NCBI GenBank assembly: GCA_052034935.1 | Contig: JBPOIB010000005.1 | Location: 16,357-80,356 of the forward strand | Origin: Candidatus Moraniibacteriota bacterium | GTDB taxonomy: Bacteria; Patescibacteriota; Minisyncoccia; Moranbacterales; UBA1568 | DNA length: 64,000 nt | Direction: 5' to 3' | Shown: positions 1 to 64,000 of the stretch, one piece after another | Layout of the letters: the number at the start of each line of letters is the position of its first letter | Position numbering within the stretch: the first letter of the stretch is position 1 | Program-made: the position numbers and the translations under genes | Notes under the pieces: model-generated | Databases searched by the model: none | What the model was told of the DNA's origin: nothing | Seen by the model: the letters and a program-made list of their open reading frames with translations, nothing else

Positions 1-191
1 CGCTCCAGAACCCGTATCTCCGAGACGGAGTGGTGCTTCCGCCGGAAGCGGGTTTTGACCCGTCGCTTCCCGGGACGTGCAGCCCCGAGTCCTTGCCAGT
101 TAGCCTTTTCAAGGCTTACGGCTTTATCTGGGGCGGAGAGTGGGCGAGCCTCAAGGACTATATGCATTTCGAGCTCCCGGGCTCAATTTGA
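1..191 (+). CDS. 3' fragment of a peptidase M15 / VanY-like D-Ala-D-Ala carboxypeptidase-family protein (starts before the window)
   Basis: Open frame from position 3 ends at TGA 189-191. The C-terminus ...FKAYGFIWGGEWASLKDYMHFELPGSI resembles the conserved C-terminal Zn-peptidase motif (G-x-W...D.MHFE) of the M15 family. Confidence 0.45.
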   Translation, partial: LQNPYLRDGVVLPPEAGFDPSLPGTCSPESLPVSLFKAYGFIWGGEWASLKDYMHFELPGSI

Positions 192-280
192 AGGCGATCC
201 GCCACGGCGGATTGCCTTTTTTCTTTTATTGCCTTACCATAGGCCTGTCGCCTCTCGCAGGCGATTTCCTAACCCCATAT

Positions 281-352
<72 letters not shown>

Positions 353-361
353 CAACCTATA

Positions 362-388
362 AAAGAGGCTTACTAAAGCCTCTTTTTA
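362..388 (+). terminator. Rho-independent terminator after tRNA-Asn
   Basis: aagaggctt-actaa-agcctctt hairpin followed by a T-run. Confidence 0.7.
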
Positions 389-488
389 GTATGGACAGAA
401 TGGTAGTTTTGTGCTATCATAATTGGTTCAAATGGACTGAATTTGTTCGGGGCGACATCGTCCTATTTCCAAACGAGAGGAGAACGGA

Positions 489-764
489 ATGAGCGAAGTT
501 ACTAGCCCTGAACTGAGGGCATTGAATCAACGGCTGGATGCTCTCACTCTGGTGAAGAATTTCCAGATGACTCAGGCGAACTATCACGTCCTGATGAGCA
601 TCAAGAATCGGCTGCGCGATCTGCCCGACCAAGAAGGCGTCGAGCTGGATGCTGAGGACGAGGATTACCGCCAATATCTCGTGCAGTGCGCGTACAGGTG
701 GCTGAACGAGATGGAAGCCTACTATGAACGGCACGGCAACAAGTGGGCAGAGCCGACGGCGTGA
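489..764 (+). CDS. hypothetical protein (91 aa)
   Basis: ORF with RBS-like gagaggag upstream of the ATG. No recognisable motif. Confidence 0.4.
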   Translation: MSEVTSPELRALNQRLDALTLVKNFQMTQANYHVLMSIKNRLRDLPDQEGVELDAEDEDYRQYLVQCAYRWLNEMEAYYERHGNKWAEPTA

Positions 765-926
765 AGTTTCATGTCGCAGGACAATGGGCTGGCTACGAGG
801 TGATTTATCACTAAGTGCCAGCCCCTTTTTTATACCAAGATTCCTTCTATATTCTTTCATCATTTTCCCAATACTTCTCCAATCCAAAGTCCTAAGTTCA
901 TCCACTAGAGGGAGCAATCACATAAA

Positions 927-956
927 AACAAGGCCCAAATAAGCCTTGTTTTTTAT
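927..956 (+). terminator. Rho-independent terminator
   Basis: aacaaggc-ccaaataa-gccttgtt hairpin followed by ttttatt. Confidence 0.5.
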
Positions 957-1090
957 TGTCATCGGCAGAATTCAAACTGGTATACTTAAAAAATCAACGT
1001 AGGAGCTTACGGGTACGGGATGCGCCAACTTGTGCTGCTCAGTCCGCGTTGTCCCAGGCAATCAGTCGGAAATAACCGCAATCAATAATC

Positions 1091-1786
1091 ATGTACTTCT
1101 CGCTCTTCTTTCTCCAGAAAATATACCGGGTTGGGTTTCTTCTTGTCCTAATTTTGACGGTCCTTGATCTCTTTGCCTTCTTTTATTTTCCGAAGACGCT
1201 GTTCAGTGAAATCTTTACGGCGACTCGGGAACAGACTCCACTAACCTGGCTCTCGGCCCTTGCCTTTCTCTTCCTCGGTCTCGGGTGCCTGAGTGTCTAT
1301 TATCGGTTAGCCGGCAAGATCTGGTATTTTCTCGCCGCGACCTTCCTTTTCTACAGCTTGGATGACGCGACCTATCTCCATGAGCGACTCTCCGGCGCTG
1401 TCCAAGGCAGCTCAGACTTTCTCTCGAGCTTCCCGACCTATATCTGGGGGGTTGTGTATATGCCACTCCTCGCCTTTTCCTTTTGTGCGCTCCTCTACCT
1501 CCTATGGAAAAAAGCCCTATCCCAATCGCGGAAGCCGATCATTCTTGGGCTACTCCTTCTCGTCGCTGCCTTTTCTCTCGACCTCATTGATGGCCTTACG
1601 CAAAAGAACTCGGCCATCGTCTTCTGTCTTGATCCGGCATGCCACAAGATAGTCCTTCACCTGCTCCGACTACTCGAAGAAGTCCTCGAGGTGCTCGCTG
1701 TCGGTGTGATCGGATATACGCTCATCCGGGAACATAACCTTGTACCAGGCTCTTTGACCAAGAAGCCAGGGGAGAGTACCCTATAA
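1091..1786 (+). CDS. hypothetical polytopic membrane protein
   Basis: 231 aa with about 6 predicted hydrophobic helices. No diagnostic motif. Confidence 0.55.
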   Translation: MYFSLFFLQKIYRVGFLLVLILTVLDLFAFFYFPKTLFSEIFTATREQTPLTWLSALAFLFLGLGCLSVYYRLAGKIWYFLAATFLFYSLDDATYLHERLSGAVQGSSDFLSSFPTYIWGVVYMPLLAFSFCALLYLLWKKALSQSRKPIILGLLLLVAAFSLDLIDGLTQKNSAIVFCLDPACHKIVLHLLRLLEEVLEVLAVGVIGYTLIREHNLVPGSLTKKPGESTL

Positions 1787-1809
1787 ATAGACTTCCTAAT
1801 ATAAAAACT

Positions 1810-2427
1810 ATGCCAGATACCAGTCAGAAAACAGAAAAGCTCTTATTCGGGACCCTGAGCGTGTTCTTGCTCGCACTCGCCTTCAACTTTTTCACCGGTG
1901 AGTTCCGGCCGACTCAGTCGGTTTCGGCCAAAGATGGCGAACAGTCGGGCGAGCCGTCCGAGCCGTCGAAACAATCCGAAGATGATCAATCCGAAGATAA
2001 GGATGATGCCGATGAAAAATCCGTCGATGACGAAGATTCTGTTGATGACGTTTCGGTAAAGCCGGCCGCCAAATCAACAGCGAAGACGACGACACAGATG
2101 AAGACCCAGGAGGACTCGATGGATGATTTGTCGGTAAAATCCACTGATGATGTTTCCGTCGAGACGGAGAATGAAATGTCCGTGAAGTCGTCCGATGGCG
2201 ATGGGGATTCTGAGGTTTCATCCGCGAACTACGAGACCGTCGTTCAGGAGGCCGTAGTCGTCGAGTCGAAGCCGGAAACAGAAACGGTTAAAGTGACACG
2301 AGATGAAAAGCTTTTCTTCATCCTCCCGGTCGAAGTCGAATCTGAAGTAGTACTCAATAAGGAGGGTGCTGTCGTGAGCGAGCGGAGGGATTTTATCAAC
2401 TGGCTCAAGTCAATTTTTAGTCTGTAG
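1810..2427 (+). CDS. hypothetical membrane-anchored acidic repeat protein
   Basis: N-terminal TM helix, then a D/E/S-rich low-complexity region with repeated ...DDVSVK / DDLSVKS / EMSVKSSD units. Confidence 0.5.
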   Translation: MPDTSQKTEKLLFGTLSVFLLALAFNFFTGEFRPTQSVSAKDGEQSGEPSEPSKQSEDDQSEDKDDADEKSVDDEDSVDDVSVKPAAKSTAKTTTQMKTQEDSMDDLSVKSTDDVSVETENEMSVKSSDGDGDSEVSSANYETVVQEAVVVESKPETETVKVTRDEKLFFILPVEVESEVVLNKEGAVVSERRDFINWLKSIFSL

Positions 2428-2559
2428 ATGGTAGAAATCTGTTGTTGAGGAGGATGCGGGGCGTCAAGGCTCCGTATTTTCTTACCAAAAACGAACGACA
2501 CCCCACAGGTAAGTGAAAATATCCTGTATGCTAAAAGAAGTAATATCTTACGTAACTGT

Positions 2560-2976
2560 ATGGAGAGCAAGGAACAATTGAGGGTGGGTTTATCGGTGAT
2601 AGCGATCATTGCGTCGGGCTTTTTCGGGTACCAGCTTGGGAGCGCGCCAAGATCAGCAACGGTGGCGAATACTACCGTCTCTGAACATTCGGGCATGACT
2701 ATGGATGAAATGACAACGGGACTGACCGGTCTTTCGGGTGACGCCTTCGACCGTGCCTTTATTGAAATGATGATCATTCACCATCAGGGAGCGGTCGATA
2801 TGGCCGCGCTCATCCCGGCGAACGCGAAGCATGAGGAATTGAAGAAACTTGGCCAGGAAATTACCACTGCTCAGATGGGAGAAATCATGATGATGCAGCA
2901 GTGGCTGACGGACTGGGGATATGTCGGCGCCAATCAGAAAGCGGATGATGGCAGAGTGTCGGGCATGCAGCACTAG
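2560..2976 (+). CDS. DUF305-family protein (single domain)
   Basis: N-terminal TM/signal; motif EMMIIHHQGAVDMA is typical of DUF305 (HH-x-GA) proteins found in copper-stress loci. Confidence 0.7.
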   Translation: MESKEQLRVGLSVIAIIASGFFGYQLGSAPRSATVANTTVSEHSGMTMDEMTTGLTGLSGDAFDRAFIEMMIIHHQGAVDMAALIPANAKHEELKKLGQEITTAQMGEIMMMQQWLTDWGYVGANQKADDGRVSGMQH

Positions 2977-3056
2977 GAGTGGGTGCTGAGAGGGTTGGAT
3001 AGAGTTATCTGTGCGCTTCAACAGAATGTGTTAGATTGGAGGGAATCGTTTTCTGC

Positions 3057-4211
3057 ATGAAGAGAGATACTGTCCTAAAAATCGTGGCCATATCCCTGTT
3101 CTTCCTCGGCCTTTTCGCCACGGGAGCAACCTTGCTTTTGAACGGAAGACAATCTGGCCCGCTGCAACCACTTACTTACACTGAGCATAAGACCGAACTG
3201 AACCCAGGCAGCCTTACCCCAGACCAGCCAGAATCAGAGGAAAAGAATGTGTCGGAACCGGTAGTTTTGCCCGAAGAACAGAACGAAAAATCCGAGGATA
3301 AGCCTTCGTCCGCCGAGAAGCCGATTCTCCCTCTCCCAAAGCTTCCAATTTTGGGAGCGCCGAAACAGCATTCCGACGATATCCTGCGCATCGGTTTTCT
3401 GACCGATCCTCATATCTGGTCGGAGGCGGTCGGCAATACGCCGAGTCAGAAAAAAATCGGCCCGGTGTATATCCAGAAGATCAACCATTTTCTGCGTCAG
3501 ATGAACGATGTATTCGGTCCGGACATCATCATCATCAATGGTGATGTGATCGAGGGGACCAAGATCTCTTCGGCCCAGGGGAGGGAGGAGCTGCATCAAG
3601 CAAAGATGTTATTCGACCAGACGGCGATACCGAAGTACTGGGTGATTGGGAATCACGATGTCCGCTCTGTCACTAAGCCGGAGTGGAAGGAGGCACTCAG
3701 TATCGATTACCTTCATGTGTCCTTCGTCAGTAAGGGACACCGCATCATTATGGTAGACAGCAATTTCGGACCAGACGGGGATGATGCGAAACCCGGAAAC
3801 AGTAAGCTCTACACGCGCGGCTTTGTCGCGAAGCAGGAGCTTGATTGGTTGAGGCAGGAGCTTGACACGCCGGAGCCGAAAATCGTTTTTCTCCATCATC
3901 CGCCAACGCGCAGCAATCCCGGGAAACCCGATAGCGGCATCCTCAGGAATGCTGATGAGCTCCGCGCGCTCTTTGTTGGGAAGAACGTGAAAGCGGTTTT
4001 TGGCGGGCATATCGAGAAACTCCAGGCAGAGACACAGGACGATACGAACTATTTTGTTTTCCCAGGGATGACCAAGAGTCCGGCATATGCTGGGAACTTC
4101 GTTTCAATCAGTATTGATGAGGGCGGTGTGAAGACAGAAATGAGCTATATCGGCCCGGGTGGGAAGTACCAGACCATGAAGGTTCAACCGATTCCGGTCG
4201 AGAAAGACTGA
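3057..4211 (+). CDS. calcineurin-like metallophosphoesterase, membrane-anchored
   Basis: Motifs GFLTDPHIW, IIINGDVIEG, VIGNHDV, VFLHHPP and FGGHIE match the phosphoesterase signature D-x-H...GD...GNH(D/E)...H...GH. The track ORF starts at TTG 3036; the ATG at 3057 has GGAGGG upstream. Confidence 0.75.
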   Translation: MKRDTVLKIVAISLFFLGLFATGATLLLNGRQSGPLQPLTYTEHKTELNPGSLTPDQPESEEKNVSEPVVLPEEQNEKSEDKPSSAEKPILPLPKLPILGAPKQHSDDILRIGFLTDPHIWSEAVGNTPSQKKIGPVYIQKINHFLRQMNDVFGPDIIIINGDVIEGTKISSAQGREELHQAKMLFDQTAIPKYWVIGNHDVRSVTKPEWKEALSIDYLHVSFVSKGHRIIMVDSNFGPDGDDAKPGNSKLYTRGFVAKQELDWLRQELDTPEPKIVFLHHPPTRSNPGKPDSGILRNADELRALFVGKNVKAVFGGHIEKLQAETQDDTNYFVFPGMTKSPAYAGNFVSISIDEGGVKTEMSYIGPGGKYQTMKVQPIPVEKD

Positions 4212-4224
4212 ACAGCCAATCAAG

Positions 4225-4254
4225 AAAAAACCACCCGATTGGGTGGTTTTTTCT
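4225..4254. terminator. bidirectional rho-independent terminator
   Basis: aaaaaa-ccaccc-gatt-gggtgg-tttttt sits between convergent genes. Confidence 0.8.
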
Positions 4255-4266
4255 TTACTATGTCGC

Positions 4267-5052
4267 CTAGCGCTGAAATGCTTTTTTCAGCTCGGCTTTG
4301 GCTGACTCGACAGAAGCTTTGAAGGCTTCGCTGGCGGTCTTGATTTTGGCGTTGCGGGCCGCTACGAGGTCCGGCCGCGGATCACGTGCCTTATCGAGGC
4401 TCTCATAACCAGCCTTCAACTCGTTTCGAGCGTTTTTCAAATCGGAGCGGAGCGTTTCACGGACAGTTTTGACAGCTGTTCCGTTATCGCAGCTTGAAAC
4501 CGCTTTTTTGAAAGCCGTTTCAACATCACTCTTGAACTCCACGAGCACCGAGTCTATCCCGCCTTGACGGCCGCTGATAGATGTGTCCATCGCTTTTCGA
4601 AACTCATTGACGGCGCTATCGGTAGACTTTTGGCGAGTTTCCGTAGCAGCCTCAACCGCGTCTTCGAAGGCCTTTACGGCTGCTTTTTCCTCTTCGGTGT
4701 TGGCACGCTCTGTGAGATTAGCGTAGCGTTTATTACGGTATGCTTCGCGCTCATCGCGATTGCTGGTCCGTTTTTCGTCCCAGGTGGCACGCTTTCCAGT
4801 GAGCGTCTCGAGCCGGTCGTCTTGTTTTCCGTCCTTCTGTCCGATCCTCTCGGTAATCCGCTTGAGAATCTCGGTCGACCGAGTGTCAAGACGGGAACAA
4901 AGTTGATCAGTCACGGCAGCTTTCCGATTCTCGAGCCGGTCTTCGAATGCAGCTGATGCAGTGATCGGCTGGAGGCCGGCGATACCGAGCACTGTGAGGA
5001 GTGAAAGCGCGCTTCGGCGGCGATTAGAGAGTATCTTCATCATAAGATTCAT
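4267..5052 (-). CDS. secreted coiled-coil protein, hypothetical
   Basis: Signal peptide (LLTVLGIAGLQPITASAAFE) followed by K/E/R/A-rich helical repeats. It overlaps the upstream anti-sigma gene by about 29 nt. Confidence 0.5.
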   Translation of the reverse strand: MNLMMKILSNRRRSALSLLTVLGIAGLQPITASAAFEDRLENRKAAVTDQLCSRLDTRSTEILKRITERIGQKDGKQDDRLETLTGKRATWDEKRTSNRDEREAYRNKRYANLTERANTEEEKAAVKAFEDAVEAATETRQKSTDSAVNEFRKAMDTSISGRQGGIDSVLVEFKSDVETAFKKAVSSCDNGTAVKTVRETLRSDLKNARNELKAGYESLDKARDPRPDLVAARNAKIKTASEAFKASVESAKAELKKAFQR

Positions 5053-5578
5053 AGAGACTGATTAAAAGGGCGTCTTCTTCAGCATCGCTTCCGGACTCAA
5101 ATCGGTCCTCTTCACCGAAGTCTTCGTCCGAAACAGTGGTCAGTTCCGCTAGCACCGTATCGATTGGGGTGCCGGCTGATACTGGGCCGTCCGAGTCGAT
5201 GACTGGTGTCCCGACTGACTGTGCCGGAGATGTTTCTTTGGGAGCGCTGCCGATGACCGGATTCGGAGCGGTGTTCGGATTCTGATTATTGAGTCCGAAC
5301 GTGATACCGACGACCGTAAGGACGGCGATTAAGGCGAAAGCATACCGGGGCCAGGTATTTTGGAGCATAGAGAGCCAAGTTATCGATTTACGTGCCTCCT
5401 GTTTGAAAAGACGAGGGGTTTCACTCTTTGTGACAGCCGGATCAGGGAGTGCTTCGAGGAGCCTGGTGAAGGCTTCTCGGCGTGGCTCGAGCGAAGAGTG
5501 TAGCTTTTCGGCAGAGCGGCGAAAAGTGATGAATTCCGGGTCTTCTTCGGGCGATGAAGATGAATAAGGCTGATTCAT
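5024..5578 (-). CDS. putative anti-sigma factor (single TM)
   Basis: The ATG lies 5 nt beyond the sigma-factor stop. Central TM helix YAFALIAVLTVVGITFGL and an acidic C-terminus. The position immediately downstream of an ECF sigma is typical. Confidence 0.5.
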   Translation of the reverse strand: MNQPYSSSSPEEDPEFITFRRSAEKLHSSLEPRREAFTRLLEALPDPAVTKSETPRLFKQEARKSITWLSMLQNTWPRYAFALIAVLTVVGITFGLNNQNPNTAPNPVIGSAPKETSPAQSVGTPVIDSDGPVSAGTPIDTVLAELTTVSDEDFGEEDRFESGSDAEEDALLISLYESYDEDTL

Positions 5579-5582
5579 AGAT

Positions 5583-6137
5583 TTAGATACTAAAGAGTTG
5601 AACGTGACTGCTCCGGAGTCTTTTGAGGGCACGGGACTGGATTTGGCGGACATTCGCTTCGGACAGACCGGTTATGCTGGCGATTTCGCGATGGGAGAGT
5701 TCGGAAAAGAAACGAAGCGTGATGATTTCCCGCTCTCGATCGTCGAGGGTGGCGAGGGCAACGGAGAGCTCTTCGAGTCGGTCGGCAACTTCGAGTGTGT
5801 CGTTTGGCGAGGGGTTTGCGCTTGGTCGATCACGAAACGCCTCTTCGACAGGGGTGTCCGGCAGAAGATCCTTTTTTTGCCGATAGTAGTCGATGATACT
5901 ATTCCGGGCCATCTGGTAGAGATAGGGGAGGAATTCTATCTCAGCTCCTTTCTCGGAAAGGGAGAGCGCCTTGATGAAGAGGTTCTGAGTGAGATCTTCG
6001 GCCGTCTCACGATGCCGGACCGAAAGGATGATGTAGCGATAAAGCGGCGTGAACAAGCCTGAATACAAGCTTTCAAAAGCCCCGGGCTCATTCGCTTTAG
6101 CGGCCTGGAAGTAGGCTTGCGCCTCTTGGACGGTCAT
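5583..6137 (-). CDS. ECF-type RNA polymerase sigma-70 family factor
   Basis: Region 2 (LTQNLFIKAL...YLYQMARNSIIDYYR) and region 4 HTH (ITLRFFSELSHREIASITGLSEANVRQIQSRALKRL). Start taken at MTVQEAQ, which is internal to the track ORF. Confidence 0.8.
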   Translation of the reverse strand: MTVQEAQAYFQAAKANEPGAFESLYSGLFTPLYRYIILSVRHRETAEDLTQNLFIKALSLSEKGAEIEFLPYLYQMARNSIIDYYRQKKDLLPDTPVEEAFRDRPSANPSPNDTLEVADRLEELSVALATLDDREREIITLRFFSELSHREIASITGLSEANVRQIQSRALKRLRSSHVQLFSI

Positions 6138-6220
6138 AGATAAAAGAAAAGACGAAACAGGACCGAAAACGTGACAGATATAAACACTATAGCAAATACC
6201 ATCGGATTTTTCTGCTCTTC

Positions 6221-6249
6221 TTGACATACCCTAGGGGGGGTATTAGAAT
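6221..6249 (+). promoter_or_regulatory. sigma-70-like promoter (TTGACA-17-TAGAAT) with a CsoR-type operator (ATACCC-N6-GGGTAT) in the spacer
   Basis: TTGACA 6221-6226; GC-rich inverted repeat ATACCCtaggggGGGTAT at about 6226-6243; TAGAAT 6244-6249. It sits directly upstream of csoR. Confidence 0.55.
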
Positions 6250-6278
6250 TCAGGAAGAAATTCGTAATGTAACAAGCT

Positions 6279-6545
6279 ATGGCTAGTCTCTCAAAGCAGA
6301 AGCTCATTCGTCGACTCAAGATTATCGAGGGTCAGGTCCGTGGCTTACAAGAAATGATTGAAAAGGATGTCTACTGTATTGACGTCATTACCCAGACCTC
6401 AGCGGTGAAGCAGGGGCTGACCGTAATTGAGGACACGATGATGGAAAGTCATCTGGGGAGCTGCGTCATCAAGCAGATCAAGAGCGGAAAAGAACAGAAG
6501 GCAACCGAGGAAATCCTGAAGGTCTATCGGTTGAAAAGAAAATAA
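6279..6545 (+). CDS. csoR: CsoR/RcnR-family metal-sensing transcriptional repressor
   Basis: 88 aa; YCIDVITQTSAV...ESHLGSC matches the C-H-C metal-ligand pattern of the CsoR (DUF156) family. Confidence 0.8.
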   Translation: MASLSKQKLIRRLKIIEGQVRGLQEMIEKDVYCIDVITQTSAVKQGLTVIEDTMMESHLGSCVIKQIKSGKEQKATEEILKVYRLKRK

Positions 6546-6579
6546 GATACCTCGTATATAATTTTGAAAAAATACGCAT

Positions 6580-7143
6580 ATGTCATCCTCTCTCTCGCTC
6601 CCACTCGCCGTCGCTCTCATGATTATTACGGGAATTCTCGGGCTCGGAATCGGTCATTCTCTGACTCCTGAGTATCGGCTTTCGATGTATGAAAAGAACG
6701 GGATGGATCTCGGTCGTGCCGATCGAACACTCGACCTCCGGTATGTGAATGCAATGATTGCTCATCACCGGGGAGCGATGCTGGTCGCAGAACAGGCGAC
6801 AAAAAGTGAACGGACTGAAGTGAAGAATCTCGCTGAGGCGATACTGAAAGATGAGCCGAAGGCGATTGCTGAGCTGTACGCCTGGAAAAAAGACTGGTAT
6901 CAAGATGAACGAAAAGTCGCGGATCCGATTGCCCCGAAACTGGGAAGCTACGATAAGACGTTCGACCTCAGATTCCTCAACGCCGTTATCGCTCACCATG
7001 AAAATGGTGTCGCGATGACTCAGGATGTCCGCCTGAAGTCGAATCGCTCCGAAGTCCTCGATAATGCCGACGCGGTTGAGGCTTTCCTCAAGGGTGGGAT
7101 TACGATGCTCAAGGAGTGGCGCAGCGCTTGGTATAGCCTGTAA
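6580..7143 (+). CDS. DUF305-family protein (tandem duplicated domain)
   Basis: Two repeats carrying NAMIAHHRGAMLVA and NAVIAHHENGVAMT, with an N-terminal TM. Confidence 0.7.
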   Translation: MSSSLSLPLAVALMIITGILGLGIGHSLTPEYRLSMYEKNGMDLGRADRTLDLRYVNAMIAHHRGAMLVAEQATKSERTEVKNLAEAILKDEPKAIAELYAWKKDWYQDERKVADPIAPKLGSYDKTFDLRFLNAVIAHHENGVAMTQDVRLKSNRSEVLDNADAVEAFLKGGITMLKEWRSAWYSL

Positions 7144-7152
7144 TCCATCGGT

Positions 7153-9438
7153 ATGAAAAAAACAACTTTCTCTGTTGCCGGAATGCACTGCGCGAGTTGC
7201 GCTGCAATCATCACAAAATCACTCCAGAAGGTCGAAGGCATTGGTGAAGTACAAGTGAATTACGCCACTGAAACCGCGAGCGTTTCATACGAACAGTCGG
7301 TCGCACCGGTAGCGGCCATGAATGAGGCGGTCACCAAGTATGGCTACACTCTCGCTCCACGAGAGGTTCTTCCCCAAGCGGTGCTCGCTCCTGACCAGAG
7401 AGAACCTGGGCCGAGAGCTGGGGGCGACCATACGAATTCACTCAAGGCAAGCGAATTAGCCAGTCAGCGGGCTAAAACACAGCTGGTATTTCCTCTCGCG
7501 CTCGCCGTCTTCATTATCATGATGTGGGACATTGCCGCTCGCTCGCTCTCGGGCATTCCGAATCTGCCGCTTCCGATGGAAGTCTTCGGCATTGTGGAAC
7601 TTGTTCTCGCGACGGTGGTCATGTTCTGGATTGGCCAGCCATTCATTGCTGGTGTTGCCCGGTTTATTCGCTACCGGGTTGCCAATATGGATACCTTGAT
7701 CGGTATCGGAACACTTTCAGCCTACCTCTACAGCGCCGTTATCACCTTACTTCCAGAATTCCAGGAACGGTTCCGGCTCCCGGACTATACGTACTTTGAT
7801 GTCGTTATCGTTGTCATTGGTTTTGTCACGCTCGGTAAGTATCTCGAAGCAAAATCAAAGGAGAAAACGGGCGAGGCTATCAAAAAACTGCTTAACCTCC
7901 AAGCAAAAACGGCACTCGTTTTACGTGATGGAACAGAGCAAGAAATCCCAGTGAGCGAAGTGCTTGTAGGAGACACGGTAATCGTGAAACCGGGGAGCAA
8001 GGTTCCGGTTGATGGGAAAATCATCGAAGGTGCAACTGCGGTCGACGAATCAATGATTACTGGCGAGTCGATGCCGGCAGATAAGCGAGTCGGCGATATG
8101 GTTATCGGCGCCACACTCAATAAGCAGGGAAGTATCCAGCTTCACGCGACGAAAGTGGGGTCTGACACGATGCTTTCCCAGATTATCCGCATGGTTGAGG
8201 AAGCGCAGGGCTCAAAAGCGCCTATTCAGGCCACAGCCGACAGAATATCGGGAATTTTTGTCCCCGTGGTACTCGGCATCGCCTTCGCCGCACTCCTCGC
8301 CTGGATTGTCATCGGTTCGTTTTTCATCGGTCAGGCACTCGCTATCTCTTATGGATTGCTTTCCTTTGTTGGGGTACTGGTGATCGCTTGTCCCTGTGCT
8401 CTTGGCCTCGCTACTCCTACGGCGATTATCGTCGGAGTTGGCAAAGGAGCGCAGTATGGCATCTTGGTGAAAGACGCGGAGAGCCTCGAACTCCTCAGTC
8501 AGGTCGATACAATCGTCTTCGACAAGACCGGCACTATTACCAAAGGTGAGCCTGCGGTGACGGACGTTGTCGTTTTGGACAGTCGTTACACCGAAGAACA
8601 GATTGTCGTATTGGCCGGGAGTGTCGAAAAGAAATCCGAACATCCGCTCTCAGCAGCTATCGTTGCCCGAGTGAAGGAAATGGGGCTCGATTTTGCGCCG
8701 GCCGAGAGCTTTCAGGCACTGGAAGGAGTGGGGGTCGAGGCACACGTTCAAGGTACACAAATATCTATCCATAAGCCCGAAAAGGACAATCAAGACTCGA
8801 AGCTGCGAGCTCTTCAGGTAGAGGGAAAGACGGTTGTCATCGTGGCGGCAGACGGTCGAGAGGTGGCGCTCATTGCTCTCGCTGACACCATAAAAGAGGA
8901 GGCGGTTTTGGCGGTTACTGAACTGCGAAAGAGGGGTATCCGAACTATCATGTTAAGCGGAGACAACAAAATCGTGGCTAATCAAATTGCGAAAGAGGCT
9001 GGGATTGATACGGTCATCGCCGAAGTTCTGCCCAACGAGAAAGCGGGGAAGATTCGTGAATTGCAGGCGGCGGGGAGTATCGTCGCCATGGTGGGTGATG
9101 GGATCAATGATGCCCCGGCTCTCGTTCAAGCGAATGTCGGAATCGCTATGGCAACCGGCACCGATATCGCGATCGAATCAGCCGGAGTGACGGTGCTCCA
9201 CGGAGATCTTCGTCGGGTTGTCCAGGCCATCGAGCTCTCGCGGGCGACGATTCGAACGGTAAAACAGAACCTTTTCTGGGCGTTCATCTATAATGTCATC
9301 GGTATTCCGGTCGCGGCGGGACTCCTCTATCCGCTGTGGGGTATCATTCTGAATCCAGTGTTCGCCGGTCTTGCGATGGCCTTCTCGAGTTTGTCAGTGG
9401 TCGGGAATTCACTCCGACTGAAAACGAAAAAATTATAG
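7153..9438 (+). CDS. copA: copper-translocating P1B-type ATPase
   Basis: N-terminal HMA (GMHCASCA), CPC (ACPCALGLATP), DKTGTIT, GDGINDAPAL, and a TGES-like motif. Confidence 0.9.
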   Translation: MKKTTFSVAGMHCASCAAIITKSLQKVEGIGEVQVNYATETASVSYEQSVAPVAAMNEAVTKYGYTLAPREVLPQAVLAPDQREPGPRAGGDHTNSLKASELASQRAKTQLVFPLALAVFIIMMWDIAARSLSGIPNLPLPMEVFGIVELVLATVVMFWIGQPFIAGVARFIRYRVANMDTLIGIGTLSAYLYSAVITLLPEFQERFRLPDYTYFDVVIVVIGFVTLGKYLEAKSKEKTGEAIKKLLNLQAKTALVLRDGTEQEIPVSEVLVGDTVIVKPGSKVPVDGKIIEGATAVDESMITGESMPADKRVGDMVIGATLNKQGSIQLHATKVGSDTMLSQIIRMVEEAQGSKAPIQATADRISGIFVPVVLGIAFAALLAWIVIGSFFIGQALAISYGLLSFVGVLVIACPCALGLATPTAIIVGVGKGAQYGILVKDAESLELLSQVDTIVFDKTGTITKGEPAVTDVVVLDSRYTEEQIVVLAGSVEKKSEHPLSAAIVARVKEMGLDFAPAESFQALEGVGVEAHVQGTQISIHKPEKDNQDSKLRALQVEGKTVVIVAADGREVALIALADTIKEEAVLAVTELRKRGIRTIMLSGDNKIVANQIAKEAGIDTVIAEVLPNEKAGKIRELQAAGSIVAMVGDGINDAPALVQANVGIAMATGTDIAIESAGVTVLHGDLRRVVQAIELSRATIRTVKQNLFWAFIYNVIGIPVAAGLLYPLWGIILNPVFAGLAMAFSSLSVVGNSLRLKTKKL

Positions 9439-9445
9439 CATCACT

Positions 9446-10465
9446 ATGCAAACCTATACCTTTCATGTTTCTGGGCTCCACTGTAATGCGTGTATTCTCC
9501 TCACTGAGTCTGAATTGACCGAACATCCGAAAATTTCTTCAGCCAAGACAAGTCTCAAAAATCATTCCATCGAAGTGGTGGGAGATTTTGGCGATACACC
9601 GCCTGAAGCAGTTGCGCGCGAGCTCAGTAGCCTCCTCGAAAAACATGGCTACCGACTCTCGGTTGAAAAAGAAGTTCAAGTACGTAACTGGTCCGACTTC
9701 CGCTTCGCCCTCCCCATCGCGCTTGCCTTTGCTCTTTTCTTCGTCCTTCTCCAAAAGGCCGGCATTGTGAACGTGGTGGATGCGGAATCGGTTTCGTATG
9801 GGACAGCCTTTCTCATTGGCGTGGTCGCTTCGCTCTCGACGTGTATGGCTGTCGTCGGCGGACTGGTACTCTCGATGTCGGCTACTTTTGCGAAGGAAGG
9901 GGATCGGATGAAGCCTCAGCTTCTCTTTCATGTCGGCCGGTTAATTGCCTTTTTTCTTCTCGGAGGATTGATCGGAGCCCTGGGGGCGAATTTCTCCTTG
10001 AGTACGGGGGCGACCTTTTTCCTGAGTCTCTTGGTTGGTCTGGTGATGCTTATCCTTGGCATCAATCTCCTCGACGTCTTTCCTTGGGCGAAAAAATTGC
10101 AGCCAGCGATGCCGAAATTTCTCTCAAAGCGAGCTTACAACGTCTCGAAGCTGAACCATACCTTCACTCCGTTTCTTATCGGTATCGCCACCTTTTTCCT
10201 GCCCTGTGGTTTCACACAGTCGATGCAGCTCTATACGCTTTCGACGGGAAGTTTTATAGATGGTGCCTTGACGATGCTTTCTTTCGCCCTCGGAACACTG
10301 CCGGTACTGGCACTCATCAGCTTCAGCTCGTTTTCCATGCAGCAAAGTACGAAAGCCGGAGTCTTCTTCAAGTCTGCTGGACTCATCGTTATCCTGTTCG
10401 CTCTGATGAATCTCATCAACAGTCTCGTTATCGCTGGGCTCATCTCACCAGTGTTCAATTTCTAG
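9446..10465 (+). CDS. HMA-domain protein fused to a TauE/SafE- or DsbD_2-like polytopic permease
   Basis: N-terminal ferredoxin-like metal-binding motif (GLHCNACI) followed by about 8 TM helices containing ...SLSTCMAVVGG. Confidence 0.6.
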   Translation: MQTYTFHVSGLHCNACILLTESELTEHPKISSAKTSLKNHSIEVVGDFGDTPPEAVARELSSLLEKHGYRLSVEKEVQVRNWSDFRFALPIALAFALFFVLLQKAGIVNVVDAESVSYGTAFLIGVVASLSTCMAVVGGLVLSMSATFAKEGDRMKPQLLFHVGRLIAFFLLGGLIGALGANFSLSTGATFFLSLLVGLVMLILGINLLDVFPWAKKLQPAMPKFLSKRAYNVSKLNHTFTPFLIGIATFFLPCGFTQSMQLYTLSTGSFIDGALTMLSFALGTLPVLALISFSSFSMQQSTKAGVFFKSAGLIVILFALMNLINSLVIAGLISPVFNF

Positions 10466-10517
10466 CGTGGTACAGTGTGGGTAATCCGAAAAATAACTTC
10501 CTGATAATCTAAAATAT

Positions 10518-10910
10518 ATGAAAATAACCTTTGGCATTATTCTTGCGGCAGCGATTGGTCTCGTTGGGTACCTGTTCATTCAGTCAGGGGGAGCAAGTTC
10601 AACGAGTGAGGCCCCATCGACGAGCAATGTCAGCATCGTTGATGGGCGGCAGATCGTTGTTCTCTCGGCCAAGGCTGGGTATACCCCAAGGGTGAGCGAG
10701 GTAAAGGCTGGAATTCCGACCATTCTTCGGGTTGAAACCAATGGGACTTTTGATTGTTCGTCCCAGATTCGTGTTCCGAGTCTGAATATTAGCCAGGCTT
10801 TGCCGGCTACGGGAGCGACCGATATTATGCTTGGAAGCCTGGCCGCTGGAAAACTTGATGGCACCTGCGGGATGGGTATGTATCCGTTCCAACTCAATGT
10901 TCAGAGTTAA
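10518..10910 (+). CDS. secreted cupredoxin-like small protein
   Basis: Signal peptide; beta-rich; the C-terminal ...DGTCGMGMYPFQLNV resembles the Cys/Met copper-site region of PF13473-type cupredoxin-like domains. Confidence 0.45.
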   Translation: MKITFGIILAAAIGLVGYLFIQSGGASSTSEAPSTSNVSIVDGRQIVVLSAKAGYTPRVSEVKAGIPTILRVETNGTFDCSSQIRVPSLNISQALPATGATDIMLGSLAAGKLDGTCGMGMYPFQLNVQS

Positions 10911-10913
10911 GGC

Positions 10914-11453
10914 ATGAGCAGGACTTCTTACCTTGTTATTGCCCTTGCTGCCCTCGCTCTCATGGAAGGCGTTGCTTGGACTGTCTGGAAGTCCTCAAAG
11001 GAGGCGCCCGCGCACCAGCCAAGGGCCGATGAGGAATCTGTTCGTAAGGAAACGTCGCAGGATCAGTCTTCTCCGGCGACCCATCTTTCCGAAGTTTCGA
11101 ATCCGAGCTCGTCAGGAACGGAGGATGCTGATTCTGAGAGTTTTCCTCCTCCCACCACTGAAGCAAAGAACGGCCGGACGGAACGGACCATTCATATGGG
11201 AGTTCGTCAGTATGCTTGGGACCCTCCCATCATAAAAGCGAAACAGGGCGAGCTGGTCCGCCTCATTGTCCATAATGCCGATGTTCAGCACGGATTGGTA
11301 ATCCCTGAACTTAACGTATTAAACATTGATATCCCTCCAGATGGGGCAGTGATAGAGTTCGTTCCCGATAAAGTTGGGACGTTTGTGTTTTTTTGCTCCT
11401 ACTACTGCGGCGATGGGCACAGCGAGATGCGTGGAAAAATTATCATTGAATAG
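10914..11453 (+). CDS. cupredoxin-domain protein
   Basis: WDPPIIKAKQGELVRLIVHNADVQHGLVIPELNV...GTFVFFCSYYCGDGHSEMRGKIIIE shows the H...C...H...M type-1 copper-site pattern. Confidence 0.6.
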   Translation: MSRTSYLVIALAALALMEGVAWTVWKSSKEAPAHQPRADEESVRKETSQDQSSPATHLSEVSNPSSSGTEDADSESFPPPTTEAKNGRTERTIHMGVRQYAWDPPIIKAKQGELVRLIVHNADVQHGLVIPELNVLNIDIPPDGAVIEFVPDKVGTFVFFCSYYCGDGHSEMRGKIIIE

Positions 11454-11493
11454 GCAGCCCTGTATCCGAAGCCCTAATGACGGAAAAGAAAAA

Positions 11494-11526
11494 CACCCCG
11501 GTTTCTCGGGGTGCTTCTTTTTTGGG
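11494..11526. terminator. bidirectional terminator between convergent genes
   Basis: caccccg-gtttct-cggggtg followed by cttctttttt. Confidence 0.7.
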
Positions 11527-11533
11527 CTATTGA

Positions 11534-11794
11534 CTACGAGAGGTGGGCGCCGATGAGTTTCGTCATCTCGAACATCCCGACCATGTCTTTTCCAAAGACC
11601 GCCTTGAGCGCTTCGTCGCAATTGATATTGCGCTTGTTCGCCGGGTCCTGGAGATTCTTGCTCTTGATATAGGCCCAGAGCTGCTTGGTTACTTCCGAAC
11701 GGGGCATTGGCCCGGCACCGACTACGACTGCGAGTTCTGGGCTGATTTTCATCGGCTTCATGAACGCGGAATTGCTCGTCGCCATAACTTTCAT
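11534..11794 (-). CDS. SWIB/MDM2-domain protein
   Basis: 86 aa; ...SEVTKQLWAYIKSKNLQDPANKRNINCDEALKAVFGKDMVGMFEMTKLIGAHL matches the SWIB fold consensus (WxYIKxxxLQDP...i.cD..L..lfg...v.mfem.kl...Hl). Confidence 0.7.
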   Translation of the reverse strand: MKVMATSNSAFMKPMKISPELAVVVGAGPMPRSEVTKQLWAYIKSKNLQDPANKRNINCDEALKAVFGKDMVGMFEMTKLIGAHLS

Positions 11795-11907
11795 GCTTTA
11801 AAGGGTTACGGCTCCCATTATACACCCTCTTCCGCTCCTGGGAAGTCGTTCCGGCCTCCAGGGTGAATATGGTAAAGTGAAAGAAAGATAAAACAGACAC
11901 AAAACTT

Positions 11908-13098
11908 ATGGGTGAAAAACTCGTCATCAACGATATGGCTGGCGACAGCCAGATGGACTTCATCATCCAGGAGGCGGCCAAACGAGGGGCATCTGACATC
12001 CATATCGATCCTTTGCCGGATGAGGTACTCGTCCGTTTCCGTATTGATGGTGTCTTGCGTGAGGCGAATCGATTTCATCGCGACTATCTCGACCATGTCG
12101 TCAATCAGTTGAAAGTTGCCTGTAATCTCGAGGTGGGAAATGTGCGCTTGCCGGAAGATGGACACTTCTCGATTGAGTTTGCGGATGAAACCACCGGTCT
12201 GAGTAAAATTATCGACCTCCGTATCTCGATGTTTCCGAGCGTGAACGGCACGGCGGCGGTCATGCGTATCCTGAACCGGGCAGAAATGCTCGTCTCGCTC
12301 GATCAGATTTTCACCGACCCAGAAACGCTCACTCAGGTCCGCTCGATGACACTGTCGAGCTATGGCATGGTGCTGACCGCCGGTCCGACCGGCTCGGGCA
12401 AGACAACGTCGCTCTATGCCATGCTCATGGAAACCAACCGCAAGGAACGTAATATCCTTACGCTGGAGGATCCAGTCGAGATGTACTTTGACGATATGCG
12501 CCAGAGCCAGATTCATCCGGAAATCGGCTACAGTTTCGCTAAGGGAATGAAGAGTATTCTTCGTCAGGATCCGGACGTGATCATGATTGGCGAGATCCGG
12601 GACGATGAAACAGCTGAGTATGCTGTTCAGGCCGCGCTGACCGGCCGGCTGGTCTATTCGACGGTTCATGCCAATACGACGATTGGCGCGATTGCTCGCT
12701 TCATCGATATGGATATCGAACGCGGGCTCATTGCCTATGCGATCCGCGGCGTCATTTCACAGCGTCTCGTTCGGAAAATCTGCCCTTCCTGCAACATCGC
12801 CGAAGAGAATCCGCGCCAGGAGTTCATTGACTTCCTCGGCCTGCAGGGGATGATTATCCCGTATCGAAAAGGTGCCGGTTGCAGCGAGTGTGACGGGACC
12901 GGATTCAAGGGCCGAGCCGGGATATTTGAGATCCTCCAATTCGATGACACGCTCCGGGCGATGATCGTCGACAAGGTTTCGATGACCGATTTGCAGGCCT
13001 ATGCGGTGAGTGCGGGCATGCGGACCCTGCGACAGAACGGCATCAATATGGTCGCGGCCGGAGAGACGACACTCGAAGAGATTATCCGCGTCGTCTAG
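11908..13098 (+). CDS. GspE/PilB-family secretion ATPase (short form lacking the N1 domain)
   Basis: Walker A GPTGSGKTT, Asp box, Walker B, His box, and the tetracysteine motif CPSC...CSEC. Confidence 0.85.
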   Translation: MGEKLVINDMAGDSQMDFIIQEAAKRGASDIHIDPLPDEVLVRFRIDGVLREANRFHRDYLDHVVNQLKVACNLEVGNVRLPEDGHFSIEFADETTGLSKIIDLRISMFPSVNGTAAVMRILNRAEMLVSLDQIFTDPETLTQVRSMTLSSYGMVLTAGPTGSGKTTSLYAMLMETNRKERNILTLEDPVEMYFDDMRQSQIHPEIGYSFAKGMKSILRQDPDVIMIGEIRDDETAEYAVQAALTGRLVYSTVHANTTIGAIARFIDMDIERGLIAYAIRGVISQRLVRKICPSCNIAEENPRQEFIDFLGLQGMIIPYRKGAGCSECDGTGFKGRAGIFEILQFDDTLRAMIVDKVSMTDLQAYAVSAGMRTLRQNGINMVAAGETTLEEIIRVV

Positions 13099-13154
13099 CT
13101 GCTTTTTCGTATCACTCAGCCGTTCGCTGCGTGTTAGACTGGGAAGATAAGATT

Positions 13155-14525
13155 ATGCTTTCCCTAAAAAGGTCTATGACGCTGAAGTGGCTTGCCCGGA
13201 TTCATCTCGGACTGCTCCTTTTTTCATTTTTCCTGTACCTCGGATTCGGATTTGTTTTCGGCCCGGAATTTCTCTACCAAGACATTCGGAAAAAACTTTT
13301 CGCGTTCGCCGCGGATGATATCGTCGTGACGGCTGTGGTCCCTGGCCCGCCTGCCGCCCCAATCATCACTGCCACTCCAACTTGTATTTCCGGCGCCCCA
13401 CGTATCGTGCTCGACTGGCCGGATGATAACGGAAGCACGAGTTTCGATGTGGACCGTGACTCGATGGCACTCACGAGCGGATTAGTCGTTTCTGGTTATA
13501 CCGATACCGCCGTTACCGCTGTCACCACGTACAGTTATGAAGTGACCGCCTTTGGACCAATGGATCCAGGTACAGCGGTTTCTGCGTCTTTCTCGGTCAC
13601 AACACTCGACTGCTCAAATATCGCACCGGTGACCGTGACTATCGAGACACTCGGAGGAAAGAGCGTTATAACGGACCGAACCAATGTTGATATCACAAAA
13701 TTTCGGCCGAAGATCTCGGGCACCAGCAATACTCCGGATGCCATCATCGATATCCTGGTTACCAATCCGACGCTTCGAGCCCGGATACTCGCCAATTCCA
13801 ATGGTTATTTCGAATGGCTTCCGCCGATCAAGCTCGATGCCGGCCGGCACTTGATCGAAATTACAGCGACCGATCCTACGGATCCCAGTCGGACCGCGAC
13901 GGATGCACTCATCTTCAAAGTGATAGGAAGTGGGGATAATGGGGGTGGTGGTGCTCGACCGAATGAATCAGGGGATCTGAGTCTTCCGGAAAGTGGAGGT
14001 GGTATCGACTTCTTTGTGACGGTGAATAACGAGCAGTCAATCGTTTCTCAGGAAGAGATACTTTCCGTTACTCTCGCCACCCGGAAAGGTGTTTTTCCTG
14101 AAGACACGACCGCGAGTATCTTCCTCAATAATCCGGATTATCAGGACTCGCTCCAATTTTCGAGGCTGCCGCTCCTCGCCGGACAGAAGAGCGTGACGCT
14201 GTTTGAGCGTCTTCCGCTCTATCTTGAACCCGGCCAGTACCGCGTCCGGGCCGATGTGGTGGTTCGCGGAGAGATGACGAGTCGGGAGGCTTCGTTCACC
14301 TTGAAACCGCTTCCGTTTTTCTCACTTGCCGGGCGGGAAATCAGCTACGCTGAGGCGGCGAATTACATCGGTTTCTTCTTTTTCTCGCTCCTTTTTCTTT
14401 TTCTCTTTCTCCTCCTCTTCTTCGTCCGTGAATACTGGCTGTCGCTGCATCGTCTTCGTTCAATTACCGAGCGCCATCTCGGCCGTCTCGGATTTCTCGG
14501 AACCGGAAAGGGGGTGATCCGATGA
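13155..14525 (+). CDS. bitopic membrane protein with extracellular Ig/FN3-like beta-rich region
   Basis: N-terminal TM (start taken at the ATG 13155 with GGAAG upstream; the track starts at GTG 13131), T/S/V-rich beta repeats, and a C-terminal hydrophobic FFFSLLFLFLFLLLFF segment. Confidence 0.5.
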   Translation: MLSLKRSMTLKWLARIHLGLLLFSFFLYLGFGFVFGPEFLYQDIRKKLFAFAADDIVVTAVVPGPPAAPIITATPTCISGAPRIVLDWPDDNGSTSFDVDRDSMALTSGLVVSGYTDTAVTAVTTYSYEVTAFGPMDPGTAVSASFSVTTLDCSNIAPVTVTIETLGGKSVITDRTNVDITKFRPKISGTSNTPDAIIDILVTNPTLRARILANSNGYFEWLPPIKLDAGRHLIEITATDPTDPSRTATDALIFKVIGSGDNGGGGARPNESGDLSLPESGGGIDFFVTVNNEQSIVSQEEILSVTLATRKGVFPEDTTASIFLNNPDYQDSLQFSRLPLLAGQKSVTLFERLPLYLEPGQYRVRADVVVRGEMTSREASFTLKPLPFFSLAGREISYAEAANYIGFFFFSLLFLFLFLLLFFVREYWLSLHRLRSITERHLGRLGFLGTGKGVIR

Positions 14526-14842
14526 GTACTGAAATATTCCTGCTCCTCCTGTCATTCCTGACGATTGTCTCCCTGCTCTCATCACTGGTTTTCGTCATCG
14601 GCATCGTCTGGCGGGTGGAGATGGAACTCGACATCTCGTTCAAATTCTTTGCTTTCGCTGTTCTCTTCCTGCTCATGATCGAGGGACTCAGTCTGCTCCC
14701 GGCCAGTCGCTTCGAGGCTTGGTGGCAGCTGGCACTCCCGATCGTGAAATTTCTGGCGGCAGTCAATCTTTTGCTCGGACTGTTCTTCATGCGCGACCTC
14801 ATCCGCCGGCTGGACGGTGAGAAAGCGCCAGTTCGGAAGTAA
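14522..14842 (+). CDS. small membrane protein (3 TM), hypothetical
   Basis: ATGA start/stop overlap with the upstream gene. Hydrophobic throughout. Confidence 0.45.
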   Translation: MSTEIFLLLLSFLTIVSLLSSLVFVIGIVWRVEMELDISFKFFAFAVLFLLMIEGLSLLPASRFEAWWQLALPIVKFLAAVNLLLGLFFMRDLIRRLDGEKAPVRK

Positions 14843-14947
14843 CTTTCGAGAGTGAGGAGAAATGAGCGGCTTCGGCTGCTTGTTTTTTTATCTGACCATG
14901 ATAAGGTTGTGGCATCGATTCAACGACCCAACGCGGAGGAATCAACC

Positions 14948-16342
14948 ATGAGAGTTCTTTCCATACTGATACTCGTTCTCGTTACGTCTCTTTCGGTACG
15001 GGCCAACACATTTCCGGAAGAAGCCTACTACGAGCGGGTGCTGGCCGAAGAAGCAAACGTGTTCGTCGATTGCGACGCGCTTGAAACGGGGCGTCTGACC
15101 TGTGAGCGGATCAAGACAGCCCGCCGTTTGGCCTACCAGGCCAAGCTGCAGACTTTCGACCAGCTCGAAGGGAAACGCCGCGTGCCGTATCGGGAATTCG
15201 CGCTCATCGTCTATGATCCGGAAACGAAAGGATTCCGCGATCTGCGTCTCGGCATGCCGGTCAATGTCGCCAAGGCACCTCATTTTCAGCCGATCGTCCT
15301 CTCTGGGGACGCGACTGATTGTCAGGTGACGCGGCTTCGTGGCCAGTCGCTCAACAAGATGGTCTTCGATATCGTCTGTGGCGGACGCACGCTTCACGCC
15401 TACGCGGCGAAACATCTGCTCTTTGCCGATGTGAAGCTGCACGCTCTTTGGGGTGGCCGGACGATTCCGCGGACCGAAGAGGTGGTGTACCTCGAGGTCT
15501 CGCCACACTTCGTTTCCGAGGAAACGGCCCGGGCTGGTCAGGCGGTGTTCATGCAGCTCATCGAGCAAGCATTCACCGATTTGCGTGAGCTCGGTGTCCC
15601 GTCACGGTCTTCGCCCGGACGTCTCCTGGCTGACGTCGTCACCGTCGATTCGGTGGCGAACCTCCTGGTCACTGAACAGGCAGATCCGTGCTTCCGGCAA
15701 GGTGAGCGGACGAAAGGCTGCAAGCGTCTCATTCCACAACGGCCCTATCGGGACAATGCAGAGGTGATGCAAGCAGTGAACACGGCCTTCTTCCTGAATG
15801 GCGGTCTCGCGTATCGCTACATGCGTTCGGGCGCTGCTGCGGGCGGGGCGCTCCAGTTCACGAATAACCGTACGAAGCGGTATATCGGGACCTATAATAG
15901 CGTTCTCAAGAACTGTCCCAGCGCCCGGATCGATCCTGACTTCCAGCGAGGGACGCGGAGTATCCGCAATCTGGCCAAGGCGGCAGCGTGTCTCATCGAC
16001 ATGGAGCGGGCGGCGCTTCCTGAATGGGCGCGCGAAGCCTATCACCGCGATCCAGAATTCGGTCTGCCGATTCTCGGCGCCGCCTACAATGGAGGTGCAG
16101 CACGAGCGAGGACAGTGGCCCGGCTCATCGAAACCTTTGCCAAGAAGCATGGAATCAATGAGGAGATGTTCCTCTTCCATCTTTTTCCTTGGGATGAGTT
16201 CCTCGCCTGGATCGATCGGGTCCAGCACGGGCTGCCACCGGAAACGCGCGTGTACATCGAGAAGATCATCGATACAACGCGGCATCTCTATCGGCATCGT
16301 CCGAAAATGCCAGAAGTGAACTTTGAAGGGGCTCTCGGCTGA
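14948..16342 (+). CDS. secreted hypothetical protein; the C-terminal region carries an SLT-like AYNGG motif
   Basis: GGAGGAA RBS before ATG 14948; signal peptide MRVLSILILVLVTSLSVRA. The motif ...ALQFTNN...AAYNGGAARARTV only weakly resembles lytic-transglycosylase motifs. Confidence 0.5.
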   Translation: MRVLSILILVLVTSLSVRANTFPEEAYYERVLAEEANVFVDCDALETGRLTCERIKTARRLAYQAKLQTFDQLEGKRRVPYREFALIVYDPETKGFRDLRLGMPVNVAKAPHFQPIVLSGDATDCQVTRLRGQSLNKMVFDIVCGGRTLHAYAAKHLLFADVKLHALWGGRTIPRTEEVVYLEVSPHFVSEETARAGQAVFMQLIEQAFTDLRELGVPSRSSPGRLLADVVTVDSVANLLVTEQADPCFRQGERTKGCKRLIPQRPYRDNAEVMQAVNTAFFLNGGLAYRYMRSGAAAGGALQFTNNRTKRYIGTYNSVLKNCPSARIDPDFQRGTRSIRNLAKAAACLIDMERAALPEWAREAYHRDPEFGLPILGAAYNGGAARARTVARLIETFAKKHGINEEMFLFHLFPWDEFLAWIDRVQHGLPPETRVYIEKIIDTTRHLYRHRPKMPEVNFEGALG

Positions 16343-16360
16343 GGCCCTTTTTTCTTTGGC

Positions 16361-16389
16361 TTGTCAGCGAAAAGGCGAGTTGGTACTAT
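16361..16389 (+). promoter_or_regulatory. sigma-70-like promoter TTGTCA-17-TACTAT
   Basis: Canonical spacing, upstream of the SET-domain gene. Confidence 0.5.
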
Positions 16390-16436
16390 GTTCAGGTGCC
16401 ACACCCATGTCCGTAGGGACTTTTTTATTACCCCTT

Positions 16437-16883
16437 ATGTCTACGACTAAGCATGTCCGTCCGACCAATGTCGCCGTGAAGCGCTCGAGTGCCGGCCTCG
16501 GGCTTTTTGCCGCCGCTCCCATCAAGAAACGCGAAACTATTATCGAGTACATTGGCCGTCGGATCGCCTCCAAAGACGGAGACGAGCTCGATCAGAACAG
16601 CTATATCTTCACCGTGAATAGCCGGCTTGATATCGATGGTAGCCCCCGCTACAATACGGCGCGCTATGCAAATCATTCTTGCCGGCCGAACGCTGAGTCG
16701 GTCATCCGCAAAGGCCGAGTCTTCATCGTGGCGCTCAAAAATATTCTTCCGGGCGAAGAGATCACCTATGATTATGGCGACGACTTTTTCAAGCATTACA
16801 TCAAACCCTTCGGCTGCAAGTGCGTAAAGTGCATGGCGAAGCGAGAGGAAGACAAGGCTGAGCCTCAAAAGGCGAAGGTGTAG
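16437..16883 (+). CDS. SET-domain protein (putative protein lysine methyltransferase) with post-SET Cys cluster
   Basis: GLGLFAAAPIKKRETIIEYIG, ...RYANHSCRPNAE, GEEITYDYG, and the post-SET CKCVKC. An alternative start is ATG 16407. Confidence 0.75.
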   Translation: MSTTKHVRPTNVAVKRSSAGLGLFAAAPIKKRETIIEYIGRRIASKDGDELDQNSYIFTVNSRLDIDGSPRYNTARYANHSCRPNAESVIRKGRVFIVALKNILPGEEITYDYGDDFFKHYIKPFGCKCVKCMAKREEDKAEPQKAKV

Positions 16884-16923
16884 CATTGACTCCTTCCGCT
16901 TTCTGTGGCATGCTCCGAGCACT

Positions 16924-17631
16924 ATGGAAGAACAGATCCCTTTTCCGGTGCGCATCAACCGCTATCTGGCGCTCCGCGGACTCACGACGCGCAAAGCGGC
17001 TGACGGGCTCATCGCGTCCGGACGTGTCCTCGTGAATGGTAAGCCGGCCGAACTTGGCATGAAGGTAGATGCCGGGGATGAGGTCGAAATCAAGGGCGAA
17101 GTCCGATCCAAACCCTATCGCTATTTCCTCTACTACAAGCCGCGCGGAATCATCACCCATTCACCCCAGCGTAAGGAGAAGAGTATCGCTGATATTTTCC
17201 CCGAAAAGGGAGTTTTTCCGATCGGCCGTCTCGATAAGGCTTCCGAGGGGCTCATTATCCTGACCGACGACGGACGGGTGACGGAGCGGTTGCTCCATCC
17301 GCGCTTCGTCCATGAGAAGGAATACGAAGTGATCGTCCGCGAAGATATCCCGAATAATGCCGAGGTACGGCTTTTGGCGGGCGTGATGAATGAGGGAGAA
17401 AAACTGGCAGCGAAGAAGGTGGTGAAGACGGGTCGGACCGCTCTCTCGATCGTTCTCGTCGAAGGAAAGAAACACCATATCCGTCGTATGCTCGATGCGC
17501 TTCACTTGACGGTGAAGGAACTGAAACGGGTGCGGATCATGGGTCTTCGAATCGGGACGCTTGCACCCGGCGAAGCGAAGAGGCTTGAACAGCCGGAAGA
17601 AAAAGCCTTCTTGTCATCGCTTGGCCTGTAG
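16924..17631 (+). CDS. RsuA/RluB-family rRNA pseudouridine synthase (S4 domain + catalytic domain)
   Basis: S4-like N-terminus (RINRYLALRGLTTRKAADGLIASGRVLVNG) and the catalytic Asp motif GRLDKASEGLIILTDDG. Confidence 0.8.
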   Translation: MEEQIPFPVRINRYLALRGLTTRKAADGLIASGRVLVNGKPAELGMKVDAGDEVEIKGEVRSKPYRYFLYYKPRGIITHSPQRKEKSIADIFPEKGVFPIGRLDKASEGLIILTDDGRVTERLLHPRFVHEKEYEVIVREDIPNNAEVRLLAGVMNEGEKLAAKKVVKTGRTALSIVLVEGKKHHIRRMLDALHLTVKELKRVRIMGLRIGTLAPGEAKRLEQPEEKAFLSSLGL

Positions 17632-17675
17632 CCAGGCGGCGCGATACGATCTAGCTTCGGTGCTAAAATAGAAAC

Positions 17676-18185
17676 ATGACGAAACGATTTTTTTCCTCTC
17701 CGGCATTTACCATAATTGAGCTCCTCATCGTCGTTGCGATTATCGGTATCCTAACGAGCACGGTGACCGTTTCGCTGAACGCCTTCCGGCTTAAAGCACA
17801 GGCTTCTCAGGCGGTTGTCGATCTCGTTCGGATCGCGTCATACCTGGAGTCGTACCGGGGGAACTACGGCGCCTACCCGCTTTCCTGCGGGGATGGTAGC
17901 GGCTGGGCGAGCCGTGACTTAAATCCTTGGGGGTGTGGCCTTGGTGCCTGTTGGATTGGGCAGTTTTCAACCGAAGGTTGGTGTCCGTTACCATCCAATC
18001 CGAATAATCCGCCAGCCTATAATCTGACTGCGGCCGAGAGCCAGTACATCTATTACTCCAATGGTGTCAACTACAAGCTCCTCTATCATAATGCGGTCAG
18101 CATCGATGTCCCTGGCGAGTTTTTAGATCCGATCCGGCCGACTTGGGCCTTCGGTATCTGGAGCCCGGGTGCTGCTGCCTGGTAA
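17676..18185 (+). CDS. type IV pilin-like / pseudopilin protein with N-terminal methylation motif
   Basis: ...SPAFTIIELLIVVAIIGIL is a class III signal. It has Ala rather than Gly at -1. The C-terminal domain is Cys-rich. Confidence 0.65.
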   Translation: MTKRFFSSPAFTIIELLIVVAIIGILTSTVTVSLNAFRLKAQASQAVVDLVRIASYLESYRGNYGAYPLSCGDGSGWASRDLNPWGCGLGACWIGQFSTEGWCPLPSNPNNPPAYNLTAAESQYIYYSNGVNYKLLYHNAVSIDVPGEFLDPIRPTWAFGIWSPGAAAW

Positions 18186-18202
18186 TCCCATCCTAAGATT
18201 GT

Positions 18203-18439
18203 ATGGTCAAAAGATTCATTTACTGGTTTGAGCTAAGAACGGGGATTTATCTTCATCCAAGATTTGTCGTTTCTATCGGGCTGCTTCTGATGGCGATTGT
18301 CATATTCCTGGTTGTGTCATTCTTTGCTCATAGCTATGCGGAAAGCGTGAAGACAATCGGTCCGACAACCGAAAAGGAACGGGCTGAATATGATGCCAAG
18401 ATGCGGGCAGGAATCCCTAATGGTTCGTTATCGCGCTAG
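18203..18439 (+). CDS. small membrane protein, hypothetical
   Basis: 78 aa with one long hydrophobic helix. Confidence 0.35.
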   Translation: MVKRFIYWFELRTGIYLHPRFVVSIGLLLMAIVIFLVVSFFAHSYAESVKTIGPTTEKERAEYDAKMRAGIPNGSLSR

Positions 18440-18518
18440 TGCTAGCGGGGGGGATACACGTAGCGAATACCCTTCCTTTGTCGAGCTCACCGCAAGTCTT
18501 GACAAAAAAATAAAAACC

Positions 18519-18568
18519 TGATTAGATAAGGTTTCTAATCAGTGGTGAGGGTTGTTTTTTTTATTCCG
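18519..18568 (+). terminator. Rho-independent terminator
   Basis: ctgattag-ataaggttt-ctaatcag stem, then a downstream run of Ts (ttttttttatt). Confidence 0.6.
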
Positions 18569-18614
18569 ACTACCCAAGTGCTGAAAATCAGTTTTCAGCG
18601 GAAATGCTAAAGAT

Positions 18615-19073
18615 ATGGATATATCCGCCCTGTTTAAGTTTCGCCAAGCTGTCCTCTATGGTATCATCGGCCTCTCGGCCGTGGTGGTCGACTATGCCCT
18701 CTTTTTCCTTCTCCACAATACCTTCCATTGGGAGGCTATCGCAGCAACAGCGGTGTCAGTTTTCATCGCGACCGTCTATGCCTTCCTGTTAAACGCCCGC
18801 CTCAATTTCCAGAAGTCAGACCAGCTCCTTCTTCGTTTCCTCTCTTATTTTGCAGTCAGCGGAATCGGCCTTGTTACCAGCATGGCCTGTCTTTTCCTTT
18901 TCAGCTATCAACTAGGTTTCGATTCCAACATCGTAAAAGCAATCTCGATTCCCTTCATTGTCGTGCTTCAATATGTGCTCAATGTTTTTATCTCTTTTTC
19001 TCAAACGGCATTTGAGGGAAAATCAACTGCTCACTCATCAGAAGTAAGCCACCAGCGAGAGCAATCCATATGA
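18615..19073 (+). CDS. GtrA-family membrane protein (polyprenol-linked sugar flippase-like)
   Basis: 152 aa, 4 TM. N-terminal ...FRQAVLYGIIGLSAVVVDYALFFLL is typical of GtrA/DUF2304-like proteins. Confidence 0.65.
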   Translation: MDISALFKFRQAVLYGIIGLSAVVVDYALFFLLHNTFHWEAIAATAVSVFIATVYAFLLNARLNFQKSDQLLLRFLSYFAVSGIGLVTSMACLFLFSYQLGFDSNIVKAISIPFIVVLQYVLNVFISFSQTAFEGKSTAHSSEVSHQREQSI

Positions 19074-20398
19074 ATCAGGACCAGAAAAAAAGTGTTGCCA
19101 TAATCGGTGGAGGATTCGCTGGCCTTTCGGCGGCGTATCACCTCAGCAAAGAGGGGATCCAAGTGACGCTCTATGAGCGCGAATCGACGCTCGGGGGTCT
19201 CGCTGGCGGGTTTTCTCTTCTTGGGATGCCGCTCGAGAAAGCGTATCATTTTTTCTACAAGACCGACCGTCATCTCCTCGGATTCGCCGAAGCACTCGGC
19301 ATCAAGGCAAAAGCGGCCTTCTACCAGAGCTCGGTTTCGACCTATTTCGATGGCAAACTTTATCCCTTCATGAGTGCTAAGGACCTGCTCTCGTTTTCCC
19401 CGCTGCCGTTCCTCGACCGGATCCGTTTCGGGGTAAGTGCGCTCTATCTCCAATTTCTGAAGGACTGGAAGCCGCTGTCGAAGATTACAGCGTACGAATG
19501 GCTCAAGAAATGGGCCGGTCCCAAGGTGACGGAAGTCATCTGGGAGCCGCTTCTCAAGGGGAAATTCAACAAGTACTACAAGGATATCGCCATGTCATGG
19601 CTTTGGCGCCGCATTCAGATCCGGGCAGTCTCCAAGGATAAGGGGGTTGAGATGCTCGGCTACTTCCACGGCGGATTCGTCGCCATCATCGACGCGGCCG
19701 CAGAAAAGATCAAATCTTTCGGCGGAACGATCATAACAAATCAGGGAATCGACCGGATTGAGTCAAGCGAAAAGGGTGCTGTGCTCGTCATAAACGGCGA
19801 GCGCCGAACGTATGATGCGGTGATTGCGACAGTCCCATCGCCTGCTTTCGCCCGCCTCATCGCGGGGAATACTGGAGCGAGCGAGGAGTATCTCGCAAAG
19901 CTCAAAAGTATCGATTATCTCGGCGCGGTCATTATGGTCTTCGCGACCGACCAGGAAATCAGCCCGTACTTCTGGCACAACATCAATGATTCGGAGATCC
20001 CTTTCCTCGTGCTTCTCTCGACCTCGGCGCTGACGGGGACCGAGGCGTTCAATGGCAAGCACATCTATTACATCGGAGCGTATGTTCCAGCTGAGCATCG
20101 CTATTTCTCCGAGTCTGAAACCGGTATCATGGCTGAATGGAAAGCGGGGCTGAAGAAGATGTTCGTCCATTTCGACGAGTCGAAGATTCTCGAGGAAAAA
20201 CTCTTCCGATTCAAGGATGCCCAGCATATCGTCGGAACCGACTATATCGACAAGATTCCGGCCTATGAATCACCGGTGAAAGATGTCTATCTTTCGAATT
20301 TCTCCCAGATTTTCCCGGATGACCGGGGAACGAACTATGCCATCGAGGAGGGAAAGAAAATCGCCTCGCTTGTCATGAAAAATATCCGCATTGAATAG
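19070..20398 (+). CDS. FAD/NAD(P)-binding oxidoreductase (amine-oxidase / PPO / phytoene-desaturase superfamily; UGM-like possible)
   Basis: N-terminal dinucleotide fold VAIIGGGFAGLSAAYHL...YERESTLGGLAGGF. Start overlaps the gtrA stop (ATGA). Confidence 0.7.
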   Translation: MNQDQKKSVAIIGGGFAGLSAAYHLSKEGIQVTLYERESTLGGLAGGFSLLGMPLEKAYHFFYKTDRHLLGFAEALGIKAKAAFYQSSVSTYFDGKLYPFMSAKDLLSFSPLPFLDRIRFGVSALYLQFLKDWKPLSKITAYEWLKKWAGPKVTEVIWEPLLKGKFNKYYKDIAMSWLWRRIQIRAVSKDKGVEMLGYFHGGFVAIIDAAAEKIKSFGGTIITNQGIDRIESSEKGAVLVINGERRTYDAVIATVPSPAFARLIAGNTGASEEYLAKLKSIDYLGAVIMVFATDQEISPYFWHNINDSEIPFLVLLSTSALTGTEAFNGKHIYYIGAYVPAEHRYFSESETGIMAEWKAGLKKMFVHFDESKILEEKLFRFKDAQHIVGTDYIDKIPAYESPVKDVYLSNFSQIFPDDRGTNYAIEEGKKIASLVMKNIRIE

Positions 20399-20402
20399 CG
20401 CT

Positions 20403-23261
20403 ATGCCTAAAGGAGTGATACTACTAAACAATATCGATCTTACGATACTTCTCCCCACTTACAATGAGGCGGCGAATGTCGCTCCTTTGCTGCGGGCAAT
20501 CGTGCAGGCGCTCAAAGAGGTTCCGGTTGCCTATGAAATTCTCTTCGTTGATGACAGCTCGGACATGACGCCGGATGTCATCCGGAGAATGCAGGAGCTG
20601 TATCCGAATCTGCGGTTGATTCACCGGTCTCCGGAAGAGAGAACTGGCCTCGCGACAGCACTCATCGAAGGATTTTCGGCGGCGCAAGGACAATATATTC
20701 TCTGCATGGACTCCGATCTTCAACATCCTCCCCAGGTCATCCCGAAGCTTTTGGAAAAGCTCAAGGAAAGTGATGCGGATATTGTGGTTGCGACCCGATA
20801 TGCGGGTGAGGGGAGCGCTGAGGGACTCGGAAGCCCCTACCGGCGTGCCGTGTCTCATCTCTGCCGATTCGCTTCATGGTGCCTTATTCCCCAGACTCGG
20901 AAGACAACGGATCCGGGGAGCGGCTTTTTCGTCTTTCGGAAGTCGATTGTCGGTCGGGTGAATTTCCGTGGTCTGCGCGGGTTCAAAATCCTTATTGATA
21001 TCCTCGCTCGTACCAAGAAGCTAGATGTTGCCGAAATCCCCTTCGTTTTCCTCAAACGGACGAATGATGAAAGCAAAGCGACCGTTGAGCAGGGATTCGC
21101 TTTCATTTTCCATCTCCTGACGCTCAAATACCTCGACTATTTCCCGACGAAGATTCCGAGACAGACAAAGAGTGTCGAGAGCGCGTCCCCTATCACACGA
21201 AAGCCTTTTGATTGGAAACACGCTTTGCCGGGCTGGATCGCCGATGGAATTATCGCCCTACTTGTCGGCTTTGTTGGCTGGTATCTCATCGGTTACTACG
21301 CCGCTTTCAACTATCTTTACACGGGCTACGAGGACTGGATCTATCACGCCTTCCGGGTGAAGTCGCTTCAGGATCACGGCATGGTGGCGTGGGACCATGT
21401 CTGGAGCAACGGCATCAGCTACTGGAAGCTTTACCAGTACGTGGCGCATTTCCTCATCCTCGGCGCGGTCAAATTGACCGGCTTGCCGATTACCAAAGTT
21501 CTCCTCTTGTCGCTGGTCGGCCTGTATATCGGTCTCCGGGTAGTCCTGTATTTTATCTTGCGTTCGCTCGGCGTGCAGCGCATTTTTGCTCTCTTGCCGG
21601 TCATCGCCTCGTATACCATCGTTCAAGAGTGGGGCTCGATGCAGGACTACTCGATCTACGTTGCGTTCATCGCGTTTCCGCTTTACCTTGTTCTCTGGAT
21701 CTTGACGTTCCGCGACCTCAAGTGGATCTATCTCTTAGCGGCGGTGACCGGCGCGGTCTGGACATTCCATCCGGTGCTTGGGTTTAATGCGACTATCCTC
21801 CTCGGTTTCCTTGCCCTGTTCTCGCGGCTGAAGACGGACTTTTCAAAGCTGGTACGCGTCGGTGCGGTCTACATATTTGCCTCTGCCCCGTTCTGGGTCT
21901 CCTACTTCACGGCGGGCTATTTCTTCACAAATCCGCTTTTCAAGTCCTACATCTATCTCTCGACATCGGTTCTGGCCCCGTACGCCGGGCTGAGCATGAT
22001 TTACTGGATTCTCCTCGGTATCTCATGGTTGCTTGTCATCTGGCGCTCCAATCTCGTCCCGACGTGGACTAAAGTACTCCTCGTCTACGCGTCATCCTAT
22101 CTCATTCTTATTTATCTCGGTCAGCAGAACTATCTTCCGAATTTCCTCGTCCAATTCCAGTTCTCTCGAGGACTGACCGCGGTTGCCTTTGCGCTTGTCT
22201 TTGTCTTCGGATCAGTATTGCAGCATACTCTCGGTCAAGCGCGGATGCAGGCGGTCCGTTTTATCGCAGTTGTGCTTATCGCGACAGCGACCGTTCATGC
22301 GGTCGACATCGCCTCGCGCTTCTATGTCTCACCGCCGGTGAACGAGATCCAGAACGCGGTCGCGACCTACTTCCAGGACCGCGAATTGCCGAAGGGGAGC
22401 GTCTTCACGGAGAATGTTTCTGAGGCGACGTATTTCGCTAAAGGTGGAATCCGGTACGTCACTTCATACAATGAGCACATGCAGCCGCATCCGTATTCGA
22501 CGCGTCTTCGTGTACTCATGCACAGCCGACTCGGGTATACGGGAATCTCGAAATCGCATATTACGAACGTGGAAAATTATGCGACCGTGCTCGGTATCGA
22601 GTACCTTTTTCTCCCGGCTAACTCGCCGCTGGTCAAAGGTCTGACTGAAAAAGAGAACGCCATGTTTGCTGTGATGGCGTACGTCGACAGCGAGCCTCTG
22701 ACGGATGCGATTGCTGTCCTTCGGAATACCAATCCGATAATTTCAGCGTTTGCTCTCGAGCGGTCGGATTTCCCGGACCGGCTCTGGAATGAGGAGCTCC
22801 CACTCCCCACGATCCATGTCGGATCGTACAAGCGTTGGGACGACCGGATTGCCGAGATGGCCGAGCTGATGCGCTCGGAGAAAATCGTTCCCCTCGAAAC
22901 CGAATTCATTCCGACGAATGAGTTGAGGCTTTCCGTGACCGATCCAGCCAAAGTCTTTCTGATCAAAGACCTGCTTGTTATTGTTAATCAGAGTTATGAT
23001 GCCCGATGGGCGGTTACCGATACGGAAGAGGGTGCTCCATCGATTACCCCGACGACCCTCCGTTTCATGGCCGTTGACCGAGGTGAAGGGCGGTTGTCGC
23101 TTCCGATCATGCTTCTCAACGAATGGCCATGGTGGTATTTTCCCGTCCAGGCATTTGGATTGGTGGCCATTCTCTTCACGCTGTTCTGGACCTTGAAGAC
23201 GAGCGGTTTCCCGAGACGATTCATGAAAATGCTCTCAGAGCGATACTATGCCAACAAATAA
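20403..23261 (+). CDS. fusion protein: N-terminal GT2 polyprenol-phosphate sugar synthase (DPM1/GtrB-like) + C-terminal ~13-TM GT-C-like domain
   Basis: LLPTYNEAANV...FVDDSSDMT...CMDSDLQHPP matches GT-A fold DxD motifs. Residues ~270-950 are polytopic with long loops. Confidence 0.7.
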   Translation: MPKGVILLNNIDLTILLPTYNEAANVAPLLRAIVQALKEVPVAYEILFVDDSSDMTPDVIRRMQELYPNLRLIHRSPEERTGLATALIEGFSAAQGQYILCMDSDLQHPPQVIPKLLEKLKESDADIVVATRYAGEGSAEGLGSPYRRAVSHLCRFASWCLIPQTRKTTDPGSGFFVFRKSIVGRVNFRGLRGFKILIDILARTKKLDVAEIPFVFLKRTNDESKATVEQGFAFIFHLLTLKYLDYFPTKIPRQTKSVESASPITRKPFDWKHALPGWIADGIIALLVGFVGWYLIGYYAAFNYLYTGYEDWIYHAFRVKSLQDHGMVAWDHVWSNGISYWKLYQYVAHFLILGAVKLTGLPITKVLLLSLVGLYIGLRVVLYFILRSLGVQRIFALLPVIASYTIVQEWGSMQDYSIYVAFIAFPLYLVLWILTFRDLKWIYLLAAVTGAVWTFHPVLGFNATILLGFLALFSRLKTDFSKLVRVGAVYIFASAPFWVSYFTAGYFFTNPLFKSYIYLSTSVLAPYAGLSMIYWILLGISWLLVIWRSNLVPTWTKVLLVYASSYLILIYLGQQNYLPNFLVQFQFSRGLTAVAFALVFVFGSVLQHTLGQARMQAVRFIAVVLIATATVHAVDIASRFYVSPPVNEIQNAVATYFQDRELPKGSVFTENVSEATYFAKGGIRYVTSYNEHMQPHPYSTRLRVLMHSRLGYTGISKSHITNVENYATVLGIEYLFLPANSPLVKGLTEKENAMFAVMAYVDSEPLTDAIAVLRNTNPIISAFALERSDFPDRLWNEELPLPTIHVGSYKRWDDRIAEMAELMRSEKIVPLETEFIPTNELRLSVTDPAKVFLIKDLLVIVNQSYDARWAVTDTEEGAPSITPTTLRFMAVDRGEGRLSLPIMLLNEWPWWYFPVQAFGLVAILFTLFWTLKTSGFPRRFMKMLSERYYANK

Positions 23262-24774
23262 CGCTTCCAAATCCGAACGCTACCTCGCTTCGACGCGGAT
23301 CGACAATCTGACGATTGTTTTCCTCCTGTCAGCGCCGTTTGTCGTGGTATTTTACGCCTCCTTCGTTTTCAATCCGGCGAACGCTGACCACCTCGTCCTC
23401 TATGCTTTCCAGGTGCTGGCTGATGCGATCAGTATCACGGTCTTGGCCGGACTCTGGGTGACCGTGCTTCTTGATGTGGTCGTGGAGTGGCATCATCGTC
23501 TCCGGAGAGTCTGGGATGCGGCTTTTCTCGAAACAGACAAACCGACCATCGACTGCATTGTGACCACTTTCAATGAGCCGATCGATGTCGTAGAGAAAAC
23601 CTTCAAAGCAGTACTCGCCATGGAGTATCCTCATTCGAGCTATGTCTTTGACGACGGCCAGTCAGCTGGGGTAGAAGCGCTCGCTAAGAAACTCGGCATC
23701 CAGTATGTGACCCGCAGTGACCGCAAGCATGCGAAAGCGGGGAATCTCAATAGCGGGCTCCAGAGCTGCACGGGCGATTTCTTTGCGGTCTTTGATGCTG
23801 ACCAGGTACCGAAATCGGATTTCATCACGACACTGCTTCCATATATGGCAAACAGCCGTGTCGCTATGGTGCAATCGCCTCAGCATTATGAGAATACTCA
23901 CCAATTCATTGCAGCCGGTGCAGCGCAGGCTCAAGAGGTCTTTTATCGCTACGTCTGTCCCTCCAAGAACATTTCGAACTCAGCCTTCTGCGTCGGGACA
24001 AACATGATTTTCCGGCGCTCGGCCATCAATCATATTGGTGGTATCGCCTTCAACAAGTCGGAAGACATTTGGACATCGCTTAAACTCCACGAGAGCGGTT
24101 GGCAGACGATTTTTGTGAACAAAGTTCTCGCGATCGGCCAGGCCCCGGCGACAGTCGTCTCCTACTTCAAACAGCAGCTCCGTTGGGCGAGAGGCGGTTT
24201 GGAGATGCTTTTCTTTCATAATCCGCTTCGTTCGAACAAGCTTCAGCTCGATCAGCGTATCCAGTACTTTATGTCGAACTCCTTTTTCCTCGTCGGGATT
24301 TCGATTACGGTCTATCTCCTTTTCCCGCTTCTCTATCTCCTTTTCTCCATCAAGCCACTCACGACCGAATCTCCCTTCACCTGGCTGATCCACTATGTCC
24401 CGTTCTTCCTGCTCTACTATTCGCTGACCTGGCTTCTGACGGGCCGCCTCTCGGTCTCAACACTTGCGACCGCACTGGCGACTTTCTTTCCGTACCTTCT
24501 CGCTCTGTTTTCGGTATTTTTCGACAAGGAACATGAATGGACGGCGACAACCTCAAAGAAAAGCTCTGAAGATTTCTTCATGAAATGGGCCTGGCCGCAT
24601 GTTTTCATCATCGTGCTTACTCCGCTCGCGCTCGTGGTCGGTTGGTATAATAACTACGACTTCTGGTCGGGGCTGTTCTACTCGATGTGGTCAGTGATCA
24701 ACATGCTTCTCCTCTACGTATTCATTACCGGAGAAAAACGTTCCGGTATTCGGGCAAAGACCACTGTTATCTAA
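23248..24774 (+). CDS. processive family-2 glycosyltransferase (cellulose/curdlan-synthase-like)
   Basis: TFNEP..., DDG, FDAD, TED-like, and QQLRWARG (QxxRW), with flanking TM helices. Confidence 0.75.
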   Translation: MPTNNASKSERYLASTRIDNLTIVFLLSAPFVVVFYASFVFNPANADHLVLYAFQVLADAISITVLAGLWVTVLLDVVVEWHHRLRRVWDAAFLETDKPTIDCIVTTFNEPIDVVEKTFKAVLAMEYPHSSYVFDDGQSAGVEALAKKLGIQYVTRSDRKHAKAGNLNSGLQSCTGDFFAVFDADQVPKSDFITTLLPYMANSRVAMVQSPQHYENTHQFIAAGAAQAQEVFYRYVCPSKNISNSAFCVGTNMIFRRSAINHIGGIAFNKSEDIWTSLKLHESGWQTIFVNKVLAIGQAPATVVSYFKQQLRWARGGLEMLFFHNPLRSNKLQLDQRIQYFMSNSFFLVGISITVYLLFPLLYLLFSIKPLTTESPFTWLIHYVPFFLLYYSLTWLLTGRLSVSTLATALATFFPYLLALFSVFFDKEHEWTATTSKKSSEDFFMKWAWPHVFIIVLTPLALVVGWYNNYDFWSGLFYSMWSVINMLLLYVFITGEKRSGIRAKTTVI

Positions 24775-24805
24775 GATCATCAACCAATCCCCTAATCATC
24801 CTCTT

Positions 24806-25705
24806 ATGGCCAAAGCAAACTCACAATCAATCAGAAGTTTTCTTGCGAATTCCGGCTATCTCATCCTCGTTTTTGTCTTTGCTTTTGCGATTGCGACTCA
24901 GGCGCTCATGCACAAGATTAATAATTATGAGCTGAATAAGAGTCTTATATTTCTGCTCGTGAAAAAGGAGCGAGTCGATGTATCGACGACAGTAAGCGGT
25001 CGTGTTGAAGAAATTCTTGTGCGCCCGGGAGTCCATGTGAACGAGGGAGATGTGCTGGTCCGTTTGAAAGACGACGGCCGTGAACTCAAGATTGCGGCGC
25101 TTCGCCCGGTGGCTCGCGAGAATCTTTCAGCTCGTACCGAACTAGAGCTGCTTTTATCTCAGGAAAATGAATACGAGCTCCGCGCCCCGCGGTCCGGTGT
25201 CGTAGAGTCGATCTTATCTACCAAGGGGACGACCGTCATCAACGGCGCAGTGGTGCTGATTGTGTATGCTGATGATGAGCTCGAGCTTGTCGGGACAATT
25301 CGACCAGAGCAGTATAATTTGATCGACAAACACCGAAGTATTAGTATCTTCAACCCGCGTCTCGGTCAAGCCTTCACGGCTTCATTCCAGGGGATTACTG
25401 GCGTACGGGATGATCTTCTGCCAGATGGTACGATTGCTCCAATACAGCAGCCGGGTGGTCAGTCGACAAACGACCAGCAGCCAGTGGAGATGTACGAGAT
25501 ACGCTTCGCTCTTAACGAAAAAGAAGAGGGCGCATCCTTTATTGAGGGCGAGCGGCTGGAGGTGATTTCTGAAAATGCCGACATCGAGCAGGAGAAGCCG
25601 ATTTATCGGCTCGCCAAGCTCTGGAACAGCCTCATCCTCGGAACGGACTTCGAATCGCTTCGGAAATATAATGAAGGAAAAAATGATTCTCAAGAATCGC
25701 AGTAA
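24806..25705 (+). CDS. HlyD/membrane-fusion-like protein (single N-terminal TM, lipoyl-like hairpins)
   Basis: VSGRVEEILVRPGVHVNEGDVLVRL and YELRAPRSGVVESI resemble the beta-barrel/lipoyl motifs of periplasmic adaptor proteins. Confidence 0.45.
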   Translation: MAKANSQSIRSFLANSGYLILVFVFAFAIATQALMHKINNYELNKSLIFLLVKKERVDVSTTVSGRVEEILVRPGVHVNEGDVLVRLKDDGRELKIAALRPVARENLSARTELELLLSQENEYELRAPRSGVVESILSTKGTTVINGAVVLIVYADDELELVGTIRPEQYNLIDKHRSISIFNPRLGQAFTASFQGITGVRDDLLPDGTIAPIQQPGGQSTNDQQPVEMYEIRFALNEKEEGASFIEGERLEVISENADIEQEKPIYRLAKLWNSLILGTDFESLRKYNEGKNDSQESQ

Positions 25706-27641
25706 GTGGATCGTGCTCGGAACCGCCGTCCTGGCGGTTCTTTTCTGGCAAGTATTTTCATCGCCAATGAAACCGGAGAGTGAGGTGATTCTCGAGGAAA
25801 AAAAGTTCGCTCCTGAGACGCGTGGCGTACCGCTCCGAACCAATACCTGGTTCTCGAGCCTTTTCTTCCAATTCCCAACCGCTCCGCTCTTTGTCTTCCC
25901 CGGATCATACCAGTTGAATGAGCGCGGCCTCTCGGTCAGCGATTCGAATGCTCTTGGTACGGAAAATACCATCTTCGGGAGCTTTGATCCACTCTGCGAT
26001 ATCGCTGGGCCGTTGCCTCTCACGGGCGTGAAAGTAGAACGGTACGGTGACTGGGATATCGTCGCCCGGGTGATATCGAAAGAGGGAGCAGCCTGGTCAG
26101 CACATTTCATCCAGGGATCGCCGGTCGTCAATATCGGCGACTTCTCAGAACCCCTTTCTTTTTCCTGCAAGCCAGGAATAGAGGTGTCAAACTACCGGAG
26201 CGACACCCTTCTGGCTCGCCAGGGTGACCAGCCGGTATTCCTGGTTCAAGCAGAGAGTCCGATTGCCGAGTCCGGAGGACTCCGTTCAGCTACTGGAAAG
26301 TACCGGATCATCCAGGTACCAAAAGAGACGGCCCAGCCTCTCGATTTTTTCCTCGATCTTCCCTGGGTGACCATACTCGATACGCAGTATGCGACATCGG
26401 ATCGGGATGGCTTCTTGCATACGCAGCTCGTGACCGTGACCGGAGATGACGAGCCTATTCTCATGACACTCTGGCCGCATCATCGTCTCGGCGGTGCCGA
26501 AATTCGGGGTGAACAGTTGGGGAGTTACTCCACGGTCTATGGTCGGCTGGATCTGCAACTCTCGAATCGGATTGATATTGAAACAGCCAAGCCAAAGCTT
26601 GTAACCGGCTTCTCGCCCGTCTCTGGCCAGAAGTCAGTCGAAGAAATACGCTCGGCGGTGAAAGAGGATACTGCTCGCTATCTGTCCGAGACGATACCGG
26701 GCGGAGTTTACTTCCGTGGTACCTGGCTCGGTGGTCTCGCGAGCGTCATCCAGTTGGCTGAAGCCTATGGAATGGACGAAGAGGAGCGAGTATTGCTTGA
26801 TCTTCTGGAGCGCCAGCTTCGGAGTTCACTCGTCGACTTTGCCTATAGCGAAGAAAAAAAGATGTTCATCGCTTCGAAAAATTCCGAATTCGGCAATGAG
26901 AAGGGGAACGACCATCACTTCCACTACGGTTACTACCTGCGCTCAGCCGCGGTTTTGTTCGATGCCCGTCCGGCTGCGGGCGATGACTTGAAAGCGATCC
27001 TCGATGAGATGGCACTCGATATCGCGAATAGCGACCGGTCATCGGAACGCTACCCTTTTCTCCGTCACTTCTCACCGTACGCCGGACACTCGTGGGCGGA
27101 CGGGGAAGCGCTTTTCCAAGATGGGAACAATCAGGAATCATCATCGGAAGCGATGAATGCCTGGTACGGGCTGTATCTCTGGGGGAAATCGACTGACAAT
27201 AGTCGTCTTACGAAGATCGCCACAGGCCTCTATACCAATGAACTCCTCGGCCTCCGGAGCTACTGGTTCGGCGAAGGGAATCCATTTCCGACAGGATTTG
27301 AGCATCCGCTCGTTTCGCTCGTGTGGGGCGGGAAACGCGATTATGCGACCTGGTTCAGTGGGGACCCGATGCATATCCAAGGGATTCAGTGGCTACCCAT
27401 CACGCCGGCATCCGAGTATCTCGGAACGTTGCCGAATCAGCCGGAACGGATGAGGGATCTCGGTCTGGATCCTTCCGCGGCCGCGGACCATGAGTGGGGC
27501 GACCTCTATATCGCGTACCTTTCCTCTTTTGACCCGGTCGAAGCGGCGAAGCATCTCGACACTGCCTCAAAACGCCAAGCAATCAAATCGAAAGCGTTGC
27601 TGTATCATGTCGTCCTGATGAATCTGGAAAACAGGCGGTAG
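25683..27641 (+). CDS. GH81-like endo-beta-1,3-glucanase, membrane-anchored/extracytoplasmic
   Basis: AAGGA RBS; N-terminal TM. ...NDHHFHYGYY... and ...NQESSSEAMNAWYGLYLWG match, from memory, the GH81 catalytic motifs (Asp in DHHxHYGY; ExxxE pair). Confidence 0.5.
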   Translation: MILKNRSKWIVLGTAVLAVLFWQVFSSPMKPESEVILEEKKFAPETRGVPLRTNTWFSSLFFQFPTAPLFVFPGSYQLNERGLSVSDSNALGTENTIFGSFDPLCDIAGPLPLTGVKVERYGDWDIVARVISKEGAAWSAHFIQGSPVVNIGDFSEPLSFSCKPGIEVSNYRSDTLLARQGDQPVFLVQAESPIAESGGLRSATGKYRIIQVPKETAQPLDFFLDLPWVTILDTQYATSDRDGFLHTQLVTVTGDDEPILMTLWPHHRLGGAEIRGEQLGSYSTVYGRLDLQLSNRIDIETAKPKLVTGFSPVSGQKSVEEIRSAVKEDTARYLSETIPGGVYFRGTWLGGLASVIQLAEAYGMDEEERVLLDLLERQLRSSLVDFAYSEEKKMFIASKNSEFGNEKGNDHHFHYGYYLRSAAVLFDARPAAGDDLKAILDEMALDIANSDRSSERYPFLRHFSPYAGHSWADGEALFQDGNNQESSSEAMNAWYGLYLWGKSTDNSRLTKIATGLYTNELLGLRSYWFGEGNPFPTGFEHPLVSLVWGGKRDYATWFSGDPMHIQGIQWLPITPASEYLGTLPNQPERMRDLGLDPSAAADHEWGDLYIAYLSSFDPVEAAKHLDTASKRQAIKSKALLYHVVLMNLENRR

Positions 27642-27664
27642 CGTATCAATCCAGAGTAAGAAAA

Positions 27665-27700
27665 AACGGGCTTCTCAAAAGAGAAGCCCGGCCTTTTTAT
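27665..27700. terminator. bidirectional terminator
   Basis: cgggcttctc-aaaa-gagaagcccg followed by gcctttttat. Confidence 0.8.
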
Positions 27701-28257
27701 CTGACAGAGTCCGCCCGCTCTTCTGGGAAGATCGCTTGAAAATAGTCCAGGATATTCTTCCGGGCTCCGGCTGCTTCGAGCTCAGATCGGGAATGAAAGG
27801 CGAGCAGTCCTTTATTAGCTTCGTATTCTTCCGGGTCGAGATGGGCTGCGGCGGTTTGAATTTCAGGAGCAGTCATCTCGAGGGCATAGACGAAGTTATA
27901 GTCATGCCGTCCATCAGTCTCCGCTGGCTCTTTTCGATATGACCAGACGAAATTGATGATGCCGAGGTATTCGAACCGCTCCGGGGCGACTGAAAGCGTC
28001 GTTTCCTTACTGACTCGTCGGACGAGTGTTTCGACCGGCTGTTCGCCAGCCTTGAGCGCCCCGCCGATAACCCAGATTCCTTCAGCGGGCCTACTTTTCC
28101 GGACGGGGAGATAGACGGCGTGTTCGGTGCGATTATAAAAGACGACATCGGCATTGAGAACGGGCCGCGCCGAAAGCATTTCGGAAAGTGCTTCGCCACT
28201 CATGAATTTTGGATCAATCCGGAAATCAGGATTGTCGCTGTATTGTCCGAAAAGCAT
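27697..28257 (-). CDS. NUDIX hydrolase
   Basis: Nudix box GGALKAGEQPVETLVRRVSKETTL (G-x5-E-x7-R-x-V-x-x-E-T). Confidence 0.7.
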   Translation of the reverse strand: MLFGQYSDNPDFRIDPKFMSGEALSEMLSARPVLNADVVFYNRTEHAVYLPVRKSRPAEGIWVIGGALKAGEQPVETLVRRVSKETTLSVAPERFEYLGIINFVWSYRKEPAETDGRHDYNFVYALEMTAPEIQTAAAHLDPEEYEANKGLLAFHSRSELEAAGARKNILDYFQAIFPEERADSVR

Positions 28258-28335
28258 ACAAGTTGGGATTAAGCGTTTCTAACTGTACTTATTCTATACC
28301 ATGCCCCAGCGGCACCGTCATTAATCTGGAGAATA

Positions 28336-28372
28336 AAAAAAGACCAGGGTCTTCGAGACGCCCTGGTCTTTG
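28336..28372 (-). terminator. Rho-independent terminator (minus strand)
   Basis: gaccaggg-tcttcgagacg-ccctggtc, with a T-run on the minus strand (aaaaaaa on plus at 28336-28342). Confidence 0.6.
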
Positions 28373-28391
28373 GCTGTAAGGGGAGGGACTC

Positions 28392-28568
28392 TTACAAGAG
28401 TCCGACCTGGCCGAAAAAAGTGAGGGTAAGGACTGGCACGAGGGCGAGGAGGAACGCCATAGACGTTTCTTCACTTTGTGACTTTTCAGTCGCGACCTTG
28501 GCACAGTTCTCACACGTTGGGCCGGTGCATGGAGCTTCCATCACGGGCTCGTTTCCCTTTGTCTCCAT
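28392..28568 (-). CDS. unannotated small protein (58 aa): N-terminal Cys cluster plus C-terminal TM helix
   Basis: Hand translation: METKGNEPVMEAPCTGPTCENCAKVATEKSQSEETSMAFLLALVPVLTLTFFGQVGLL. It is below the ORF-track length cutoff. A terminator follows directly downstream. No clear SD. Confidence 0.35.
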   Translation of the reverse strand: METKGNEPVMEAPCTGPTCENCAKVATEKSQSEETSMAFLLALVPVLTLTFFGQVGLL

Positions 28569-28699
28569 AGGAGTGTTTGTTTTTACTGATTATTTATTAA
28601 ACGACCGGTCGAAGAAAAAAGAAAGACGGATGACTCGCGTCACCCGCCTTTTTCGCTTCAACAATACCAGTATACTCTCATTTTTTCGAAAAGTCAACC

Positions 28700-28803
28700 C
28701 CGTTAGAGAGAAACTCGACCCATCTGATAGATGTCGCGAGTCAAAAAGGACGGTAAACCCCTCTCATATTTCTGTTGCGATGTCACGACACTCTCTCTAA
28801 CGG
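28700..28803. repeat. 12-bp perfect inverted repeat (ccgttagagaga ... tctctctaacgg) separated by 80 nt, upstream of ccdA
   Basis: Read directly from the sequence. No T-run follows. Confidence 0.4.
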
Positions 28804-28851
28804 GATCAAGAGCGGCTGCATGATACTATGGAGTAAGTTAACGATTCCTCC

Positions 28852-29598
28852 ATGCTGCTTCTCTTAGTTTTCTCATTTCTCTCGGGGGTGGCGATGATTT
28901 TCGCACCTTGTGTCTGGCCTATCCTGCCGATTATCTTTTCGGCGAGCGTTACTGGTGATCGCCGCCGTCCGTTAGCAGTAATCGCGGGACTCACTCTCGC
29001 CTTTCTCGTTTCGATACTGGGCTTCGTGTATCTTTTCCGTATCTTGCCGTTTAGTTATGACGGACTGCGACTGCTTTCGGTCGCGGTAATTACTTTTTTC
29101 GGCCTCCTCCTGGTCTTCCCGTCTTTGGGGATAAAGATGGAGGTCGTGCTTTCGCGATACGTCAGTCGGCAGGGCAGCGGGCAGACGGGCCGCGGCCGGA
29201 TTTCCGGTTTCGCTACGGGAGTATCACTCGGGTTTCTTTGGTCGCCGTGCATCGGTCCGATTCTGGCAACCGTCGCGAGTGCTGCGGCGACCCGGGCAAT
29301 ATCCTGGGAAATCACTCTGGTCGCTTTTGCTTTTACTTTCGGCCTTGCCTTGCCGCTTCTGCTCATCTCTTGGCTGGGCCAGCGCTTCCTCGGCACAAAT
29401 CGCTTTTTTCGTCCATTTCTACCGGTTCTCCGCCGTGGCTTTGGACTCCTCATGCTTCTCATGGCGCTCGCTATCTATTTTGACTATGACAAGGACCTTC
29501 AGGCAGCGTTCGTCGATGAATATCCGGTCTGCAGCATCAACGACTCTATCCAGGCCAGACCTGATGTGCTTGAGGCCCTGAGAATGATTGGCCGATAG
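28852..29598 (+). CDS. ccdA: CcdA/DsbD-family thiol-disulfide transmembrane electron transporter
   Basis: The two conserved Cys sit in ...FAPCVWPILP... and ...LWSPCIGPILA..., with 6-8 TM helices. Confidence 0.8.
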   Translation: MLLLLVFSFLSGVAMIFAPCVWPILPIIFSASVTGDRRRPLAVIAGLTLAFLVSILGFVYLFRILPFSYDGLRLLSVAVITFFGLLLVFPSLGIKMEVVLSRYVSRQGSGQTGRGRISGFATGVSLGFLWSPCIGPILATVASAAATRAISWEITLVAFAFTFGLALPLLLISWLGQRFLGTNRFFRPFLPVLRRGFGLLMLLMALAIYFDYDKDLQAAFVDEYPVCSINDSIQARPDVLEALRMIGR

Positions 29599-29643
29599 CG
29601 GTGTTGGAACCGGAATCATTTTTTGGTATACTGGTATACAAGT

Positions 29644-30387
29644 ATGTCAAAACAGAAAGCTCCACTCGCCATATCATTTCTCCTCCTCGGGTCAGCGATG
29701 CTCATCCTGGCGGGCTGCTCGTGGAAGAATGAACCGGCCGCGATGGGAGAGAAAACCGAAGAGCTTCCGCTCGACAAACTGAAGCGGGCTGAGACTGATC
29801 AGACCCTGGCCGAAGAATCAAAACAAAAAACCTCGACGAAACCAGTAACCCCCTCAAATACCTCGCCTATGACTGCCAAACAGTATCCTACCGCCCCAGC
29901 CCTTTCGATCGATGCAGCCAAGAAGTATGTCGCGACGCTCCGGACAGAGAAGGGCGACATCGAGATCGAACTTGCGGCGAGCGCGACACCGACAACGGTG
30001 AACAACTTCGTCTTTCTCGCCCGTGAGAAGTTCTATGACGGGGTCATTTTCCATCGGACGATTCCTGGCTTCATGATCCAGGGCGGAGATCCGACCGGAA
30101 CGGGGATGGGCGGCCCGGGCTACCAATTCGCTGATGAAGCTTTTTCCGGGTCTTATGACCGCGGTACGGTTGCGATGGCGAATGCTGGTCCCAATACCAA
30201 TGGCAGTCAGTTTTTCATCATGCACGCTGACTACGCACTACCGAAGAACTACGTGATTTTCGGCAAGGTAACCAAGGGTCTCGAAGCGGTGGATGCAATC
30301 GCGACGGCGCCGACCCAGGCTGGTGGCGAAGGTTCCAAACCGGTTACTCCGGTGAAAATTCTTTCAGTCGATATCCTAGAGCAGTAG
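29644..30387 (+). CDS. cyclophilin-type peptidyl-prolyl cis-trans isomerase, lipoprotein
   Basis: Lipobox LILAGCS; FHRTIPGFMIQGGDP, GTVAMANAGPNTNGSQFFI. Confidence 0.85.
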   Translation: MSKQKAPLAISFLLLGSAMLILAGCSWKNEPAAMGEKTEELPLDKLKRAETDQTLAEESKQKTSTKPVTPSNTSPMTAKQYPTAPALSIDAAKKYVATLRTEKGDIEIELAASATPTTVNNFVFLAREKFYDGVIFHRTIPGFMIQGGDPTGTGMGGPGYQFADEAFSGSYDRGTVAMANAGPNTNGSQFFIMHADYALPKNYVIFGKVTKGLEAVDAIATAPTQAGGEGSKPVTPVKILSVDILEQ

Positions 30388-30490
30388 TTCCAGCGGTTGA
30401 TCCCATTAGAAGCGAGTTTGTGATATTCATGAATCTACCCGGTTCTGTCTGAGAGTGGCAATCGCCCATTTCACACAGCTTCTAACGGGA

Positions 30491-30519
30491 TTGACGGAGG
30501 ACCCTTTTCGGGCTATACT
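30491..30519 (+). promoter_or_regulatory. sigma-70-like promoter TTGACG-17-TATACT upstream of typA
   Basis: Canonical hexamers and spacing. Confidence 0.5.
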
Positions 30520-30533
30520 GTGAATGCTTAAAT

Positions 30534-30555
30534 AAAGGCGGCAACGCCTTTTTTC
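30534..30555 (+). promoter_or_regulatory. terminator-like hairpin (aaaggcg-gcaa-cgccttttttc) in the typA 5' leader
   Basis: GC stem plus U-run, about 10 nt after the predicted TSS and about 30 nt before the ATG. Confidence 0.45.
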
Positions 30556-30583
30556 GATACTTTTAACGCTTTTGAATACCACT

Positions 30584-32371
30584 ATGGAGACACGTAACGT
30601 TGCCATTATCGCGCACGTCGACCACGGCAAGACGACTTTGACCGATGCCCTCATGCGTCAGACCGGCGTCGCGATGGCTGAAGGTGCTTCGATGGACTCG
30701 AACGCGCTTGAGCGTGAGCGGGGGATTACCATCTACGCCAAGAACTGCTCGCTTTTCTATAAAGAGACCAAGATCAATATCGTCGACACGCCCGGCCACG
30801 CTGACTTCGGTTCGGAAGTGGAGCGCGTACTGCGTTCCATCGATGATGTCATTCTTGTTGTGGACGCCCAAGAGGGACCGATGCCGCAGACGCGTTTCGT
30901 CCTGAAGAAGTCGCTCGAGCTCGGGCTGCGGCCGATCGTCGTCATCAACAAGATCGATAAGCCGGCAGCCCGACCGGACGAAGTGAAAGAAATGGTCTAT
31001 GAGCTCTTCCTCGACCTCGGAGCCGATGATCATCAGCTCGATTTCCCCGTCGTTTATGCGATTGCCCGCGAGGCGGTCGCTATGAAGGAGCTCACTGATC
31101 CGCGGACCGACCTCTCTCCGCTTCTCGATACCATTCTCGAGCGCGTCATTCCGGCCGAGCACGATGTCGACAAACCGCTGCGTGCCCAGCCGTTCAATCT
31201 CGGCTATGACAACTTCGTCGGCCGTTTGGCCATCGCCCGTGTCTACGATGGCCGGCTCGCGGTCAATGATCAGGTCATGCTCCGGAACGTGAACGGCAAG
31301 GAGTCGAGCGGCCGCATCGTGAAGCTTTTCACCTTCCGCGGTATGGAACGTGTCGAGAGCCAGTCTGTCGAAGCTGGTGACATTGTCATGATCGCCGGTC
31401 TTCCGGACGTAGAAATCGGCGATACGATCACGACCGATGCCAATGCTGTGCTCCTGCCGGCAATCGCGATCGATGAGCCGACCATCTCCCTCGACTTCAT
31501 GGTGAATGATAGTCCGTTCGCTGGACGGGAGGGAAAGTTCGTCACCAACAAGCAGATCCGTGAACGGCTGGAAAAAGAGCTCGAAATCAATGTCGGTCTC
31601 AAAATCGAATTCGCTGACGATCACTACAAGGTCTACGGCCGTGGTGAGCTCCATATCTCGATTCTCCTTGAGAACATGCGCCGTGAAGGCTATGAGGTCC
31701 AGGTCTCGCAGCCGCAGGTCATTATCAAGGATGTCGACGGTGTGAAGTCGGAACCGTTCGAGGAGGTGACTGTGGAGTGTCCGATGGAGGTGACTGGGCC
31801 GGTCATCGAGAAGATGGGCAAACGAAAAGGCATCATGATGGATATGCGCGAAGGTTCCGGCGGTTACCAGCGTCTCCTCTTCGAAATCCCGACCCGGGGG
31901 CTGCTCGGCTATCGCGGCGAGTTCATGGTGGACACCCGCGGCGAAGGGACACTCTATACTCGCGTCCTCGGCTTCCGTCCGTATGCCGGCGAGATCGATC
32001 ACAAGGATGTCGGCGCGATGATTTCGATGGAGACAGGCAAGGCAGCCGCTTTCTCTCTCGACAATCTTCAGACGCGCGGCACGCTCTATATTGGCCACGC
32101 AGCTGAGGTCTATGAGGGGATGGTTATCGGTAATGCCACCAAGGGCGAAGATATGACGGTGAACCCGACCAAGGGAAAAGCGATGAGTAACATGCGCTCG
32201 TCGGGGGCAGATGAAGCGATCAAACTGACGCCGCCATGGGAGCTCAATATCGAGCGTGGACTCGAAGTGATGAATGCGGATGAATATCTGGAGATCACCC
32301 CGCTTTCGGTCCGGCTCCGCAAACAGTTCCTGAAGGAAACGGATCGTATCCGTGCGACCCGCAAGAAGTAA
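30584..32371 (+). CDS. typA: translational GTPase TypA/BipA
   Basis: [26 protein letters not shown]; a full EF-G-like domain set without the EF-G insertion. Confidence 0.9.
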
Positions 32372-32387
32372 AGAACAAAATACGATT

Positions 32388-32424
32388 GAAAGGAGGGCCT
32401 CGTCTGGGGCCTTCTTTCTTTTTC
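32388..32424 (+). terminator. imperfect hairpin plus T-run after typA
   Basis: gaaaggagggcc...ggccttctttc followed by tttttcc. Confidence 0.4.
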
Positions 32425-32439
32425 CGCTACAATAGAATC

Positions 32440-33018
32440 ATGTTTATTGAGTGGTGTATTCAATTCGGGCCGATTACGGCTTTTTTCGCTGTCTTCGAGG
32501 CCTCAGGGCAGAACTTCTTCGCTGCGACAGCTGTCCTCATGGCAGCCGTTGCCTTGGCGACGGCCTACAGCTGGTTCCGTTCGCGTCAGATCGCCTGGTT
32601 TCCGCTCTGGAGCGCCGCCTTCATCCTCTCTTTCGGAGGAGCAACACTCTACTTCAGCGATCCAGCATGGCTCATCCTCAAAGACACGATTTATGACGGT
32701 CTCTTCGGCGTCGCAATTCTGATCGGTCTCGCTTTCCGGAAGAATCTGATGCGGAAATTCTTCATGCCACTTTTTGCAATCACTGATCGGGGCTGGCATA
32801 TCTTGGCAGTCCGTTGGGCTCTTTTCTTCATTCTCTCGGCCATCCTAAACGAAGCGGTGCGTCATGCGACGACTCCGGAAAACTGGGTGTACTACAAGAT
32901 TATCAGTACGGTCGTTCTCATTACCTTCGGTCTCTATCAGCTCCGGCTCACTGGCCGGGAACGCATTGATAAGGAGGCGAATCATCTCGGCCTTCGGCGT
33001 AACCACCTACAATCATAA
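32440..33018 (+). CDS. YciB/IspZ-like inner-membrane protein (septation-associated family)
   Basis: 5 TM; the N-terminus MFIEWCIQFGPITAFFAVFEASG resembles the YciB family. Confidence 0.5.
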   Translation: MFIEWCIQFGPITAFFAVFEASGQNFFAATAVLMAAVALATAYSWFRSRQIAWFPLWSAAFILSFGGATLYFSDPAWLILKDTIYDGLFGVAILIGLAFRKNLMRKFFMPLFAITDRGWHILAVRWALFFILSAILNEAVRHATTPENWVYYKIISTVVLITFGLYQLRLTGRERIDKEANHLGLRRNHLQS

Positions 33019-33035
33019 TCTTTAGCGCTCCGCCT

Positions 33036-33839
33036 ATGAATTTTGTTGATATCGCTTCGTTCGCGGCCATCGTCCTTGGTCTCTACCTCATTATTGTCAT
33101 GGTGATCGCTCTCCTGAAGGAGAACAATGGCATCATGGATATCGCCTACGGCGGCGGATTCGTACTGATTGTCTGGAGTGTCGCTCTCCTCTTTCCAGAG
33201 TGGACGGAGCGGAAAATCATTCTCACGGCATGCATTACACTGTGGGGGCTCCGTCTCATGACGCGGATTTTTCTGAAGAACTGGAAAAAACCAGAAGACT
33301 TCCGTTATCACACCTGGCGCGAGGAATGGGCGAAAAGAGGGATGCTTTACTTCTTTCTGCGATCGCTTGGTCAGATCTATGCGCTCCAAGGAATCATCGT
33401 CCTTATTGTTTCGCTGCCGGTGCTCATTACGTTTTCTTCCAGCGGTGGGCTAGCCCCCTTCGCTTGGTATAACTGGCTCGGTCTTTTACTCTGGTGTGTC
33501 GGATTTTTCTTCGAAGGAGTGGGTGACTGGCAACTGGACCGCTTCATCCGGAACCCAGAGAACAAGGGTCAGATTATGACAAGTGGACTCTGGAAATATA
33601 CACGCCATCCGAACTATTTTGGCGAAGCGACGATGTGGTGGGGACTCTTTTTCGTTGTTTTCGGACTGCCGTATGCGGCCCTCGCGGTAGCGAGCCCACT
33701 CCTCATCACATTCCTTTTGACAAAAGTCTCTGGTATTCCGATGCTCGAAAAGCATTGGGCGGGACGTCCGGACTGGGAGGCGTATAAAGCGAAAACGAGC
33801 GCGTTTATTCCTTGGCTGCCGAAGAAAGAGGTTGTCTAA
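33036..33839 (+). CDS. DUF1295 / steroid-5-alpha-reductase (ICMT/PEMT-superfamily) membrane protein
   Basis: GLWKYTRHPNYFGE is the hallmark motif. Confidence 0.7.
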   Translation: MNFVDIASFAAIVLGLYLIIVMVIALLKENNGIMDIAYGGGFVLIVWSVALLFPEWTERKIILTACITLWGLRLMTRIFLKNWKKPEDFRYHTWREEWAKRGMLYFFLRSLGQIYALQGIIVLIVSLPVLITFSSSGGLAPFAWYNWLGLLLWCVGFFFEGVGDWQLDRFIRNPENKGQIMTSGLWKYTRHPNYFGEATMWWGLFFVVFGLPYAALAVASPLLITFLLTKVSGIPMLEKHWAGRPDWEAYKAKTSAFIPWLPKKEVV

Positions 33840-33913
33840 ATTTGGTATAGAAATGAAGACCGCCGAGAGCTCGTTAAAGCTTTCGGCGGTTCGTTGTCTC
33901 TGCAGGGCTAGTG

Positions 33914-34432
33914 CTACCTGGTGCGGGAGCAGTGAAGCAGTGGTCCCCAGGGATGTCGCTTTGCCGCTGCCCAATCGACGGTCTTTATCCGTTCATCGAC
34001 CTCGGCGCGCATGGCGTTGTAGGTCGGGACGATGCTCGTCGCATCGGTGTACCACCAGAGGAGAGCCTCGAGGTTTTTCAGGTTGTAGTCGGCTGCAACG
34101 ATGCAACCATCATCGATCAGGCCGCGGATATTGGCCGCCTCCTTTCTGGCGGTGATCACGCTCAAATACTTGAGTTTGGCGCGATGGACCGGGCCGAGAT
34201 CATTCGGAGTGATGCTCGCGCGGCAGATGGTCCCATGGGCGAGATGAGCCGCCTGCTCATCGTCACGCTTTTCGAAAGCCCGATCGATGTACTCCTTCAG
34301 GGCGGGAATGCTCATGTCATGGGGTTCAGGCTTGGCGATGAGATCCCAGCGGCAGGTGTAAGCTCTTGCCTCTTGGTTGAGGCCAAAGAGTGCCAAAAAC
34401 ACCAGAATGAAGAAAAGAGAGCGTCGATACAT
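33914..34432 (-). CDS. secreted hypothetical protein
   Basis: Signal peptide MYRRSLFFILVFLALFGLNQEARA. No known motif. Confidence 0.45.
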   Translation of the reverse strand: MYRRSLFFILVFLALFGLNQEARAYTCRWDLIAKPEPHDMSIPALKEYIDRAFEKRDDEQAAHLAHGTICRASITPNDLGPVHRAKLKYLSVITARKEAANIRGLIDDGCIVAADYNLKNLEALLWWYTDATSIVPTYNAMRAEVDERIKTVDWAAAKRHPWGPLLHCSRTR

Positions 34433-34544
34433 GCTTTCTCCTACAGTAAGGGTAGTGCTAGTGATTTTAAAAAACTATCGATTGAATATTATAGCAAATT
34501 TCTATACTAAAGTCAATGATAGAAAAAGGGTAACCTAAAGCCAA

Positions 34545-34572
34545 AAAAAGCCTCATTTTGAGGCTTTTTTGA
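34545..34572. terminator. bidirectional terminator
   Basis: aaaaaagcctca-tttt-gaggctttttt. Confidence 0.8.
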
Positions 34573-34605
34573 TACTCTCGGACCTATGGAAAATCTTAGA
34601 TGAGC

Positions 34606-37600
34606 TTAGGCCTGAGTGCTGGCAGTTGCCGGTTTGGCCAAAACTCGGTCATTATCATCGAACCACATCTCGTAGATGACGGGGATGAAGAAGAGCTTGG
34701 CGATACCGGAGAAGGAGAGTCCGGCGATGATAGCGCCCCCGAGGCCCTGCCAGATCGGGTCAGCGAGCGTGATCGGGATGAGACCGATGATGGTCGTGAG
34801 CGCGGTGAGGAGAATCGGCTCGAGCCGACTCGTTGCACCCTCGACGACCGCTTCGCGGACGGGGAGTCCGAGGTTGAGATTCTTGTTGATCTTGTCCACC
34901 ATGATGATGGAATTGTTCACCACGATGCCGAAGAGTGCGAGTACGCCAATCAAGGCTGGGAAGGAGAGCGGGATACCGAAGAGAGCAAAGATGATGAAGA
35001 CGCCCGAGACCGCAATCGGAATGACGAGGAGTACGATGAGCGCTTTACGGAACGAATTGAACTGGATTACCATCGTCCCGAAGATGAGGATGGCCGAGAG
35101 CACCATTGCATAGAGGATAGATTGAACAGACTTATTGTTCTCTTCGTTTACGCCACCGGTCTTCCAAGTGTAGCCAGCGGAAAGGCCGAGTTCAGTATCG
35201 GCGAACTTCTCGAGCGCAGCATTCAGCTCGGTTACGGCGTAGCCTTCGTCGACGCCGGCTGAGACGGAGATGCTCCGCTTCTCGTCCTCGCGGGTGATGA
35301 GAGTAGGATTCTTTTCGAGGGTGATGGTACCGAGCGAGAGGAGGGGGACCTGCTTGCCATCTTTTGTTTCAAGCAAGAGGCGCCCGAGGTCTTCGGGTGT
35401 GCCGAACTCTTCGTCGGTGAGACGGATGATGATATCGCGCTTATCTTCGCCGAATCGCACATCTTCTTTGACCGTGTAGCCGCTCCCGAGGGTGCGGAGG
35501 AAGAGAGCAGTATCGGCCGGAGTGAGGCCAGCTGCCGCGATTGCAGCATCATTCGGCGTGAAGGTGAGCTTCTTTCCGGCACTTGAAAGCGAAAGCGTGA
35601 CATTGCTCGTCCCGGCAGTCGCCTGCAGATAGGTCTTGGTCTTTTCGGCGTACGCCTGCAAGACGGAAAGGTCTTCGCCAAGAAGTTTCAATTGAAGATC
35701 GCTGCCGGCTGGCGGACCGCCGGAGAGTTGCGAGGCCGTGACAATGCCCCCGTTCCAATCAGCGAAGGCGCGCTCCAGTTCAGTGACGATTTCGCCAGAG
35801 CTCTTTTCGCGCTCCTTCGCCTTGATGAGGTGGACAGTGAAGAGGATGAGATTGTAGTCCTTGCCGGTCGCGCTTACTGCGCTGTCGGTCGGGGCGCCAG
35901 CACCGATTTCCGCGAGTACGAAATCGAGCTCAGGGAGATCTTGGAAACGTGGTAAGAGCTCGTTGACAGCTGCCACTGCCTTCGTCTCACTTATTCCAAT
36001 CGGCATCTCGGCGCTGACGTAGACGATTGTCGTGTCATCACTCGGAAAGAACTCGTTCACGACATAGCCGAGAGGAACGAGAGCATACGATCCGACCATG
36101 AAGATGATGAGAAAGACCATGGTAAGACGCCGGGCACGCTTCGAAGAGAGAATGCGCTCAATCAAAGCGCCGTACCACACCGAGAGTGAGTCAAAAGAGA
36201 GGAATCCGTGGTCTTGGAAATTCCCCCAGATTCTCCCAATCTTCGTTTCATGCCAAGCGGTCACGCTCTGGAGGAATGAGCGGATGAGACGGAAAGCGAG
36301 AAAGAGCATGATGAGGCCGAGAAGATAGAAGACCCATTTCAGCGGTCCGGCTGGCATGAGTTGGAAAAGGACAAGCGCGGCAATGATGAAGAGTGCGCCT
36401 CGCAGGAAGACAACAACACGTCGCGGAAACTTTCCCTCGAGGAAAATCGCCATGTAGGGGATGACGAGGAAAACAGCCGTGATAGCCGAGAGAGCGAGCG
36501 CCGAAGAGACGACAATCGGAATCGGCCGAATGAATTCGCCGATGATGCCAGTCGCGAGGAGGAGGGGAACGAAGGCCCAGACCGTCGTAATGGTCGTTGT
36601 CATGATGACGCCGCTGAAATCGCGGAAGACGAGGAGAGCTGTCTCGAGCGGTGTGAACTTACCGGAGCGGTGATAGCTCGCGAGGGCCGAAATGACGACG
36701 ATAGCATTGTCGACGATGATGCCGAGCGCGATGAGGAGCGAGAAGAGGGTAATGAAGTTAATCGAAATCCCTGCTGCGCCCATCACAAGAAAGGTGACGA
36801 GGAAAGTGAAGGGGATGGCAAAAGCGGTGATGAGAGATTGGCGCACTCCGAAGAAGAGGAGGAGAACGATAAAGACGAGTCCGAATGTGATGAGGAAGTC
36901 CCGCTGGAGCTGGCTGAAACTCTTATCAATTTCCTCTGCACCATCGAAGTAGAAGAGTGTTTCGAAGGCAATTGGGGAAGCGGCTCGGTAGTCGCTAATT
37001 GCTTTCTGGATGCTATCGATTGCTTCGCGCGTATCAGCGCTCTCAGTCTGGTAGACAGAAAAGAAAATCGCCCGGCTACCGGCGTGCGATGGGGTGGCAG
37101 CAAAAGCGGCGAGACTGCCGGGTTTCTCACGCTCATTGATATCAGCGATGCTTCCGAGCGCTACCGTCTGGCCTTGGAGGGAAAAAGGCAGATTGCGCAG
37201 ATCTTCGATTGAGCGAATGCCTTTTTCTTGGTCGAGCGAGAATGCAGTCGCTCCCGAAGCGATGCTGCCGCCAGGGAAACTCGATAAAGATCCTTCAATT
37301 GTCCGGCCGATGCTGGCGATATCGAGACCGTAGGCATTCAGTTTCTCTGGCGAGAGGAGAATGGAGACTTCGGGCTCGCGCCGATAGGAGAGACTCGCTT
37401 TTTCGACGGCCGGGAGCTCTTTGATTTTCTCAAGGAGACGGTCAGCAAGTTCTGGGAGTGCGCTCTCATGGCCGGGAGCCGAGACGGCAAAAAGAAGCAC
37501 CGGCTGGTTGGTGAAGTCAATTACTTCGACAGAGGGGTCCTGAGCTGCTTCGGGAAGCGTATTCACGCGATCGATGGCATTCTGGACATCGATTTTAGCT

Positions 37601-37962
37601 TTGTCCGGATCAACGGAAGAGGCGAATTCGATCACAATCGAAGAGAAGCTCTCCTGTGAGTTCGAGGTGACACGCGTGACGTCGGAGAGCCCGGTAACGG
37701 CATCTTCGAGCGGAATCGTGACAAGGTCCTCGATGTCTTCGGGCCCAGCCCCCGGAAAAGCGGTTGCGACGATAACGGTCGGAATCTGGATATCTGGGTT
37801 GAGTTCCTTCTTCAGCGAAAAATACATGGTGATGCCAGCGACGATGAGCGTCGCGGTGATGAGCAGGATCGTGCGAACGCTCGCGAAGTAGCGGCCGATG
37901 AGACCGTCTTTGAGCTTCGGGTCGAAGTGGAGCCGGTCAAAGAAGCCTTTGGTATAGGACAT
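34606..37962 (-). CDS. RND-superfamily efflux transporter permease (AcrB/HAE-like, 12 TM, two large loops)
   Basis: 1118 aa with N- and C-terminal halves of 6 TM each and the typical conserved Gly/Asp TM4/TM10 regions. Confidence 0.85.
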   Translation of the reverse strand: MSYTKGFFDRLHFDPKLKDGLIGRYFASVRTILLITATLIVAGITMYFSLKKELNPDIQIPTVIVATAFPGAGPEDIEDLVTIPLEDAVTGLSDVTRVTSNSQESFSSIVIEFASSVDPDKAKIDVQNAIDRVNTLPEAAQDPSVEVIDFTNQPVLLFAVSAPGHESALPELADRLLEKIKELPAVEKASLSYRREPEVSILLSPEKLNAYGLDIASIGRTIEGSLSSFPGGSIASGATAFSLDQEKGIRSIEDLRNLPFSLQGQTVALGSIADINEREKPGSLAAFAATPSHAGSRAIFFSVYQTESADTREAIDSIQKAISDYRAASPIAFETLFYFDGAEEIDKSFSQLQRDFLITFGLVFIVLLLFFGVRQSLITAFAIPFTFLVTFLVMGAAGISINFITLFSLLIALGIIVDNAIVVISALASYHRSGKFTPLETALLVFRDFSGVIMTTTITTVWAFVPLLLATGIIGEFIRPIPIVVSSALALSAITAVFLVIPYMAIFLEGKFPRRVVVFLRGALFIIAALVLFQLMPAGPLKWVFYLLGLIMLFLAFRLIRSFLQSVTAWHETKIGRIWGNFQDHGFLSFDSLSVWYGALIERILSSKRARRLTMVFLIIFMVGSYALVPLGYVVNEFFPSDDTTIVYVSAEMPIGISETKAVAAVNELLPRFQDLPELDFVLAEIGAGAPTDSAVSATGKDYNLILFTVHLIKAKEREKSSGEIVTELERAFADWNGGIVTASQLSGGPPAGSDLQLKLLGEDLSVLQAYAEKTKTYLQATAGTSNVTLSLSSAGKKLTFTPNDAAIAAAGLTPADTALFLRTLGSGYTVKEDVRFGEDKRDIIIRLTDEEFGTPEDLGRLLLETKDGKQVPLLSLGTITLEKNPTLITREDEKRSISVSAGVDEGYAVTELNAALEKFADTELGLSAGYTWKTGGVNEENNKSVQSILYAMVLSAILIFGTMVIQFNSFRKALIVLLVIPIAVSGVFIIFALFGIPLSFPALIGVLALFGIVVNNSIIMVDKINKNLNLGLPVREAVVEGATSRLEPILLTALTTIIGLIPITLADPIWQGLGGAIIAGLSFSGIAKLFFIPVIYEMWFDDNDRVLAKPATASTQA

Positions 37963-37968
37963 AGGGAT

Positions 37969-39132
37969 TTACTGGATCGGTTCAATAGTTTCACCCGAGA
38001 GAACGCTCGCGTTCAGGACAAGACGGGCATCTTTTTCCAAACCATCGGTAACGATTACCGAAGAGCCAATCGTGGCGCCGAGCGTCACGGCAATTTCTTT
38101 CGTGAGGTGATTTTCATCCATCAAGATGACCGAGGTCTTGTCGGCGGCTGACCGGATCGCATCGACTGGGATGAGGAGGCCGGTTTCAGTTTCTCCGACG
38201 AGCGGGAGACGAAGCGTGACAAAGCTGTTGTGTGCGAGAGTGTCGGCGGTCGCTGCCGGTAGAGCATAGGTCGCCATGACGAGACCAAGCGTGTTTTCAC
38301 TCCGGGCGAGATAACCTTGAGAAAGTACTGTCTCGCCGGTGGCCTGCTCGAGGATGGCGATGCCGGAATCGACGAGTGCATCGGCGGTCGCTTTCGGAAG
38401 CGCGGCCTCGAGGATGGCGGTTGGAGCTGTACCACGAATCGTCATGAGGACAGTGCCAGTGGAAACGAGATCGCCCGGACGAACGCCAATGTACTCAACT
38501 GTGCCACTGGCAAGGCTTTTCGGCCGGAGCGCGGCATCGCTTCGTTCAGCAATAGCGAGGTCAAGAGCGGCGTTCGAGCGCCCAAGTCGGAGGCGTTCGA
38601 GCTCGAGCTTGAGTGCCTTCAGTGCCGCCTTCTCCTCATCTTTGCTTTTCGAGCTGTCATCCTTGGCAATCTCCTTTTGCAGCTCAATAATGTCTTTCTC
38701 CAACTCGAATGTGCGCTCGGTGTAGCTAGTGCTGAGTCGAGCCTTTTCTTTTGTCAGGTCAGCAACCCCACTACCATAATCATTCGTCAGTGTTGCAAGT
38801 GTTTGTCCGACGCCGACCATCTGGCCGGTTTTGACGTGGATACTCTTTACGACACCAGGGGCAAGAGCGACGATGTCTGTGACACCTGATTTCTTCACCC
38901 GAGCAGAAACAGTTGTTTCGGTTTGATCCGTTCCCACGGTAAAAATATCGGCTGTTTTGATAGCTTTTTCTGGAAGCTCAGATTCTTTATCTGCTGTCCG
39001 CAAAGTATGCGCAAGCACGACCGTACTGAAGAGGATGACAAGCACGATAATGAAACTGACCGTTGGTCTTTTTTCCAGCCGAACGAAGAGTGCTTTGAAC
39101 ATAGAGTGAGAAAAAATGGATAGGAGGTTCAA
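37969..39132 (-). CDS. RND efflux periplasmic adaptor (membrane fusion protein)
   Basis: N-terminal TM, lipoyl-like VTDIVALAPGVVKSIHVKTGQMVGVGQTLATL, coiled-coil hairpin, beta-barrel. Confidence 0.75.
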   Translation of the reverse strand: MNLLSIFSHSMFKALFVRLEKRPTVSFIIVLVILFSTVVLAHTLRTADKESELPEKAIKTADIFTVGTDQTETTVSARVKKSGVTDIVALAPGVVKSIHVKTGQMVGVGQTLATLTNDYGSGVADLTKEKARLSTSYTERTFELEKDIIELQKEIAKDDSSKSKDEEKAALKALKLELERLRLGRSNAALDLAIAERSDAALRPKSLASGTVEYIGVRPGDLVSTGTVLMTIRGTAPTAILEAALPKATADALVDSGIAILEQATGETVLSQGYLARSENTLGLVMATYALPAATADTLAHNSFVTLRLPLVGETETGLLIPVDAIRSAADKTSVILMDENHLTKEIAVTLGATIGSSVIVTDGLEKDARLVLNASVLSGETIEPIQ

Positions 39133-39262
39133 CAGATAATAGCAGGAATAAAGCCTTTAGTCAAGCCCTGTTATGAGCTTTTCTCAGGATAATTCCCAGC
39201 TCTTTTTCACGCTGGTTTTCTCAGAGTAAGGGGAAAATAGTTCCGTGATACCATGAGAATAT

Positions 39263-41014
39263 ATGCATCAATTTATCCGAGAAAATCCAGGCAGCATCGC
39301 TCTTCTTACACTCCTCATTATTGGGCTTTTATGGCACCAACCGTGGCCGTATATTCTAGCAATTCTCGCAGGACTAGTTATTCTCGGCATCCAGTCCTGG
39401 GAGCGGATCAGGATACGGAAGTGGGACCTCGACTATATCGCGCTTCTCGCATTGACCACGTCGCTCTTCCTTGGCGAATGGCTGGCTGGTGCGATTATTG
39501 CGCTCATGATTTCTCTTTCGCGGGCGCTCGAGAATTACGGTTCGCGCCGAGCCGAAGCATCGCTCGAGGAGCTTTTCCGTCTGCTCCCCAAAGCAGCGCT
39601 CGTGAAACGGGGAGAGGGATTTGTCGAGGTGCCACTTCAAGAAATCGGGGTCGGCGAGACGATTTCGGTCCGACATCGCGAAATGGTACCGCTCGATGGG
39701 ACGCTTTCTGCCTTTGGGGGGCTTTTCAGTGAAGCGAATCTGACGGGCGAGATGGAGCCAGTCGAGTATCGATCAGGCGCGCGGCTCAGGAGCGGTATCG
39801 TGAATATGGGCGAAGCAGTTGAGGTGATGGTTGTGGGGGACTTCAGTCACTCGACGTATCAAAGCATGCTCTCGATCGTGAGCGAAGGAAAGCGGGAACC
39901 ATCTTCGCTGGTCCGGCTGGCTGGTCGGCTCAATTGGCCGTTCACCATTGTCACCATCGTTCTTTCTGTGGGTGCCTACCTTATTACTGGGGATATGGAA
40001 CGTTTTCTTGCCGTCCTCGTCGTTGCGACGCCGTGCCCGCTTCTTATTGCTGCTCCGATTGCCTTTCTCGGTGGACTTTCCAAGGCGGCACGACGTCAGG
40101 TCATCATCAAGACACCAGAAACGCTTGAGCGTCTCGCCAAGGCAACGACGATTTTTTTTGATAAAACAGGTACTCTCACGCTCGGCATCCCGAAGCTTCA
40201 AAAAGTCGAGCTGCTTGATCAGCGGTTTTCAGAGAGGGATGCTCTCGCTCTTGCTTCGGCGCTTGAAGAACATTCACTGCATCCGATTGCTCGGGCCCTG
40301 GTATTCGCGAATCGCGAGAAGAGTGGGGACGACCTTGATGCGGCTGATGTCACGGAAAAGCTCGGTGAAGGTATCAAGGGGAGTATCGCTGGGAAGAAGT
40401 ATCGCATCGAGAAGAGCGTTTCTGATTCTGGGATGGCCGTAGTGCTCGCCCAAGACGAGGGACCAATTGCCCGTTTTGTTTTCGATGACGTACCGAAACC
40501 AGGCATCGAAGCGACGTTTGACTATCTGCGTAAGCGAGGACTGAAGCTTTCCGTACTCACCGGTGACAAAGAAGTGAATGCACATCGAGTTCTCGATCGG
40601 TATGGACTCGATATCATCGCTGATTGTGATCCAGAGCGGAAAATGGCAGTTGTTGAGGAGGCGAAGAAACGGGGCGAGATTGTGATTATGGTCGGTGATG
40701 GTGTGAACGATGCACCAGCACTCGCTCTTGCGGATGTCGGGGTCGTCTTTTCTGGTACGGAAAACAGCCTCTCTCTCGAAGCAGCCGATGCGGTCATCCT
40801 AAAGCGGGATATCGGCCTTTTCCAGGAAACCATCCATATCAGCCGTCGCTCGTACCGGATTGCCCGGCAAAGTATGGTTCTTGGTATCGGACTCTCATTT
40901 CTTGGCATGCTTGCCGGCGCATTCGGCTATCTGCCGCCGGTGCACGGAGCGATTCTCCAGGAGGTGATCGACGCGCTCGTTATCGTGAATGCCGTCCGCG
41001 CTGCGTATCGCTAG
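39263..41014 (+). CDS. short P1B-like P-type ATPase (no N-terminal metal-binding domain; PCP motif)
   Basis: TGE, ATPCPLLIAAP (TM6 CPx-like), DKTGTLT, GDGVNDAPAL; 583 aa. Confidence 0.8.
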   Translation: MHQFIRENPGSIALLTLLIIGLLWHQPWPYILAILAGLVILGIQSWERIRIRKWDLDYIALLALTTSLFLGEWLAGAIIALMISLSRALENYGSRRAEASLEELFRLLPKAALVKRGEGFVEVPLQEIGVGETISVRHREMVPLDGTLSAFGGLFSEANLTGEMEPVEYRSGARLRSGIVNMGEAVEVMVVGDFSHSTYQSMLSIVSEGKREPSSLVRLAGRLNWPFTIVTIVLSVGAYLITGDMERFLAVLVVATPCPLLIAAPIAFLGGLSKAARRQVIIKTPETLERLAKATTIFFDKTGTLTLGIPKLQKVELLDQRFSERDALALASALEEHSLHPIARALVFANREKSGDDLDAADVTEKLGEGIKGSIAGKKYRIEKSVSDSGMAVVLAQDEGPIARFVFDDVPKPGIEATFDYLRKRGLKLSVLTGDKEVNAHRVLDRYGLDIIADCDPERKMAVVEEAKKRGEIVIMVGDGVNDAPALALADVGVVFSGTENSLSLEAADAVILKRDIGLFQETIHISRRSYRIARQSMVLGIGLSFLGMLAGAFGYLPPVHGAILQEVIDALVIVNAVRAAYR

Positions 41015-41087
41015 CAGTGTGACTTATTGTCAGGAGAGGTAGTATAGAGTAGTATATGAAGCCATGTTTCATTTTTAAAAAATAGTA

Positions 41088-41474
41088 ATGCTCTCGTTTA
41101 TGTTGTACAAAGATATCTCTGAAACTACTCGCTCGAATGATTGGTTTCGAAAAGAAGTTGTGACTGGGGAGAAGTCTCAGGTTATGCTGATGTGCATCGA
41201 ACCAGGAGACGAGATTGGAGAAGAAATGCATAATGTTGATCAAACACTCGTATTTATTGAAGGATCAGGGGAGGCTATCCTTGGTAAAACCATAGAAAAA
41301 TTTTCAGCGGGGGATCTCTGTTTCGTTCCAGCTGGTATGAGGCATAATTTCCGGAACACTGGTTCAGGGTCACTCAGGCTCTTTACGGTCTATGCCCCAA
41401 GCGAACATGTGGCGGGCACGAATCACAAAACCAAAGAAGACGCTGAGAACGATCCTAATGAGCAGCATGACTAA
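41088..41474 (+). CDS. cupin-domain protein
   Basis: Two cupin motifs (G.E..H.H.....E...V..G, PAGMRHNFRN). Confidence 0.6.
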   Translation: MLSFMLYKDISETTRSNDWFRKEVVTGEKSQVMLMCIEPGDEIGEEMHNVDQTLVFIEGSGEAILGKTIEKFSAGDLCFVPAGMRHNFRNTGSGSLRLFTVYAPSEHVAGTNHKTKEDAENDPNEQHD

Positions 41475-41484
41475 GGACTAAACT

Positions 41485-41943
41485 ATGTCTTGGATTGCCT
41501 ACGCTTTTCTCGCCGCTATCTCAGCCGCTATTGTCGGAGTGCTTTCGAAAATCGGTATCGTTGGAATGGATGCGACGGTCGCGACAACGATACGCGGACT
41601 ATCAATCGCCGTTTTTATGGGGGGCGCAGCGCTTCTTCTTGGCCGTTTTGAAGGGATAGCAGCGACCTCACCGAAGACGCTCCTCTTTATTATTCTAACG
41701 GGAGTGTTCGGAGGACTCTCTTGGCTTTGGGGATTTCTCGCACTTAAAGCCGGTGGTGACGCTACGGCGGTGAACGCCATCGATAAACTTTCACTAGTTT
41801 TTCTCCTTGTTCTTGCAGTTCTTTTTCTTGGTGAAGAATTTACGTGGACGAAATGTGGTGGTGTAGTCCTCATTATTCTCGGGACGCTTATTGTCACTCT
41901 CAAGCCTGAACAGTGGGCAGTCATTGCGGGTTGGTGGAAGTAG
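41485..41943 (+). CDS. small EamA/DMT-superfamily membrane protein (single repeat)
   Basis: 152 aa, 4-5 TM, EamA-like helices. Confidence 0.55.
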   Translation: MSWIAYAFLAAISAAIVGVLSKIGIVGMDATVATTIRGLSIAVFMGGAALLLGRFEGIAATSPKTLLFIILTGVFGGLSWLWGFLALKAGGDATAVNAIDKLSLVFLLVLAVLFLGEEFTWTKCGGVVLIILGTLIVTLKPEQWAVIAGWWK

Positions 41944-42050
41944 AAAAGCCTCTTCTTCGTACCGTTTCATTCGTCTCTTGTTTCGGAGTAAATTCTGTGT
42001 CATACTGCTTACGCCGTAAAGCGGCATTTTTGTTTATTCAACTTTCTTCC

Positions 42051-43508
42051 ATGGCTAAAGACAGCGTCGTTCTGCGGTTCGACAAGGTATCATTCGAATA
42101 CGGGCACAAGAAACCGATCCTTGATGAGGTAAGTTTTTCGGTGCGTCGCGGAGCGAAACTGACCCTCATGGGCCAGAACGGTGCGGGCAAGAGCTCGCTT
42201 TTCAAACTCATTACGAGCGAATCTAAGCCGGCTGCCGGTCGGATTTCAATTGACCGTGATGAGACGGTCGCTATCGGCCGCCAGACGATTCCGCGCGACC
42301 AGCTTGATTTTACGGTTGAGGAATTTTTCCAGCAGTTTTTCCATGAGAAGCAGTGGGATTTGCCGAAGCATGTCCAAAATGTGCTCGAAATCGTTCATCT
42401 GCCGATGCCGCCTATGGACAAGAAAATCCGGGCGTTTAGCGGGGGACAGCAGGCGCGGCTTCTCCTCGCATCGGCCTTGATCCAAGAGCCGGATATCTTG
42501 CTTCTCGATGAGCCGACGAACAATCTTGATGCGGACGGCATCGCTCACCTCACGCAATTCCTCATCGATTACGACAAGACCTGTATCGTCATCTCCCATG
42601 ATGCAGACTTTTTGAATTCATTCACTCAAGGTGTGCTCTATCTTGATGTCTTTACGCACAAGCTTGAGCAGTATACGGGAGACTACTATGATGTGATCGA
42701 AGAAATCGCGAAGCGTATCGCCAAAGCGGAAAGCGAGAACGTCCGACTCGAGCGGACGATCAAGGAGAAGAAAGATCAGGCGAATGTCTTTGCGAACAAA
42801 GGAGGCAAGCTCCGGGCGGTCGCGAAGCGGATGCGGACGCTCGCCGAAGACCTGGAAGAGAACAAGATGGATGTCCGCCAAGAAGATAAGACGCTTCCTG
42901 CCTTCGAGATCCCGACCCGAGGCGTTATCGGCCCCATCGTCGATATCAAGACCGTTTCGCTCATCGGCGAACTCGGACCGATGGTAAAGCAGGTGAATCT
43001 CGTTTTAAAGAAAAACACCCATCTCGTCGTGACCGGACCAAATGGTATTGGCAAGAGTACTTTTTTGGAAGCGCTGGCGACGGGCGATACGGATCGTGCC
43101 ATCATCACGCCAGGCGTTCATGTCGGCTACTACCGTCAGGATTTCTCGACGCTTGATTTCAATGAAACAGTCGCCAATACCCTGCTTGCTGTGATGGATG
43201 AGAAGAATATCCAGCTTGCCTATGCGACGGCAGCCAAATTCCTCATCCCGGCCGAGCTCCTCCAGAACAAAGTCGAGAGTCTGTCCGAGGGGCAGAAGGG
43301 ACTGCTCATGTTCGCGCGGCTGTATGCTGAAAAGCCCGACCTCCTCATTCTCGACGAGCCGACGAACCATATCAACTTCCGTCACTTGCCGGTGATCGCT
43401 GAGGCGCTCGACAAGTATACCGGCGCGATGATTCTCGTCTCGCACGTGCCGGATTTCGTCGCGCAGATCCGCATCGATGAAGTCCTCGATCTCGAAAGCC
43501 TGCTCTAA
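42051..43508 (+). CDS. ABC-F family ATPase (two ABC cassettes, no TM domain)
   Basis: Two sets of Walker A (GQNGAGKSS; GPNGIGKST), signature (FSGGQQARLLLA; LSEGQKGLLMFA) and Walker B, joined by a linker. Confidence 0.85.
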   Translation: MAKDSVVLRFDKVSFEYGHKKPILDEVSFSVRRGAKLTLMGQNGAGKSSLFKLITSESKPAAGRISIDRDETVAIGRQTIPRDQLDFTVEEFFQQFFHEKQWDLPKHVQNVLEIVHLPMPPMDKKIRAFSGGQQARLLLASALIQEPDILLLDEPTNNLDADGIAHLTQFLIDYDKTCIVISHDADFLNSFTQGVLYLDVFTHKLEQYTGDYYDVIEEIAKRIAKAESENVRLERTIKEKKDQANVFANKGGKLRAVAKRMRTLAEDLEENKMDVRQEDKTLPAFEIPTRGVIGPIVDIKTVSLIGELGPMVKQVNLVLKKNTHLVVTGPNGIGKSTFLEALATGDTDRAIITPGVHVGYYRQDFSTLDFNETVANTLLAVMDEKNIQLAYATAAKFLIPAELLQNKVESLSEGQKGLLMFARLYAEKPDLLILDEPTNHINFRHLPVIAEALDKYTGAMILVSHVPDFVAQIRIDEVLDLESLL

Positions 43509-43523
43509 GCGAGCCGAAAGAAC

Positions 43524-43552
43524 AGCCACTAATCAGTGGTTGTTTTTCTATT
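43524..43552. terminator. bidirectional terminator
   Basis: ccact-aatc-agtgg within acagccactaatcagtggttgttttt. Confidence 0.6.
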
Positions 43553-43559
43553 GGGCAAC

Positions 43560-44186
43560 CTATTCATCTTTGCAAAAGGGGAAAGTTGATGATGCTTGAT
43601 ACATCCTTACCCTCTCGCAAGCATCGTAGCCGTAGCCGTCCCTGAGCCCGATGTTCGCTCCATGCTGTACCAGAAAGGATGCAGCCCGTTCATTTTTTTG
43701 AATAATGAAATCGGTGAGAATAGTAAGGTATCTTTTCTGATCGCCTTCCGCCCTGGCATTTGGATCGGCACCATAACTGATGAGTTTCTCAGCCAGGGAA
43801 AAATCATTGAGATTGAGGCTCTGCTCGAGCGGCGTCAACCCTTGTCCATTGGGAATATTCGGGTTTGCGCCCAGCACAAGGAGCGGCTCAACTAATGAGG
43901 TATTCCAATTGATGGCGTAGAGAAGCGGGCTGTTGCCGAATCGGTCGAGACTGTCGATATCTGCCCCGCTCGCCTTTAGAGAAGTGATTCTTTCAGCACT
44001 GCCTTCTTTGACGGCGCAGTGATACGGCATGATAGTGCAGTCGAGCTCGGCCTGTTTCCGGAGCTTGGCAAAGTTCCGATTTTCAGTCGCGTGATAGGAG
44101 TATCCGAAAGCGATGAAAAAAACTCCGGCGAGTATGGCGACTGTGGCCGCTATGACCAGCCCTCGGATGAGCAGATGCCTCCACAT
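43560..44186 (-). CDS. membrane-anchored ankyrin-repeat protein
   Basis: N-terminal TM; 3-4 ANK repeats (GADIDSLDRFGNSPLLYAI; GANPNIPNGQGLTPLEQSL; GADPNARAEGD...; GANIGLRDGYGYDA). Confidence 0.7.
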   Translation of the reverse strand: MWRHLLIRGLVIAATVAILAGVFFIAFGYSYHATENRNFAKLRKQAELDCTIMPYHCAVKEGSAERITSLKASGADIDSLDRFGNSPLLYAINWNTSLVEPLLVLGANPNIPNGQGLTPLEQSLNLNDFSLAEKLISYGADPNARAEGDQKRYLTILTDFIIQKNERAASFLVQHGANIGLRDGYGYDACERVRMYQASSTFPFCKDE

Positions 44187-44191
44187 AGAAT

Positions 44192-45382
44192 TTATTTGTA
44201 CCGCAGCGCATCGAGGGCATCGATGTGGCTCGCTTTGCGAGCGGGGAAGACACCGGTCATGAAGCCGACGAAAGCACCGAAGCCGATGACCGTCATGACG
44301 AACCAGAGCGGCGAGTAGAAGAGCGAAACAGCCTCGCCACCGAAGCGGGTTGCGACCGCATTAATGAGGACATTGATGATGAAACCGCCGACCCAGCCGA
44401 TACCGACTCCGCCGACGGCACCGAGGAAGCCCATGAGAGTGGATTCCATCACGAACATGAGCGAGATATCCGATTTGGAAGCACCGATCGCCTTCATGAT
44501 GCCGATTTCTTCGGTCCGTTCGAGCAAAGTGATAGTCATGGTGTTGAACATACCGATGGCGGAAACGATGAGGGCGATCATGCCGAAGACCATGAGGACG
44601 AGCTGGATGGCCCGGAAGACCTTGTTCGCCTGGTCGATGGTTTCGGAGATGGACGAAGCGGTGAGCCCGAGCGCAGCGACGGCCGTCCGGACCGGCTCGA
44701 CGACATCGGTTGAAACGCATTTCACCTTAAGCTTGGTGTATTGTTCGATCACAAAGGCAGTACCAATCGATTCGAGCGGAATATAGACGATGTTCTCGGC
44801 GCCATCGGCGATACCGACGATCGTGTAGGCCTCACCGAGGCCGACCGAGGTGCCGCGTCCGGCCGCGTCCGGATTCGTGAAAAGCGTCAGCGCCATCGAT
44901 CGGCCGAGCATTTCCTCCGGACTGACGCCGAAGACTTGGGAGACAGCCTTGGTGATGACGATTTCTCGGACATTTCCCTTGTCGAAAAGCCGGCCGTTCT
45001 CGATCTTCAGCCCCTCGCTTTTCAGGAAACTCTGGCCGGTCGAAACGGTGGAGACATCGAGTGTGATGTTGTCGTAGCGGCCCTGGCCCGCCAGTTCGAG
45101 CGCCGGGATGACATCGATGACATCGGGAATCTGGCCGAGCTTGTCTATCGTTTCCTGGTTGAGAAGCGCGTTCTTGTCTTCGCCGAGAGTGACATCGAGC
45201 GAGACGAGCGCGTCAGAGGTAGTGATCTTCTGGAGGAGGGTGCGCTGCAGTCCGTAGCCGAAGGAGACGAGGAACATGATCGCCGAGATGCCGACCGACA
45301 TGCCGAGAATAGTCAGCAGGGTCCGCATCGTGCGGGCCTTGAACATACGGAGCGACAGTTTGAGAACATCAAAAAAGCGCAT
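44192..45382 (-). CDS. FtsX/MacB-type ABC transporter permease
   Basis: N-terminal TM, large extracytoplasmic domain, C-terminal 3-TM FtsX fold. Confidence 0.8.
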   Translation of the reverse strand: MRFFDVLKLSLRMFKARTMRTLLTILGMSVGISAIMFLVSFGYGLQRTLLQKITTSDALVSLDVTLGEDKNALLNQETIDKLGQIPDVIDVIPALELAGQGRYDNITLDVSTVSTGQSFLKSEGLKIENGRLFDKGNVREIVITKAVSQVFGVSPEEMLGRSMALTLFTNPDAAGRGTSVGLGEAYTIVGIADGAENIVYIPLESIGTAFVIEQYTKLKVKCVSTDVVEPVRTAVAALGLTASSISETIDQANKVFRAIQLVLMVFGMIALIVSAIGMFNTMTITLLERTEEIGIMKAIGASKSDISLMFVMESTLMGFLGAVGGVGIGWVGGFIINVLINAVATRFGGEAVSLFYSPLWFVMTVIGFGAFVGFMTGVFPARKASHIDALDALRYK

Positions 45383-45384
45383 AC

Positions 45385-46731
45385 TTAGCTGTATTTGAGG
45401 AGCATGATGATTTCAATCTCGCGAGTCATCTTTTCAACTGTATCGCGGCGGAGTCCGACGCCCCCCTGGATGAACGACTTGTCGAGTTTGCGCGAGAGTT
45501 CGATCTGGCCGATCGCACTTTCGAGCCGGAGTTTCAAAGCGGCCTGGAGCCGGAGTCGGGCCTCGTCGTTTATCTTGAGCCGGAATTCACGCTCGAGATA
45601 GGCGCCGAGCTTGAGCGCACCCTCTTCGGTCGTTGTCCGAAGTGCCTGGGTGATAGCGAGGATATCCTCGACCCGTTTGGCGAATCTCATTGCGCGGAGC
45701 TTGTTCCAGCCAGCGCCGCCCTGGTCGAGTTCGAGGTCAAGTCGTTCGGTGAAGAGCGGCACGTCGATATTCTTGAAGAGGAGTTCTTTCAGGAAGGCTT
45801 CAGCCATCGAGACCTGCTCGTCGTTGAGTTCGGAGAGGAGGTGGGCGAGGAGTTGTTTCGCCTTAAACGGGATGAGGAGCATATCCACCTGCTGTGGCAG
45901 GAGGTTCTTGAAGGAATTCATGAGGATCTTCAGTTCGCTATTCTCTTCCTTTTCCTCCGTGAGGAAGTCCTCCATCTTCTTCTCCTTCAAGATCGGACGT
46001 TTCTCCTTGAAGACCTGCTCTTTGATGACGCGGCCGTCCTTCATGTGGATGACGCGGTCGGCATAGACGAGATGATCCGGGTTATGGGTCACCATGATGA
46101 TCGTCTTCTTGTCGATATCATTGAGCTCCTTCAGGATGTCGAGCACGTTCTGGGCCGATTCGGAGTCGAGGTTGCCAACCGGCTCGTCCGCGAGGATGAT
46201 GTCAGGATTGTTCATGAGAGAGCGAGCAATGGCGACACGCTGCTTCTGGCCGCCGGAAAGCTGGTTCGGCATCTTGTCGCCCTGTTCGGCGATGCCGAAA
46301 CGGCGCAGCAATGAAAAGCCGTCCTTTTTGCGAACCGCCGGCGTTTCGCCGCGGAACACGCGCGGGAGGCAGACATTGTCGAGAATATCGAGCGACGAGA
46401 TGAGGTAGAAAGCCTGGAAAACCATGCCGAGCGTGCTCTGGTGGAGGTCGAGTGTCTGGCGTTCATCCATCTTTGAGATCGACTGCCCTTTGATGTAGAC
46501 ATCGCCGTACGTGGCTGATTGGAGGCCGGAGATCGAGTAGAGGAGTGTGGACTTCCCGCAGCCGGAGGGACCGAAAATAATCACGTATTCATGGGGATAA
46601 ATCGTGAGATTTGTCTCTTCGAGCGCGCGCATCTCATTGGGTTTCCCCTGATTGTAGATGATGCGCAGTTTGTCGATGACGATGAGAGGTTCCGTGCCCG
46701 CTACTGGGACGGCCGGAGAAGTTTCAGGCAT
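45385..46731 (-). CDS. ABC transporter ATP-binding protein (MacB/FtsE-like) with a ~200-aa C-terminal helical extension
   Basis: GPSGCGKSTLL, LSGGQKQRVAIARSL, ILADEP. Residues ~235-448 are K/E/L-rich with no known motif. Confidence 0.8.
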   Translation of the reverse strand: MPETSPAVPVAGTEPLIVIDKLRIIYNQGKPNEMRALEETNLTIYPHEYVIIFGPSGCGKSTLLYSISGLQSATYGDVYIKGQSISKMDERQTLDLHQSTLGMVFQAFYLISSLDILDNVCLPRVFRGETPAVRKKDGFSLLRRFGIAEQGDKMPNQLSGGQKQRVAIARSLMNNPDIILADEPVGNLDSESAQNVLDILKELNDIDKKTIIMVTHNPDHLVYADRVIHMKDGRVIKEQVFKEKRPILKEKKMEDFLTEEKEENSELKILMNSFKNLLPQQVDMLLIPFKAKQLLAHLLSELNDEQVSMAEAFLKELLFKNIDVPLFTERLDLELDQGGAGWNKLRAMRFAKRVEDILAITQALRTTTEEGALKLGAYLEREFRLKINDEARLRLQAALKLRLESAIGQIELSRKLDKSFIQGGVGLRRDTVEKMTREIEIIMLLKYS

Positions 46732-46994
46732 GCGTATTTTTCTCTAGCATATCATATTTCAGGCTTGATTGGAGCGCTTTTCTGTACCTCGCGGTGCTCT
46801 TTCGGTATGATGGAGACATCATGATGAACATCTCAACGAAAACCATCATCGTGGTCGGCATTGTTCAGTCCATTGTCCTCACGCTTATGCTGATCCTCTT
46901 TTTCCAGTATCAGCGAATGCTCGAAGCAGAGAATGTACAGACTGAGACCGAGTTCCGGCCGGAAACAAGCCGATAATCTTCTTATACACGGTAT

Positions 46995-47762
46995 ATGGAA
47001 AACGTCATCCAGACTCTCGGTCCGATCCTCCGCCATGTTTATCGCCTGCACGATATGGCGAGCGATTTCCTTGCCAAGCACGTTTTTACAGTAAAGAAGG
47101 GAATCCTTGTCCTTGCCCACCTCTCGCTCTTCGGATTCTTTTTCCCTGAGTTACGTAAGGACTTCGGCGAACTGGCCGCTAATCTCCTCATCGCGCTCCT
47201 CTTTCTCAGTCCGCTATCAAAGATCTTCCGGATGCGACTCCTCCTCCAGGGGATGATGCTTCGCCGCGAGCTCGGCATCATAATGGGCTATCTGGCGACG
47301 GTCCATGGCGTCGGCTACCTCATCGATCCTGACTGGTTCGAATATATCGTGGTGCCAGTCCTAGCGGGGAATTTTTGGGGCGAAGACCCGCGTTACATCT
47401 TCGGACTTCTCGCTTATGCGCTGACTTTGCCGCTCCTCTTTACTTCGAATGCTCTTTCTCAGCGCCTGCTCGGTCCGAAGTGGAAACTTCTGCATCGAAC
47501 AGTCTACCTCATGTTCGTCTTCGCTATCCTCCATCGGTTCATCGTGAAGGAGATGACGCCGATCGCACTTGCCGAAGCGGGTATACTGATCGGTTCTTAC
47601 ATCGGGGCAAAAGCACTGGCCTGGAGGAACTTTCTGCCGCCCTTGGTCGAGGCAATCCGTCTCATAGCCGAAGACTATCGTCGCTCCAAGACGTTGGCGC
47701 CTGCCGAAGCATCTCCGGTTGAGAATTCTCCCCGCGGCCCGCAAGGACCGATTGTCTCCTAG
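46995..47762 (+). CDS. ferric-reductase-like transmembrane (YedZ/MsrQ-type) b-haem membrane protein
   Basis: 6 TM; His pair in WKLLHRTVYLMFVFAILH (H-x13-H) plus additional His in earlier helices. Confidence 0.55.
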   Translation: MENVIQTLGPILRHVYRLHDMASDFLAKHVFTVKKGILVLAHLSLFGFFFPELRKDFGELAANLLIALLFLSPLSKIFRMRLLLQGMMLRRELGIIMGYLATVHGVGYLIDPDWFEYIVVPVLAGNFWGEDPRYIFGLLAYALTLPLLFTSNALSQRLLGPKWKLLHRTVYLMFVFAILHRFIVKEMTPIALAEAGILIGSYIGAKALAWRNFLPPLVEAIRLIAEDYRRSKTLAPAEASPVENSPRGPQGPIVS

Positions 47763-47824
47763 AGTGCGGCCACTCTCAGAGTTTGGTATACTGGAAAGGC
47801 TAATTTTTCACTGCTCTATTTCGT

Positions 47825-48661
47825 ATGGATGAGATGAAGTCTCCAGTCGAAGCGGACATCCAGTCTGCTTCGGGAAGCTGTTGTTCAAACAAGGGCTCTT
47901 GCAATTGTGCAGGAACAAAGGAAGAGAAAGGTGCTTGGATCGTCGCCGGAGCCGTTCTCTTGGCCGGCCTCATGGTGACGGCAGGCATCCTGGTTTCGAT
48001 GAAGCCGGGCGTTTCTACGGGCACACCAGCGCCATCCGCCGCACCGACCGCAGCTAATCCGTCAGGCGAAAAGGCCGGTCCTCAGATGGCCAAGGTCTCG
48101 CTTGATGATGACGCGGTAATGGGGGATCGGAAGAAAGCGAAAGTCGCCATTATCGAATTCAGCGACTTCGAGTGCCCATTTTGCCAGAAGTTCCATAAGG
48201 ATACCTATGACACCCTGGTGAAGGACTATGTTGACACAGGCAAAGCGGTCATCTCCTTCCGGGACTATCCGCTCCCATTTCATGAGCCGAAAGCGAGTCT
48301 TGCGGCCAATCTCGCACAGTGCGTCAAGGAAGCGAAAGGGGATGTGGCCTACTTCAAGTTCTCCAAGCTGTATTTCGAGAATACCGTCTCGAACGGCAAG
48401 GGTGTAGCGGACGAGAAGATGAATGAGATTCTCCAGCAGGCTGGCGTGAATGCGACGAGCGTCAAAGACTGCGCGACCAAAGAGAAATTCAAGGATGAAA
48501 TCGCCAAGGACATGGCTGACGGCCAGGCGGTCGGAGTCAATGGCACCCCATCGTTTATCATCGGTAAGCTCTCTGCTGATGGTATGGTTGATGGCGAAGT
48601 TGTCGTTGGCGCCCTCCCGCTCGCTCAGTTTAAGTCGACGGTCGACAAATATCTCAAGTAA
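47825..48661 (+). CDS. DsbA-family thiol:disulfide oxidoreductase, membrane-anchored, with N-terminal Cys-rich segment
   Basis: CPFC active site in ...EFSDFECPFCQKFH; thioredoxin fold. N-terminal ...SGSCCSNKGSCNCAG followed by a TM. Confidence 0.75.
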   Translation: MDEMKSPVEADIQSASGSCCSNKGSCNCAGTKEEKGAWIVAGAVLLAGLMVTAGILVSMKPGVSTGTPAPSAAPTAANPSGEKAGPQMAKVSLDDDAVMGDRKKAKVAIIEFSDFECPFCQKFHKDTYDTLVKDYVDTGKAVISFRDYPLPFHEPKASLAANLAQCVKEAKGDVAYFKFSKLYFENTVSNGKGVADEKMNEILQQAGVNATSVKDCATKEKFKDEIAKDMADGQAVGVNGTPSFIIGKLSADGMVDGEVVVGALPLAQFKSTVDKYLK

Positions 48662-48682
48662 GACCGCTTACTTTTGGTGAGA

Positions 48683-48712
48683 ACCGCTCCGTCATACGAG
48701 CGGTTTTCTTTT
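48683..48712 (+). terminator. Rho-independent terminator after the dsbA-like gene
   Basis: aaccgctc-cgtcatac-gagcggtt followed by ttcttttg. Confidence 0.7.
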
Positions 48713-48726
48713 GCTTACAATGCGAA

Positions 48727-48757
48727 AAGAAAAAGCTCCCAACAAGGGAGCTTTTTA
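48727..48757. terminator. bidirectional terminator (serves rplT on the minus strand)
   Basis: An A-run, then agctccc-aacaa-gggagct, then ttttat. Confidence 0.7.
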
Positions 48758-48775
48758 TCGAAGATTGAGAAGTAC

Positions 48776-49168
48776 TTATTTGCTAGTGACGGCCTCTTTT
48801 TTCTCCTCTACCTTTCCAGATTTCCCGAGGACGTTCTTGACGAGAGCAGTGAAGACGGCTGGGTTCTCTACGGCCATTTCTGAGAGAACTTTGCGGTCGA
48901 GGGCGATGGATTTGGTCTTCAGAAAAGCAATGAATTTAGCATAGCTCGTGCCGTTCTCTCGGAGAGCATTGTTGAGGCGGACGATCCAGAGGGCGCGGAA
49001 GGTGCGCTTCTTGGCTCGGCGGTCACGGCGAGCGTACTTCCCAGCCTTGATGACGGCTTCCTTGGCTTTCGTGAAGAGCTTTTTGCGGCCCCAGCGGTAG
49101 CCTTTAGCCTTCTTCAGGATGTTGTTGTGGCGCTTTTTGGTCATTACGCCGCGCTTGACTCGGGACAT
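48776..49168 (-). CDS. rplT: 50S ribosomal protein L20
   Basis: [28 protein letters not shown] is the canonical L20 N-terminus. Confidence 0.9.
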
Positions 49169-49252
49169 ACGGTGAAAAAATCGAATTTAGGAATGCTCTA
49201 TTCTGTCTCAAAAAGGGAAAGAAGTCAAATCTCTCGCCTAGCAAATCCTCAT

Positions 49253-49450
49253 TTATGACTTGAGGAGGGCTCGCTTGACGTTCTTTACGTCGACCGCGAG
49301 GACGATATGGTCGCCGCGCTTTGCTCGGGTCGCTTTGCCGGTATCGCGGGTATTGTAGTGGTTCTGGCCCGTCGATCGGCGCTTCAGCTTACCGGTTCCG
49401 GTGACTTTGAACTTCTTCGATACGTTCTTCTTCGTCTTCATCTTGGGCAT
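49253..49450 (-). CDS. rpmI: 50S ribosomal protein L35
   Basis: MPKMKTKKNVSKKFKVTGTGKLKRR...; 65 aa. Confidence 0.85.
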   Translation of the reverse strand: MPKMKTKKNVSKKFKVTGTGKLKRRSTGQNHYNTRDTGKATRAKRGDHIVLAVDVKNVKRALLKS

Positions 49451-49489
49451 AAGGTTCTCTCGTTTAAATTCATTATAGATAATCGCTGT

Positions 49490-50038
49490 TTACTCGGGCA
49501 CGATGAGGATGCTGAATCCGCGCGGCCCCCGAGTTACGTTCTCCTCGATCTTGTGGGGGACGGTGATCGATTTTACGAAGGCAAGGAGATTCTCTTTCGC
49601 TTTGTCGCCCATCGCCTTCTCGCGGCCGCGGAGCATCAGGTCGATCTTCACCTTGTTGCCCTTGAGCATGAATTTCTCGGCCTGGGATTTTTTGAAAAAG
49701 AGATCGTGCTTTTCGGTTCGGTAGCCGAGACGGACACCCTTAGTCTCGACTTTCTTCTGTTTCGTCTTGGCGACCTGAGCCTGCTTTGCTTGCTGGTACT
49801 GGAGTTTGCCGTAGTCGGTGATACGACAGACAGGCGGTACGGCCTGCGGGGAAACCTCGACGACATCGAGGCCTTTTTCCTTGGCGATGACCATCGCCAC
49901 CGCCGGCGCCATGGTGCCGAGATTTTCGCCTTCTTCCGTGATGACGACAACCTCCGCGGCGAGGATCTGCTCGTTCACGCGGTAACGTTGTTTGACAACG
50001 ACTTTCGGTTTCGGGCGATGGTGCCTTCTTCGTCTCAC
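49490..50038 (-). CDS. infC: translation initiation factor IF-3
   Basis: ...RVNEQILAAEVVVITEEGENLG... and the C-terminal KGVRLGYRTEKHDL...KIDLMLRGRE. The start is probably non-AUG, as is common for infC. Confidence 0.85.
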   Translation of the reverse strand: MRRRRHHRPKPKVVVKQRYRVNEQILAAEVVVITEEGENLGTMAPAVAMVIAKEKGLDVVEVSPQAVPPVCRITDYGKLQYQQAKQAQVAKTKQKKVETKGVRLGYRTEKHDLFFKKSQAEKFMLKGNKVKIDLMLRGREKAMGDKAKENLLAFVKSITVPHKIEENVTRGPRGFSILIVPE

Positions 50039-50060
50039 GAGGGTAACGATAAAAACTTAG

Positions 50061-50461
50061 TGGAGTTGATGGGAATTGCACCCATGTCCAGTAACGGTAT
50101 TCCAAAATAGACTACAAGCGTAGTGTGCTTTGTTTACAGACAAAAGGTAGAAAGCGCACAAAATCCTTTCGTCAGCTTTTCTTTGGCAATACAACTTGAG
50201 GCGTAAAGAAAAAGAAATGTCCTCGCGTCGTCTCAATGGTTATGGCACCAGAGTTTCCCTATTGAGAATCGGGAGTCCGATGGCTTCGCGCAATATTAGG
50301 CGAGAGCAGGAGCGAAAGACGGAGCAAACGCTTGCGCGATTGCGTTCTTTGCTTTGGTGATGAAGTTTGCAGTTATCATCGTGAGAACGAGTTTTACGAT
50401 CATGTTCTCAAGATCGGCTTGCCTATTTTAAAAGTGCGTTCTGTCGAGTCTAGACAACCCC
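50061..50461 (-). ncRNA. ssrA: tmRNA (SsrA)
   Basis: Minus-strand reading gives a 5' GGGGUUGUCUAGACUCGACAG... that pairs with the 3' ...CAACUCCA (G3:U70 wobble, A discriminator). T-arm AUGGG-UGCAAUU-CCCAU. Internal tag ORF GCA AAC UUC ... GCU CUC GCC UAA = ANFITKAKNAIAQAFAPSFAPALA*. Located immediately downstream of smpB. Confidence 0.75.
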
Positions 50462-50503
50462 CGCCCACAACACTTCTTGCGAAGGGTTTCGGGCGGGGAG
50501 GGT

Positions 50504-50959
50504 TTAGTAATTCTTCATCTCGCGGCGGATGCGGCGATCGCTCTCGCGCTTGCCGATATCAGCGCGCTTATCGTGCTGCTTTTTTCCCTTGCCGACGGCA
50601 AATTCAAGCTTCACGAGTTGCCTCTTAATATACAGACGAATCGGGATCAAAGTCAAGCCTTCAGTCCGGGCTTTTCCGATGAGACTACGGATTTCCGAGC
50701 GCCGGAGGAGAAGGGTGCGCGGCCGGCGGTCATCATGGTGGATTTTCACGCTGGCTCGGGCATAGCGGGGGATGAGGGCGTTCGTCAGGACGAGTTCGGT
50801 GCCGTGAATCGTGACAAAGGCGCCTTTGAGGCTGGCATGGCCGGTTTTCACGCTCTTCACCTCGCCGCCGGTCAAGACCAAGCCCGCCTCATAGTGGTCC
50901 TGGAGGGCGTAATCAAAGGGAGCGCGGCGATTGTAGGCGATTTCTTTGCCTGGTTTCAT
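50504..50959 (-). CDS. smpB: SsrA-binding protein SmpB
   Basis: ...IAYNRRAPFDYALQDHYEAGLVLTGGEVKS...LIPIRLYIKRQLVKLEFAVGKGKKQHDKR. Start taken at MKPGKE. Confidence 0.85.
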   Translation of the reverse strand: MKPGKEIAYNRRAPFDYALQDHYEAGLVLTGGEVKSVKTGHASLKGAFVTIHGTELVLTNALIPRYARASVKIHHDDRRPRTLLLRRSEIRSLIGKARTEGLTLIPIRLYIKRQLVKLEFAVGKGKKQHDKRADIGKRESDRRIRREMKNY

Positions 50960-51095
50960 AGACTTATCTAGCTTCTGTATACCAGAAATGGCCGTGTAAA
51001 GCCATTCTTTGAATCTTCCGGTAGTTGACAATATACACCAAAAGTAGTAATATGTAAAGTCGACAAGTCGTCGATGCGTACCCTCGGAGTACTCC

Positions 51096-51218
51096 ATGAA
51101 TTTGCACCCCTTCGCCACCTCGATCGACCAGCGCTTCGCCGGTCCGGTCATGTCTGTGATCATCCTGAGTACCGTCTACGCGTACGTGAGCAGCCTCATC
51201 CAGGCCTTCGGCGGCTGA
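51096..51218 (+). CDS. putative 40-aa hydrophobic peptide
   Basis: GGAG 6 nt upstream of the ATG. MNLHPFATSIDQRFAGPVMSVIILSTVYAYVSSLIQAFGG has a single TM. A hairpin plus T-run follows directly (about 51243-51282). The competing 76-aa track ORF in another frame runs through that terminator. Confidence 0.3.
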   Translation: MNLHPFATSIDQRFAGPVMSVIILSTVYAYVSSLIQAFGG

Positions 51219-51292
51219 ACCAGCCGACCGACCTGCAACACCGCTGCCGTGTACCCCTCCAGGTGCCGGCAGCTTTCTTTTACTCAAAACTA

Positions 51293-51321
51293 TTGACATA
51301 TTGAATATTTTCTGCTACTAT
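51293..51321 (+). promoter_or_regulatory. sigma-70-like promoter TTGACA-17-TACTAT
   Basis: Canonical hexamers upstream of the lipoprotein gene. Confidence 0.5.
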
Positions 51322-51381
51322 TATACCGCAAGAATTTGTCCGGGCCACGAGCCCCTTTTTCAACTTCACCAGGAGAGCGCC

Positions 51382-51984
51382 ATGCGCAAGATCCCTCATA
51401 TCTTCATCATGGCGCTCATCGCCATTCTTTCCCTCACCGGCTGCGGTGGGGGAGACTGGGAGGATATCAATCCTCCGCCAGAAACGGCCAAGGCAGCCGA
51501 AAAGGCCTTTCATGAGGCCGCGACTGATGTTTTCCGTGACGGCTCGGGTACGGCGCCTGGCCTTGAATGGTCGCGCGATGCGAGCGTTCCGGTTGACCAC
51601 TTCATCGTCCGTTTCGGCGAACGGGTGATCTACGACGAGTACCACTGGTTCGTCTACGGCCATCGCGGTCAGATGATCGACGGGACGGATGTCGTTCTCG
51701 TGCATGAGTACGCGTATGCGGACGACTCGGGCCGCTCGACGCTCTTCGTCGGCGGCCGTCGGGCGCTGCTTCCCGACCTTCGCATCGAGCGAACCGGTGC
51801 GAACCTTCCGGCGACGCTCCGCAATGTCCGTGAATTCGGCGACGGTTGGCTCATCGGCTTCGCCTCGTATGACCCGATCTCGAGTACCGAGGTGCCGGTC
51901 AACTACGTGTGGATCCTGTACCACGTTCGAACCGGCCGAGTACTCAACCTCGGCGAATACTGCGGCGCCTGCACCCGGCGCTAG
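51382..51984 (+). CDS. lipoprotein, hypothetical
   Basis: GGAGAG RBS; lipobox LSLTGCGG. The locus is GC-rich. Confidence 0.6.
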   Translation: MRKIPHIFIMALIAILSLTGCGGGDWEDINPPPETAKAAEKAFHEAATDVFRDGSGTAPGLEWSRDASVPVDHFIVRFGERVIYDEYHWFVYGHRGQMIDGTDVVLVHEYAYADDSGRSTLFVGGRRALLPDLRIERTGANLPATLRNVREFGDGWLIGFASYDPISSTEVPVNYVWILYHVRTGRVLNLGEYCGACTRR

Positions 51985-52149
51985 CTCGCCAGCCGAACCT
52001 CGCTGCTACATCCCTTCGCTGCCGCATATCCCAACAGGATGTGCGGCAGTTTTCTTTTTGTTTGCTTCAGGCAAACAACCCTGAACTCGTCGAAGGGTAA
52101 TAACATTTGAGGCTTCACTTTTTGGCTTTTTTCCGCTACGGTAGGGAGT

Positions 52150-62974: not shown

Positions 62975-62995
62975 TACCAGAACGAGAGAAACGGA

Positions 62996-64000
62996 ATGCC
63001 AACGGAAAGAATGCGGAAATTAAAAACGAGAAACGGCGTTGTCGAGACGCCGGTTTTCATGTCGATTGCGACCCGGGGCGCAGTGAAACATCTGACCGCT
63101 GAAGAACTAAAAATGCTCGGTGCGGAAATCGTCCTTGGTAATACATACCATTTGTGGCTGCGGCCCGGCGATGACCTGATCGCACGCGCTGGCAATCTTC
63201 ACCGATTCATGCGCTGGGACGGACCGATTCTGACCGACTCAGGAGGATTTCAGGTTTTCTCGCTGGGAGCCCGTGCGGCGGAGCGATTCGGGAAAAACGG
63301 TGTGAAACTGACCGAGGAAGGTGTCGAGTTTCAGGATCCGACGAATGGTGATACGCATTTCCTTTCACCAGAGAAATCAGTCGATATCCAACTCAATCTT
63401 GGGTCGGACATCATCATGGTTCTCGACGAGTGTCCGCCGTATCCGTGTACCGAAGACTATGCGCTTTCCTCACTCGAGCGCACCACTCGTTGGGCAGCTC
63501 GGGCCAAGAGACATCTCGAAAAACGGATCGTCGAACTCGGTCTTATGGAAAACAGACCACTTCTTTTCGGTATCGTCCAAGGATCGACGTATCCGCTCCT
63601 CCGCGAGCAGTCAGCACAGGAACTGGTGACAATCGGTTTTGATGGCTATGCGATTGGTGGCGTCGCAGTCGGGGAGCCGCGCGAGACTTTACCAGATATT
63701 CTCGCTGCAACCCTGCCCCATCTCCCGGTCGATAAACCGCGCTATCTCATGGGACTCGGCCGTCCGGAGGAAATCGTCATGGCTGTCCGAGCCGGGGTGG
63801 ACATGTTCGATTGCGTCATCCCGACGCGTGAAGGCCGTCATGGCCGGCTCTTCTATTGGACCGGGGAGGTACTTGATACATCCGGAAGCTTTTATACGGC
63901 CAAGAACCTGACGAGCGAGGAATTCCGTGAAGACTTCTCACCAATTGATCCCGAGAGTCCGATTCCGATGCTCCGGGAATACTCGAAGGCATATCTGCGT
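62996..64000 (+). CDS. tgt: queuine tRNA-ribosyltransferase (3' end beyond the window)
   Basis: Hand-translated, because the ORF runs off the window. VETPVFM, LTDSGGFQVFSL, IIMVLDEC, MFDCVIPTR. Confidence 0.85.
   Translation, partial: MPTERMRKLKTRNGVVETPVFMSIATRGAVKHLTAEELKMLGAEIVLGNTYHLWLRPGDDLIARAGNLHRFMRWDGPILTDSGGFQVFSLGARAAERFGKNGVKLTEEGVEFQDPTNGDTHFLSPEKSVDIQLNLGSDIIMVLDECPPYPCTEDYALSSLERTTRWAARAKRHLEKRIVELGLMENRPLLFGIVQGSTYPLLREQSAQELVTIGFDGYAIGGVAVGEPRETLPDILAATLPHLPVDKPRYLMGLGRPEEIVMAVRAGVDMFDCVIPTREGRHGRLFYWTGEVLDTSGSFYTAKNLTSEEFREDFSPIDPESPIPMLREYSKAYLR

Follow-up and report, generated by a model that had tools for sequence, protein, structure and literature searches.

The region from 6221 to 11453 of a 64-kb window (the whole stretch of DNA that was analysed) from an uncultured, Moranbacteria-like Patescibacteria (CPR) bacterium is very probably a single copper-inducible transcription unit, repressed by CsoR via a palindrome that lies inside its promoter. 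To judge from its sequence, the unit is an ordinary copper-resistance operon of well-known design, here very well conserved. Its six co-directional genes run in the order csoR, DUF305/CopM-like, copA, HMA::DsbD_2, CupA-like cupredoxin and CuA-type cupredoxin, and the core arrangement csoR-(DUF305)-copA-HMA::DsbD_2-CupA-like is a common one, its order recurring in most related loci. The description of the unit as unusually complete in a first-pass annotation of this DNA therefore holds only for the CuA-type gene, which is present in 1 of 48 loci, and not for the core order, which is common in these bacteria.

Promoter, palindrome and gene layout

The best sigma-70-like promoter of the region pairs a -35 hexamer, TTGACA (6221–6226, plus strand), with a -10 hexamer, TAGAAT (6244–6249, plus strand), over a 17-nt spacer (6227–6243), and the promoter scan returned this pair as the only 11/12 match within 5000–12500, an interval in which promoter-like matches are not enriched (7 found vs 4.9 expected). 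A palindrome had been noted in the spacer upstream of csoR, and it is indeed there: an 18-nt palindrome, ATACCCTAGGGGGGGTAT (6226–6243, no strand assigned), with arms ATACCC and GGGTAT around TAGGGG, occupies the entire spacer and overlaps the -35 hexamer by one base, its final A. Direct reading, matrix score, conservation and a published consensus all point to this palindrome as the predicted CsoR operator, a type-2 site of the form TAC-X10-GTA and the single CsoR site in the unit. The 10 bases between its dyads read TAC-CCTAGGGGGG-GTA, and its left arm has ACCCT in place of the ACCCC found in most relatives. In 64 kb the exact pattern is seen a single time, against a chance expectation, by our own arithmetic, of about 0.004 per 64 kb for 12 exact palindromic bases, whereas the relaxed pattern with 2 mismatches gives 2 matches vs 0.98 expected in 64 kb, a count that carries no weight. 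The decisive statistic for the uniqueness of the site is the comparative matrix score: against a matrix of 45 sites from other genomes, the window's own site left out, 6225–6244 scores 20.6 bits, whereas no other position in the 64-kb window exceeds 8.6 bits.

All six genes lie on the plus strand. The predicted Cu(I)-sensing repressor gene of the CsoR/RcnR family, csoR (6279–6545, 88 aa), is followed by the DUF305/CopM-like gene (6580–7143), by copA, encoding a Cu(I)-exporting ATPase of the P1B-1 type with a single HMA domain at its N-terminus (7153–9438), by the gene for an HMA::DsbD_2 membrane protein of the COG2836 type (9446–10465; PF00403 and PF13386), by that for a CupA-like cupredoxin with an N-terminal anchor (10518–10910), and by that for a stand-alone, membrane-anchored CuA-type cupredoxin (10914–11453). 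The gaps between them are, in gene order, 34, 9, 7, 52 and 3 nt. Thus, five genes rather than six lie downstream of csoR, the gaps span 3–52 nt and not 8–50 nt as first given, and only one DUF305 gene, not two, belongs to the unit. The second DUF305 gene reported at 2560 is real (2560–2976, E = 2.5e-32 in Pfam), and it lies 3.3 kb upstream of the unit, with genes on both strands in between and without a CsoR box.

As judged from spacing alone, the six genes would be co-transcribed. Terminator-like matches between the six genes were absent, all internal matches being weak and within coding sequence. Behind the last gene, an intrinsic-terminator-like hairpin with a T-run (11494–11513, plus strand; 8-bp stem with 6 G-C pairs) is followed by CTTCTTTTTT, and the same hairpin, read on the minus strand as a 12-bp stem (11518–11489), is terminator-like for a convergent SWIB gene. 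None of the six genes is preceded by a Shine-Dalgarno-like sequence, so their start codons rest on homology.

Conservation of the predicted operator and the CsoR regulator

The comparison set comprised 48 genome loci encoding a CsoR relative, 46 of which had enough upstream DNA to test. The pattern TACCC-N3-7-GGGTA is found upstream of csoR in 45 of these 46, in almost every case with a TTGAC-type -35 on one side and a TAnnnT -10 hexamer on the other; the loss of the operator from orthologous loci, named beforehand as the outcome that would speak against it, was not seen. The lone locus without the box is a Thermoanaerobacteraceae outgroup with a CsoR 35% identical, while CsoR identity across the box-bearing loci is 63–94%. 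In 40 of the 45 related loci a TTGAC-type hexamer precedes the box by 0–5 nt, and the TAnnnT hexamer begins at or inside the 3' GTA of the box; the spacing between -35 and -10 is 17 nt in 26 of 40 loci and 16–18 nt in 37 of 40. The dyads are separated by 9 bases in 31 of the related loci and by 10 bases in 14, which with the window's own site makes 15 of 46 sites with the longer separation. The clade consensus of the box is ATACCCC-N-GGGGTAT. Because the flanking DNA is unconserved, at about 0–0.3 bits per position against 24–26 bits for the whole site matrix, the conservation of the box is not a matter of simple relatedness. In about 547 kb from the related loci, only two further copies of the strict pattern were found away from csoR, and one of them precedes a detached HMA::DsbD_2 gene by about 100 nt (locus L005).

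The resemblance to known CsoR operators that the first-pass annotation had suggested is also real, since the palindrome matches the published type-2 consensus. The general CsoR-site motif is TAC-X9-GTA, the type-2 site, with ATATACCCCTNAGGGGTATAT as the consensus in Streptomyces; type-2 sites are bound by CsoR and type-1 sites by RcnR, the TAC/GTA dyads are required for CsoR binding, a site has been described upstream of csoR itself, and Cu(I) abolishes binding to DNA (PMC3902906). A type-2 operator has two G/C tracts between TAC and GTA dyads that are about 9 bases apart, and the window site fits this form. Like the S. lividans operators (csoR-4375, copZA1 and copZA2), it is a pseudopalindrome built of G-tracts whose TAC/GTA dyads have A/T on their flanks, but 10 bases instead of 9 separate the dyads (PMC3902906). 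In both species the site stands ahead of csoR, and both proteins have a Cys/His/Cys Cu(I) site and the Gln of an 'ITQ' segment. In contrast, the window protein is minimal, at 88 aa without an N-terminal extension, and has RLKI for RLXR, and its gene heads the efflux operon whereas csoR is apart from copZA in S. lividans.

A second comparison is with the csoR-copA(-copZ) operons of Firmicutes. An in-silico CsoR meta-regulon of gut Firmicutes likewise has a self-regulated csoR (COG1937), copA (COG2217) as core target and HMA plus DsbD_2 proteins (COG2836) as inferred members, and dual CsoR sites are frequent there (PMC4938975). The window unit differs in having no CopZ-type soluble chaperone and one site instead of two, in the placement of that site inside the -35/-10 spacer, and in a csoR mRNA that is predicted to be leaderless in most relatives.

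The regulator itself belongs to PF02583 (DUF156; E = 2.1e-23, 83 bits vs a cutoff of 22.8), and its best PDB matches are the CsoR proteins of Geobacillus (4m1p, 1e-15), S. lividans (4adz) and M. tuberculosis (2hh7). Its Cys33, His58 and Cys62 align to the Cu(I) ligands of solved CsoR structures and are kept in all 47 Patescibacteria-type orthologues. Moreover, Tyr32 directly precedes Cys33 and Glu78 lies 16 residues past Cys62, a spacing as in M. tuberculosis CsoR, whose second-shell Tyr35 and Glu81, in the 2007 work of Liu et al., reportedly couple Cu(I) binding to DNA release. An RLXR motif in helix 1 and a conserved Gln in helix 2 are used for DNA binding, and the fourth Arg is needed in S. 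lividans CsoR (PMC3902906). Here Gln39 is present, in a 'VITQ' segment, and the motif reads R12-L13-K14-I15, the fourth Arg being replaced by Ile in nearly all orthologues (RRLKI), with an extra Arg11 ahead; the M. tuberculosis motif, RLKT, is likewise without the fourth Arg.

The encoded copper-handling proteins

CopA is placed by its family match (TIGR01511, 588 bits vs a cutoff of 397), by its HMA, E1-E2 ATPase and hydrolase domains in Pfam, and by its motifs CASC (13), TGES (303), CPC (413), DKTGT (457), YNVIGIP (713) and MAFSS (742), which include all the P1B-1 features: CPC in TM4, YN(x4)P in TM5, MxxSS in TM6 and DKTGT. The DUF305 protein matches PF03713 (E = 5.5e-19, 69 vs a 27-bit cutoff) and has one N-terminal anchor, a hydrophobic segment at residues 7–25; its likeness to cyanobacterial CopM, also a DUF305 protein, is a weak one, the NCBIfam CopM domain scoring 50 bits, under the curated 90-bit cutoff.

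The HMA::DsbD_2 protein combines a cytoplasmic CxxC domain with seven predicted helices, two of which have an invariant Cys; C13, C16, C133 and C254 are invariant in 28–29 orthologues, and in a low-confidence model the helices break at C133 and at P253-C254-G255. Transporters of the CcdA/DsbD type have a six-helix core with one essential Cys each in helices 1 and 4. The window protein shares with these thiol-disulfide transporters the DsbD_2 Pfam family and a pair of helices with an invariant Cys apiece, but it has no thioredoxin-like partner domain and has, fused at its front, an HMA domain on the cytoplasmic side and one additional helix. Sequence searches with its membrane part detected no solved relative. 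The HMA::DsbD_2 protein is always followed by a CupA-like domain, either as the next gene or as a fusion.

That CupA-like protein (Cupredoxin_1 in Pfam) matches S. pneumoniae CupA (2mry/4f2e) at E = 0.0017 as a single sequence, and a profile of 28 orthologues matches CupA at 3.4e-11 and the N-domain of S. pneumoniae CopA (4f2f) at 1e-7, with the ligand positions aligned. Its motif, Cys80...Cys117-x-Met-x-Met, has C80, C117, M119 and M121 invariant in 28 orthologues. As in CupA, a membrane-anchored Cu(I) chaperone of cupredoxin fold, an N-terminal anchor (here residues 3–21) precedes a cupredoxin-like domain with Cys...Cys-x-Met-x-Met at aligned positions, and the gene lies in a copper-efflux operon. 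Summed over 28 orthologues, Lys+Arg outnumber Asp+Glu by 40 to 3 before the anchor and stand at 40 to 36 after it, and in L044 and four other proteins the domain is fused after the last DsbD_2 helix; from this charge bias and these fusions the domain is predicted to be extracytoplasmic, unlike S. pneumoniae CupA, which Fu et al. in 2013 reportedly took to be cytoplasmic in action. The operon is also under predicted CsoR rather than CopY control, the N-domain of the adjacent CopA is of the classical HMA kind (PF00403) and not cupredoxin-like, and the gene adjoins HMA::DsbD_2 or is fused to its C-terminus. Since CopA has an HMA N-domain and the regulator is CsoR, we name the gene CupA-like and not CupA.

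The last protein (179 aa; Cupredoxin_1/COX2 in Pfam, COX2 at 26.3 bits vs a cutoff of 22) has one anchor and no further Pfam domain. It matches the CuA domain of the Thermus ba3 oxidase (E = 5e-8) with the ligands aligned, and His126, Cys161, Cys165, His169 and Met172 are invariant in 30 family members. The two cupredoxins had been described as secreted, which is imprecise: there are two, but each has a single N-terminal hydrophobic membrane anchor. The cupredoxin fold and the motif His, Cys-x3-Cys-x3-His-x2-Met are shared with subunit II of the Thermus thermophilus ba3 oxidase (2cua, 1ehk) and with the CuA domains of N2O reductase, whereas here the protein is stand-alone, anchored and part of a copper-resistance operon. 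A scan of 34 window ORFs gave neither COX1 (oxidase subunit I) nor a NosZ catalytic domain, and Patescibacteria are generally without respiratory chains (PMC7507113).

Proposed regulation and its meaning

From these features we infer CsoR binding to the site, the copper response and the roles of the four accessory proteins as follows. At low copper, apo-CsoR would sit on the G-tract palindrome between -35 and -10, as two tetramers by analogy with characterised CsoRs, and would block RNA polymerase, repressing csoR together with its five downstream genes. Once Cu(I) builds up in the cytoplasm, its binding to Cys33, His58 and Cys62 would take CsoR off the DNA and the operon would be transcribed; CopA would then export Cu(I) from the cytoplasm, while the handling of copper at or outside the membrane may fall to the DUF305/CopM-like protein, to the HMA::DsbD_2 protein and its CupA-like partner, and to the CuA-type cupredoxin. 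Autoregulation of csoR via a spacer operator, as first proposed, gains support from the comparison: the box in 45 of 46 loci, the consensus match and the Cu(I) ligands.

One may argue that the palindrome arose in the spacer by chance or is the site of another regulator, for example one linked to the divergent ECF-type sigma gene (5583–6137), whose start codon lies 83 nt from the -35 hexamer, and that CsoR acts elsewhere; neither the relaxed motif count in the window nor the number of promoter-like matches in the region exceeds chance. Yet the box accompanies csoR in 45 of the 46 testable loci regardless of the upstream neighbour, and a sigma homologue is found in three loci only, downstream and at 25–29% identity. 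In addition, we know of no palindromic ECF promoters, which counts against a sigma-linked reading, and the box fits an experimentally defined CsoR consensus (PMC3902906), so that this explanation is extremely improbable. It is also very unlikely that the regulator senses nickel or cobalt (as RcnR and InrS do), persulfide (CstR) or formaldehyde (FrmR). Functions do vary across the family, the NCBIfam matches are all sub-threshold (RicR 71.8 bits vs a cutoff of 175, RcnR and FrmR weaker), and InrS (5fmn) is among the PDB matches at 2.7e-9, but the best solved relatives are copper sensors and the protein shares with Cu(I) CsoRs the x-Cys-His-Cys fingerprint together with Tyr32 and Glu78. Residues 1–57, by sequence reading, contain no His, and thus no N-terminal RcnR or InrS fingerprint. 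The target genes, moreover, encode a P1B-1 Cu(I) ATPase, HMA domains, a CupA-like protein and a CuA-type domain, and the operator is of type 2, the CsoR class, rather than the type 1 of RcnR (PMC3902906).

A third suggestion is that the operator governs csoR, or csoR and its nearest neighbours only, and that HMA::DsbD_2 and the cupredoxins are expressed from a promoter of their own without copper control. The 52-nt gap ahead of the CupA-like gene could give room for a weak internal promoter, and in several relatives HMA::DsbD_2 lies about 6 kb from csoR, with a recognisable box within 300 nt upstream in only 1 of 6 cases. Against this, the gaps are 9 nt before copA, 7 nt before HMA::DsbD_2 and 3 nt before the last gene, with no terminator-like site between genes; in 30 of the 38 loci having HMA::DsbD_2 it starts 2.2–3.5 kb past the csoR stop with copA in between, in L047 it comes 380 nt after csoR, and in L005 a box accompanies the detached copy. 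We consider separate expression improbable and favour a single CsoR-repressed unit.

The HMA::DsbD_2 protein and its CupA-like partner, here perhaps together with the CuA-type protein, could conceivably make up a trans-membrane module for copper handling, so far undescribed and widespread in Patescibacteria, a proposal we advance tentatively and with some doubt. In such a module, the HMA domain may hold its CxxC on the cytoplasmic side, attached to a CcdA-like core in which two broken helices have an invariant Cys apiece; Cu(I) or reducing equivalents may cross the membrane via this core and be received by the extracytoplasmic, membrane-anchored CupA-type domain. If true, CupA-like domains would be no streptococcal curiosity but a large family, with 945 representatives at 50% identity, and their usual partner would be an HMA::DsbD_2 protein and not CopA.

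The value of the finding is mainly one of annotation. To our knowledge, almost no transcription-factor sites are known in Patescibacteria, and none is testable in culture. The classical CsoR switch, with its spacer operator and autoregulation, would be among the best-conserved regulatory sites recognisable in these bacteria, and the collection of 45 sites offers a ready-made motif together with a clean promoter model: TTGACA, 17 nt, TAnnnT, and often a leaderless start after it. Moreover, the operon points to a conserved pair of HMA::DsbD_2 and CupA-like proteins that is relevant to laboratories working on copper homeostasis.

Anatomy of the copper operon and its promoter

The operon comprises csoR (6279-6545, Pfam PF02583), a DUF305/CopM-like gene (6580-7143, DUF305), copA (7153-9438, HMA and E1-E2 ATPase), an HMA::DsbD_2 gene (9446-10465, HMA and DsbD_2), and the genes of a first, CupA-like cupredoxin (10518-10910, Cupredoxin_1) and a second, CuA-type cupredoxin (10914-11453, Cupredoxin_1/COX2). 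These Pfam matches agree with the families named in the first-pass annotation, which had nevertheless counted six genes downstream of csoR where there are five, and two DUF305 proteins in the unit where only one DUF305 gene belongs. The second DUF305 gene reported at 2560 is real (2560-2976) but lies outside the unit, 3.3 kb away with genes on both strands in between. CopA carries the full P1B-1 signature (CPC, YN(x4)P, MxxSS and DKTGT). An identical copy of the HMA::DsbD_2 protein of the window is encoded on an NCBI contig and in two Logan assemblies, and independent gene calls on one of these (L049) returned the identical set of six genes. A recognisable Shine-Dalgarno sequence is absent before all six genes (6257-6278, 6558-6579, 7131-7152, 9424-9445, 10496-10517 and 10892-10913).

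A direct read of positions 6221-6249 gives TTGACA-TACCCTAGGGGGGGTAT-TAGAAT, the sole 11-of-12 sigma-70-type match found by a promoter scan of 5000-12500, and the csoR start codon lies 29 nt downstream of the -10 hexamer. As first proposed, the spacer upstream of csoR is filled by a palindrome: ATACCC-N6-GGGTAT (6226-6243) takes up the entire 17-nt spacer plus the final base of the -35 hexamer. The exact pattern occurs once within the 64-kb window, whereas allowing two mismatches yields two matches against 0.98 expected, which is chance level. Since this count is no better than chance and cannot settle the question from within the window, a matrix built from the sites of other genomes was used instead; with it, the window site reaches 20.6 bits and the runner-up position in 64 kb 8.6 bits. 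The two-mismatch site at 9327-9344 lies within copA, scores 8.6 bits and was taken as chance. The matrix scan revealed no further CsoR box in the window, including before the second DUF305 gene.

Two other neighborhoods of the window deserve mention. What looks like a second metal-efflux locus (34606-41014) encodes an RND permease (34606-37962, minus strand) and a membrane-fusion protein (37969-39132, minus strand), with a divergent gene for a Cd/Zn-type P1B ATPase of 583 aa without an HMA domain (39263-41014; TIGR01512, 401 bits); this locus lacks a CsoR box. Divergent from the cop promoter is an ECF-type sigma factor gene (5583-6137, minus strand), followed within the 5024-6137 region of the same strand by a 209-aa ORF that has a hydrophobic segment and no Pfam match and may encode an anti-sigma factor. 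This sigma-gene neighborhood is not kept in related loci.

Conservation of the box in related loci

Metagenome-assembled Patescibacteria (Moraniibacteriota, Paceibacterota, Nomurabacteria and Zambryskibacteria) supply the nearest CsoR proteins, at 76-94% identity. The comparison covered 48 genome loci encoding a CsoR relative, 46 of them testable after exclusion of L026 and L046 for insufficient upstream DNA. Several of the metagenome-assembled genomes carry the depositor labels Gammaproteobacteria, Bdellovibrionales or Saccharibacteria, yet have operons of the Patescibacteria type. The CopA proteins form two groups: one has a DUF305 gene ahead of it and mostly shares 52-76% identity with the window CopA, the other lacks that gene and shares 37-58%. 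This split is suggestive of two operon subtypes, with DUF305 and CopA traveling as a pair.

The operator is indeed present at orthologous loci: TACCC-N3-7-GGGTA occurs upstream of csoR in 45 of the 46 testable loci, with a single-base difference in the 3' dyad of L036, and the sole locus without it belongs to a Thermoanaerobacteraceae homolog of 35% identity. In 44 loci, 12-58 nt separate the end of the box from the aligned coding region. Elsewhere in about 547 kb of related loci the strict pattern appears just twice, and one of these two matches precedes a detached HMA::DsbD_2 gene in L005 by about 100 nt. Per-position information in the flanks is almost nil, against 24-26 bits for the entire site matrix; thus, conservation of the box is not a by-product of relatedness. 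The comparison with related loci settles that the palindrome exceeds chance.

The promoter geometry recurs as well. The TAC dyad follows a TTGAC-type -35 element after 0-5 nt, a TAnnnT -10 element begins at or within the GTA dyad, and 26 of 40 loci have a spacer of 17 nt between the two elements. Between TAC and GTA, 31 related loci have 9 bases, whereas 14 others and the window have 10. In 34 of 45 related loci, including L004, L005, L006, L012 and L019, the csoR start codon follows the -10 element by only 6-11 nt (for example TATACT-CCTAAT-ATG), and leaderless csoR mRNAs are predicted for these loci. Longer leaders, of 23-38 nt, are seen in ten related loci and in the window. A shared leader element was considered, but the motif AGAAATTCGTAAT is common only to the window, L001 and L002 and is absent from the other long-leader loci, so that its sharing reflects close relatedness.

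In L007 (6619-6888), box and promoter precede an ORF for a 73-aa SHOCT-domain membrane protein, itself ahead of csoR, and the truncated L026 probably has the same ORF upstream; from this placement, the SHOCT-domain protein is a putative additional small regulon member in some lineages. A further match at position 10693 of L004 falls inside the CupA-like gene, has a shorter spacer and was taken as chance.

CsoR and the proposed regulation

By its pattern, the box is assigned to the type-2 CsoR operators, a class defined experimentally elsewhere. The resemblance to known operators that had been noted from the DNA holds for the TAC-X9-GTA motif common to them (PMC3902906), though the window site has 10 intervening bases. 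In Streptomyces, the operator consensus is ATATACCCCTNAGGGGTATAT, two CsoR tetramers bind each site, a site is also located upstream of csoR itself, and binding is lost when the dyads are swapped, when a half-site stands alone, or in the presence of Cu(I) (PMC3902906). We favor the following model: apo-CsoR would occupy the promoter spacer, with the -35 element on one side and the -10 element on the other, and exclude RNA polymerase, Cu(I) binding would release CsoR from the DNA, and the freed promoter would drive transcription of the six genes as a single unit. Because csoR is itself one of the six, it would be autoregulated. We regard a CsoR-repressed, Cu(I)-induced and autoregulated six-gene operon as very probable, its binding, copper response and co-transcription being inferred; the sequence anatomy, the conservation and position of the operator, the ligand residues and the transporter motifs are observed directly. 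Operator conservation, the type-2 match and the Cu(I) ligand residues all lend support to the original copper-operon interpretation. One departure is the RLXR DNA-binding motif of the regulator, which reads RLKI in this clade; M. tuberculosis CsoR likewise lacks the fourth Arg, so RLKI is probably a variation rather than a failure.

Three other explanations share the small probability that remains. The palindrome could be fortuitous or belong to another regulator, a reading favored by the chance-level mismatch count within the window and opposed by the recurrence of the box before csoR across the comparison set. The effector could also differ from Cu(I). The solved structures that align best with the window CsoR are nevertheless those of Cu(I) sensors (Geobacillus 4m1p at 1e-15, S. 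lividans 4adz and M. tuberculosis 2hh7), its Cys33, His58 and Cys62 align with their ligand positions, Tyr32 and Glu78 occupy second-shell positions, and its sequence contains no N-terminal His of the RcnR/InrS type. Finally, the operator might serve the proximal genes only. In L005, 6.7 kb separate the detached HMA::DsbD_2 gene from the csoR-copA unit, and about 100 nt upstream of this gene lies a second CsoR box (TACCCCATAGGGGTA, L005:13909-13923); five other detached copies have no box within 300 nt. In the window, the six ORFs are co-directional with intergenic gaps of 34, 9, 7, 52 and 3 nt, and a hairpin with a T-run, which on the opposite strand also reads as a terminator for a convergent SWIB-domain gene, follows the final stop codon by 40 nt. 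The single Cu(I)-responsive unit remains the reading we prefer.

Cupredoxins and the HMA::DsbD_2 partner

The first-pass annotation described two secreted cupredoxins. Two cupredoxin genes are present, yet each of the three accessory soluble-domain proteins has a single N-terminal hydrophobic segment, so "membrane-anchored" is the better description. The first is assigned to the CupA-type domains by profile comparison: as a single sequence it matches pneumococcal CupA weakly (E = 0.0017), whereas a profile of 28 orthologs hits CupA with 3.4e-11 and, with 1e-7, the N-domain of pneumococcal CopA, which is cupredoxin-like. The alignment of these orthologs (A1) shows no variation in Asp79-Cys80-Ser81 and Cys117-x-Met119-Gly-Met121-Tyr, which line up with the CupA ligands. 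A 2020 review confines CupA to a few streptococci (PMC7558416); we find 945 relatives at E <= 0.001 among 1.84 billion cluster representatives.

The second cupredoxin is a stand-alone protein. It aligns to the CuA domain of Thermus ba3 at 5e-8, every CuA ligand being in register, and His126, Cys161, Cys165, His169 and Met172 are invariant across 30 family members. Of the six operon genes this one is the rarity, found among the 48 loci in L003 alone (L003:7253-7780), but at least 182 proteins belong to its family, some auto-annotated as "cytochrome c oxidase subunit 2". A scan of 34 window ORFs gave no oxidase or N2O-reductase partner.

In all 31 judgeable loci, the CupA-like gene directly follows HMA::DsbD_2, mostly after 1-26 nt, or is fused to it. 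In L044 (10488-12242) and in the proteins P0381, P0397, P0470 and P0477, DsbD_2 is fused at its C-terminal end to one or two CupA-like domains, and P0445 resembles a truncated fifth such fusion protein. Given this constant adjacency and fusion, the two proteins probably work together independently of CopA, and the pair may move either copper or reducing equivalents. Since its HMA domain is cytoplasmic and seven helices follow, HMA::DsbD_2 is expected to have its C-terminus outside the cell. Charge bias at the CupA-like anchor (Lys+Arg against Asp+Glu, summed over the 28 orthologs, 40 vs 3 before and 40 vs 36 after) agrees with this location and predicts that the stand-alone CupA-like domain is extracytoplasmic.

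HMA::DsbD_2 has four invariant Cys, two in the HMA CxxC and two in the motifs ASxSxCxAxVGGL and TFFLPCGFTQSMQ. In an AlphaFold2 model from 35 sequences, which is poor (mean pLDDT 61.5; membrane part 42-68), both motif Cys are placed at breaks in two helices, as they are in CcdA/DsbD. A 28-ortholog profile searched against PDB sequences matched HMA domains only, with no solved relative of the DsbD_2 domain, and neither sequence nor fold searches gave one for the membrane part. The literature searched for COG2836/PF13386 and for CsoR in Patescibacteria yielded a single paper, in which HMA + DsbD_2 proteins (COG2836) are in-silico CsoR targets in gut Firmicutes (PMC4938975), and no functional study of such proteins.

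CsoR systems of this type are well known, but such sites are not known to have been described in this phylum. The value of the locus lies chiefly in its conserved promoter-operator model and in the uncharacterized pair of HMA::DsbD_2 and CupA-like proteins.

Follow-up and report, generated by a model that had tools for sequence, protein, structure and literature searches.

Neighbouring SWIB and SET genes of a Moranbacteria chromosome: probably two independent housekeeping functions

Within 5 kb of each other, on a 64,000-nucleotide stretch of a Candidatus Moraniibacteriota contig (JBPOIB010000005.1; the whole stretch is termed the window), lie genes for a small SWIB/MDM2-domain protein and a minimal SET-domain protein. 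The initial annotation saw in them a combination best known from Chlamydiae, and suggested either a nucleoid-protein methylation system or effectors aimed at a host. Do the two genes form a system at all, and where might their products act? The observation itself was borne out, its interpretation only in part: we think it fairly probable that SWIB and SET are housekeeping genes native to the chromosome of this Moranbacteria (Patescibacteria/CPR) genome, and independent of each other.

The SWIB and SET proteins

The SWIB gene (11534..11794, minus strand) encodes a stand-alone domain of 86 aa and pI 9.6, identified by its open reading frame and by a match that covers the Pfam SWIB profile end to end (1-74 of 74; E 9.5e-32; 109 bits, cut-off 25); an alternative start, ATG at 11785 giving MATSNS..., is possible. 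Its top solved relative by sequence is the SWIB domain of yeast UAF30 (7z0o_G; E 7e-16, residues 13-85), a protein of 228 aa that forms part of the RNA polymerase I upstream activating factor, whereas here the domain stands alone. The AF2 model (pLDDT 84.5) fits both 1v31 and 1uhr with TM 0.80 and rmsd 1.2 Å, at about 32% sequence identity to 1v31. Among Patescibacteria homologues 43 alignment columns are invariant, mean column identity is 85% (Moran-, Kaiser-, Yanofsky- and Taylorbacteria, Paceibacterota) and identity over several candidate classes is 74-92%; the N-terminal NSAFMKP segment, which contains a conserved Lys, does not vary.

Elsewhere in bacteria SWIB domains are found fused to topoisomerases (NCBIfam PRK14724, PRK06319), and the chlamydial TopA-SWIB model recognises the present protein at domain level (72 bits). 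Closer in architecture are the plant proteins SWIB-4, which is organellar, and At5g14170 of Arabidopsis (1v31), likewise small, basic and single-domain. As an architectural protein of the nucleoid, SWIB-4 binds to DNA, makes nucleoids more compact and can stand in for hns in an E. coli mutant (reviewed in PMC4154389), and the stand-alone Waddlia protein Wcw_0377 shows genome-wide binding in ChIP-seq (PMC6426960). SWIB here would most likely serve as a nucleoid-associated or transcription-associated adaptor, its cleft binding DNA-bound partners.

The SET gene (16437..16883, plus strand) encodes 148 aa of pI 9.5, which match Pfam SET over its whole length (1-105 of 105; 82 bits, cut-off 22.4; E 4e-23). 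We place the start at ATG 16437, since the majority of homologues start at the corresponding M-x-TKH-RPTN point (alignment A1); one gene caller starts upstream of it, at the in-frame ATG 16407 (P0001, 158 aa). All catalytic motifs are present. G20-L-G22, a cofactor motif, can be read from the sequence; N79-H80-S81-C82 (16671..16682, plus strand), the cofactor-binding and pseudoknot motif, aligns with the NHSC of KMT2D and KMT2C; E107-E-I-T-Y111-D-Y113 (16755..16775, plus) aligns with GEELTYDY of KMT2D; and the post-SET cluster C127-x-C129-x-x-C132 (16815..16832, plus) aligns with the post-SET region of KMT2C. In a conservation alignment of 35 homologues (52-87% identity) the N, S and C of NHSC are invariant and the H nearly so, the conserved catalytic Tyr, Y113, is invariant, Y111 at the Phe/Tyr-switch position is at least 90% conserved, and all three post-SET Cys residues are invariant. 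Loss of the catalytic Tyr and of NHS would have spoken against the initial annotation; as both are retained, this objection falls away.

KMT2D, KMT2C and MLL1 SET plus post-SET regions are the top solved relatives by sequence (E 3e-16). The AF2 model, moderately confident (pLDDT 71) and poorly predicted in the stretch joining the two SET halves, matches the SET domains of MLL1/3/4 at probability 1.00. Among solved structures, eukaryotic KMT2/MLL/Set1 enzymes (4z4p, 5f59, 2w5z; about 31-36% identity) are closest by fold as well as by sequence, with GLG, NHSC, ELTYDY and post-SET Cys all aligned; by contrast with them the protein here stands alone, lacks the regions that interact with WDR5, RbBP5 and ASH2L, has a much shorter insert joining the SET halves, and spaces its post-SET cluster as CxCx2C rather than CxCx4C. 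Viral vSET (3kma; 30% identity) shares the SET catalytic core and is similarly minimal but, unlike the present protein, is not known to carry the post-SET Cys cluster.

Judged by these residues, SET is a complete and most likely active S-adenosylmethionine-dependent protein-lysine methyltransferase. Tyr111, at the product-specificity switch, would predict mono- or di-methylation, and the post-SET cluster, of zinc type, would close the lysine channel.

Distribution of the two families

The chromosome is that of a Moranbacteria genome: 20 kb of gene order are common to the complete Moraniibacteriota genome CP064975.1, and the top named matches of both proteins are in Candidatus Moraniibacteriota/Moranbacteria and other Patescibacteria. 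GC and GC3 of SWIB and SET are those of the neighbouring genes, and no mobile-element context was found around them; the window also encodes L20, SmpB, tmRNA, ArgRS, IleRS, BipA and RecO, a housekeeping context. Searches with each protein gave over 5,400 clusters at E <= 1e-3, and relatives of SET occur in at least 596 species representatives. The best 80 of these include Bradyrhizobium, Microvirga and Xanthobacteraceae (50-57% identity), which, rather than eukaryotic or pathogen-effector SETs, are the closest relatives outside the phylum among those 80; others are in one MAG each of Acidobacteria (Blastocatellia) and Gammaproteobacteria. Relatives on viral contigs are few, nine loci, eight of them at 32-36% identity.

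The family is that named by NCBI 'SET domain-containing protein-lysine N-methyltransferase' in Patescibacteria and Alphaproteobacteria, of 130-160 aa with SET plus a CxCxxC post-SET; its members share the invariant residues of the present protein, from which those of Patescibacteria stand at 52-88% and those of Alphaproteobacteria at 50-57% identity, and the present protein departs from them in no essential respect. In a neighbour-joining tree it is far from KMT2C/D, on a long branch, with Patescibacteria and Alphaproteobacteria mostly in separate groups. Members differ in their C-termini: the tail of the window's SET is short and weakly basic, whereas many others carry long K/R/A-rich tails—121 of 215 extend at least 10 aa past CxCxxC, those tails averaging 36% K+R and 7% D+E, with H1-like AK repeats in some. 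That the presence of the pair here is special finds no support: both are lineage-wide families in Patescibacteria, and SET belongs to a broad bacterial one.

Linkage and transcription of the two genes

SWIB and SET, which lie on opposite strands, are separated by 4.6 kb containing four genes, all on the plus strand. The first encodes a GspE/PilB-type secretion ATPase (11908..13098; Pfam T2SSE, E 4.6e-108), with NCBIfam GspE and PilB matches that fall under the equivalog cut-offs. It is followed by a 464-aa membrane protein with hydrophobic segments at both ends and a weak Ig-like match (13131..14525; 56-59% identity in six relatives), a hydrophobic, likely membrane protein of 106 aa without family match (14522..14842; 68-72% identity in relatives), and a protein of 496 aa, hydrophobic at its N-terminus and also without family match (14852..16342), which is limited to the closest relatives (47-52% identity in L001, L008 and L009) and marginally similar to the window's SLT protein. 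The secretion-ATPase cassette, which includes the first three of these genes, is present in L001, L002, L008, L009 and L020, partial in L023, and absent from L010, L011 and L022, in which SWIB and SET are directly adjacent.

Each gene has transcription signals of its own. A promoter-like site, TTCCCA-16-TATAAT (11817..11844, minus; 10/12, a consensus match only), precedes SWIB, and an intrinsic-terminator-like hairpin of 12 pairs with a T-run (11489..11518, minus) stands directly past its stop codon. In L011 SWIB is trailed by an equivalent terminator, although the next gene on the same strand is SET. The SWIB protein is small and basic, consists of a single domain and is extremely conserved, and its gene would be expressed from a promoter and terminator of its own. 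Upstream of SET a terminator-like hairpin and T-run (16329..16353, plus), read from the sequence, ends the preceding gene; stem changes in L001 and L008 preserve its pairing. The promoter claimed for SET, TTGTCA-17-TACTAT with a TG extension (16361..16389, plus; 9/12 matches in a consensus scan), is present, and its -35 and extended -10 hold their position as CTTGyy-17-TGrTAyyAT in L001, L002, L008 and L009; such sites number four in the region against 3.9 expected from shuffles, and the site alone is therefore not significant. The SET leader also contains a small hairpin, GTCC-GTAG-GGAC plus T6 (16409..16426, plus); about 15 Moran-type loci have equivalents roughly 20-50 nt 5' of the SET start, 10 of them recognised by strict pattern and the others by eye, and pairing is kept despite some stem changes; the leader's folding energy is no better than that of shuffles (z -0.11). 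In this arrangement SWIB and SET are separate transcription units, and the pair is neither an operon nor, most likely, a dedicated two-gene system.

Proximity within 5 kb, correct as an observation, does not bear out the initial interpretation: it is a synteny of Moran-type genomes, absent in all other sampled lineages. SWIB lies less than 10 kb from SET in 14 of 23 Moran-type loci, where their arrangement varies, and in none of 64 non-Moran SET loci; conversely, SET is near SWIB in one of 80 SWIB-centred metagenome loci, about the chance level for genomes of about 1 Mb. One further case of adjacency is in the more distant locus L145. The 5-kb spacing would then be inherited Moran-type synteny, interrupted here by the secretion-ATPase cassette. 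Within these genomes the neighbourhood persists where SWIB is inverted and where inserts range from 0 to 7 kb, which may mean that closeness is selected for and not simply inherited.

A rival reading is a coupled bacterial 'chromatin' module, in which SET would methylate SWIB or a nucleoid protein recruited by it, as proposed for Chlamydiae. The resemblance to Chlamydiae is fair, as CT460/Wcw_0377 and cpnSET/NUE likewise provide a small SET and a stand-alone SWIB of similar length, about 86 aa, in one genome (PMC6426960); unlike Chlamydiae, the window has no Hc1/Hc2-like gene, nor an HU-like one, the kind of substrate that the initial annotation had proposed to seek. Co-occurrence of SWIB and SET is described as frequent (PMC6426960), and cpnSET is reported to methylate Hc1 (PMC3980110). 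The survival of the Moran-type neighbourhood through rearrangement, with adjacency in both orientations, the further adjacency in L145, the basic character of both proteins, the H1-like tails of many SET homologues and the conserved Lys of the invariant SWIB segment all point the same way. Set against them are the linkage counts outside Moran-type loci, the lack of an operon wherever examined—opposite strands here, an intervening terminator in L011—and the Alphaproteobacteria members of the SET family, whose neighbours are unrelated. We regard a coupled module as unlikely.

Sites of action: nucleoid, translation apparatus or host

If the two genes are independent, SET would most likely act inside the bacterium on at least one basic nucleic-acid-binding protein. 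The closest functional precedent for such an endogenous role is another small prokaryotic SET, the archaeal Go1-SET of Methanosarcina mazei, which methylates the endogenous DNA-binding protein MC1-alpha in vitro (PMC3980110). Indirect signs of association with nucleic acid are the pI of about 9.5 common to SWIB and SET, the basic tails of many SET homologues, the topoisomerase fusions of bacterial SWIB domains and the DNA binding of Wcw_0377 and SWIB-4; the short, weakly basic tail of the window's own SET speaks against it. SET may methylate a nucleoid protein.

The neighbours of SET suggest another target. An S4-domain rRNA pseudouridine synthase (RluF/RsuA/RluB-like; 16924..17631, plus; Pfam, NCBIfam) is its most constant neighbour (20 loci; median gap 87 nt), and QueA, a tRNA-modification enzyme, adjoins SET in another lineage. 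SET might on this evidence methylate a ribosomal protein or translation factor and be functionally unrelated to SWIB. Eukaryotic SET enzymes of this kind exist, yeast Rkm1-4 and Efm1 methylating ribosomal proteins and eEF1A, and basic tails would bind RNA as readily as DNA. Adjacency to the pseudouridine synthase is, however, confined to one related genome group and so may be plain synteny; a promoter-like site separates the two genes in L011 and the window, and no SET neighbour is conserved across phyla. We consider a translation-apparatus methyltransferase somewhat less likely still than the coupled module.

CPR bacteria are generally regarded as host-dependent, and SET, SWIB and the ankyrin protein might be delivered into a host like NUE, RomA/LegAS4 (Legionella), BtSET (Burkholderia) and BaSET (Bacillus), the last three secreted nucleomodulins that share the catalytic core of SET. 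The characterised bacterial SETs listed in PMC10117894 are all secreted nucleomodulins, chlamydial NUE is exported as an effector by type III secretion and carries nuclear localisation signals (PMC3980110), host nuclei were found to contain the SWIB protein of Waddlia (PMC6426960), the cassette between SWIB and SET encodes a secretion-type ATPase, and there are domain-level matches to Legionella Ank effector models. Effectors are nonetheless very improbable here: neither SWIB nor SET, in contrast to NUE, was found to have a secretion signal, be it a signal peptide or a hydrophobic N-terminus; SET has none of the fused ankyrin repeats, secretion-system context or host-restricted distribution of RomA/LegAS4, BtSET and BaSET, and matches the LegAS4 model at domain level only (34 bits against a cut-off of 550); its family, shared with Bradyrhizobium and the other bacteria named above, is not restricted to pathogens and is seldom on viral contigs; lineage-wide conservation is extreme where effectors evolve fast; composition is native and context housekeeping; relatives lacking the ATPase cassette retain SWIB and SET; and the gene for the ankyrin protein is part of an operon for an ABC transporter.

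That ankyrin gene (43560..44186, minus strand), predicted from the start to encode a membrane protein, is real: its 208-aa product is membrane-anchored, with an N-terminal hydrophobic helix, and its residues 55-145 form ankyrin repeats (Ank E 1.3e-13); it has no close relative among JGI metagenome contigs. Lying 27 kb away and unlinked to SWIB and SET, it is the third gene of a MacB-type operon, its coordinates leaving gaps of 5 nt to the FtsX permease gene and then 2 nt to the ABC ATPase gene.

The SWIB and SET domain proteins

The initial annotation had placed a compact SWIB/MDM2-fold protein at 11534..11794 on the minus strand, and this identification is sound. The 86-residue product is the domain and nothing else: it matches Pfam PF02201 from end to end (positions 1-74 of 74, 109 bits against a cut-off of 25, E 9.5e-32), and its AlphaFold (AF2) model (pLDDT 84.5) agrees in fold with the SWIB domains of Arabidopsis At5g14170 (1v31; TM 0.80, rmsd 1.2 Å) and mouse BAF60a (1uhr; TM 0.78), rmsd to the two being 1.2-1.3 Å; the model also matches MDM2 structures. 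The best solved relative by sequence is the SWIB domain of yeast UAF30 (E 7e-16). Certain sources name the protein 'chromatin remodeling complex protein RSC6', which is a transfer of name at the level of the domain. In BAF60-type subunits the SWIB domain is embedded in a large subunit with flanks that serve assembly, whereas here the 86 residues are the domain alone and the flanking assembly regions are absent; a BAF60/RSC6-type subunit of a SWI/SNF remodeller is thus ruled out. Bacterial SWIB domains occur as topoisomerase fusions in NCBIfam models, and the only NCBIfam matches of the protein, again domain-level, are to SWIB modules at the C-terminus of topoisomerase III and of a chlamydial topoisomerase I fusion; there is no topoisomerase gene in the 64-kb window.

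The SWIB protein (pI 9.6) keeps 74-92% identity across Moran-, Kaiser-, Yanofsky- and Taylorbacteria, Paceibacterota and unclassified Patescibacteria, and its alignment has 43 invariant columns, the N-terminal NSAFMKP segment among them, a pattern that indicates very strong constraint. The proteomes of the CPR, that is, the Patescibacteria, are fast-evolving; such identity across candidate classes is unusual for them, and points to a central role. SWIB proteins in this group have been mentioned once, in passing, as 'chromatin' genes that are exchanged horizontally and whose role is unclear (PMC12455944).

The second protein, 148 residues encoded by 16437..16883 (+), had been described as a minimal SET domain with a post-SET Cys cluster, and is so: Pfam PF00856 is matched over its full length (1-105 of 105, 82.2 bits against a cut-off of 22.4, E 4e-23), all the motifs are present, and alignment with 35 homologues of 52-87% identity finds both the catalytic Tyr and the NHS motif, on which the initial annotation had made the assignment hinge, to be kept. 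The GxG motif, G20-L-G22, aligns to GLG of human KMT2D and KMT2C and is invariant in these homologues; R76-Y-A-N79-H-S-C82-R-P-N85 is aligned to RYINHSCAPN, with invariant N, S, C, P and N; and within G106-E-E-I-T-Y111-D-Y113 the stretch from E108 to Y113 is aligned to ELTYDY, Y113 being invariant. Y38 and Y56 likewise have counterparts in both human proteins. The catalytic residue of SET enzymes is the final Tyr of ELxF/YDY; two residues ahead of it stands the Phe/Tyr switch, where Tyr favours mono- or di-methylation. From the Tyr at its switch, the window protein would be expected to form mono- or di-methylated products. The three post-SET cysteines, C127-x-C129-x-x-C132, are invariant too and align to the post-SET region of KMT2C; their spacing is CxCx2C rather than the canonical CxCx4C, and the cluster would form a Zn site with the Cys of NHSC.

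KMT2D and KMT2C are also the closest solved structures by sequence (E 3e-16). The AF2 model of the SET protein is moderate (pLDDT 71, pTM 0.60); Foldseek matches it to the SET domains of MLL1/3/4 with probability 1.00 and TM of about 0.5, and to the minimal viral vSET as well. The pre-SET region is absent and the insert between the SET halves is short. In every sequence and fold comparison the SWIB and SET proteins are members of their domain families.

Expression and linkage of the two genes

Alignment of the 35 homologues supports ATG 16437 as the probable start of SET, since most of them begin at the equivalent M-x-TKH-RPTN. Starts at ATG 16407 and TTG 16323 were rejected on the same alignment, and the latter also overlaps the upstream gene and its terminator. 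Three elements precede SET, in this order: a terminator-like hairpin ending the previous gene, a promoter-like site that is conserved, and a small hairpin followed by a T-run. The promoter proposed in the initial annotation, TTGTCA-17-TACTAT, is present as a consensus match at 16361..16389 (+), carries a TG extension, and has its -35 and extended -10 positionally kept in the related loci L001, L002, L008 and L009; such sites, however, are no commoner in this region than in shuffled sequence. The leader hairpin (16409..16426, +) is separate from the upstream gene's terminator. Equivalents are found roughly 20-50 nt upstream of SET in L001, L002, L008-L018, L022, L023 and L028, with stems that vary while their pairing is kept (TGTCC/GGACA, CGTCC/GGACG, TTGCC/GGCAA, GAATCGTC/GACGATTC). 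It may act as a leader attenuator or as a 5' stem-loop with a stabilising effect; in folding energy it is no better than shuffles, and the leader gives Rfam matches at chance level only. A riboswitch was rejected because the leader is only about 40 nt long.

On the minus strand, SWIB has a promoter-like site upstream (10 of 12 consensus matches) and a terminator, a 12-pair hairpin, at its 3' end. In locus L011 a clear terminator follows SWIB even though SET is the next gene on the same strand. With a promoter-like site for each gene and a terminator behind SWIB, in L011 as well, the two are predicted to be expressed separately.

SET relatives were sought by an alignment-based scan of one genome per GTDB species, which found them in at least 596 species; the best 80 loci, kept with 10-kb flanks, together with loci obtained earlier gave 87 for comparison. 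In 14 of the 87 the available flank includes SWIB, and all 14 belong to the Moran-type clade of the SET tree (23 loci and the window); SWIB is near SET in none of the 64 other loci, which include Kaiserbacteria, Lloydbacteria, Peribacteria- and Saccharibacteria-labelled MAGs and all the Alphaproteobacteria. Conversely, of 80 metagenome loci centred on SWIB, 36 of which have flanks of 10 kb or more, just one carries a SET gene, which is about the chance level for genomes of ~1 Mb. In that sole case, L145 (10001..10748), from more distant Patescibacteria, SWIB and SET are convergent and adjacent, 134 nt apart. Several relatives come from records titled 'uncultured Bdellovibrionales bacterium' (L010, L011, L012, L015, L016, L018, L022, L023, L036, L084); those with enough flank (L010-L023) keep the synteny of the window at 65-89% protein identity and were for this reason counted as Moran-type, the titles looking like mislabels.

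In the window-type arrangement of Moran-type genomes SWIB is inverted and a secretion-ATPase cassette (11908..14842, +) stands between it and SET. Elsewhere SWIB is inverted and directly adjoins SET (L010), lies directly upstream of it on the same strand (L011, L022), or lies 1-7 kb upstream (L012, L015-L018). Most simply, these arrangements are explained by a neighbourhood that was ancestral and later interrupted. Since the proximity has persisted through rearrangement in Moran-type genomes, there is some room for selection on it, and to that extent for a coupled SWIB-SET module, which we nevertheless consider unlikely. Judging from the analysis as a whole, SWIB would more probably be a small nucleoid- or transcription-associated adaptor, and SET a separate, endogenous lysine methyltransferase acting on one or more basic nucleic-acid-binding proteins.

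Neighbouring genes were compared by clustering the ORFs within 4 kb of SET in the 87 loci. The commonest neighbour, and the only one to recur in this cross-phylum set, is an S4-domain rRNA pseudouridine synthase (20 loci), which is found beside SET in Moran-type genomes only. That SET is itself a methyltransferase of the translation apparatus seems improbable to us. Neighbours of SET in Bradyrhizobium, viewed by eye, resemble a TetR-type regulator, carotenoid-oxygenase-like and DsbA-like proteins and an XRE-type regulator, and are uninformative; around SWIB, an ABC-F-type ATPase is the sole recurrent neighbour (12 of the 80 metagenome loci), and it offers no functional hint.

The SET family and the readings of its function

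Outside the phylum, the closest SET relatives among the best 80 belong to Bradyrhizobium, Microvirga, Xanthobacteraceae, a Blastocatellia MAG and a Gammaproteobacteria MAG. They match end to end with 50-57% identity, and their distribution is not limited to host-associated pathogens or symbionts. In a neighbour-joining tree, built without bootstrap and with KMT2C/D as the only outgroup, a long branch separates the bacterial family from KMT2C/D, and the SETs of Patescibacteria and Alphaproteobacteria form mostly separate groups. A tail of at least 10 residues follows the post-SET cluster in 121 of 215 family members (mean 36% K+R, 7% D+E), and one of at least 20 in 73. Many of the tails are long and K/R/A-rich, with AK repeats (proteins P0090, P0055, P0113, P0092, P0254 and P0258, for example), and some resemble the tails of histone H1 or chlamydial Hc1; the tail of the window protein is short and of mixed composition. 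The K+R-rich tails suggest that the family associates with DNA or RNA. Two homologues, P0241 (264 aa) and P0242 (352 aa), each have two matched SET stretches and may be tandem double-SET proteins.

A SWIB adaptor and a separate SET methyltransferase would each have counterparts elsewhere. By ChIP-seq, the stand-alone SWIB protein of Waddlia is bound all along the bacterial genome (PMC6426960), and SWIB-4 of plant organelles is a DNA-binding protein that compacts nucleoids and is able to complement an hns mutant of E. coli (reviewed in PMC4154389). Among SET proteins, Methanosarcina Go1-SET has a DNA-binding protein, MC1-alpha, as its substrate, and the one of C. pneumoniae is reported to methylate Hc1 (PMC3980110). 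The SWIB/SET/Hc1 set of Chlamydia type has, as here, a stand-alone SWIB and a SET protein in one genome. Within the 64-kb window there is no HU-like, Hc1-like, H1-like or K/A-rich ORF except that of ribosomal protein L20. It is rather doubtful that Patescibacteria as a whole have a minimal chromatin-like system, in which the highly conserved stand-alone SWIB would be a core nucleoid or transcription adaptor, SET, with its H1-like basic tail in many members, would methylate lysines of SWIB or another nucleoid protein, and the ancestral Moranbacteria pair would be left over from this coupling; were it so, regulated protein methylation of a bacterial nucleoid would extend beyond Chlamydiae, into a huge uncultured radiation.

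The initial annotation had also suggested effectors directed at a host, a reading that nothing in this analysis favours. Neither SWIB nor SET has a hydrophobic N-terminus (the maximum 15-residue hydropathy of SET, 1.18, is located inside the domain); both have native GC and GC3; and the only effector-model match, to T4SS_AnkI/LegAS4, reaches 34.2 bits where the cut-off is 550. SET relatives on viral contigs number only 9, of which 8 are at 32-36% identity, and so give no sign of carriage by mobile elements. The GspE-type ATPase cassette is missing from relatives that keep both genes, which leaves no dedicated secretion context. SET was rejected as a member of the secreted nucleomodulins (NUE, RomA/LegAS4, BtSET, BaSET) in view of the LegAS4 score, the N-terminus and the wide distribution of the family. 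The ankyrin-repeat membrane protein noted at 43560 is real, with an N-terminal hydrophobic helix followed by ankyrin repeats (43560..44186, -), but its gene is the third of an ABC operon (43560..46731, -), behind those of an ABC ATPase and an FtsX/MacB permease, the intergenic gaps being 2 and 5 nt. JGI metagenome contigs yielded no close relative of it, so that it has the look of an accessory gene specific to the strain. Host-directed effectors are, on this evidence, very improbable.

The finding of SWIB and SET at this locus is correct but ordinary, in that both are known domain families; public records already name such proteins in Moraniibacteriota, and bacterial SET proteins, those of Bradyrhizobium included, have long been known (PMC3980110, PMC10117894). 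The gain is largely a negative one, in that the locus no longer looks like an exotic one of eukaryote-like or effector type. We found no paper in the literature searched that pairs SET domains with Patescibacteria or Parcubacteria. A compact SET and post-SET family, with catalytic residues intact and often with H1-like basic tails, is common to Patescibacteria and soil Alphaproteobacteria; if its substrate were a nucleoid protein, Bradyrhizobium would give a cultivable entry to endogenous lysine methylation of bacterial chromatin. This family and the conservation of SWIB may be of note to those who study the CPR or bacterial chromatin.

Chromosomal setting

The best-named relatives of SWIB and SET are from Candidatus Moraniibacteriota/Moranbacteria and other Patescibacteria, and some 20 kb of gene order around the pair is common to the complete 1.2-Mb Moraniibacteriota genome CP064975.1: copper ATPase, HMA-DsbD, cupredoxin, SWIB, secretion ATPase, two membrane proteins, SET, pseudouridine synthase and glycosyltransferases. 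The window is ordinary chromosome, as it also encodes ribosomal protein L20, SmpB and tmRNA, ArgRS, IleRS, BipA and RecO.

Between SWIB and SET, the cassette encodes a GspE/PilB-type ATPase that is short, a membrane protein of 464 aa whose Ig-like match is weak, and a hydrophobic protein of 106 aa that is likely also a membrane protein; none of its scanned genes was identified as encoding a PilC-like platform. Being present in some Moran-type genomes and missing in others, it behaves as a unit of insertion or deletion. In the closest relatives it is joined by the gene at 14852..16342 (+), whose 496-aa product has a hydrophobic N-terminal segment and AYNGG and GGALQF motifs that recall lytic transglycosylases; this protein has no Pfam or NCBIfam match even at E <= 1, and its similarity to the genuine SLT protein of the window (58664..60145) is marginal (E 0.02).

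A copper-handling cluster (6279..11453, +) encodes a CsoR-type metal-sensing repressor, a DUF305 protein, an HMA-domain P-type ATPase, an HMA-DsbD membrane protein and two cupredoxin-like proteins; the ATPase, the HMA-DsbD protein and one cupredoxin recur in many Moran-type loci, where they either adjoin SWIB or follow closely on SET and its pseudouridine synthase neighbour. A protein of the alternative-oxidase (AOX) family is encoded at 54625..55308 (+; Pfam E 5e-8) and again in the related locus L003 (303..998); to our knowledge the CPR lineage is usually described as being without respiratory chains. An AcrB-type RND efflux pump (1118 aa) and an adjacent HlyD-type membrane-fusion protein occupy 34606..39132 (-), and no outer-membrane factor gene for the pump was identified among the scanned ORFs. 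The tmRNA (109 bits; 50058..50461, -) adjoins the SmpB gene (50504..51163, -), whose ORF is of 219 aa, the profile match starting only at residue 75. A tRNA-Asn(GTT) lies at the start of the window (281..353, +).

Follow-up and report, generated by a model that had tools for sequence, protein, structure and literature searches.

A predicted polyprenyl-phosphate sugar synthase fused to a GT-C module of no described family, encoded beside a putative β-glucan synthase cassette in a Moranbacteria bacterium

Results

The window, which is the whole stretch of 64,000 nucleotides that was analysed, derives from an uncultured Moranbacteria (CPR) bacterium and contains the operon presented in Table 1. 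The stop codon of the GtrA gene overlaps the start of the FAD oxidoreductase gene at 19070. The FAD oxidoreductase reaches 428 bits against PRK07233, which is over the cutoff, and has more than 1,400 homologs, many of them fused to a GtrA domain. The cellulose-synthase-like (CesA-like) GT2 is characterized by the motifs FDAD, SED and QQLRW and by at least six hydrophobic segments; it matches BcsA structures (E 5e-45) and scores 242 bits, under the cutoff, against TIGR03030. This protein stops at aa 508 and gives no match to a PilZ domain, and no BcsB-like gene was found in the operon. The reading frame of the GH81 gene opens at 25575, and its likely start is 25671.

Table 1. Features of the operon and of the domains of the fused protein (positions in the window).
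Feature	Position	Strand	Evidence or remarks
GtrA-family small membrane protein, 152 aa, 4 TM	18615..19073	+	PF04138 (E 2e-19); four hydrophobic segments
FAD-dependent amine-oxidase/phytoene-desaturase-like oxidoreductase, 442 aa	19070..20398	+	PF01593 (E 3e-25); NCBIfam PRK07233
Fused ORF: predicted GT2 polyprenyl-phosphate sugar synthase, linker and GT-C module	20403..23261	+	952 aa
GT2 (GT-A fold) catalytic domain and amphipathic interface helices, aa 1-247	20403..21143	+	PF00535, 5mlz, Foldseek
Disordered basic linker, aa 248-270	21144..21212	+	5 K/R; pLDDT <50 for aa 249-263 in the full-length model
GT-C membrane core, aa 271-637	21213..22313	+	about 11 TM helices
Extracytoplasmic α/β domain, aa 638-911 (274 aa)	22314..23135	+	AF2 secondary structure, conservation
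C-terminal TM anchor (aa 912-933), basic cytoplasmic tail, stop codon	23136..23261	+	
Cellulose-synthase-like processive GT2, 508 aa, about 6-8 TM	23248..24774	+	PF13641, PF13632, PF03552
HlyD/membrane-fusion-protein-like protein, 299 aa, N-terminal TM anchor	24806..25705	+	Biotin_lipoyl, HlyD_3, TIGR01730
GH81-family glycoside hydrolase, N-terminal signal anchor	25671..27641	+	PF17652 (E 2e-46); N-terminal TM
10-bp GC-rich hairpin with flanking T runs	27667..27690	.	bidirectional terminator-like site closing the operon

The fused gene has two candidate starts, TTG at 20391 and ATG at 20403, and the 952-aa product listed in Table 1 is counted from the ATG (ORF listing and translation). The initial annotation had proposed that a GT2 domain and a polytopic domain of ~680 aa form one polypeptide, and this was borne out: a single frame runs through the gene, and the C-terminal part comprises aa 271-952 (682 aa). 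The region around 21150-21250, where an interruption of the frame had been considered, contains neither a stop codon nor a frameshift in the assembled sequence, and the same fusion was found in about 37 independent cluster representatives of 923-952 aa, 47-91% identical, from NCBI, JGI, ENA and Logan assemblies. The linker, which is presumably cytoplasmic, has no internal Met, and a separate start for the GT-C part is therefore excluded. In the full-length AF2 model (pTM 0.72) this linker is disordered, so that no fixed arrangement of the GT2 and GT-C domains is predicted. The public record annotates the protein only as 'polyprenol monophosphomannose synthase', and the GT-C module is missed.

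The GT2 half matches PF00535 at aa 14-180 (E 1e-29) and is modelled with a pLDDT >90 across the domain. Its best relative in the PDB is the dolichyl-phosphate mannose synthase (DPMS) of Pyrococcus furiosus (5mlz, E 2e-39), with which aa 10-241 align; the alignment covers the catalytic domain, the acceptor loop (DPxSGFF) and the membrane-docking amphipathic interface helices. GtrB and ArnC rank after DPMS, and the top 23 Foldseek matches are all DPMS, ArnC or GtrB. The DPM1/GtrB-like character that had been ascribed to the N-terminus is thus well founded, and the sequence of the GT2 half marks it as a DPMS/GtrB/ArnC-type synthase of polyprenyl-phosphate hexose. Three DxD motifs had also been listed, of which DSDLQHPP holds the true one, D103-S-D105, pairing with D-A-D of 5mlz; LLPTYNE (aa 16-22, with PTYNE at aa 18-22) is the PxYNE nucleotide-binding motif, and the remaining motif is VDDSSD at aa 49-54. 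The acceptor loop reads DPGSGFF (aa 170-176), and residues N21, E22, D54, Q107 and D170 are invariant among 42-43 sequences. The nearest relatives of this half are proteins of roughly 375 aa that combine a GT2 with a GtrA_DPMS_TM domain. The NCBIfam equivalogs that fix the sugar (PgfS, ArnC, PpgS, AglJ and the halophilic Dol-P-hexose transferase) gave 34-64 bits against cutoffs of 325-529. The sugar loaded by the GT2 domain is most likely mannose, taken from GDP-mannose, since DPMS stands well ahead of all other solved relatives, since genes of GDP-mannose supply adjoin two sister loci (L026 and L028), and since one protein, P0277, joins a DPMS-like GT2 to a PF01050 domain.

The GT-C module is modelled with high confidence (AF2 pLDDT 89.5, pTM 0.89). 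It had been described as having about 13 TM helices with large loops; its polytopic nature and its large outer domain (aa 638-911) were confirmed, and the count is now estimated from AlphaFold helices, hydropathy and the positive-inside rule, with which the topology agrees, at about 12, that is about 11 in the core and the last one at aa 912-933. The Foldseek comparison returned glycosyltransferases as the best matches (AftD with a TMq of 0.50, AftA, PglB, AglB and STT3), in keeping with the GT-C-like fold that had been suggested for this part, and the longest structural alignments were those with AftD and AftA, both of which carry soluble domains. The module has the polytopic fold common to the PMT, STT3/PglB, ArnT, Aft/Emb and ALG enzymes. 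The first outer loop contains the motif Y309-E-D311-W (codons 21327-21338), which follows TM1 (aa 271-301) by 8-11 residues, where the first loop helix begins. D311 is invariant in 43/43 sequences, and position 310 is E or Q. D311 may be regarded as the putative counterpart of the catalytic Asp of solved GT-C enzymes, solely by its position in the first outer loop. Further invariant motifs of the outer loops are VQEWGSMQD (aa 407-415), W453..H456-P457, FTN510P and Q586FSR589, and the outer domain, which is presumed to bind the acceptor, holds the invariant motif S688-Y-N690-E-H..P697..R701. D311 and several of the outer-loop motifs are unchanged across about 28-100% identity.

The window protein gave no match at E <= 10 to the HMMs of the GT-C families YfhO (PF09586), PTPS_related (PF10131), PMT_2 (PF13231) and PMT (PF02366), and 0/19 members of the module family matched the Pfam models of GT-C families at E <= 1. 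The Pfam families YfhO, PTPS_related and DUF6541 (PF20176) share the same plan, namely a polytopic core, then a large outer domain on the C-terminal side and one last TM helix, but no member of the module family reaches these models, even at E <= 1. The hhalign comparison tied the module to proteins with YfhO or PTPS_related signatures (probabilities 97.8% and 91%), and proteins in the weak tail of the profile search carry domains of the Pfam GT-C families; the relation is remote and runs via intermediate sequences. No sequence similarity to Aft proteins was found. The module is a member of no described family. At 50% identity its own family forms about 158 clusters in a collection of 1.84 billion protein representatives, and every organism-labelled member is either a CPR bacterium or a MAG with a doubtful label.

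Both fused and split forms were encountered when homologs in related genomes were compared. Besides the cluster representatives, nine further fused loci were read directly, and the linker varies in sequence among fused homologs, yet is always in frame. The fused forms constitute one clade, and the fusion arose once. Other relatives encode the GT-C module alone, with no fused GT2. One close homolog (P0013) seemed to be split, and the apparent split proved to be a run of N at a scaffold gap, not a pair of separate genes.

The gene neighbourhood was surveyed in 24 loci with a fused or stand-alone module. The CesA-like GT2 gene lies directly downstream of the GT-C gene in 24/24 loci and is followed by the HlyD-like gene in 22/24; in the other two (L007 and L009) the contig stops inside the synthase gene. 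A GH81 gene flanks the cassette in 21/24 loci, the exceptions being these two truncated contigs and L005, which has no match. The GtrA gene is located upstream in all fused loci, and the FAD oxidoreductase gene always sits between it and the GT2. Two stand-alone-module loci also encode GtrA, the oxidoreductase and the GT2 as unfused genes within about 5 kb of the cassette, all directly downstream in L019 and with the GT2 upstream in L020. In most stand-alone-module loci the genes for the donor synthase, GtrA and the oxidoreductase are absent within 10 kb; there the donor must come from another place, unless the module functions in another way. Sister CPR loci contain other fusions of these activities, namely FAD oxidoreductase to GtrA, DPMS-like GT2 to another GT2, which is synthase-like, and a PMT_2 GT-C to GH8. 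The glucanases of the sister loci belong to GH8/GH6, as opposed to GH81 here.

Discussion

The linkage of the GT-C gene with the CesA-like, HlyD-like and GH81 genes suggests a glucan as the acceptor. Characterised GH81 enzymes are endo-β-1,3-glucanases (CAZy), and the β-glucan is probably β-1,3-linked, as judged from the family assignment of the GH81 protein only. The reading considered marginally probable is that of a Gtr-type three-component system in which the synthase and the transferase are fused and which decorates a synthase-made β-glucan. At the cytoplasmic face, the GT2 domain would move a hexose from a nucleotide sugar onto polyprenyl phosphate. The lipid-linked sugar would possibly first be altered by the adjacent FAD oxidoreductase, which probably acts on this sugar or on the polyprenyl carrier, and would then reach the outer leaflet by way of the neighbouring GtrA protein, a putative flippase for polyprenyl-P-sugar. 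The GT-C module, which should take a polyprenyl-phosphate-linked sugar as its outer-face donor given its fusion to or clustering with the donor synthase and GtrA, would transfer the sugar via the Asp311 loop to an acceptor held by the outer domain. The acceptor would most probably be the β-glucan made and extruded by the CesA-like GT2 and the HlyD-like protein, and GH81 would trim or process it. Among the points counted against this decoration of a glucan are the occurrence of an HlyD-like protein in a CPR cell that presumably has a single membrane, and the stand-alone-module loci with no donor genes within 10 kb.

Direct channelling of the product by the fusion is impossible, because the sugar-lipid arises at the inner face of the membrane and is consumed at the outer one. 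For the same reason a flippase is still needed, and a GtrA gene lies two genes upstream. The fusion fixes the stoichiometry and co-localises the making and spending of the donor, and flipping is not bypassed. The fusion arranges a known kind of pathway in a new way and introduces no new principle.

Three-component systems are represented by Shigella phage Gtr, by CsbB(GtlA)-GtcA-YfhO(GtlB) of Bacillus and Listeria, and by the machinery of streptococcal rhamnan side chains (PMC5836110, PMC7389260, PMC8035078, PMC11127046). In the papers on these systems no mention of a natural fusion of GT2 to GT-C was found. The locus shares with them a cytoplasmic GT2 that loads polyprenyl phosphate, a GtrA-family protein and a polytopic outer GT-C, all encoded together. 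The Gtr-type acceptor is a pre-made polymer, and here an assembled surface glycan is suggested by the synteny with the synthase. The Gtr-type components are three separate polypeptides, whereas here GT2 and GT-C form one chain; moreover, the GT-C is of no described family, the donor module obligatorily includes the FAD oxidoreductase, and the presumed acceptor is a synthase-dependent β-glucan instead of an O-antigen, a teichoic acid or a rhamnan. Precedents are provided by three-component systems that glycosylate completed polymers, some of them with oxidoreductases acting on the lipid-linked sugar (PMC11127046, PMC11194591), and by a GT2 synthase and HlyD-like pair for β-glucans, bgsBA (PMC13438883).

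The archaeal DPMS has the PxYNE, DxD and DPxSGFF motifs in common with the GT2 half. Its catalytic domain is followed by a four-helix GtrA-like membrane domain, whereas here a whole GT-C module takes that place and GtrA is encoded separately. In the mycobacterial arabinan machinery, Rv3789 (GtrA-like), the decaprenyl-P-ribose oxidoreductases DprE1/DprE2 and the GT-C enzymes AftA/AftD are encoded together. The likeness lies in the co-encoded GtrA-family protein, the flavoenzyme with a lipid-linked sugar as its presumed substrate and the polysaccharide-modifying GT-C, while the flavoenzyme fold is that of amine oxidases and phytoene desaturases here and that of vanillyl-alcohol oxidase in DprE1, and the donor synthase is a GT2 here and a phosphoribosyltransferase there. 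In Ppm1, an Lnt-like membrane domain is fused to a polyprenyl-P-mannose synthase. The enzyme of Mycobacterium tuberculosis (PMC3485146) is also a natural fusion of such a synthase to a polytopic membrane domain, but its partner is acyltransferase-like, and here it is a GT-C enzyme that would consume the product.

On the side of the glucan, the cyanobacterial Xcs cellulose system serves as a comparison for synthase-dependent β-glucans. The rhizobial mixed-linkage glucan system BgsA/BgsB (PMC13438883), Xcs, BcsA/BcsZ and the curdlan synthase CrdS share with this locus a BcsA-like QxxRW GT2, an HlyD-like protein and an endoglucanase. Here PilZ and BcsB are missing, the glucanase is a GH81, and the GT-C gene is an invariant fourth member that occurs in none of these systems.

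In two other readings the lipid-linked sugar does more than decorate. The broader one, regarded as rather unlikely, holds that the whole branch (DPMS-like GT2, FAD oxidoreductase, GtrA and GT-C) is integral to β-glucan biogenesis in CPR bacteria, that the GT-C primes, anchors or cross-links the polymer with a flavoenzyme-modified polyprenyl-P-sugar, and that the glucanase is a processing or transglycosylating partner in one multi-enzyme machine. If this were true, the fusions of DPMS to GT-C, DPMS to synthase-like GT2, GT-C to GH8 and FAD oxidoreductase to GtrA would mark a single machine of a kind undescribed for any bacterial glucan. The narrower reading, considered unlikely, is that the step makes or anchors the glucan, the GT-C supplying a lipid primer or moving the nascent glucan or its first residue to a membrane or wall anchor, after which GH81 would cut or transglycosylate the chain, in resemblance to old lipid-primer models for cellulose. 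The GT-C gene is kept with the synthase as tightly as the HlyD-like gene, which exceeds the expectation for an optional decoration, and the sister fusions of DPMS-like GT2 to synthase-like GT2 and of PMT_2 GT-C to GH8 tie four activities into one machine. Against priming or anchoring stand the core-only loci with no local donor synthase and the fact that the BcsA-type synthases whose structures have been studied work without a lipid primer; moreover, no GT-C enzyme is known to us to prime or anchor a glucan.

An equally unlikely alternative is that the GT-C module is a PMT-like protein O-mannosyltransferase that is supplied with polyprenyl-P-mannose by the GT2 half and whose targets are secreted or surface proteins, such as GH81, pilins or wall proteins, so that the linkage to the cassette reflects glycosylation of the machinery or the glucanase and not of the glucan. 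The absence of the MIR domain and other PMT-specific features, together with Pfam PMT/PMT_2 matches in 0/19 family members, argues against it, and the longest and best Foldseek alignments are with the polysaccharide-modifying AftD and AftA. Furthermore, the polysaccharide synthase gene is contiguous in every surveyed locus, whereas linkage to pilins was seen in only one other locus.

It is quite improbable that the module is inactive and serves the glucan synthase complex as a subunit for structure or translocation, with the fused GT2 feeding other GT-C enzymes. Such a role would be similar to that of PIG-U and GAB1, which are GT-C fold subunits of the GPI transamidase, but the invariance of D311 and of several outer-loop motifs over so wide a range of identity argues against it, and so does the association of the module, by fusion or gene clustering, with a donor synthase and a GtrA gene. 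That the fusion is an artefact in which neighbouring genes were joined by an assembly or sequencing frameshift is a negligible prospect, as only the general rarity of such fusions speaks for it, against an unbroken frame, the recurrence in about 37 representatives and nine further loci with in-frame linkers, and a scaffold gap as the source of the one apparent split.

Conclusions

Matching a GT-C enzyme to its donor and its acceptor is usually difficult. The fusion of a predicted producer to its consumer constitutes Rosetta-stone evidence that gives an orphan GT-C family a donor pathway, and the module defines a new, compact and confidently modelled family of this kind. Lipid-carrier-dependent glycosylation outside the cell and synthase-dependent secretion of glucans are normally treated as separate routes, and the tie between a GT-C enzyme and a putative synthase-dependent glucan links the two here, in bacteria that live attached to other cells and whose envelopes are hardly explored. 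The widespread FAD oxidoreductase may perform new chemistry on lipid-linked sugars or their carrier, and the single-chain enzyme would provide donor synthase and transferase in a 1:1 ratio for reconstitution and cryo-EM.

Architecture of the fused protein

The fused gene is a single plus-strand frame that runs from a TTG at 20391 or an ATG at 20403 to 23261 (952 aa from the ATG). The initial annotation, according to which a GT2 domain continues without a stop into a membrane domain, was confirmed, as neither a stop nor a change of frame occurs within 20403-23261. An identical protein (P0001) is known from a contig of 113 kb. Close relatives, including one encoded on a contig of 1.2 Mb, carry the record title 'polyprenol monophosphomannose synthase [Candidatus Moraniibacteriota bacterium]'. 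In QQR78650.1, MFZ1654636.1 and related records, a 941-aa fused protein bears only the name 'polyprenol monophosphomannose synthase'; the annotation accounts for no more than the first quarter of its length, and the 680-aa GT-C module is left without annotation in public records.

The GT2 domain (aa 1-247) matched PF00535 in Pfam at aa 14-180 (E 1e-29), and its NCBIfam matches, all of them below threshold, were all polyprenyl-phosphate sugar synthases (PgfS, ArnC, AglJ, PpgS and Dol-P-hexose transferase). The closest solved relative was the dolichyl-phosphate mannose synthase (DPMS) of Pyrococcus (5mlz, E 2e-39), followed by GtrB and ArnC, and the alignment to 5mlz extends over aa 10-241, comprising the catalytic domain and the membrane-docking interface helices. 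DPMS, GtrB and ArnC were again on top in a Foldseek search of the PDB with the full-length model, which found no solved chain covering both domains. The 42-43 aligned GT2 sequences all share residues N21, E22, D54, Q107 and D170. The motifs originally proposed are present, apart from a DxD assigned to LLPTYNE, a label which belongs to D103-S-D105. The nearest database relatives of the domain are proteins of about 375 aa from Patescibacteria and Microbacterium that combine GT2 with a C-terminal GtrA_DPMS_TM domain, which is also the architecture of Pyrococcus DPMS. The list of GT2 homologues, obtained by a word-index search, omitted the fused proteins themselves; this was treated as a quirk of the search and not as evidence.

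The C-terminal module (aa 271-952) was recognized by its predicted structure. The C-terminal 702 aa gave no match in Pfam or NCBIfam even at E <= 10, none of 19 members of the module family matched a GT-C family at E <= 1, and a PDB sequence search with the family profile returned just a chance tetraspanin match (E 0.16). The AlphaFold2 model of the module, built with 40 homologs, reached a pLDDT of 89.5 and a pTM of 0.89, and Foldseek aligned it with AftD (TMq 0.50 over 602 columns), and then with AftA, PglB, AglB and STT3. The GT-C fold, suspected from the outset, is thus clear in the model. According to the topology derived from model helices, hydropathy and loop charges, TM1 (aa 271-301) is predicted to run from inside to outside and to lead into a first outer loop bearing Y309-E-D311-W. 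About ten more predicted helices follow, with the short loops SRLKTD, RSNLVP and GQARM placed inside, then a predicted outer alpha/beta domain (aa 638-911), a final helix (aa 912-933) and a basic cytoplasmic tail. GT-C active sites are typified by an acidic residue immediately following TM1, and D311, invariant in 43 of 43 sequences, would be its equivalent by position only. Other invariant residues are W453, H456, P457, N510, Q586 and R589, along with S688, N690, P697 and R701 of the outer domain.

Distribution and reality of the fusion

Both fused and stand-alone homologues occur. PF00535 and the module are fused in about 37 cluster representatives (923-952 aa, 47-91% identical), and the module stands alone in about 17 (28-45% identity). 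The fused proteins all group together as one clade in a neighbour-joining tree of the module. Nested within this clade is a stand-alone GT-C protein of 699 aa (P0026), whose gene either was split secondarily or was called too short. P0013 was rejected as a split form among the close relatives, its scaffold containing a run of N and a GT2 ORF lying directly upstream at the same locus. Between the two halves lies a basic linker (aa 248-270) that lacks Met and has a pLDDT below 50. Since both active sites are conserved in the alignment of 42-43 sequences, both halves are considered to be under selection.

When 1.84 billion representatives were searched exhaustively with the family profile, only 158 clusters of the module family emerged, the majority being stand-alone proteins of 650-690 aa. 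The weak tail of this search contained proteins with Pfam PTPS_related, DUF6541 or YfhO signatures, two of which were linked to the module by hhalign with probabilities of 97.8% and 91%. Because direct family matches are absent and the remote hhalign and profile links lead to proteins of the YfhO / PTPS_related type, the module is placed, on its sequence, as a new family at the edge of this part of the GT-C clan. Some distant members carry other N-terminal additions: a response-regulator receiver domain in P0135 (802 aa) and, by eye, in P0141 (1518 aa) and P0163 (2159 aa), and TPR repeats in P0128 (805 aa). P0141 appears to hold two tandem GT-C-like modules.

Genomic context

Window proteins were compared by tblastn with 24 related loci, five reached via the protein collection and 19 from GTDB species representatives, mostly Moraniibacteriota with one Paceibacterota and one Woesebacteria. 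The cellulose-synthase-like GT2 gene directly follows the GT-C gene in 24/24 loci, and the HlyD-like gene comes next in all 22 whose contig reaches that far; the contigs of L007 and L009 stop inside the synthase gene. In 21 of the 24, this trio is immediately preceded or followed by a GH81 gene; L005, whose contig includes little upstream sequence, gave no GH81 match there. Three states were distinguished: the core cassette only, the core with unfused donor genes, and the fused arrangement. Unfused GtrA, FADox (an FAD amine-oxidase-like oxidoreductase) and DPMS-like GT2 genes are all downstream of the cassette in L019, and in L020 GtrA and FADox are downstream and GT2 upstream. The fused order (GtrA, FADox, GT2::GT-C, synthase, HlyD-like, GH81) was found in the window, in L002 and in L006-L014, for L007 and L009 as far as their contigs extend. 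Some fused loci have an extra GT2 gene directly upstream of GtrA, 28-32% identical to the window GT2.

Identities to the window differ between modules. In L013/L014 FADox is 80-81% and GT-C 48-49% identical, and in L008-L011 (L008, L010, L011) the values are 56-57% and 71%. This discordance suggests that the donor module has been recombined or replaced within the operon. Several MAGs with near-identical Moranbacteria-type operons, L006, L007, L009, L010, L012-L014, L017 and L022 among the records, are labelled 'uncultured Bdellovibrionales', 'Bacteriovoracaceae' or 'Pseudomonadales', which is probably wrong.

Neighbouring genes of the window overlap or lie almost end to end between 18615 and 27641, and a promoter scan found no enrichment over shuffles. 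The synthase contains FDAD, SED and QQLRW motifs and matched BcsA structures at E 5e-45; Pfam detected no PilZ domain in it. A GT2 synthase with a HlyD-like partner is known from the rhizobial mixed-linkage glucan system (bgsBA; PMC13438883). In the window, the HlyD-like protein and GH81 each carry a membrane anchor at the N-terminus; for GH81, the true start is likely an internal ATG (MKEKMILKNRSKWIVLG...), which provides an N-terminal signal anchor. Those GH81 enzymes that have been characterised are endo-beta-1,3-glucanases (CAZy), and GH81 is the sole reason for proposing a beta-1,3 linkage. Outside the operon, the pilin-like gene has a 59%-identical copy at the same relative position in L011, and none was seen in the other loci. 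Two upstream ORFs (464 and 496 aa) were rejected as extra GT-C candidates, having one or two hydrophobic segments each and no family match; they are probably secreted or surface proteins.

Positions of features in the window, the fused protein and related loci
Feature	Sequence	Position	Remark
ORF, 464 aa	window	13131-14525	N-terminal hydrophobic segment; no Pfam/NCBIfam family
ORF, 496 aa	window	14852-16342	N-terminal hydrophobic segment; no Pfam/NCBIfam family
Type IV pilin / pseudopilin-like gene	window	17676-18185	N_methyl motif; upstream of operon
Gap at extra-GT2 position	window	18186-18614	430 bp
GtrA	window	18615-19073	putative flippase gene
FADox	window	19070-20398	
HlyD-like gene	window	24806-25705	
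GH81, mechanical ORF	window	25575-27641	overlaps HlyD-like gene by 131 nt
GH81, likely start	window	25671	ATG
Terminator	window	27667-27690	strong hairpin, 3' of operon
PTYNE	fused protein	aa 18-22	GT2 motif
VDDSSD	fused protein	aa 49-54	GT2 motif
D-S-D	fused protein	aa 103-105	GT2 motif, DxD
DPGSGFF	fused protein	aa 170-176	GT2 motif
Extra distant GT2	L007	258-749	
Extra distant GT2	L008	6706-7410	
Extra distant GT2	L010	6705-7388	
Extra distant GT2	L011	6707-7324	
Sister system	L025	4600-12423	
Sister system	L026	6001-13833	
Sister system	L028	8001-17042	
Sister system	L029	7546-17106	

Donor module and sister system

FADox matched PF01593 and, above cutoff, PRK07233 of NCBIfam. More than 1,400 homologs were found at E <= 1e-10. 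Most are unnamed metagenome proteins, and the few with a named source come largely from CPR. Many of those at about 50% identity are fused to a GtrA domain and 580-620 aa long; P0366, P0369, P0377, P0423 and P0437 were noted among the homologs. The enzyme may act on a lipid-linked sugar or on the polyprenyl carrier. Four of five FADox homologs sampled in genomic context belong to a sister system, on metagenomic contigs that are presumably CPR. This system starts with GtrA and FADox, fused or separate, and includes a 686-852 aa protein in which a DPMS-like GT2 (45-52% identity to its counterpart in the window) is joined to another GT2 that weakly resembles CesA. It further comprises one or two fusions of a PMT_2 GT-C protein with GH8 and, often, a separate GH6 gene. 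The same activities are joined by four different pairwise fusions (DPMS::GT-C, DPMS::synthase-like GT2, GT-C::GH8 and FADox::GtrA), which argues most strongly for their acting in a common pathway. A GDP-mannose supply gene (PF01050) adjoins the sister cluster in L026 and L028, and in P0277 a DPMS-like GT2 is fused to a PF01050 domain; these lend modest support to mannose as the sugar.

Proposed function and novelty

The best-supported interpretation is a Gtr-type three-component system in which the first and last enzymes are fused. A polyprenyl-P-hexose would be synthesized at the inner face, possibly modified by the flavoenzyme while lipid-linked, and flipped with the assistance of GtrA; at the outer face, the GT-C module would then transfer the sugar to the glucan that the adjacent synthase extrudes. 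The earlier proposal that one protein both makes and uses a lipid-linked sugar holds insofar as both domains are present, but the fusion can fix only stoichiometry and proximity, and channelling of the product across the membrane is beyond it.

Counterparts are known for all the components: DPMS/GtrB, GtrA, the GT-C fold, a BcsA-like synthase, a HlyD-like protein and GH81. Known three-component systems, which share the logic proposed here, include oxidoreductase-modified lipid-linked sugars (PMC11127046, PMC11194591). Full-text literature searches on natural GT2/GtrB-GT-C fusions, GtrA with FAD oxidoreductases and CPR glucan synthases turned up neither this architecture nor the cassette, nor any of the four features listed below. 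Novelty was judged against the literature and the PDB, and further uncharacterised GT2::GT-C fusions may well exist elsewhere. The new features are an unclassified GT-C family, observed to date in CPR-type genomes only, the covalent joining of this family to the donor synthase, an obligate amine-oxidase-type flavoenzyme, often fused to GtrA, and the invariant coupling of the GT-C enzyme to a synthase-dependent glucan cassette.

Follow-up and report, generated by a model that had tools for sequence, protein, structure and literature searches.

Organization of the Locus

The analyzed window, a stretch of 64,000 nucleotides, derives from a CPR/Patescibacteria bacterium near Moranbacteria and carries on its forward strand, between positions 18615 and 27641, six genes whose overlaps point to co-transcription as a single predicted operon (table 1). 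The GtrA-family gene is the first of the overlapping string and shares 4 nt with the gene of the FAD enzyme, and the start of the GT2 gene overlaps the upstream fusion gene by 14 nt. The terminator that closes the string has a 10-bp stem with seven G–C pairs and T-rich tails on both strands, and the next gene is a convergent NUDIX gene (27697–28257; Pfam). The three open reading frames that the earlier note on this DNA had described on this strand, encoding a GT2, a HlyD-like protein, and a hydrolase, were all recovered. Regarding the gene starts, the public gene call places that of the fusion protein at 20403. For the hydrolase, the public call for the exact sequence gives a 656-aa product, and the same start, from which MKEKM leads into a membrane anchor, is the likely one; the longest reading frame, starting at 25575, was rejected, since a gene that began there would share 131 nt with the adaptor gene and its start would lie ahead of the membrane anchor.

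Table 1. Features of the predicted operon and of its downstream border (positions in the window).
Feature	Position	Strand	Basis
GtrA-family small membrane protein	18615..19073	+	Pfam GtrA_DPMS_TM
FAD-dependent oxidoreductase, amine-oxidase/phytoene-desaturase superfamily	19070..20398	+	Pfam Amino_oxidase, NCBIfam NF005560
Fusion protein, N-terminal cytoplasmic domain: polyprenyl-phosphate hexose synthase (DPMS/GtrB/ArnC-type GT2)	20391..21182	+	PDB, Pfam
Fusion protein, domain X: GT-C-fold membrane glycosyltransferase	21183..23261	+	Fold comparison
Processive BcsA-like GT2	23248..24774	+	Pfam, BcsA structures, motifs
HlyD/periplasmic-adaptor-type membrane-fusion protein, single-pass	24806..25705	+	Pfam Biotin_lipoyl, HlyD_3
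GH81, predicted endo-beta-1,3-glucanase, membrane-anchored or secreted	25671..27641	+	Pfam Glyco_hydro81C, PDB
Bidirectional hairpin terminator, operon end	27667..27690		Stem and T-rich tails

The GT2 Protein as a Predicted Processive Synthase

The GT2 protein (508 aa) matched the Pfam families Glyco_tranf_2_3, Glycos_transf_2, Glyco_trans_2_3, and Cellulose_synt, and was aligned with the BcsA structure 7lby over residues 99–469 (5.4e-45), the alignments with BcsA structures spanning residues 99–490. The motifs FDDGQ (residues 134–138), FDADQ (182–186), KSEDIW (270–275), and QQLRW (309–313) were all found, and their cores DDG (135–137; positions 23650–23658), DAD (183–185; 23794–23802), and SED (271–273; 24058–24066), as well as QQLRW itself (24172–24186), were invariant in the alignment of homologues. 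About six hydrophobic segments lie on either side of the catalytic domain, and a sequence resembling the gating loop, WTATTSKK, was located at 24538–24561; the alignment with BcsA through residues 340–490 takes in WTATTSK as the equivalent of FxVTxK. The presence of the full motif set together with the alignable channel region of BcsA agrees with the D, D, D, QxxRW architecture that had been proposed earlier for this protein, which is hence predicted to be a processive polymer synthase with its own translocation channel. Pfam detected no PilZ domain in the protein, nor any other regulatory domain at the C-terminus; the chain ends at residue 508, just past the last transmembrane helix, and Pfam scans of the neighboring genes produced no match to the BcsB family.

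A first reading of these similarities is that the GT2 makes cellulose, or a mixed 1,3;1,4 glucan of the BgsA type, and that the adjoining GH81 cuts occasional beta-1,3 bonds or has a non-canonical specificity. The top matches among solved structures and NCBIfam families are indeed cellulose synthases, and the database names of the homologues are all generic, many sources giving "cellulose synthase (UDP-forming)". The best full-length plasmid-borne matches are pairs of the bgsBA type (32–33% identity over 80–87% of the query, E 6e-57), which in rhizobia are often annotated as "hemolysin D" and "curdlan synthase" and whose product in S. meliloti is of mixed linkage. However, the scores fell far under the equivalog cut-offs of BcsA (241.8 against 699.1 for TIGR03030 and 190.5 against 992 for NF008558), and the lack of both PilZ in the GT2 and BcsB in the operon also counts against this reading, which we regard as unlikely. 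Known cellulose operons have GH8, GH5, or GH6 hydrolases as partners.

The placement of the protein in a neighbor-joining tree adds to this argument. The earlier note had likened the architecture of the GT2 to that of both BcsA and CrdS; the comparison now made places it in a clade of its own, since the GH81-linked GT2s were monophyletic with 100% bootstrap and stood apart from both BcsA and BgsA, in a tree that set them against BcsA, BgsA, and other HlyD-linked rhizobial GT2s, but not against CrdS, Tts/Gtf, or hyaluronan synthases. The deep branching order among BcsA, BgsA, the other HlyD-linked rhizobial GT2s, and the GH81-linked clade received bootstrap values of 34–64 only, and the placement of the Levybacteria GT2 paired with GH5, which entered the tree as a 9-aa fragment, is to be disregarded.

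The Hydrolase Belongs to the GH81 Family

The Pfam family Glyco_hydro81C was detected in residues 321–631 of the hydrolase with 159.2 bits (cut-off 25.6), and the protein was alignable almost end to end (residues 55–651) with the GH81 enzyme of C. thermocellum (6fop; 5.7e-58) and also with BH0236 (9e-43). The motif of the catalytic Asp, DHHFHYGY (26910–26933), and that of the Glu-x3-Glu pair, NNQESSSEA (27126–27152), were both identified. DHHFHYGY and QESSSEA align with identical motifs in BH0236; the former aligns in 6fop as well, in whose deposited sequence the latter reads QASSSEA. The three residues D414, E489, and E493 were invariant in all 73 of the 73 GT2-linked GH81 sequences. Given this family match, with the Asp and the Glu-x3-Glu pair intact against the catalytic residues of BH0236, the suggestion that the hydrolase is a GH81 enzyme stands.

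Endo-beta-1,3-glucanase is the only activity reported for GH81, the enzymes of which require consecutive beta-1,3 bonds and act weakly, if at all, on barley mixed-linkage glucan, pustulan, and CMC (PMC9609564); their minimal substrate is laminaritriose. This specificity suggests that the polymer met by the enzyme holds runs of beta-1,3-linked glucose, and it is a further point against cellulose or a mixed-linkage glucan as the product of the operon. The characterized members (CtLam81A, 6fop; BH0236, 5t49; TfLam81A; PsLam81A) share with the operon GH81 the family, the catalytic Asp, and the Glu-x3-Glu pair. Those enzymes are secreted and degradative and often carry carbohydrate-binding or dockerin modules, whereas the sole hydrophobic segment of the operon GH81 is N-terminal (residues 11–33) and may be an anchor or a signal; Pfam detected no carbohydrate-binding module in this GH81, which is genetically tied to a synthase.

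Conserved Linkage of GT2 and GH81

Among 80 species-level loci from CPR phyla and Actinomycetota, 72 have a GH81 gene within about 4 kb of the GT2 homologue. Six of the eight loci devoid of GH81 end at a contig edge within about 1.5 kb and another is truncated upstream, leaving L075 as the only locus with full flanks and no GH81. The pairing of GT2 and GH81 is not due to chance. In most loci, the GH81 gene follows downstream on the strand of the GT2; about ten CPR loci have it upstream of X, and in L003 it is encoded on the opposite strand. The overlapping GT2–adaptor–GH81 core recurs in Leifsonia (L063), and an arrangement of GT2, a gap of about 1 kb, and GH81 was observed in about 36 of the 39 Actinomycetota loci. 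A linkage kept across two phyla despite such rearrangements is what one would expect if the hydrolase were the cognate partner of the synthase, as with BcsA and BcsZ. The parallel with that pair drawn in the earlier note is in this respect well founded as far as the linkage goes. The product linkage is not readable from the sequence of a GT2, and the beta-1,3 bond is one that we infer from the partner enzyme alone.

The Levybacteria locus L004 contains two further processive GT2s, one paired with a GH5 and the other with a GH26, so that a synthase coupled with its own hydrolase looks like a recurring design there. The fact that the GH5 of this locus is the partner of another GT2 again disfavors a cellulose-type product for the GH81-linked synthase.

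Alternatively, the GH81 could be a nutritional or offensive enzyme degrading foreign beta-1,3-glucans, such as laminarin, fungal or algal walls, or host material, its adjacency to the GT2 being regulatory or historical. A life on or alongside other cells, as is assumed for CPR bacteria, fits such a use, as does the export signal or membrane anchor of the protein. The characterized bacterial GH81s are, moreover, all degradative (PMC9609564). Against this stand the adjacency itself, maintained in the CPR and in free-living Actinomycetota through several changes of gene order, the overlapping of the genes, which suggests translational coupling, and the occurrence of two tandem GT2–GH81 modules in Demequina (L078). 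The lone N-terminal segment with no binding module and the lack of sugar-uptake genes in the operon also count against such a use, and we give this explanation only a small chance.

The HlyD-Type Adaptor and Related Synthase Systems

The 299-aa protein encoded between the GT2 and the hydrolase matched Biotin_lipoyl (34.6 bits, cut-off 22.1) and HlyD_3 (33.6, cut-off 22.2) in Pfam, and RND_mfp in NCBIfam at 2.5e-11, under the cut-off of that model. A single, N-terminal hydrophobic segment (residues 9–38) was predicted. These features are those of the HlyD-like protein with one transmembrane segment that had been recognized here before. The two half-lipoyl matches lie about 27 residues apart according to their Pfam coordinates, which argues against a long alpha-hairpin of the kind that docks with an outer-membrane channel; a single-sequence AF2 model reached a pLDDT of 34 only. 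A gene of this type comes after the GT2 in the CPR loci and in Leifsonia L063, and when the adaptor was compared by pairwise BLAST with a BgsB-like protein and with its Leifsonia counterpart, no significant similarity emerged.

The nearest characterized relative found for the GT2 is BgsA of the BgsB–BgsA systems of S. meliloti and other rhizobia, the product of which is a mixed 1,3;1,4 glucan rather than a pure 1,3 one. Both systems combine a BcsA-like GT2 that lacks PilZ with an adjoining HlyD-type protein, with no BcsB. The order differs, the adaptor gene being upstream of the GT2 in rhizobia and downstream here, and BgsA is also longer (about 665 aa, 664–669), so that the GT2 of the operon lacks about 160 C-terminal residues by comparison; the C-terminal domain of BgsA is reported to bind c-di-GMP (PMC5567048). 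In addition, BgsBA has no linked hydrolase, belongs to a separate GT2 clade, and has an adaptor with no detectable pairwise similarity to the one described here. The HlyD-type partner is required for the bgsBA glucan synthase, and the rhizobial system also requires TolC, within a two-membrane envelope (PMC13438883). Hence, an adaptor beside a glucan synthase has a rhizobial precedent, and of the two roles that the earlier note had considered for this protein, export adaptor or substitute for BcsB, the latter found no support.

Comparison with BcsA–BcsB and BcsZ (GH8) reveals a common set of catalytic motifs, a common channel architecture, and the same logic of a hydrolase acting on the own product; the operon differs from it in having no PilZ, BcsB, or BcsC, in its distinct GT2 clade, and in its hydrolase, a GH81 (beta-1,3) and not a GH8 (beta-1,4). 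CrdS, encoded in crdASC of Agrobacterium, is a processive GT2 proposed to make linear beta-1,3-glucan, the product class suggested here. The crdASC system, which works in a two-membrane envelope, is not known to include a GH81 or a HlyD-type gene. Among the assignments made in the operon, none is crdA or crdC.

The Upstream Arm of the CPR Loci

Upstream of the synthase, the GtrA-family protein (Pfam GtrA_DPMS_TM, 70.3 bits, cut-off 26.1) has four hydrophobic segments and is a candidate flippase for a polyprenyl-phosphate sugar. The FAD enzyme was matched by Amino_oxidase (89.8 bits, Pfam) and NF005560 (428 bits, cut-off 252), a family named PRK07233, "hypothetical protein", in NCBIfam; its PDB matches were weak and confined to the flavin-binding regions. 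It occurs together with GtrA and a DPMS-like domain in L006–L010, L018, L020, L023, and L032, adjoining GtrA in every one of them, with an identity of 80–90% in four related loci (L006–L010 other than L009, which has 81%) and of 52–56% in L018, L020, L023, and L032, and it may act on a lipid-linked sugar or on polyprenol.

The N-terminal domain of the fusion protein aligned over residues 13–245 with the dolichol-P-mannose synthase of P. furiosus (5mlz; 1.7e-39) and less strongly with GtrB (5ekp; 1.6e-14) and ArnC (1.6e-13) in the PDB; Glycos_transf_2 (103.9 bits, Pfam) and the motifs VDDSSD and DSDLQH were also identified. The fused domain X comprises about 13 transmembrane helices, an extracytoplasmic alpha/beta and beta-sandwich domain, and a C-terminal transmembrane helix, and fold comparison assigned it to the GT-C fold, its best structural matches including protein O-mannosyltransferases and oligosaccharyltransferases. 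At the level of sequence, none of 26 members had a Pfam match at E≤1, and a profile search of the PDB gave no match at E≤10; X is thus a GT-C family so far undescribed, which matches no Pfam family. Its invariant motif GYEDWIYHAFR (21324–21356), or GY(E/Q)DW..HAFR across the family, contains an invariant Asp about ten residues past the first transmembrane helix, in the first extracytoplasmic loop, and this residue (315 of the fusion protein) is a candidate catalytic residue by its position relative to solved GT-Cs. An equivalence of X with BcsB was also considered and is ruled out by the GT-C fold. Upstream of the Leifsonia GT2, hhalign detected no similarity to X in two long open reading frames (probability 0.1), and X is for this reason taken as CPR-specific.

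GtrA, the DPMS/GtrB-like domain, and the GT-C domain make up a complete Gtr-type set within one overlapping string that ends at a strong terminator, and the three occur together across loci. Counterparts of all components of the Gtr systems (flippase GtrA, polyprenyl-phosphate-glucose synthase GtrB, and the GT-C enzyme GtrC) and of the Gram-positive CsbB/YfhO type are present, with the differences that one polypeptide unites the synthase with the GT-C, that an FAD oxidoreductase lies between GtrA and the fusion, and that the set belongs to an operon for synthase-dependent glucan production instead of serving O-antigen or teichoic-acid modification. This completeness, the nature of the structural matches of X, and the overlap of X with the GT2 in nearly all CPR loci would suit a third explanation, in which the operon builds a wall- or membrane-linked glycoconjugate in place of a free exopolysaccharide, with the GT-C as the key enzyme, for instance of protein or lipid glycosylation, and the GT2 provides no more than a primer of short length or an oligoglucan of the periplasmic type. 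However, the helices that form the channel in polymer-extruding synthases, and their gating loop, are present in the GT2, and only some of the CPR loci possess the DPMS/GtrA/FAD cassette. The Actinomycetota, moreover, keep the GT2–adaptor–GH81 core without X, which means that this core functions independently of the GT-C; the glycoconjugate explanation consequently appears improbable to us.

Proposed Function

Taken as a whole, the six genes of this uncultured, ultra-small CPR bacterium most likely serve to make, export, decorate, and trim a beta-1,3-linked glucose polymer. We consider it reasonably probable that they constitute a synthase-dependent system for beta-1,3-glucan that includes a glucanase of its own, supplemented in the CPR by a Gtr-like arm of extracytoplasmic glycosylation. 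The BcsA-like GT2 would polymerize glucose from a nucleotide sugar, presumably UDP-glucose, at the cytoplasmic face and pass the chain across the membrane in its own channel. The HlyD-type protein may sit on the extracytoplasmic side of the synthase as a collar or scaffold, as proposed for BgsB with BgsA in rhizobia, here with no outer-membrane partner, and the membrane-anchored GH81 would cut the product outside the cell for its release, for length control, or for the clearing of stalled chains, comparable to BcsZ and cellulose. In the accessory arm, the DPMS/GtrB-type domain would make a polyprenyl-phosphate hexose, which GtrA would flip across the membrane and from which the fused GT-C would transfer the sugar at the outer face, the acceptor being most likely the nascent glucan (branching or capping) or possibly an envelope component that carries attached glucan. 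With the DPMS–GT-C fusion, GtrA, and the FAD enzyme directly upstream (18615–23261), the description "curdlan-like" given in the earlier note, in the sense of a linear and unbranched chain, is doubtful for this locus.

More speculatively, CPR bacteria and, in a simpler form, many Actinomycetota might build a beta-1,3-glucan envelope or matrix through an unrecognized synthase clade, with the fused DPMS–GT-C of the CPR branching, capping, or anchoring the polymer; this wider proposal is a tentative one. To our knowledge, the genetics of bacterial beta-1,3-glucan synthesis is almost entirely that of Agrobacterium crdASC, and the GH81-linked clade would carry such synthesis into two phyla with a single membrane and into hundreds of their species, placing HlyD-type adaptors with polysaccharide synthases in bacteria that have no outer membrane. 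For CPR biology, the operon suggests a glucan on the cell surface with a possible part in host attachment and, if the proposal is true, to a branched beta-glucan resembling that of fungal walls on an ultra-small, probably host-attached bacterium. It would likewise be the first synthase-extruded polysaccharide modified through a Gtr-type route of lipid-linked sugars, and the fusion of the new GT-C family to a donor-making enzyme is in itself a strong functional clue. Our literature search found no description of a GT2–adaptor–GH81 module, including in CPR/Patescibacteria. The module may, in addition, account genetically for the long-known curdlan-type polymer of Cellulomonas, the genomes of which have two CrdS-like GT2s and two GH81s each (PMC3544764), a circumstantial match of gene counts; the best 120 matches in a search with the Leifsonia GT2 included no Cellulomonas and came entirely from Microbacteriaceae, Demequina, or metagenomes. 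The core occurs in many culturable Actinobacteria, among them Leifsonia, Microbacterium, Demequina, Cryobacterium, and Lysinimonas, which makes the idea testable at the bench.

A six-gene operon with a conserved module of processive glycosyltransferase and GH81 hydrolase

Six overlapping or nearly abutting plus-strand ORFs were found to span positions 18615-27641 of the window. They encode a GtrA-family protein, an FAD oxidoreductase, a fusion of a DPMS-like domain with a GT-C-fold domain (hereafter X), a processive BcsA-like glycosyltransferase (GT2), an HlyD-type adaptor and a GH81 hydrolase, whose 656-aa form is the gene call in public data. A NUDIX gene lying beyond the 3' hairpin is convergent to the operon. 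Just upstream are genes for a type II/IV secretion ATPase (T2SSE, 362 bits) and for a small protein bearing the N-methylation motif of prepilins, type IV pilus components that are typical of CPR genomes.

Positions of the features in the window and in the compared loci
Locus	Feature	Coordinates	Strand	Remarks
Window	P-type heavy-metal ATPase, then DsbD_2 protein	7153-10465
Window	T2SSE secretion ATPase	11908-13098
Window	ORF, 464 aa	13131-14525
Window	ORF, 496 aa	14852-16342
Window	Prepilin-type protein	17676-18185
Window	GtrA-family ORF	18615-19073	+
Window	FAD oxidoreductase ORF	19070-20398	+
Window	DPMS-like + X fusion ORF, 956 aa	20391-23261	+	14-nt overlap with GT2 start
Window	GT2 ORF, 508 aa	23248-24774	+
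Window	Adaptor ORF, 299 aa	24806-25705	+
Window	GH81 ORF	25671-27641	+	Longest possible ORF from 25575
Window	Hairpin, 10 bp, G+C-rich	27667-27690		T-tails on both strands; directly 3' of GH81
Window	RND transporter and second adaptor	34606-39132	-
L063 (Leifsonia)	GT2	9815-11698		All three genes overlapping
L063	HlyD_3-positive protein	11695-12426
L063	GH81	12426-14462
L078 (Demequina sp. SO4-18)	Tandem module 1, GT2	5159-6613
L078	Tandem module 1, GH81	~8358-9278
L078	Tandem module 2, GT2	10001-11476
L078	Tandem module 2, GH81	12698-14272
L004 (= L025, Levybacteria GCA_013816255)	Pair 1, processive GT2	1775-3283
L004	Pair 1, GH5	3286-5871		Abutting the GT2
L004	Middle module, X-GT2-adaptor-GH81	6023-12261
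L004	Pair 3, processive GT2	12889-14493
L004	Pair 3, GH26	14490-15530		Overlapping the GT2
L090 (Agrobacterium tumefaciens pAtCG920)	HlyD-family gene and synthase gene	1165-4725

The GT2 product matched the GT2 Pfam families and Cellulose_synt, and its residues 99-490 aligned to BcsA structures (7lby, 5.4e-45; 4hg6, 1.1e-43). The processive motif set that the earlier note had read from the sequence was recovered as DDG (135-137), DAD (183-185), SED (271-273) and QQLRW (309-313), along with a gating-loop-like WTATTSK. Two hydrophobic segments lie at the N-terminus and about four at the C-terminus, and since the protein ends directly after the last of these, a PilZ domain is absent. The identification of this protein as BcsA itself was ruled out by scores of 242 and 190, far under the respective NCBIfam cut-offs of 699 and 992 for that protein, as well as by the lack of PilZ and BcsB.

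Homologs with 47-94% identity came, nearly without exception, from metagenome-assembled genomes of CPR/Patescibacteria, including Moranbacteria, Woesebacteria, Levybacteria, Gottesmanbacteria, Berkelbacteria and Parcubacteria. The window itself is identical to part of a 113-kb NCBI/Logan contig. In a neighbor-joining tree, whose deeper nodes lack resolution, the GH81-linked GT2s of CPR and Actinomycetota together formed one clade with 100% bootstrap, separate from BcsA, from BgsA of S. meliloti/R. leguminosarum and from other HlyD-linked rhizobial GT2s. The database names within this clade are generic.

The adaptor and the GH81 hydrolase

The small protein encoded between the synthase and the hydrolase was confirmed as the single-TM, HlyD-like protein previously suspected there, with one N-terminal TM segment and Biotin_lipoyl and HlyD_3 matches above the Pfam cut-off. 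Because its half-lipoyl matches are only ~27 residues apart, a long TolC-docking hairpin is unlikely. The hydrolase, which had been assigned to GH81 from its motifs, indeed matched Pfam Glyco_hydro81C with 159 bits, and aligned to the C. thermocellum enzyme 6fop (residues 55-651, 5.7e-58) and to BH0236 (9e-43), with DHHFHYGY and NNQESSSEA falling on the identical BH0236 motifs. It carries a single hydrophobic segment, at the N-terminus, and the catalytic Asp and both Glu residues were invariant in 73/73 GT2-linked GH81s. The original observation of these three genes is thus correct in every particular.

Linkage of GT2 and GH81 across genomes

A scan of one genome per species gave 80 loci with a GT2 relative, and a tblastn search of these loci with the window proteins placed GH81 within about 4 kb of GT2 in 72 of them. 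In six of the eight others the sequence stops within about 1.5 kb of GT2 or the adaptor, and L027 is cut on the side that holds GH81 in about 10 other CPR loci. The sole locus with full 10-kb flanks and no GH81 near GT2, from a Kineosporiaceae MAG (L075), is possibly a natural exception or may use a different partner hydrolase. Most loci have GH81 on the GT2 strand and downstream of it. About 10 CPR loci have it upstream instead, and in L003 it is encoded on the other strand; as it stays near GT2 while gene order differs, the linkage survives rearrangement. About half of the loci belong to Actinomycetota (36-39% identity), among them cultured strains of Microbacteriaceae, Demequina, Leifsonia, Salinibacterium, Cryobacterium, Lysinimonas and Propionibacteriaceae. 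Cultured carriers include Leifsonia sp. McL0618 (NZ_CP188258, about 3.6058-3.6105 Mb), Lysinimonas soli KACC 13362, Demequina phytophila NBRC 109391 and Microbacterium terricola. The GT2-GH81 module is real, conserved and so far undescribed: in the literature searched, no paper connects GH81 with either a GT2 or an HlyD gene, and none connects curdlan with CPR. A non-cognate, "foraging" GH81 takes a share of the lesser probability that the proposed glucan system, described below, leaves to its rivals.

The Levybacteria locus L004, in which the GH81 module is flanked by synthases paired with GH5 and GH26, shows the same design, each synthase with its own hydrolase, and suggests that more than one kind of beta-glycan, each with a dedicated hydrolase, is made by a single CPR genome.

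Several TPA_asm MAGs (L006-L009, L011, L013, L019, L020, L022, L027, L028, L031, L033, L035-L038, L040, L041 and L043) are labeled "uncultured Bdellovibrionales", "Gammaproteobacteria" or "Pseudomonadales" and contain modules of the CPR type with up to 94% identity to the window. These taxonomic assignments look mistaken, and on near-identical third-party contigs the Bdellovibrionales and Gammaproteobacteria labels are probably wrong.

The upstream genes in CPR

The first ~250 residues of the fusion ORF are of the polyprenyl-phosphate hexose synthase type (PDB matches: DPMS 5mlz, 1.7e-39; GtrB, 1.6e-14; ArnC, 1.6e-13). The remaining ~690 residues, X, matched no Pfam family, even with the limit relaxed to E<=1, and nothing among the PDB sequences. 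Homologs of X were found in CPR only, directly upstream of GT2 in almost all CPR loci and absent from the Actinomycetota loci; X is joined to the DPMS-like domain, as in the window, in the closer clade, and more distant clades have it as a separate protein of 650-700 aa. An invariant Asp in the motif GY(E/Q)DW..HAFR, just after TM1, occupies the place of the catalytic acid of GT-C enzymes and is a candidate for that role, assigned by position only. The GtrA-family (70 bits) and FAD oxidoreductase genes (uncharacterized NCBIfam family PRK07233, 428 bits) occur exactly in those loci having the DPMS-like domain, fused or separate. Together, GtrA, the DPMS-like domain and the GT-C make up a complete Gtr-type set, by which a lipid-linked sugar is predicted to be made, flipped and transferred outside. 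The oxidoreductase gene always separates GtrA from the DPMS-like gene or domain, and its product is 80-90% identical in four close loci, more conserved than its neighbors. Speculatively, it may modify the polyprenol or the sugar linked to it, in loose analogy to the action of DprE1 on the donors of GT-C arabinosyltransferases.

A putative beta-1,3-glucan synthase system

The analysis directly established what family and fold each part has, that the active sites are intact, how the genes are arranged in the operon and that the linkage is conserved, along with cues to membrane topology. On these we propose, as the rather more probable reading, a synthase-dependent glucan with beta-1,3 runs, an adaptor and a cognate GH81. 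The earlier proposal of a beta-1,3-glucan module appears largely right, but incomplete; it considered only the last three of six genes.

GT2 would polymerize glucose and extrude the chain, the adaptor would form an extracytoplasmic collar on the synthase, and the anchored GH81 would cleave the product. Neither CPR nor Actinomycetota are known to have an outer membrane, and as the hairpin is apparently vestigial, a scaffold or wall-spanning role for the adaptor is likelier than a TolC bridge. In the rhizobial system, BgsB is required with BgsA, and TolC is also needed there (PMC13438883). Endo-beta-1,3-glucanase is the sole reported activity of GH81, with laminaritriose as minimal substrate and little or no cleavage of barley mixed-linkage glucan, pustulan or CMC (PMC9609564). 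Consecutive beta-1,3 bonds are therefore expected in the product, which argues against cellulose and the strictly alternating rhizobial mixed-linkage glucan; a different glucan as the GT2 product retains another part of the lesser probability. In CPR, the GT-C probably moves a sugar from the flipped lipid donor onto the emerging glucan or, alternatively, may join the glucan to an envelope acceptor; a role centered on a glycoconjugate accounts for the rest of that probability.

In function, the proposed beta-1,3-glucan system is of the synthase-dependent exopolysaccharide kind; its cognate hydrolase follows the logic of BcsA/BcsZ, and the HlyD-type partner of its synthase that of bgsBA. GT2 falls outside the BgsA clade and lacks the C-terminal domain of BgsA. 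Cellulomonas flavigena makes a curdlan-type polymer, and three Cellulomonas genomes carry two CrdS-like GT2s and two GH81s apiece (PMC3544764), a circumstantial link whose gene counts match the two tandem modules of L078, from a related Demequina species.

HlyD-linked GT2 synthases seem to form a broader, little-studied class in rhizobia. On the Agrobacterium plasmid, a gene annotated "cellulose synthase catalytic subunit", with no BcsB neighbor, is immediately preceded by another HlyD-family gene.

Other features of the window

An AcrB-type RND transporter of 1118 aa, which matched Pfam ACR_tran with 534 bits, adjoins a second adaptor of HlyD type, 387 aa long; the pair is tripartite-pump-like, in a bacterium expected to be without an outer membrane. 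The 464-aa and 496-aa ORFs had no Pfam match at E<=1e-5. The P-type heavy-metal ATPase carries an HMA domain, and the DsbD_2 membrane protein that follows it also has one at its N-terminus, an unusual fusion.
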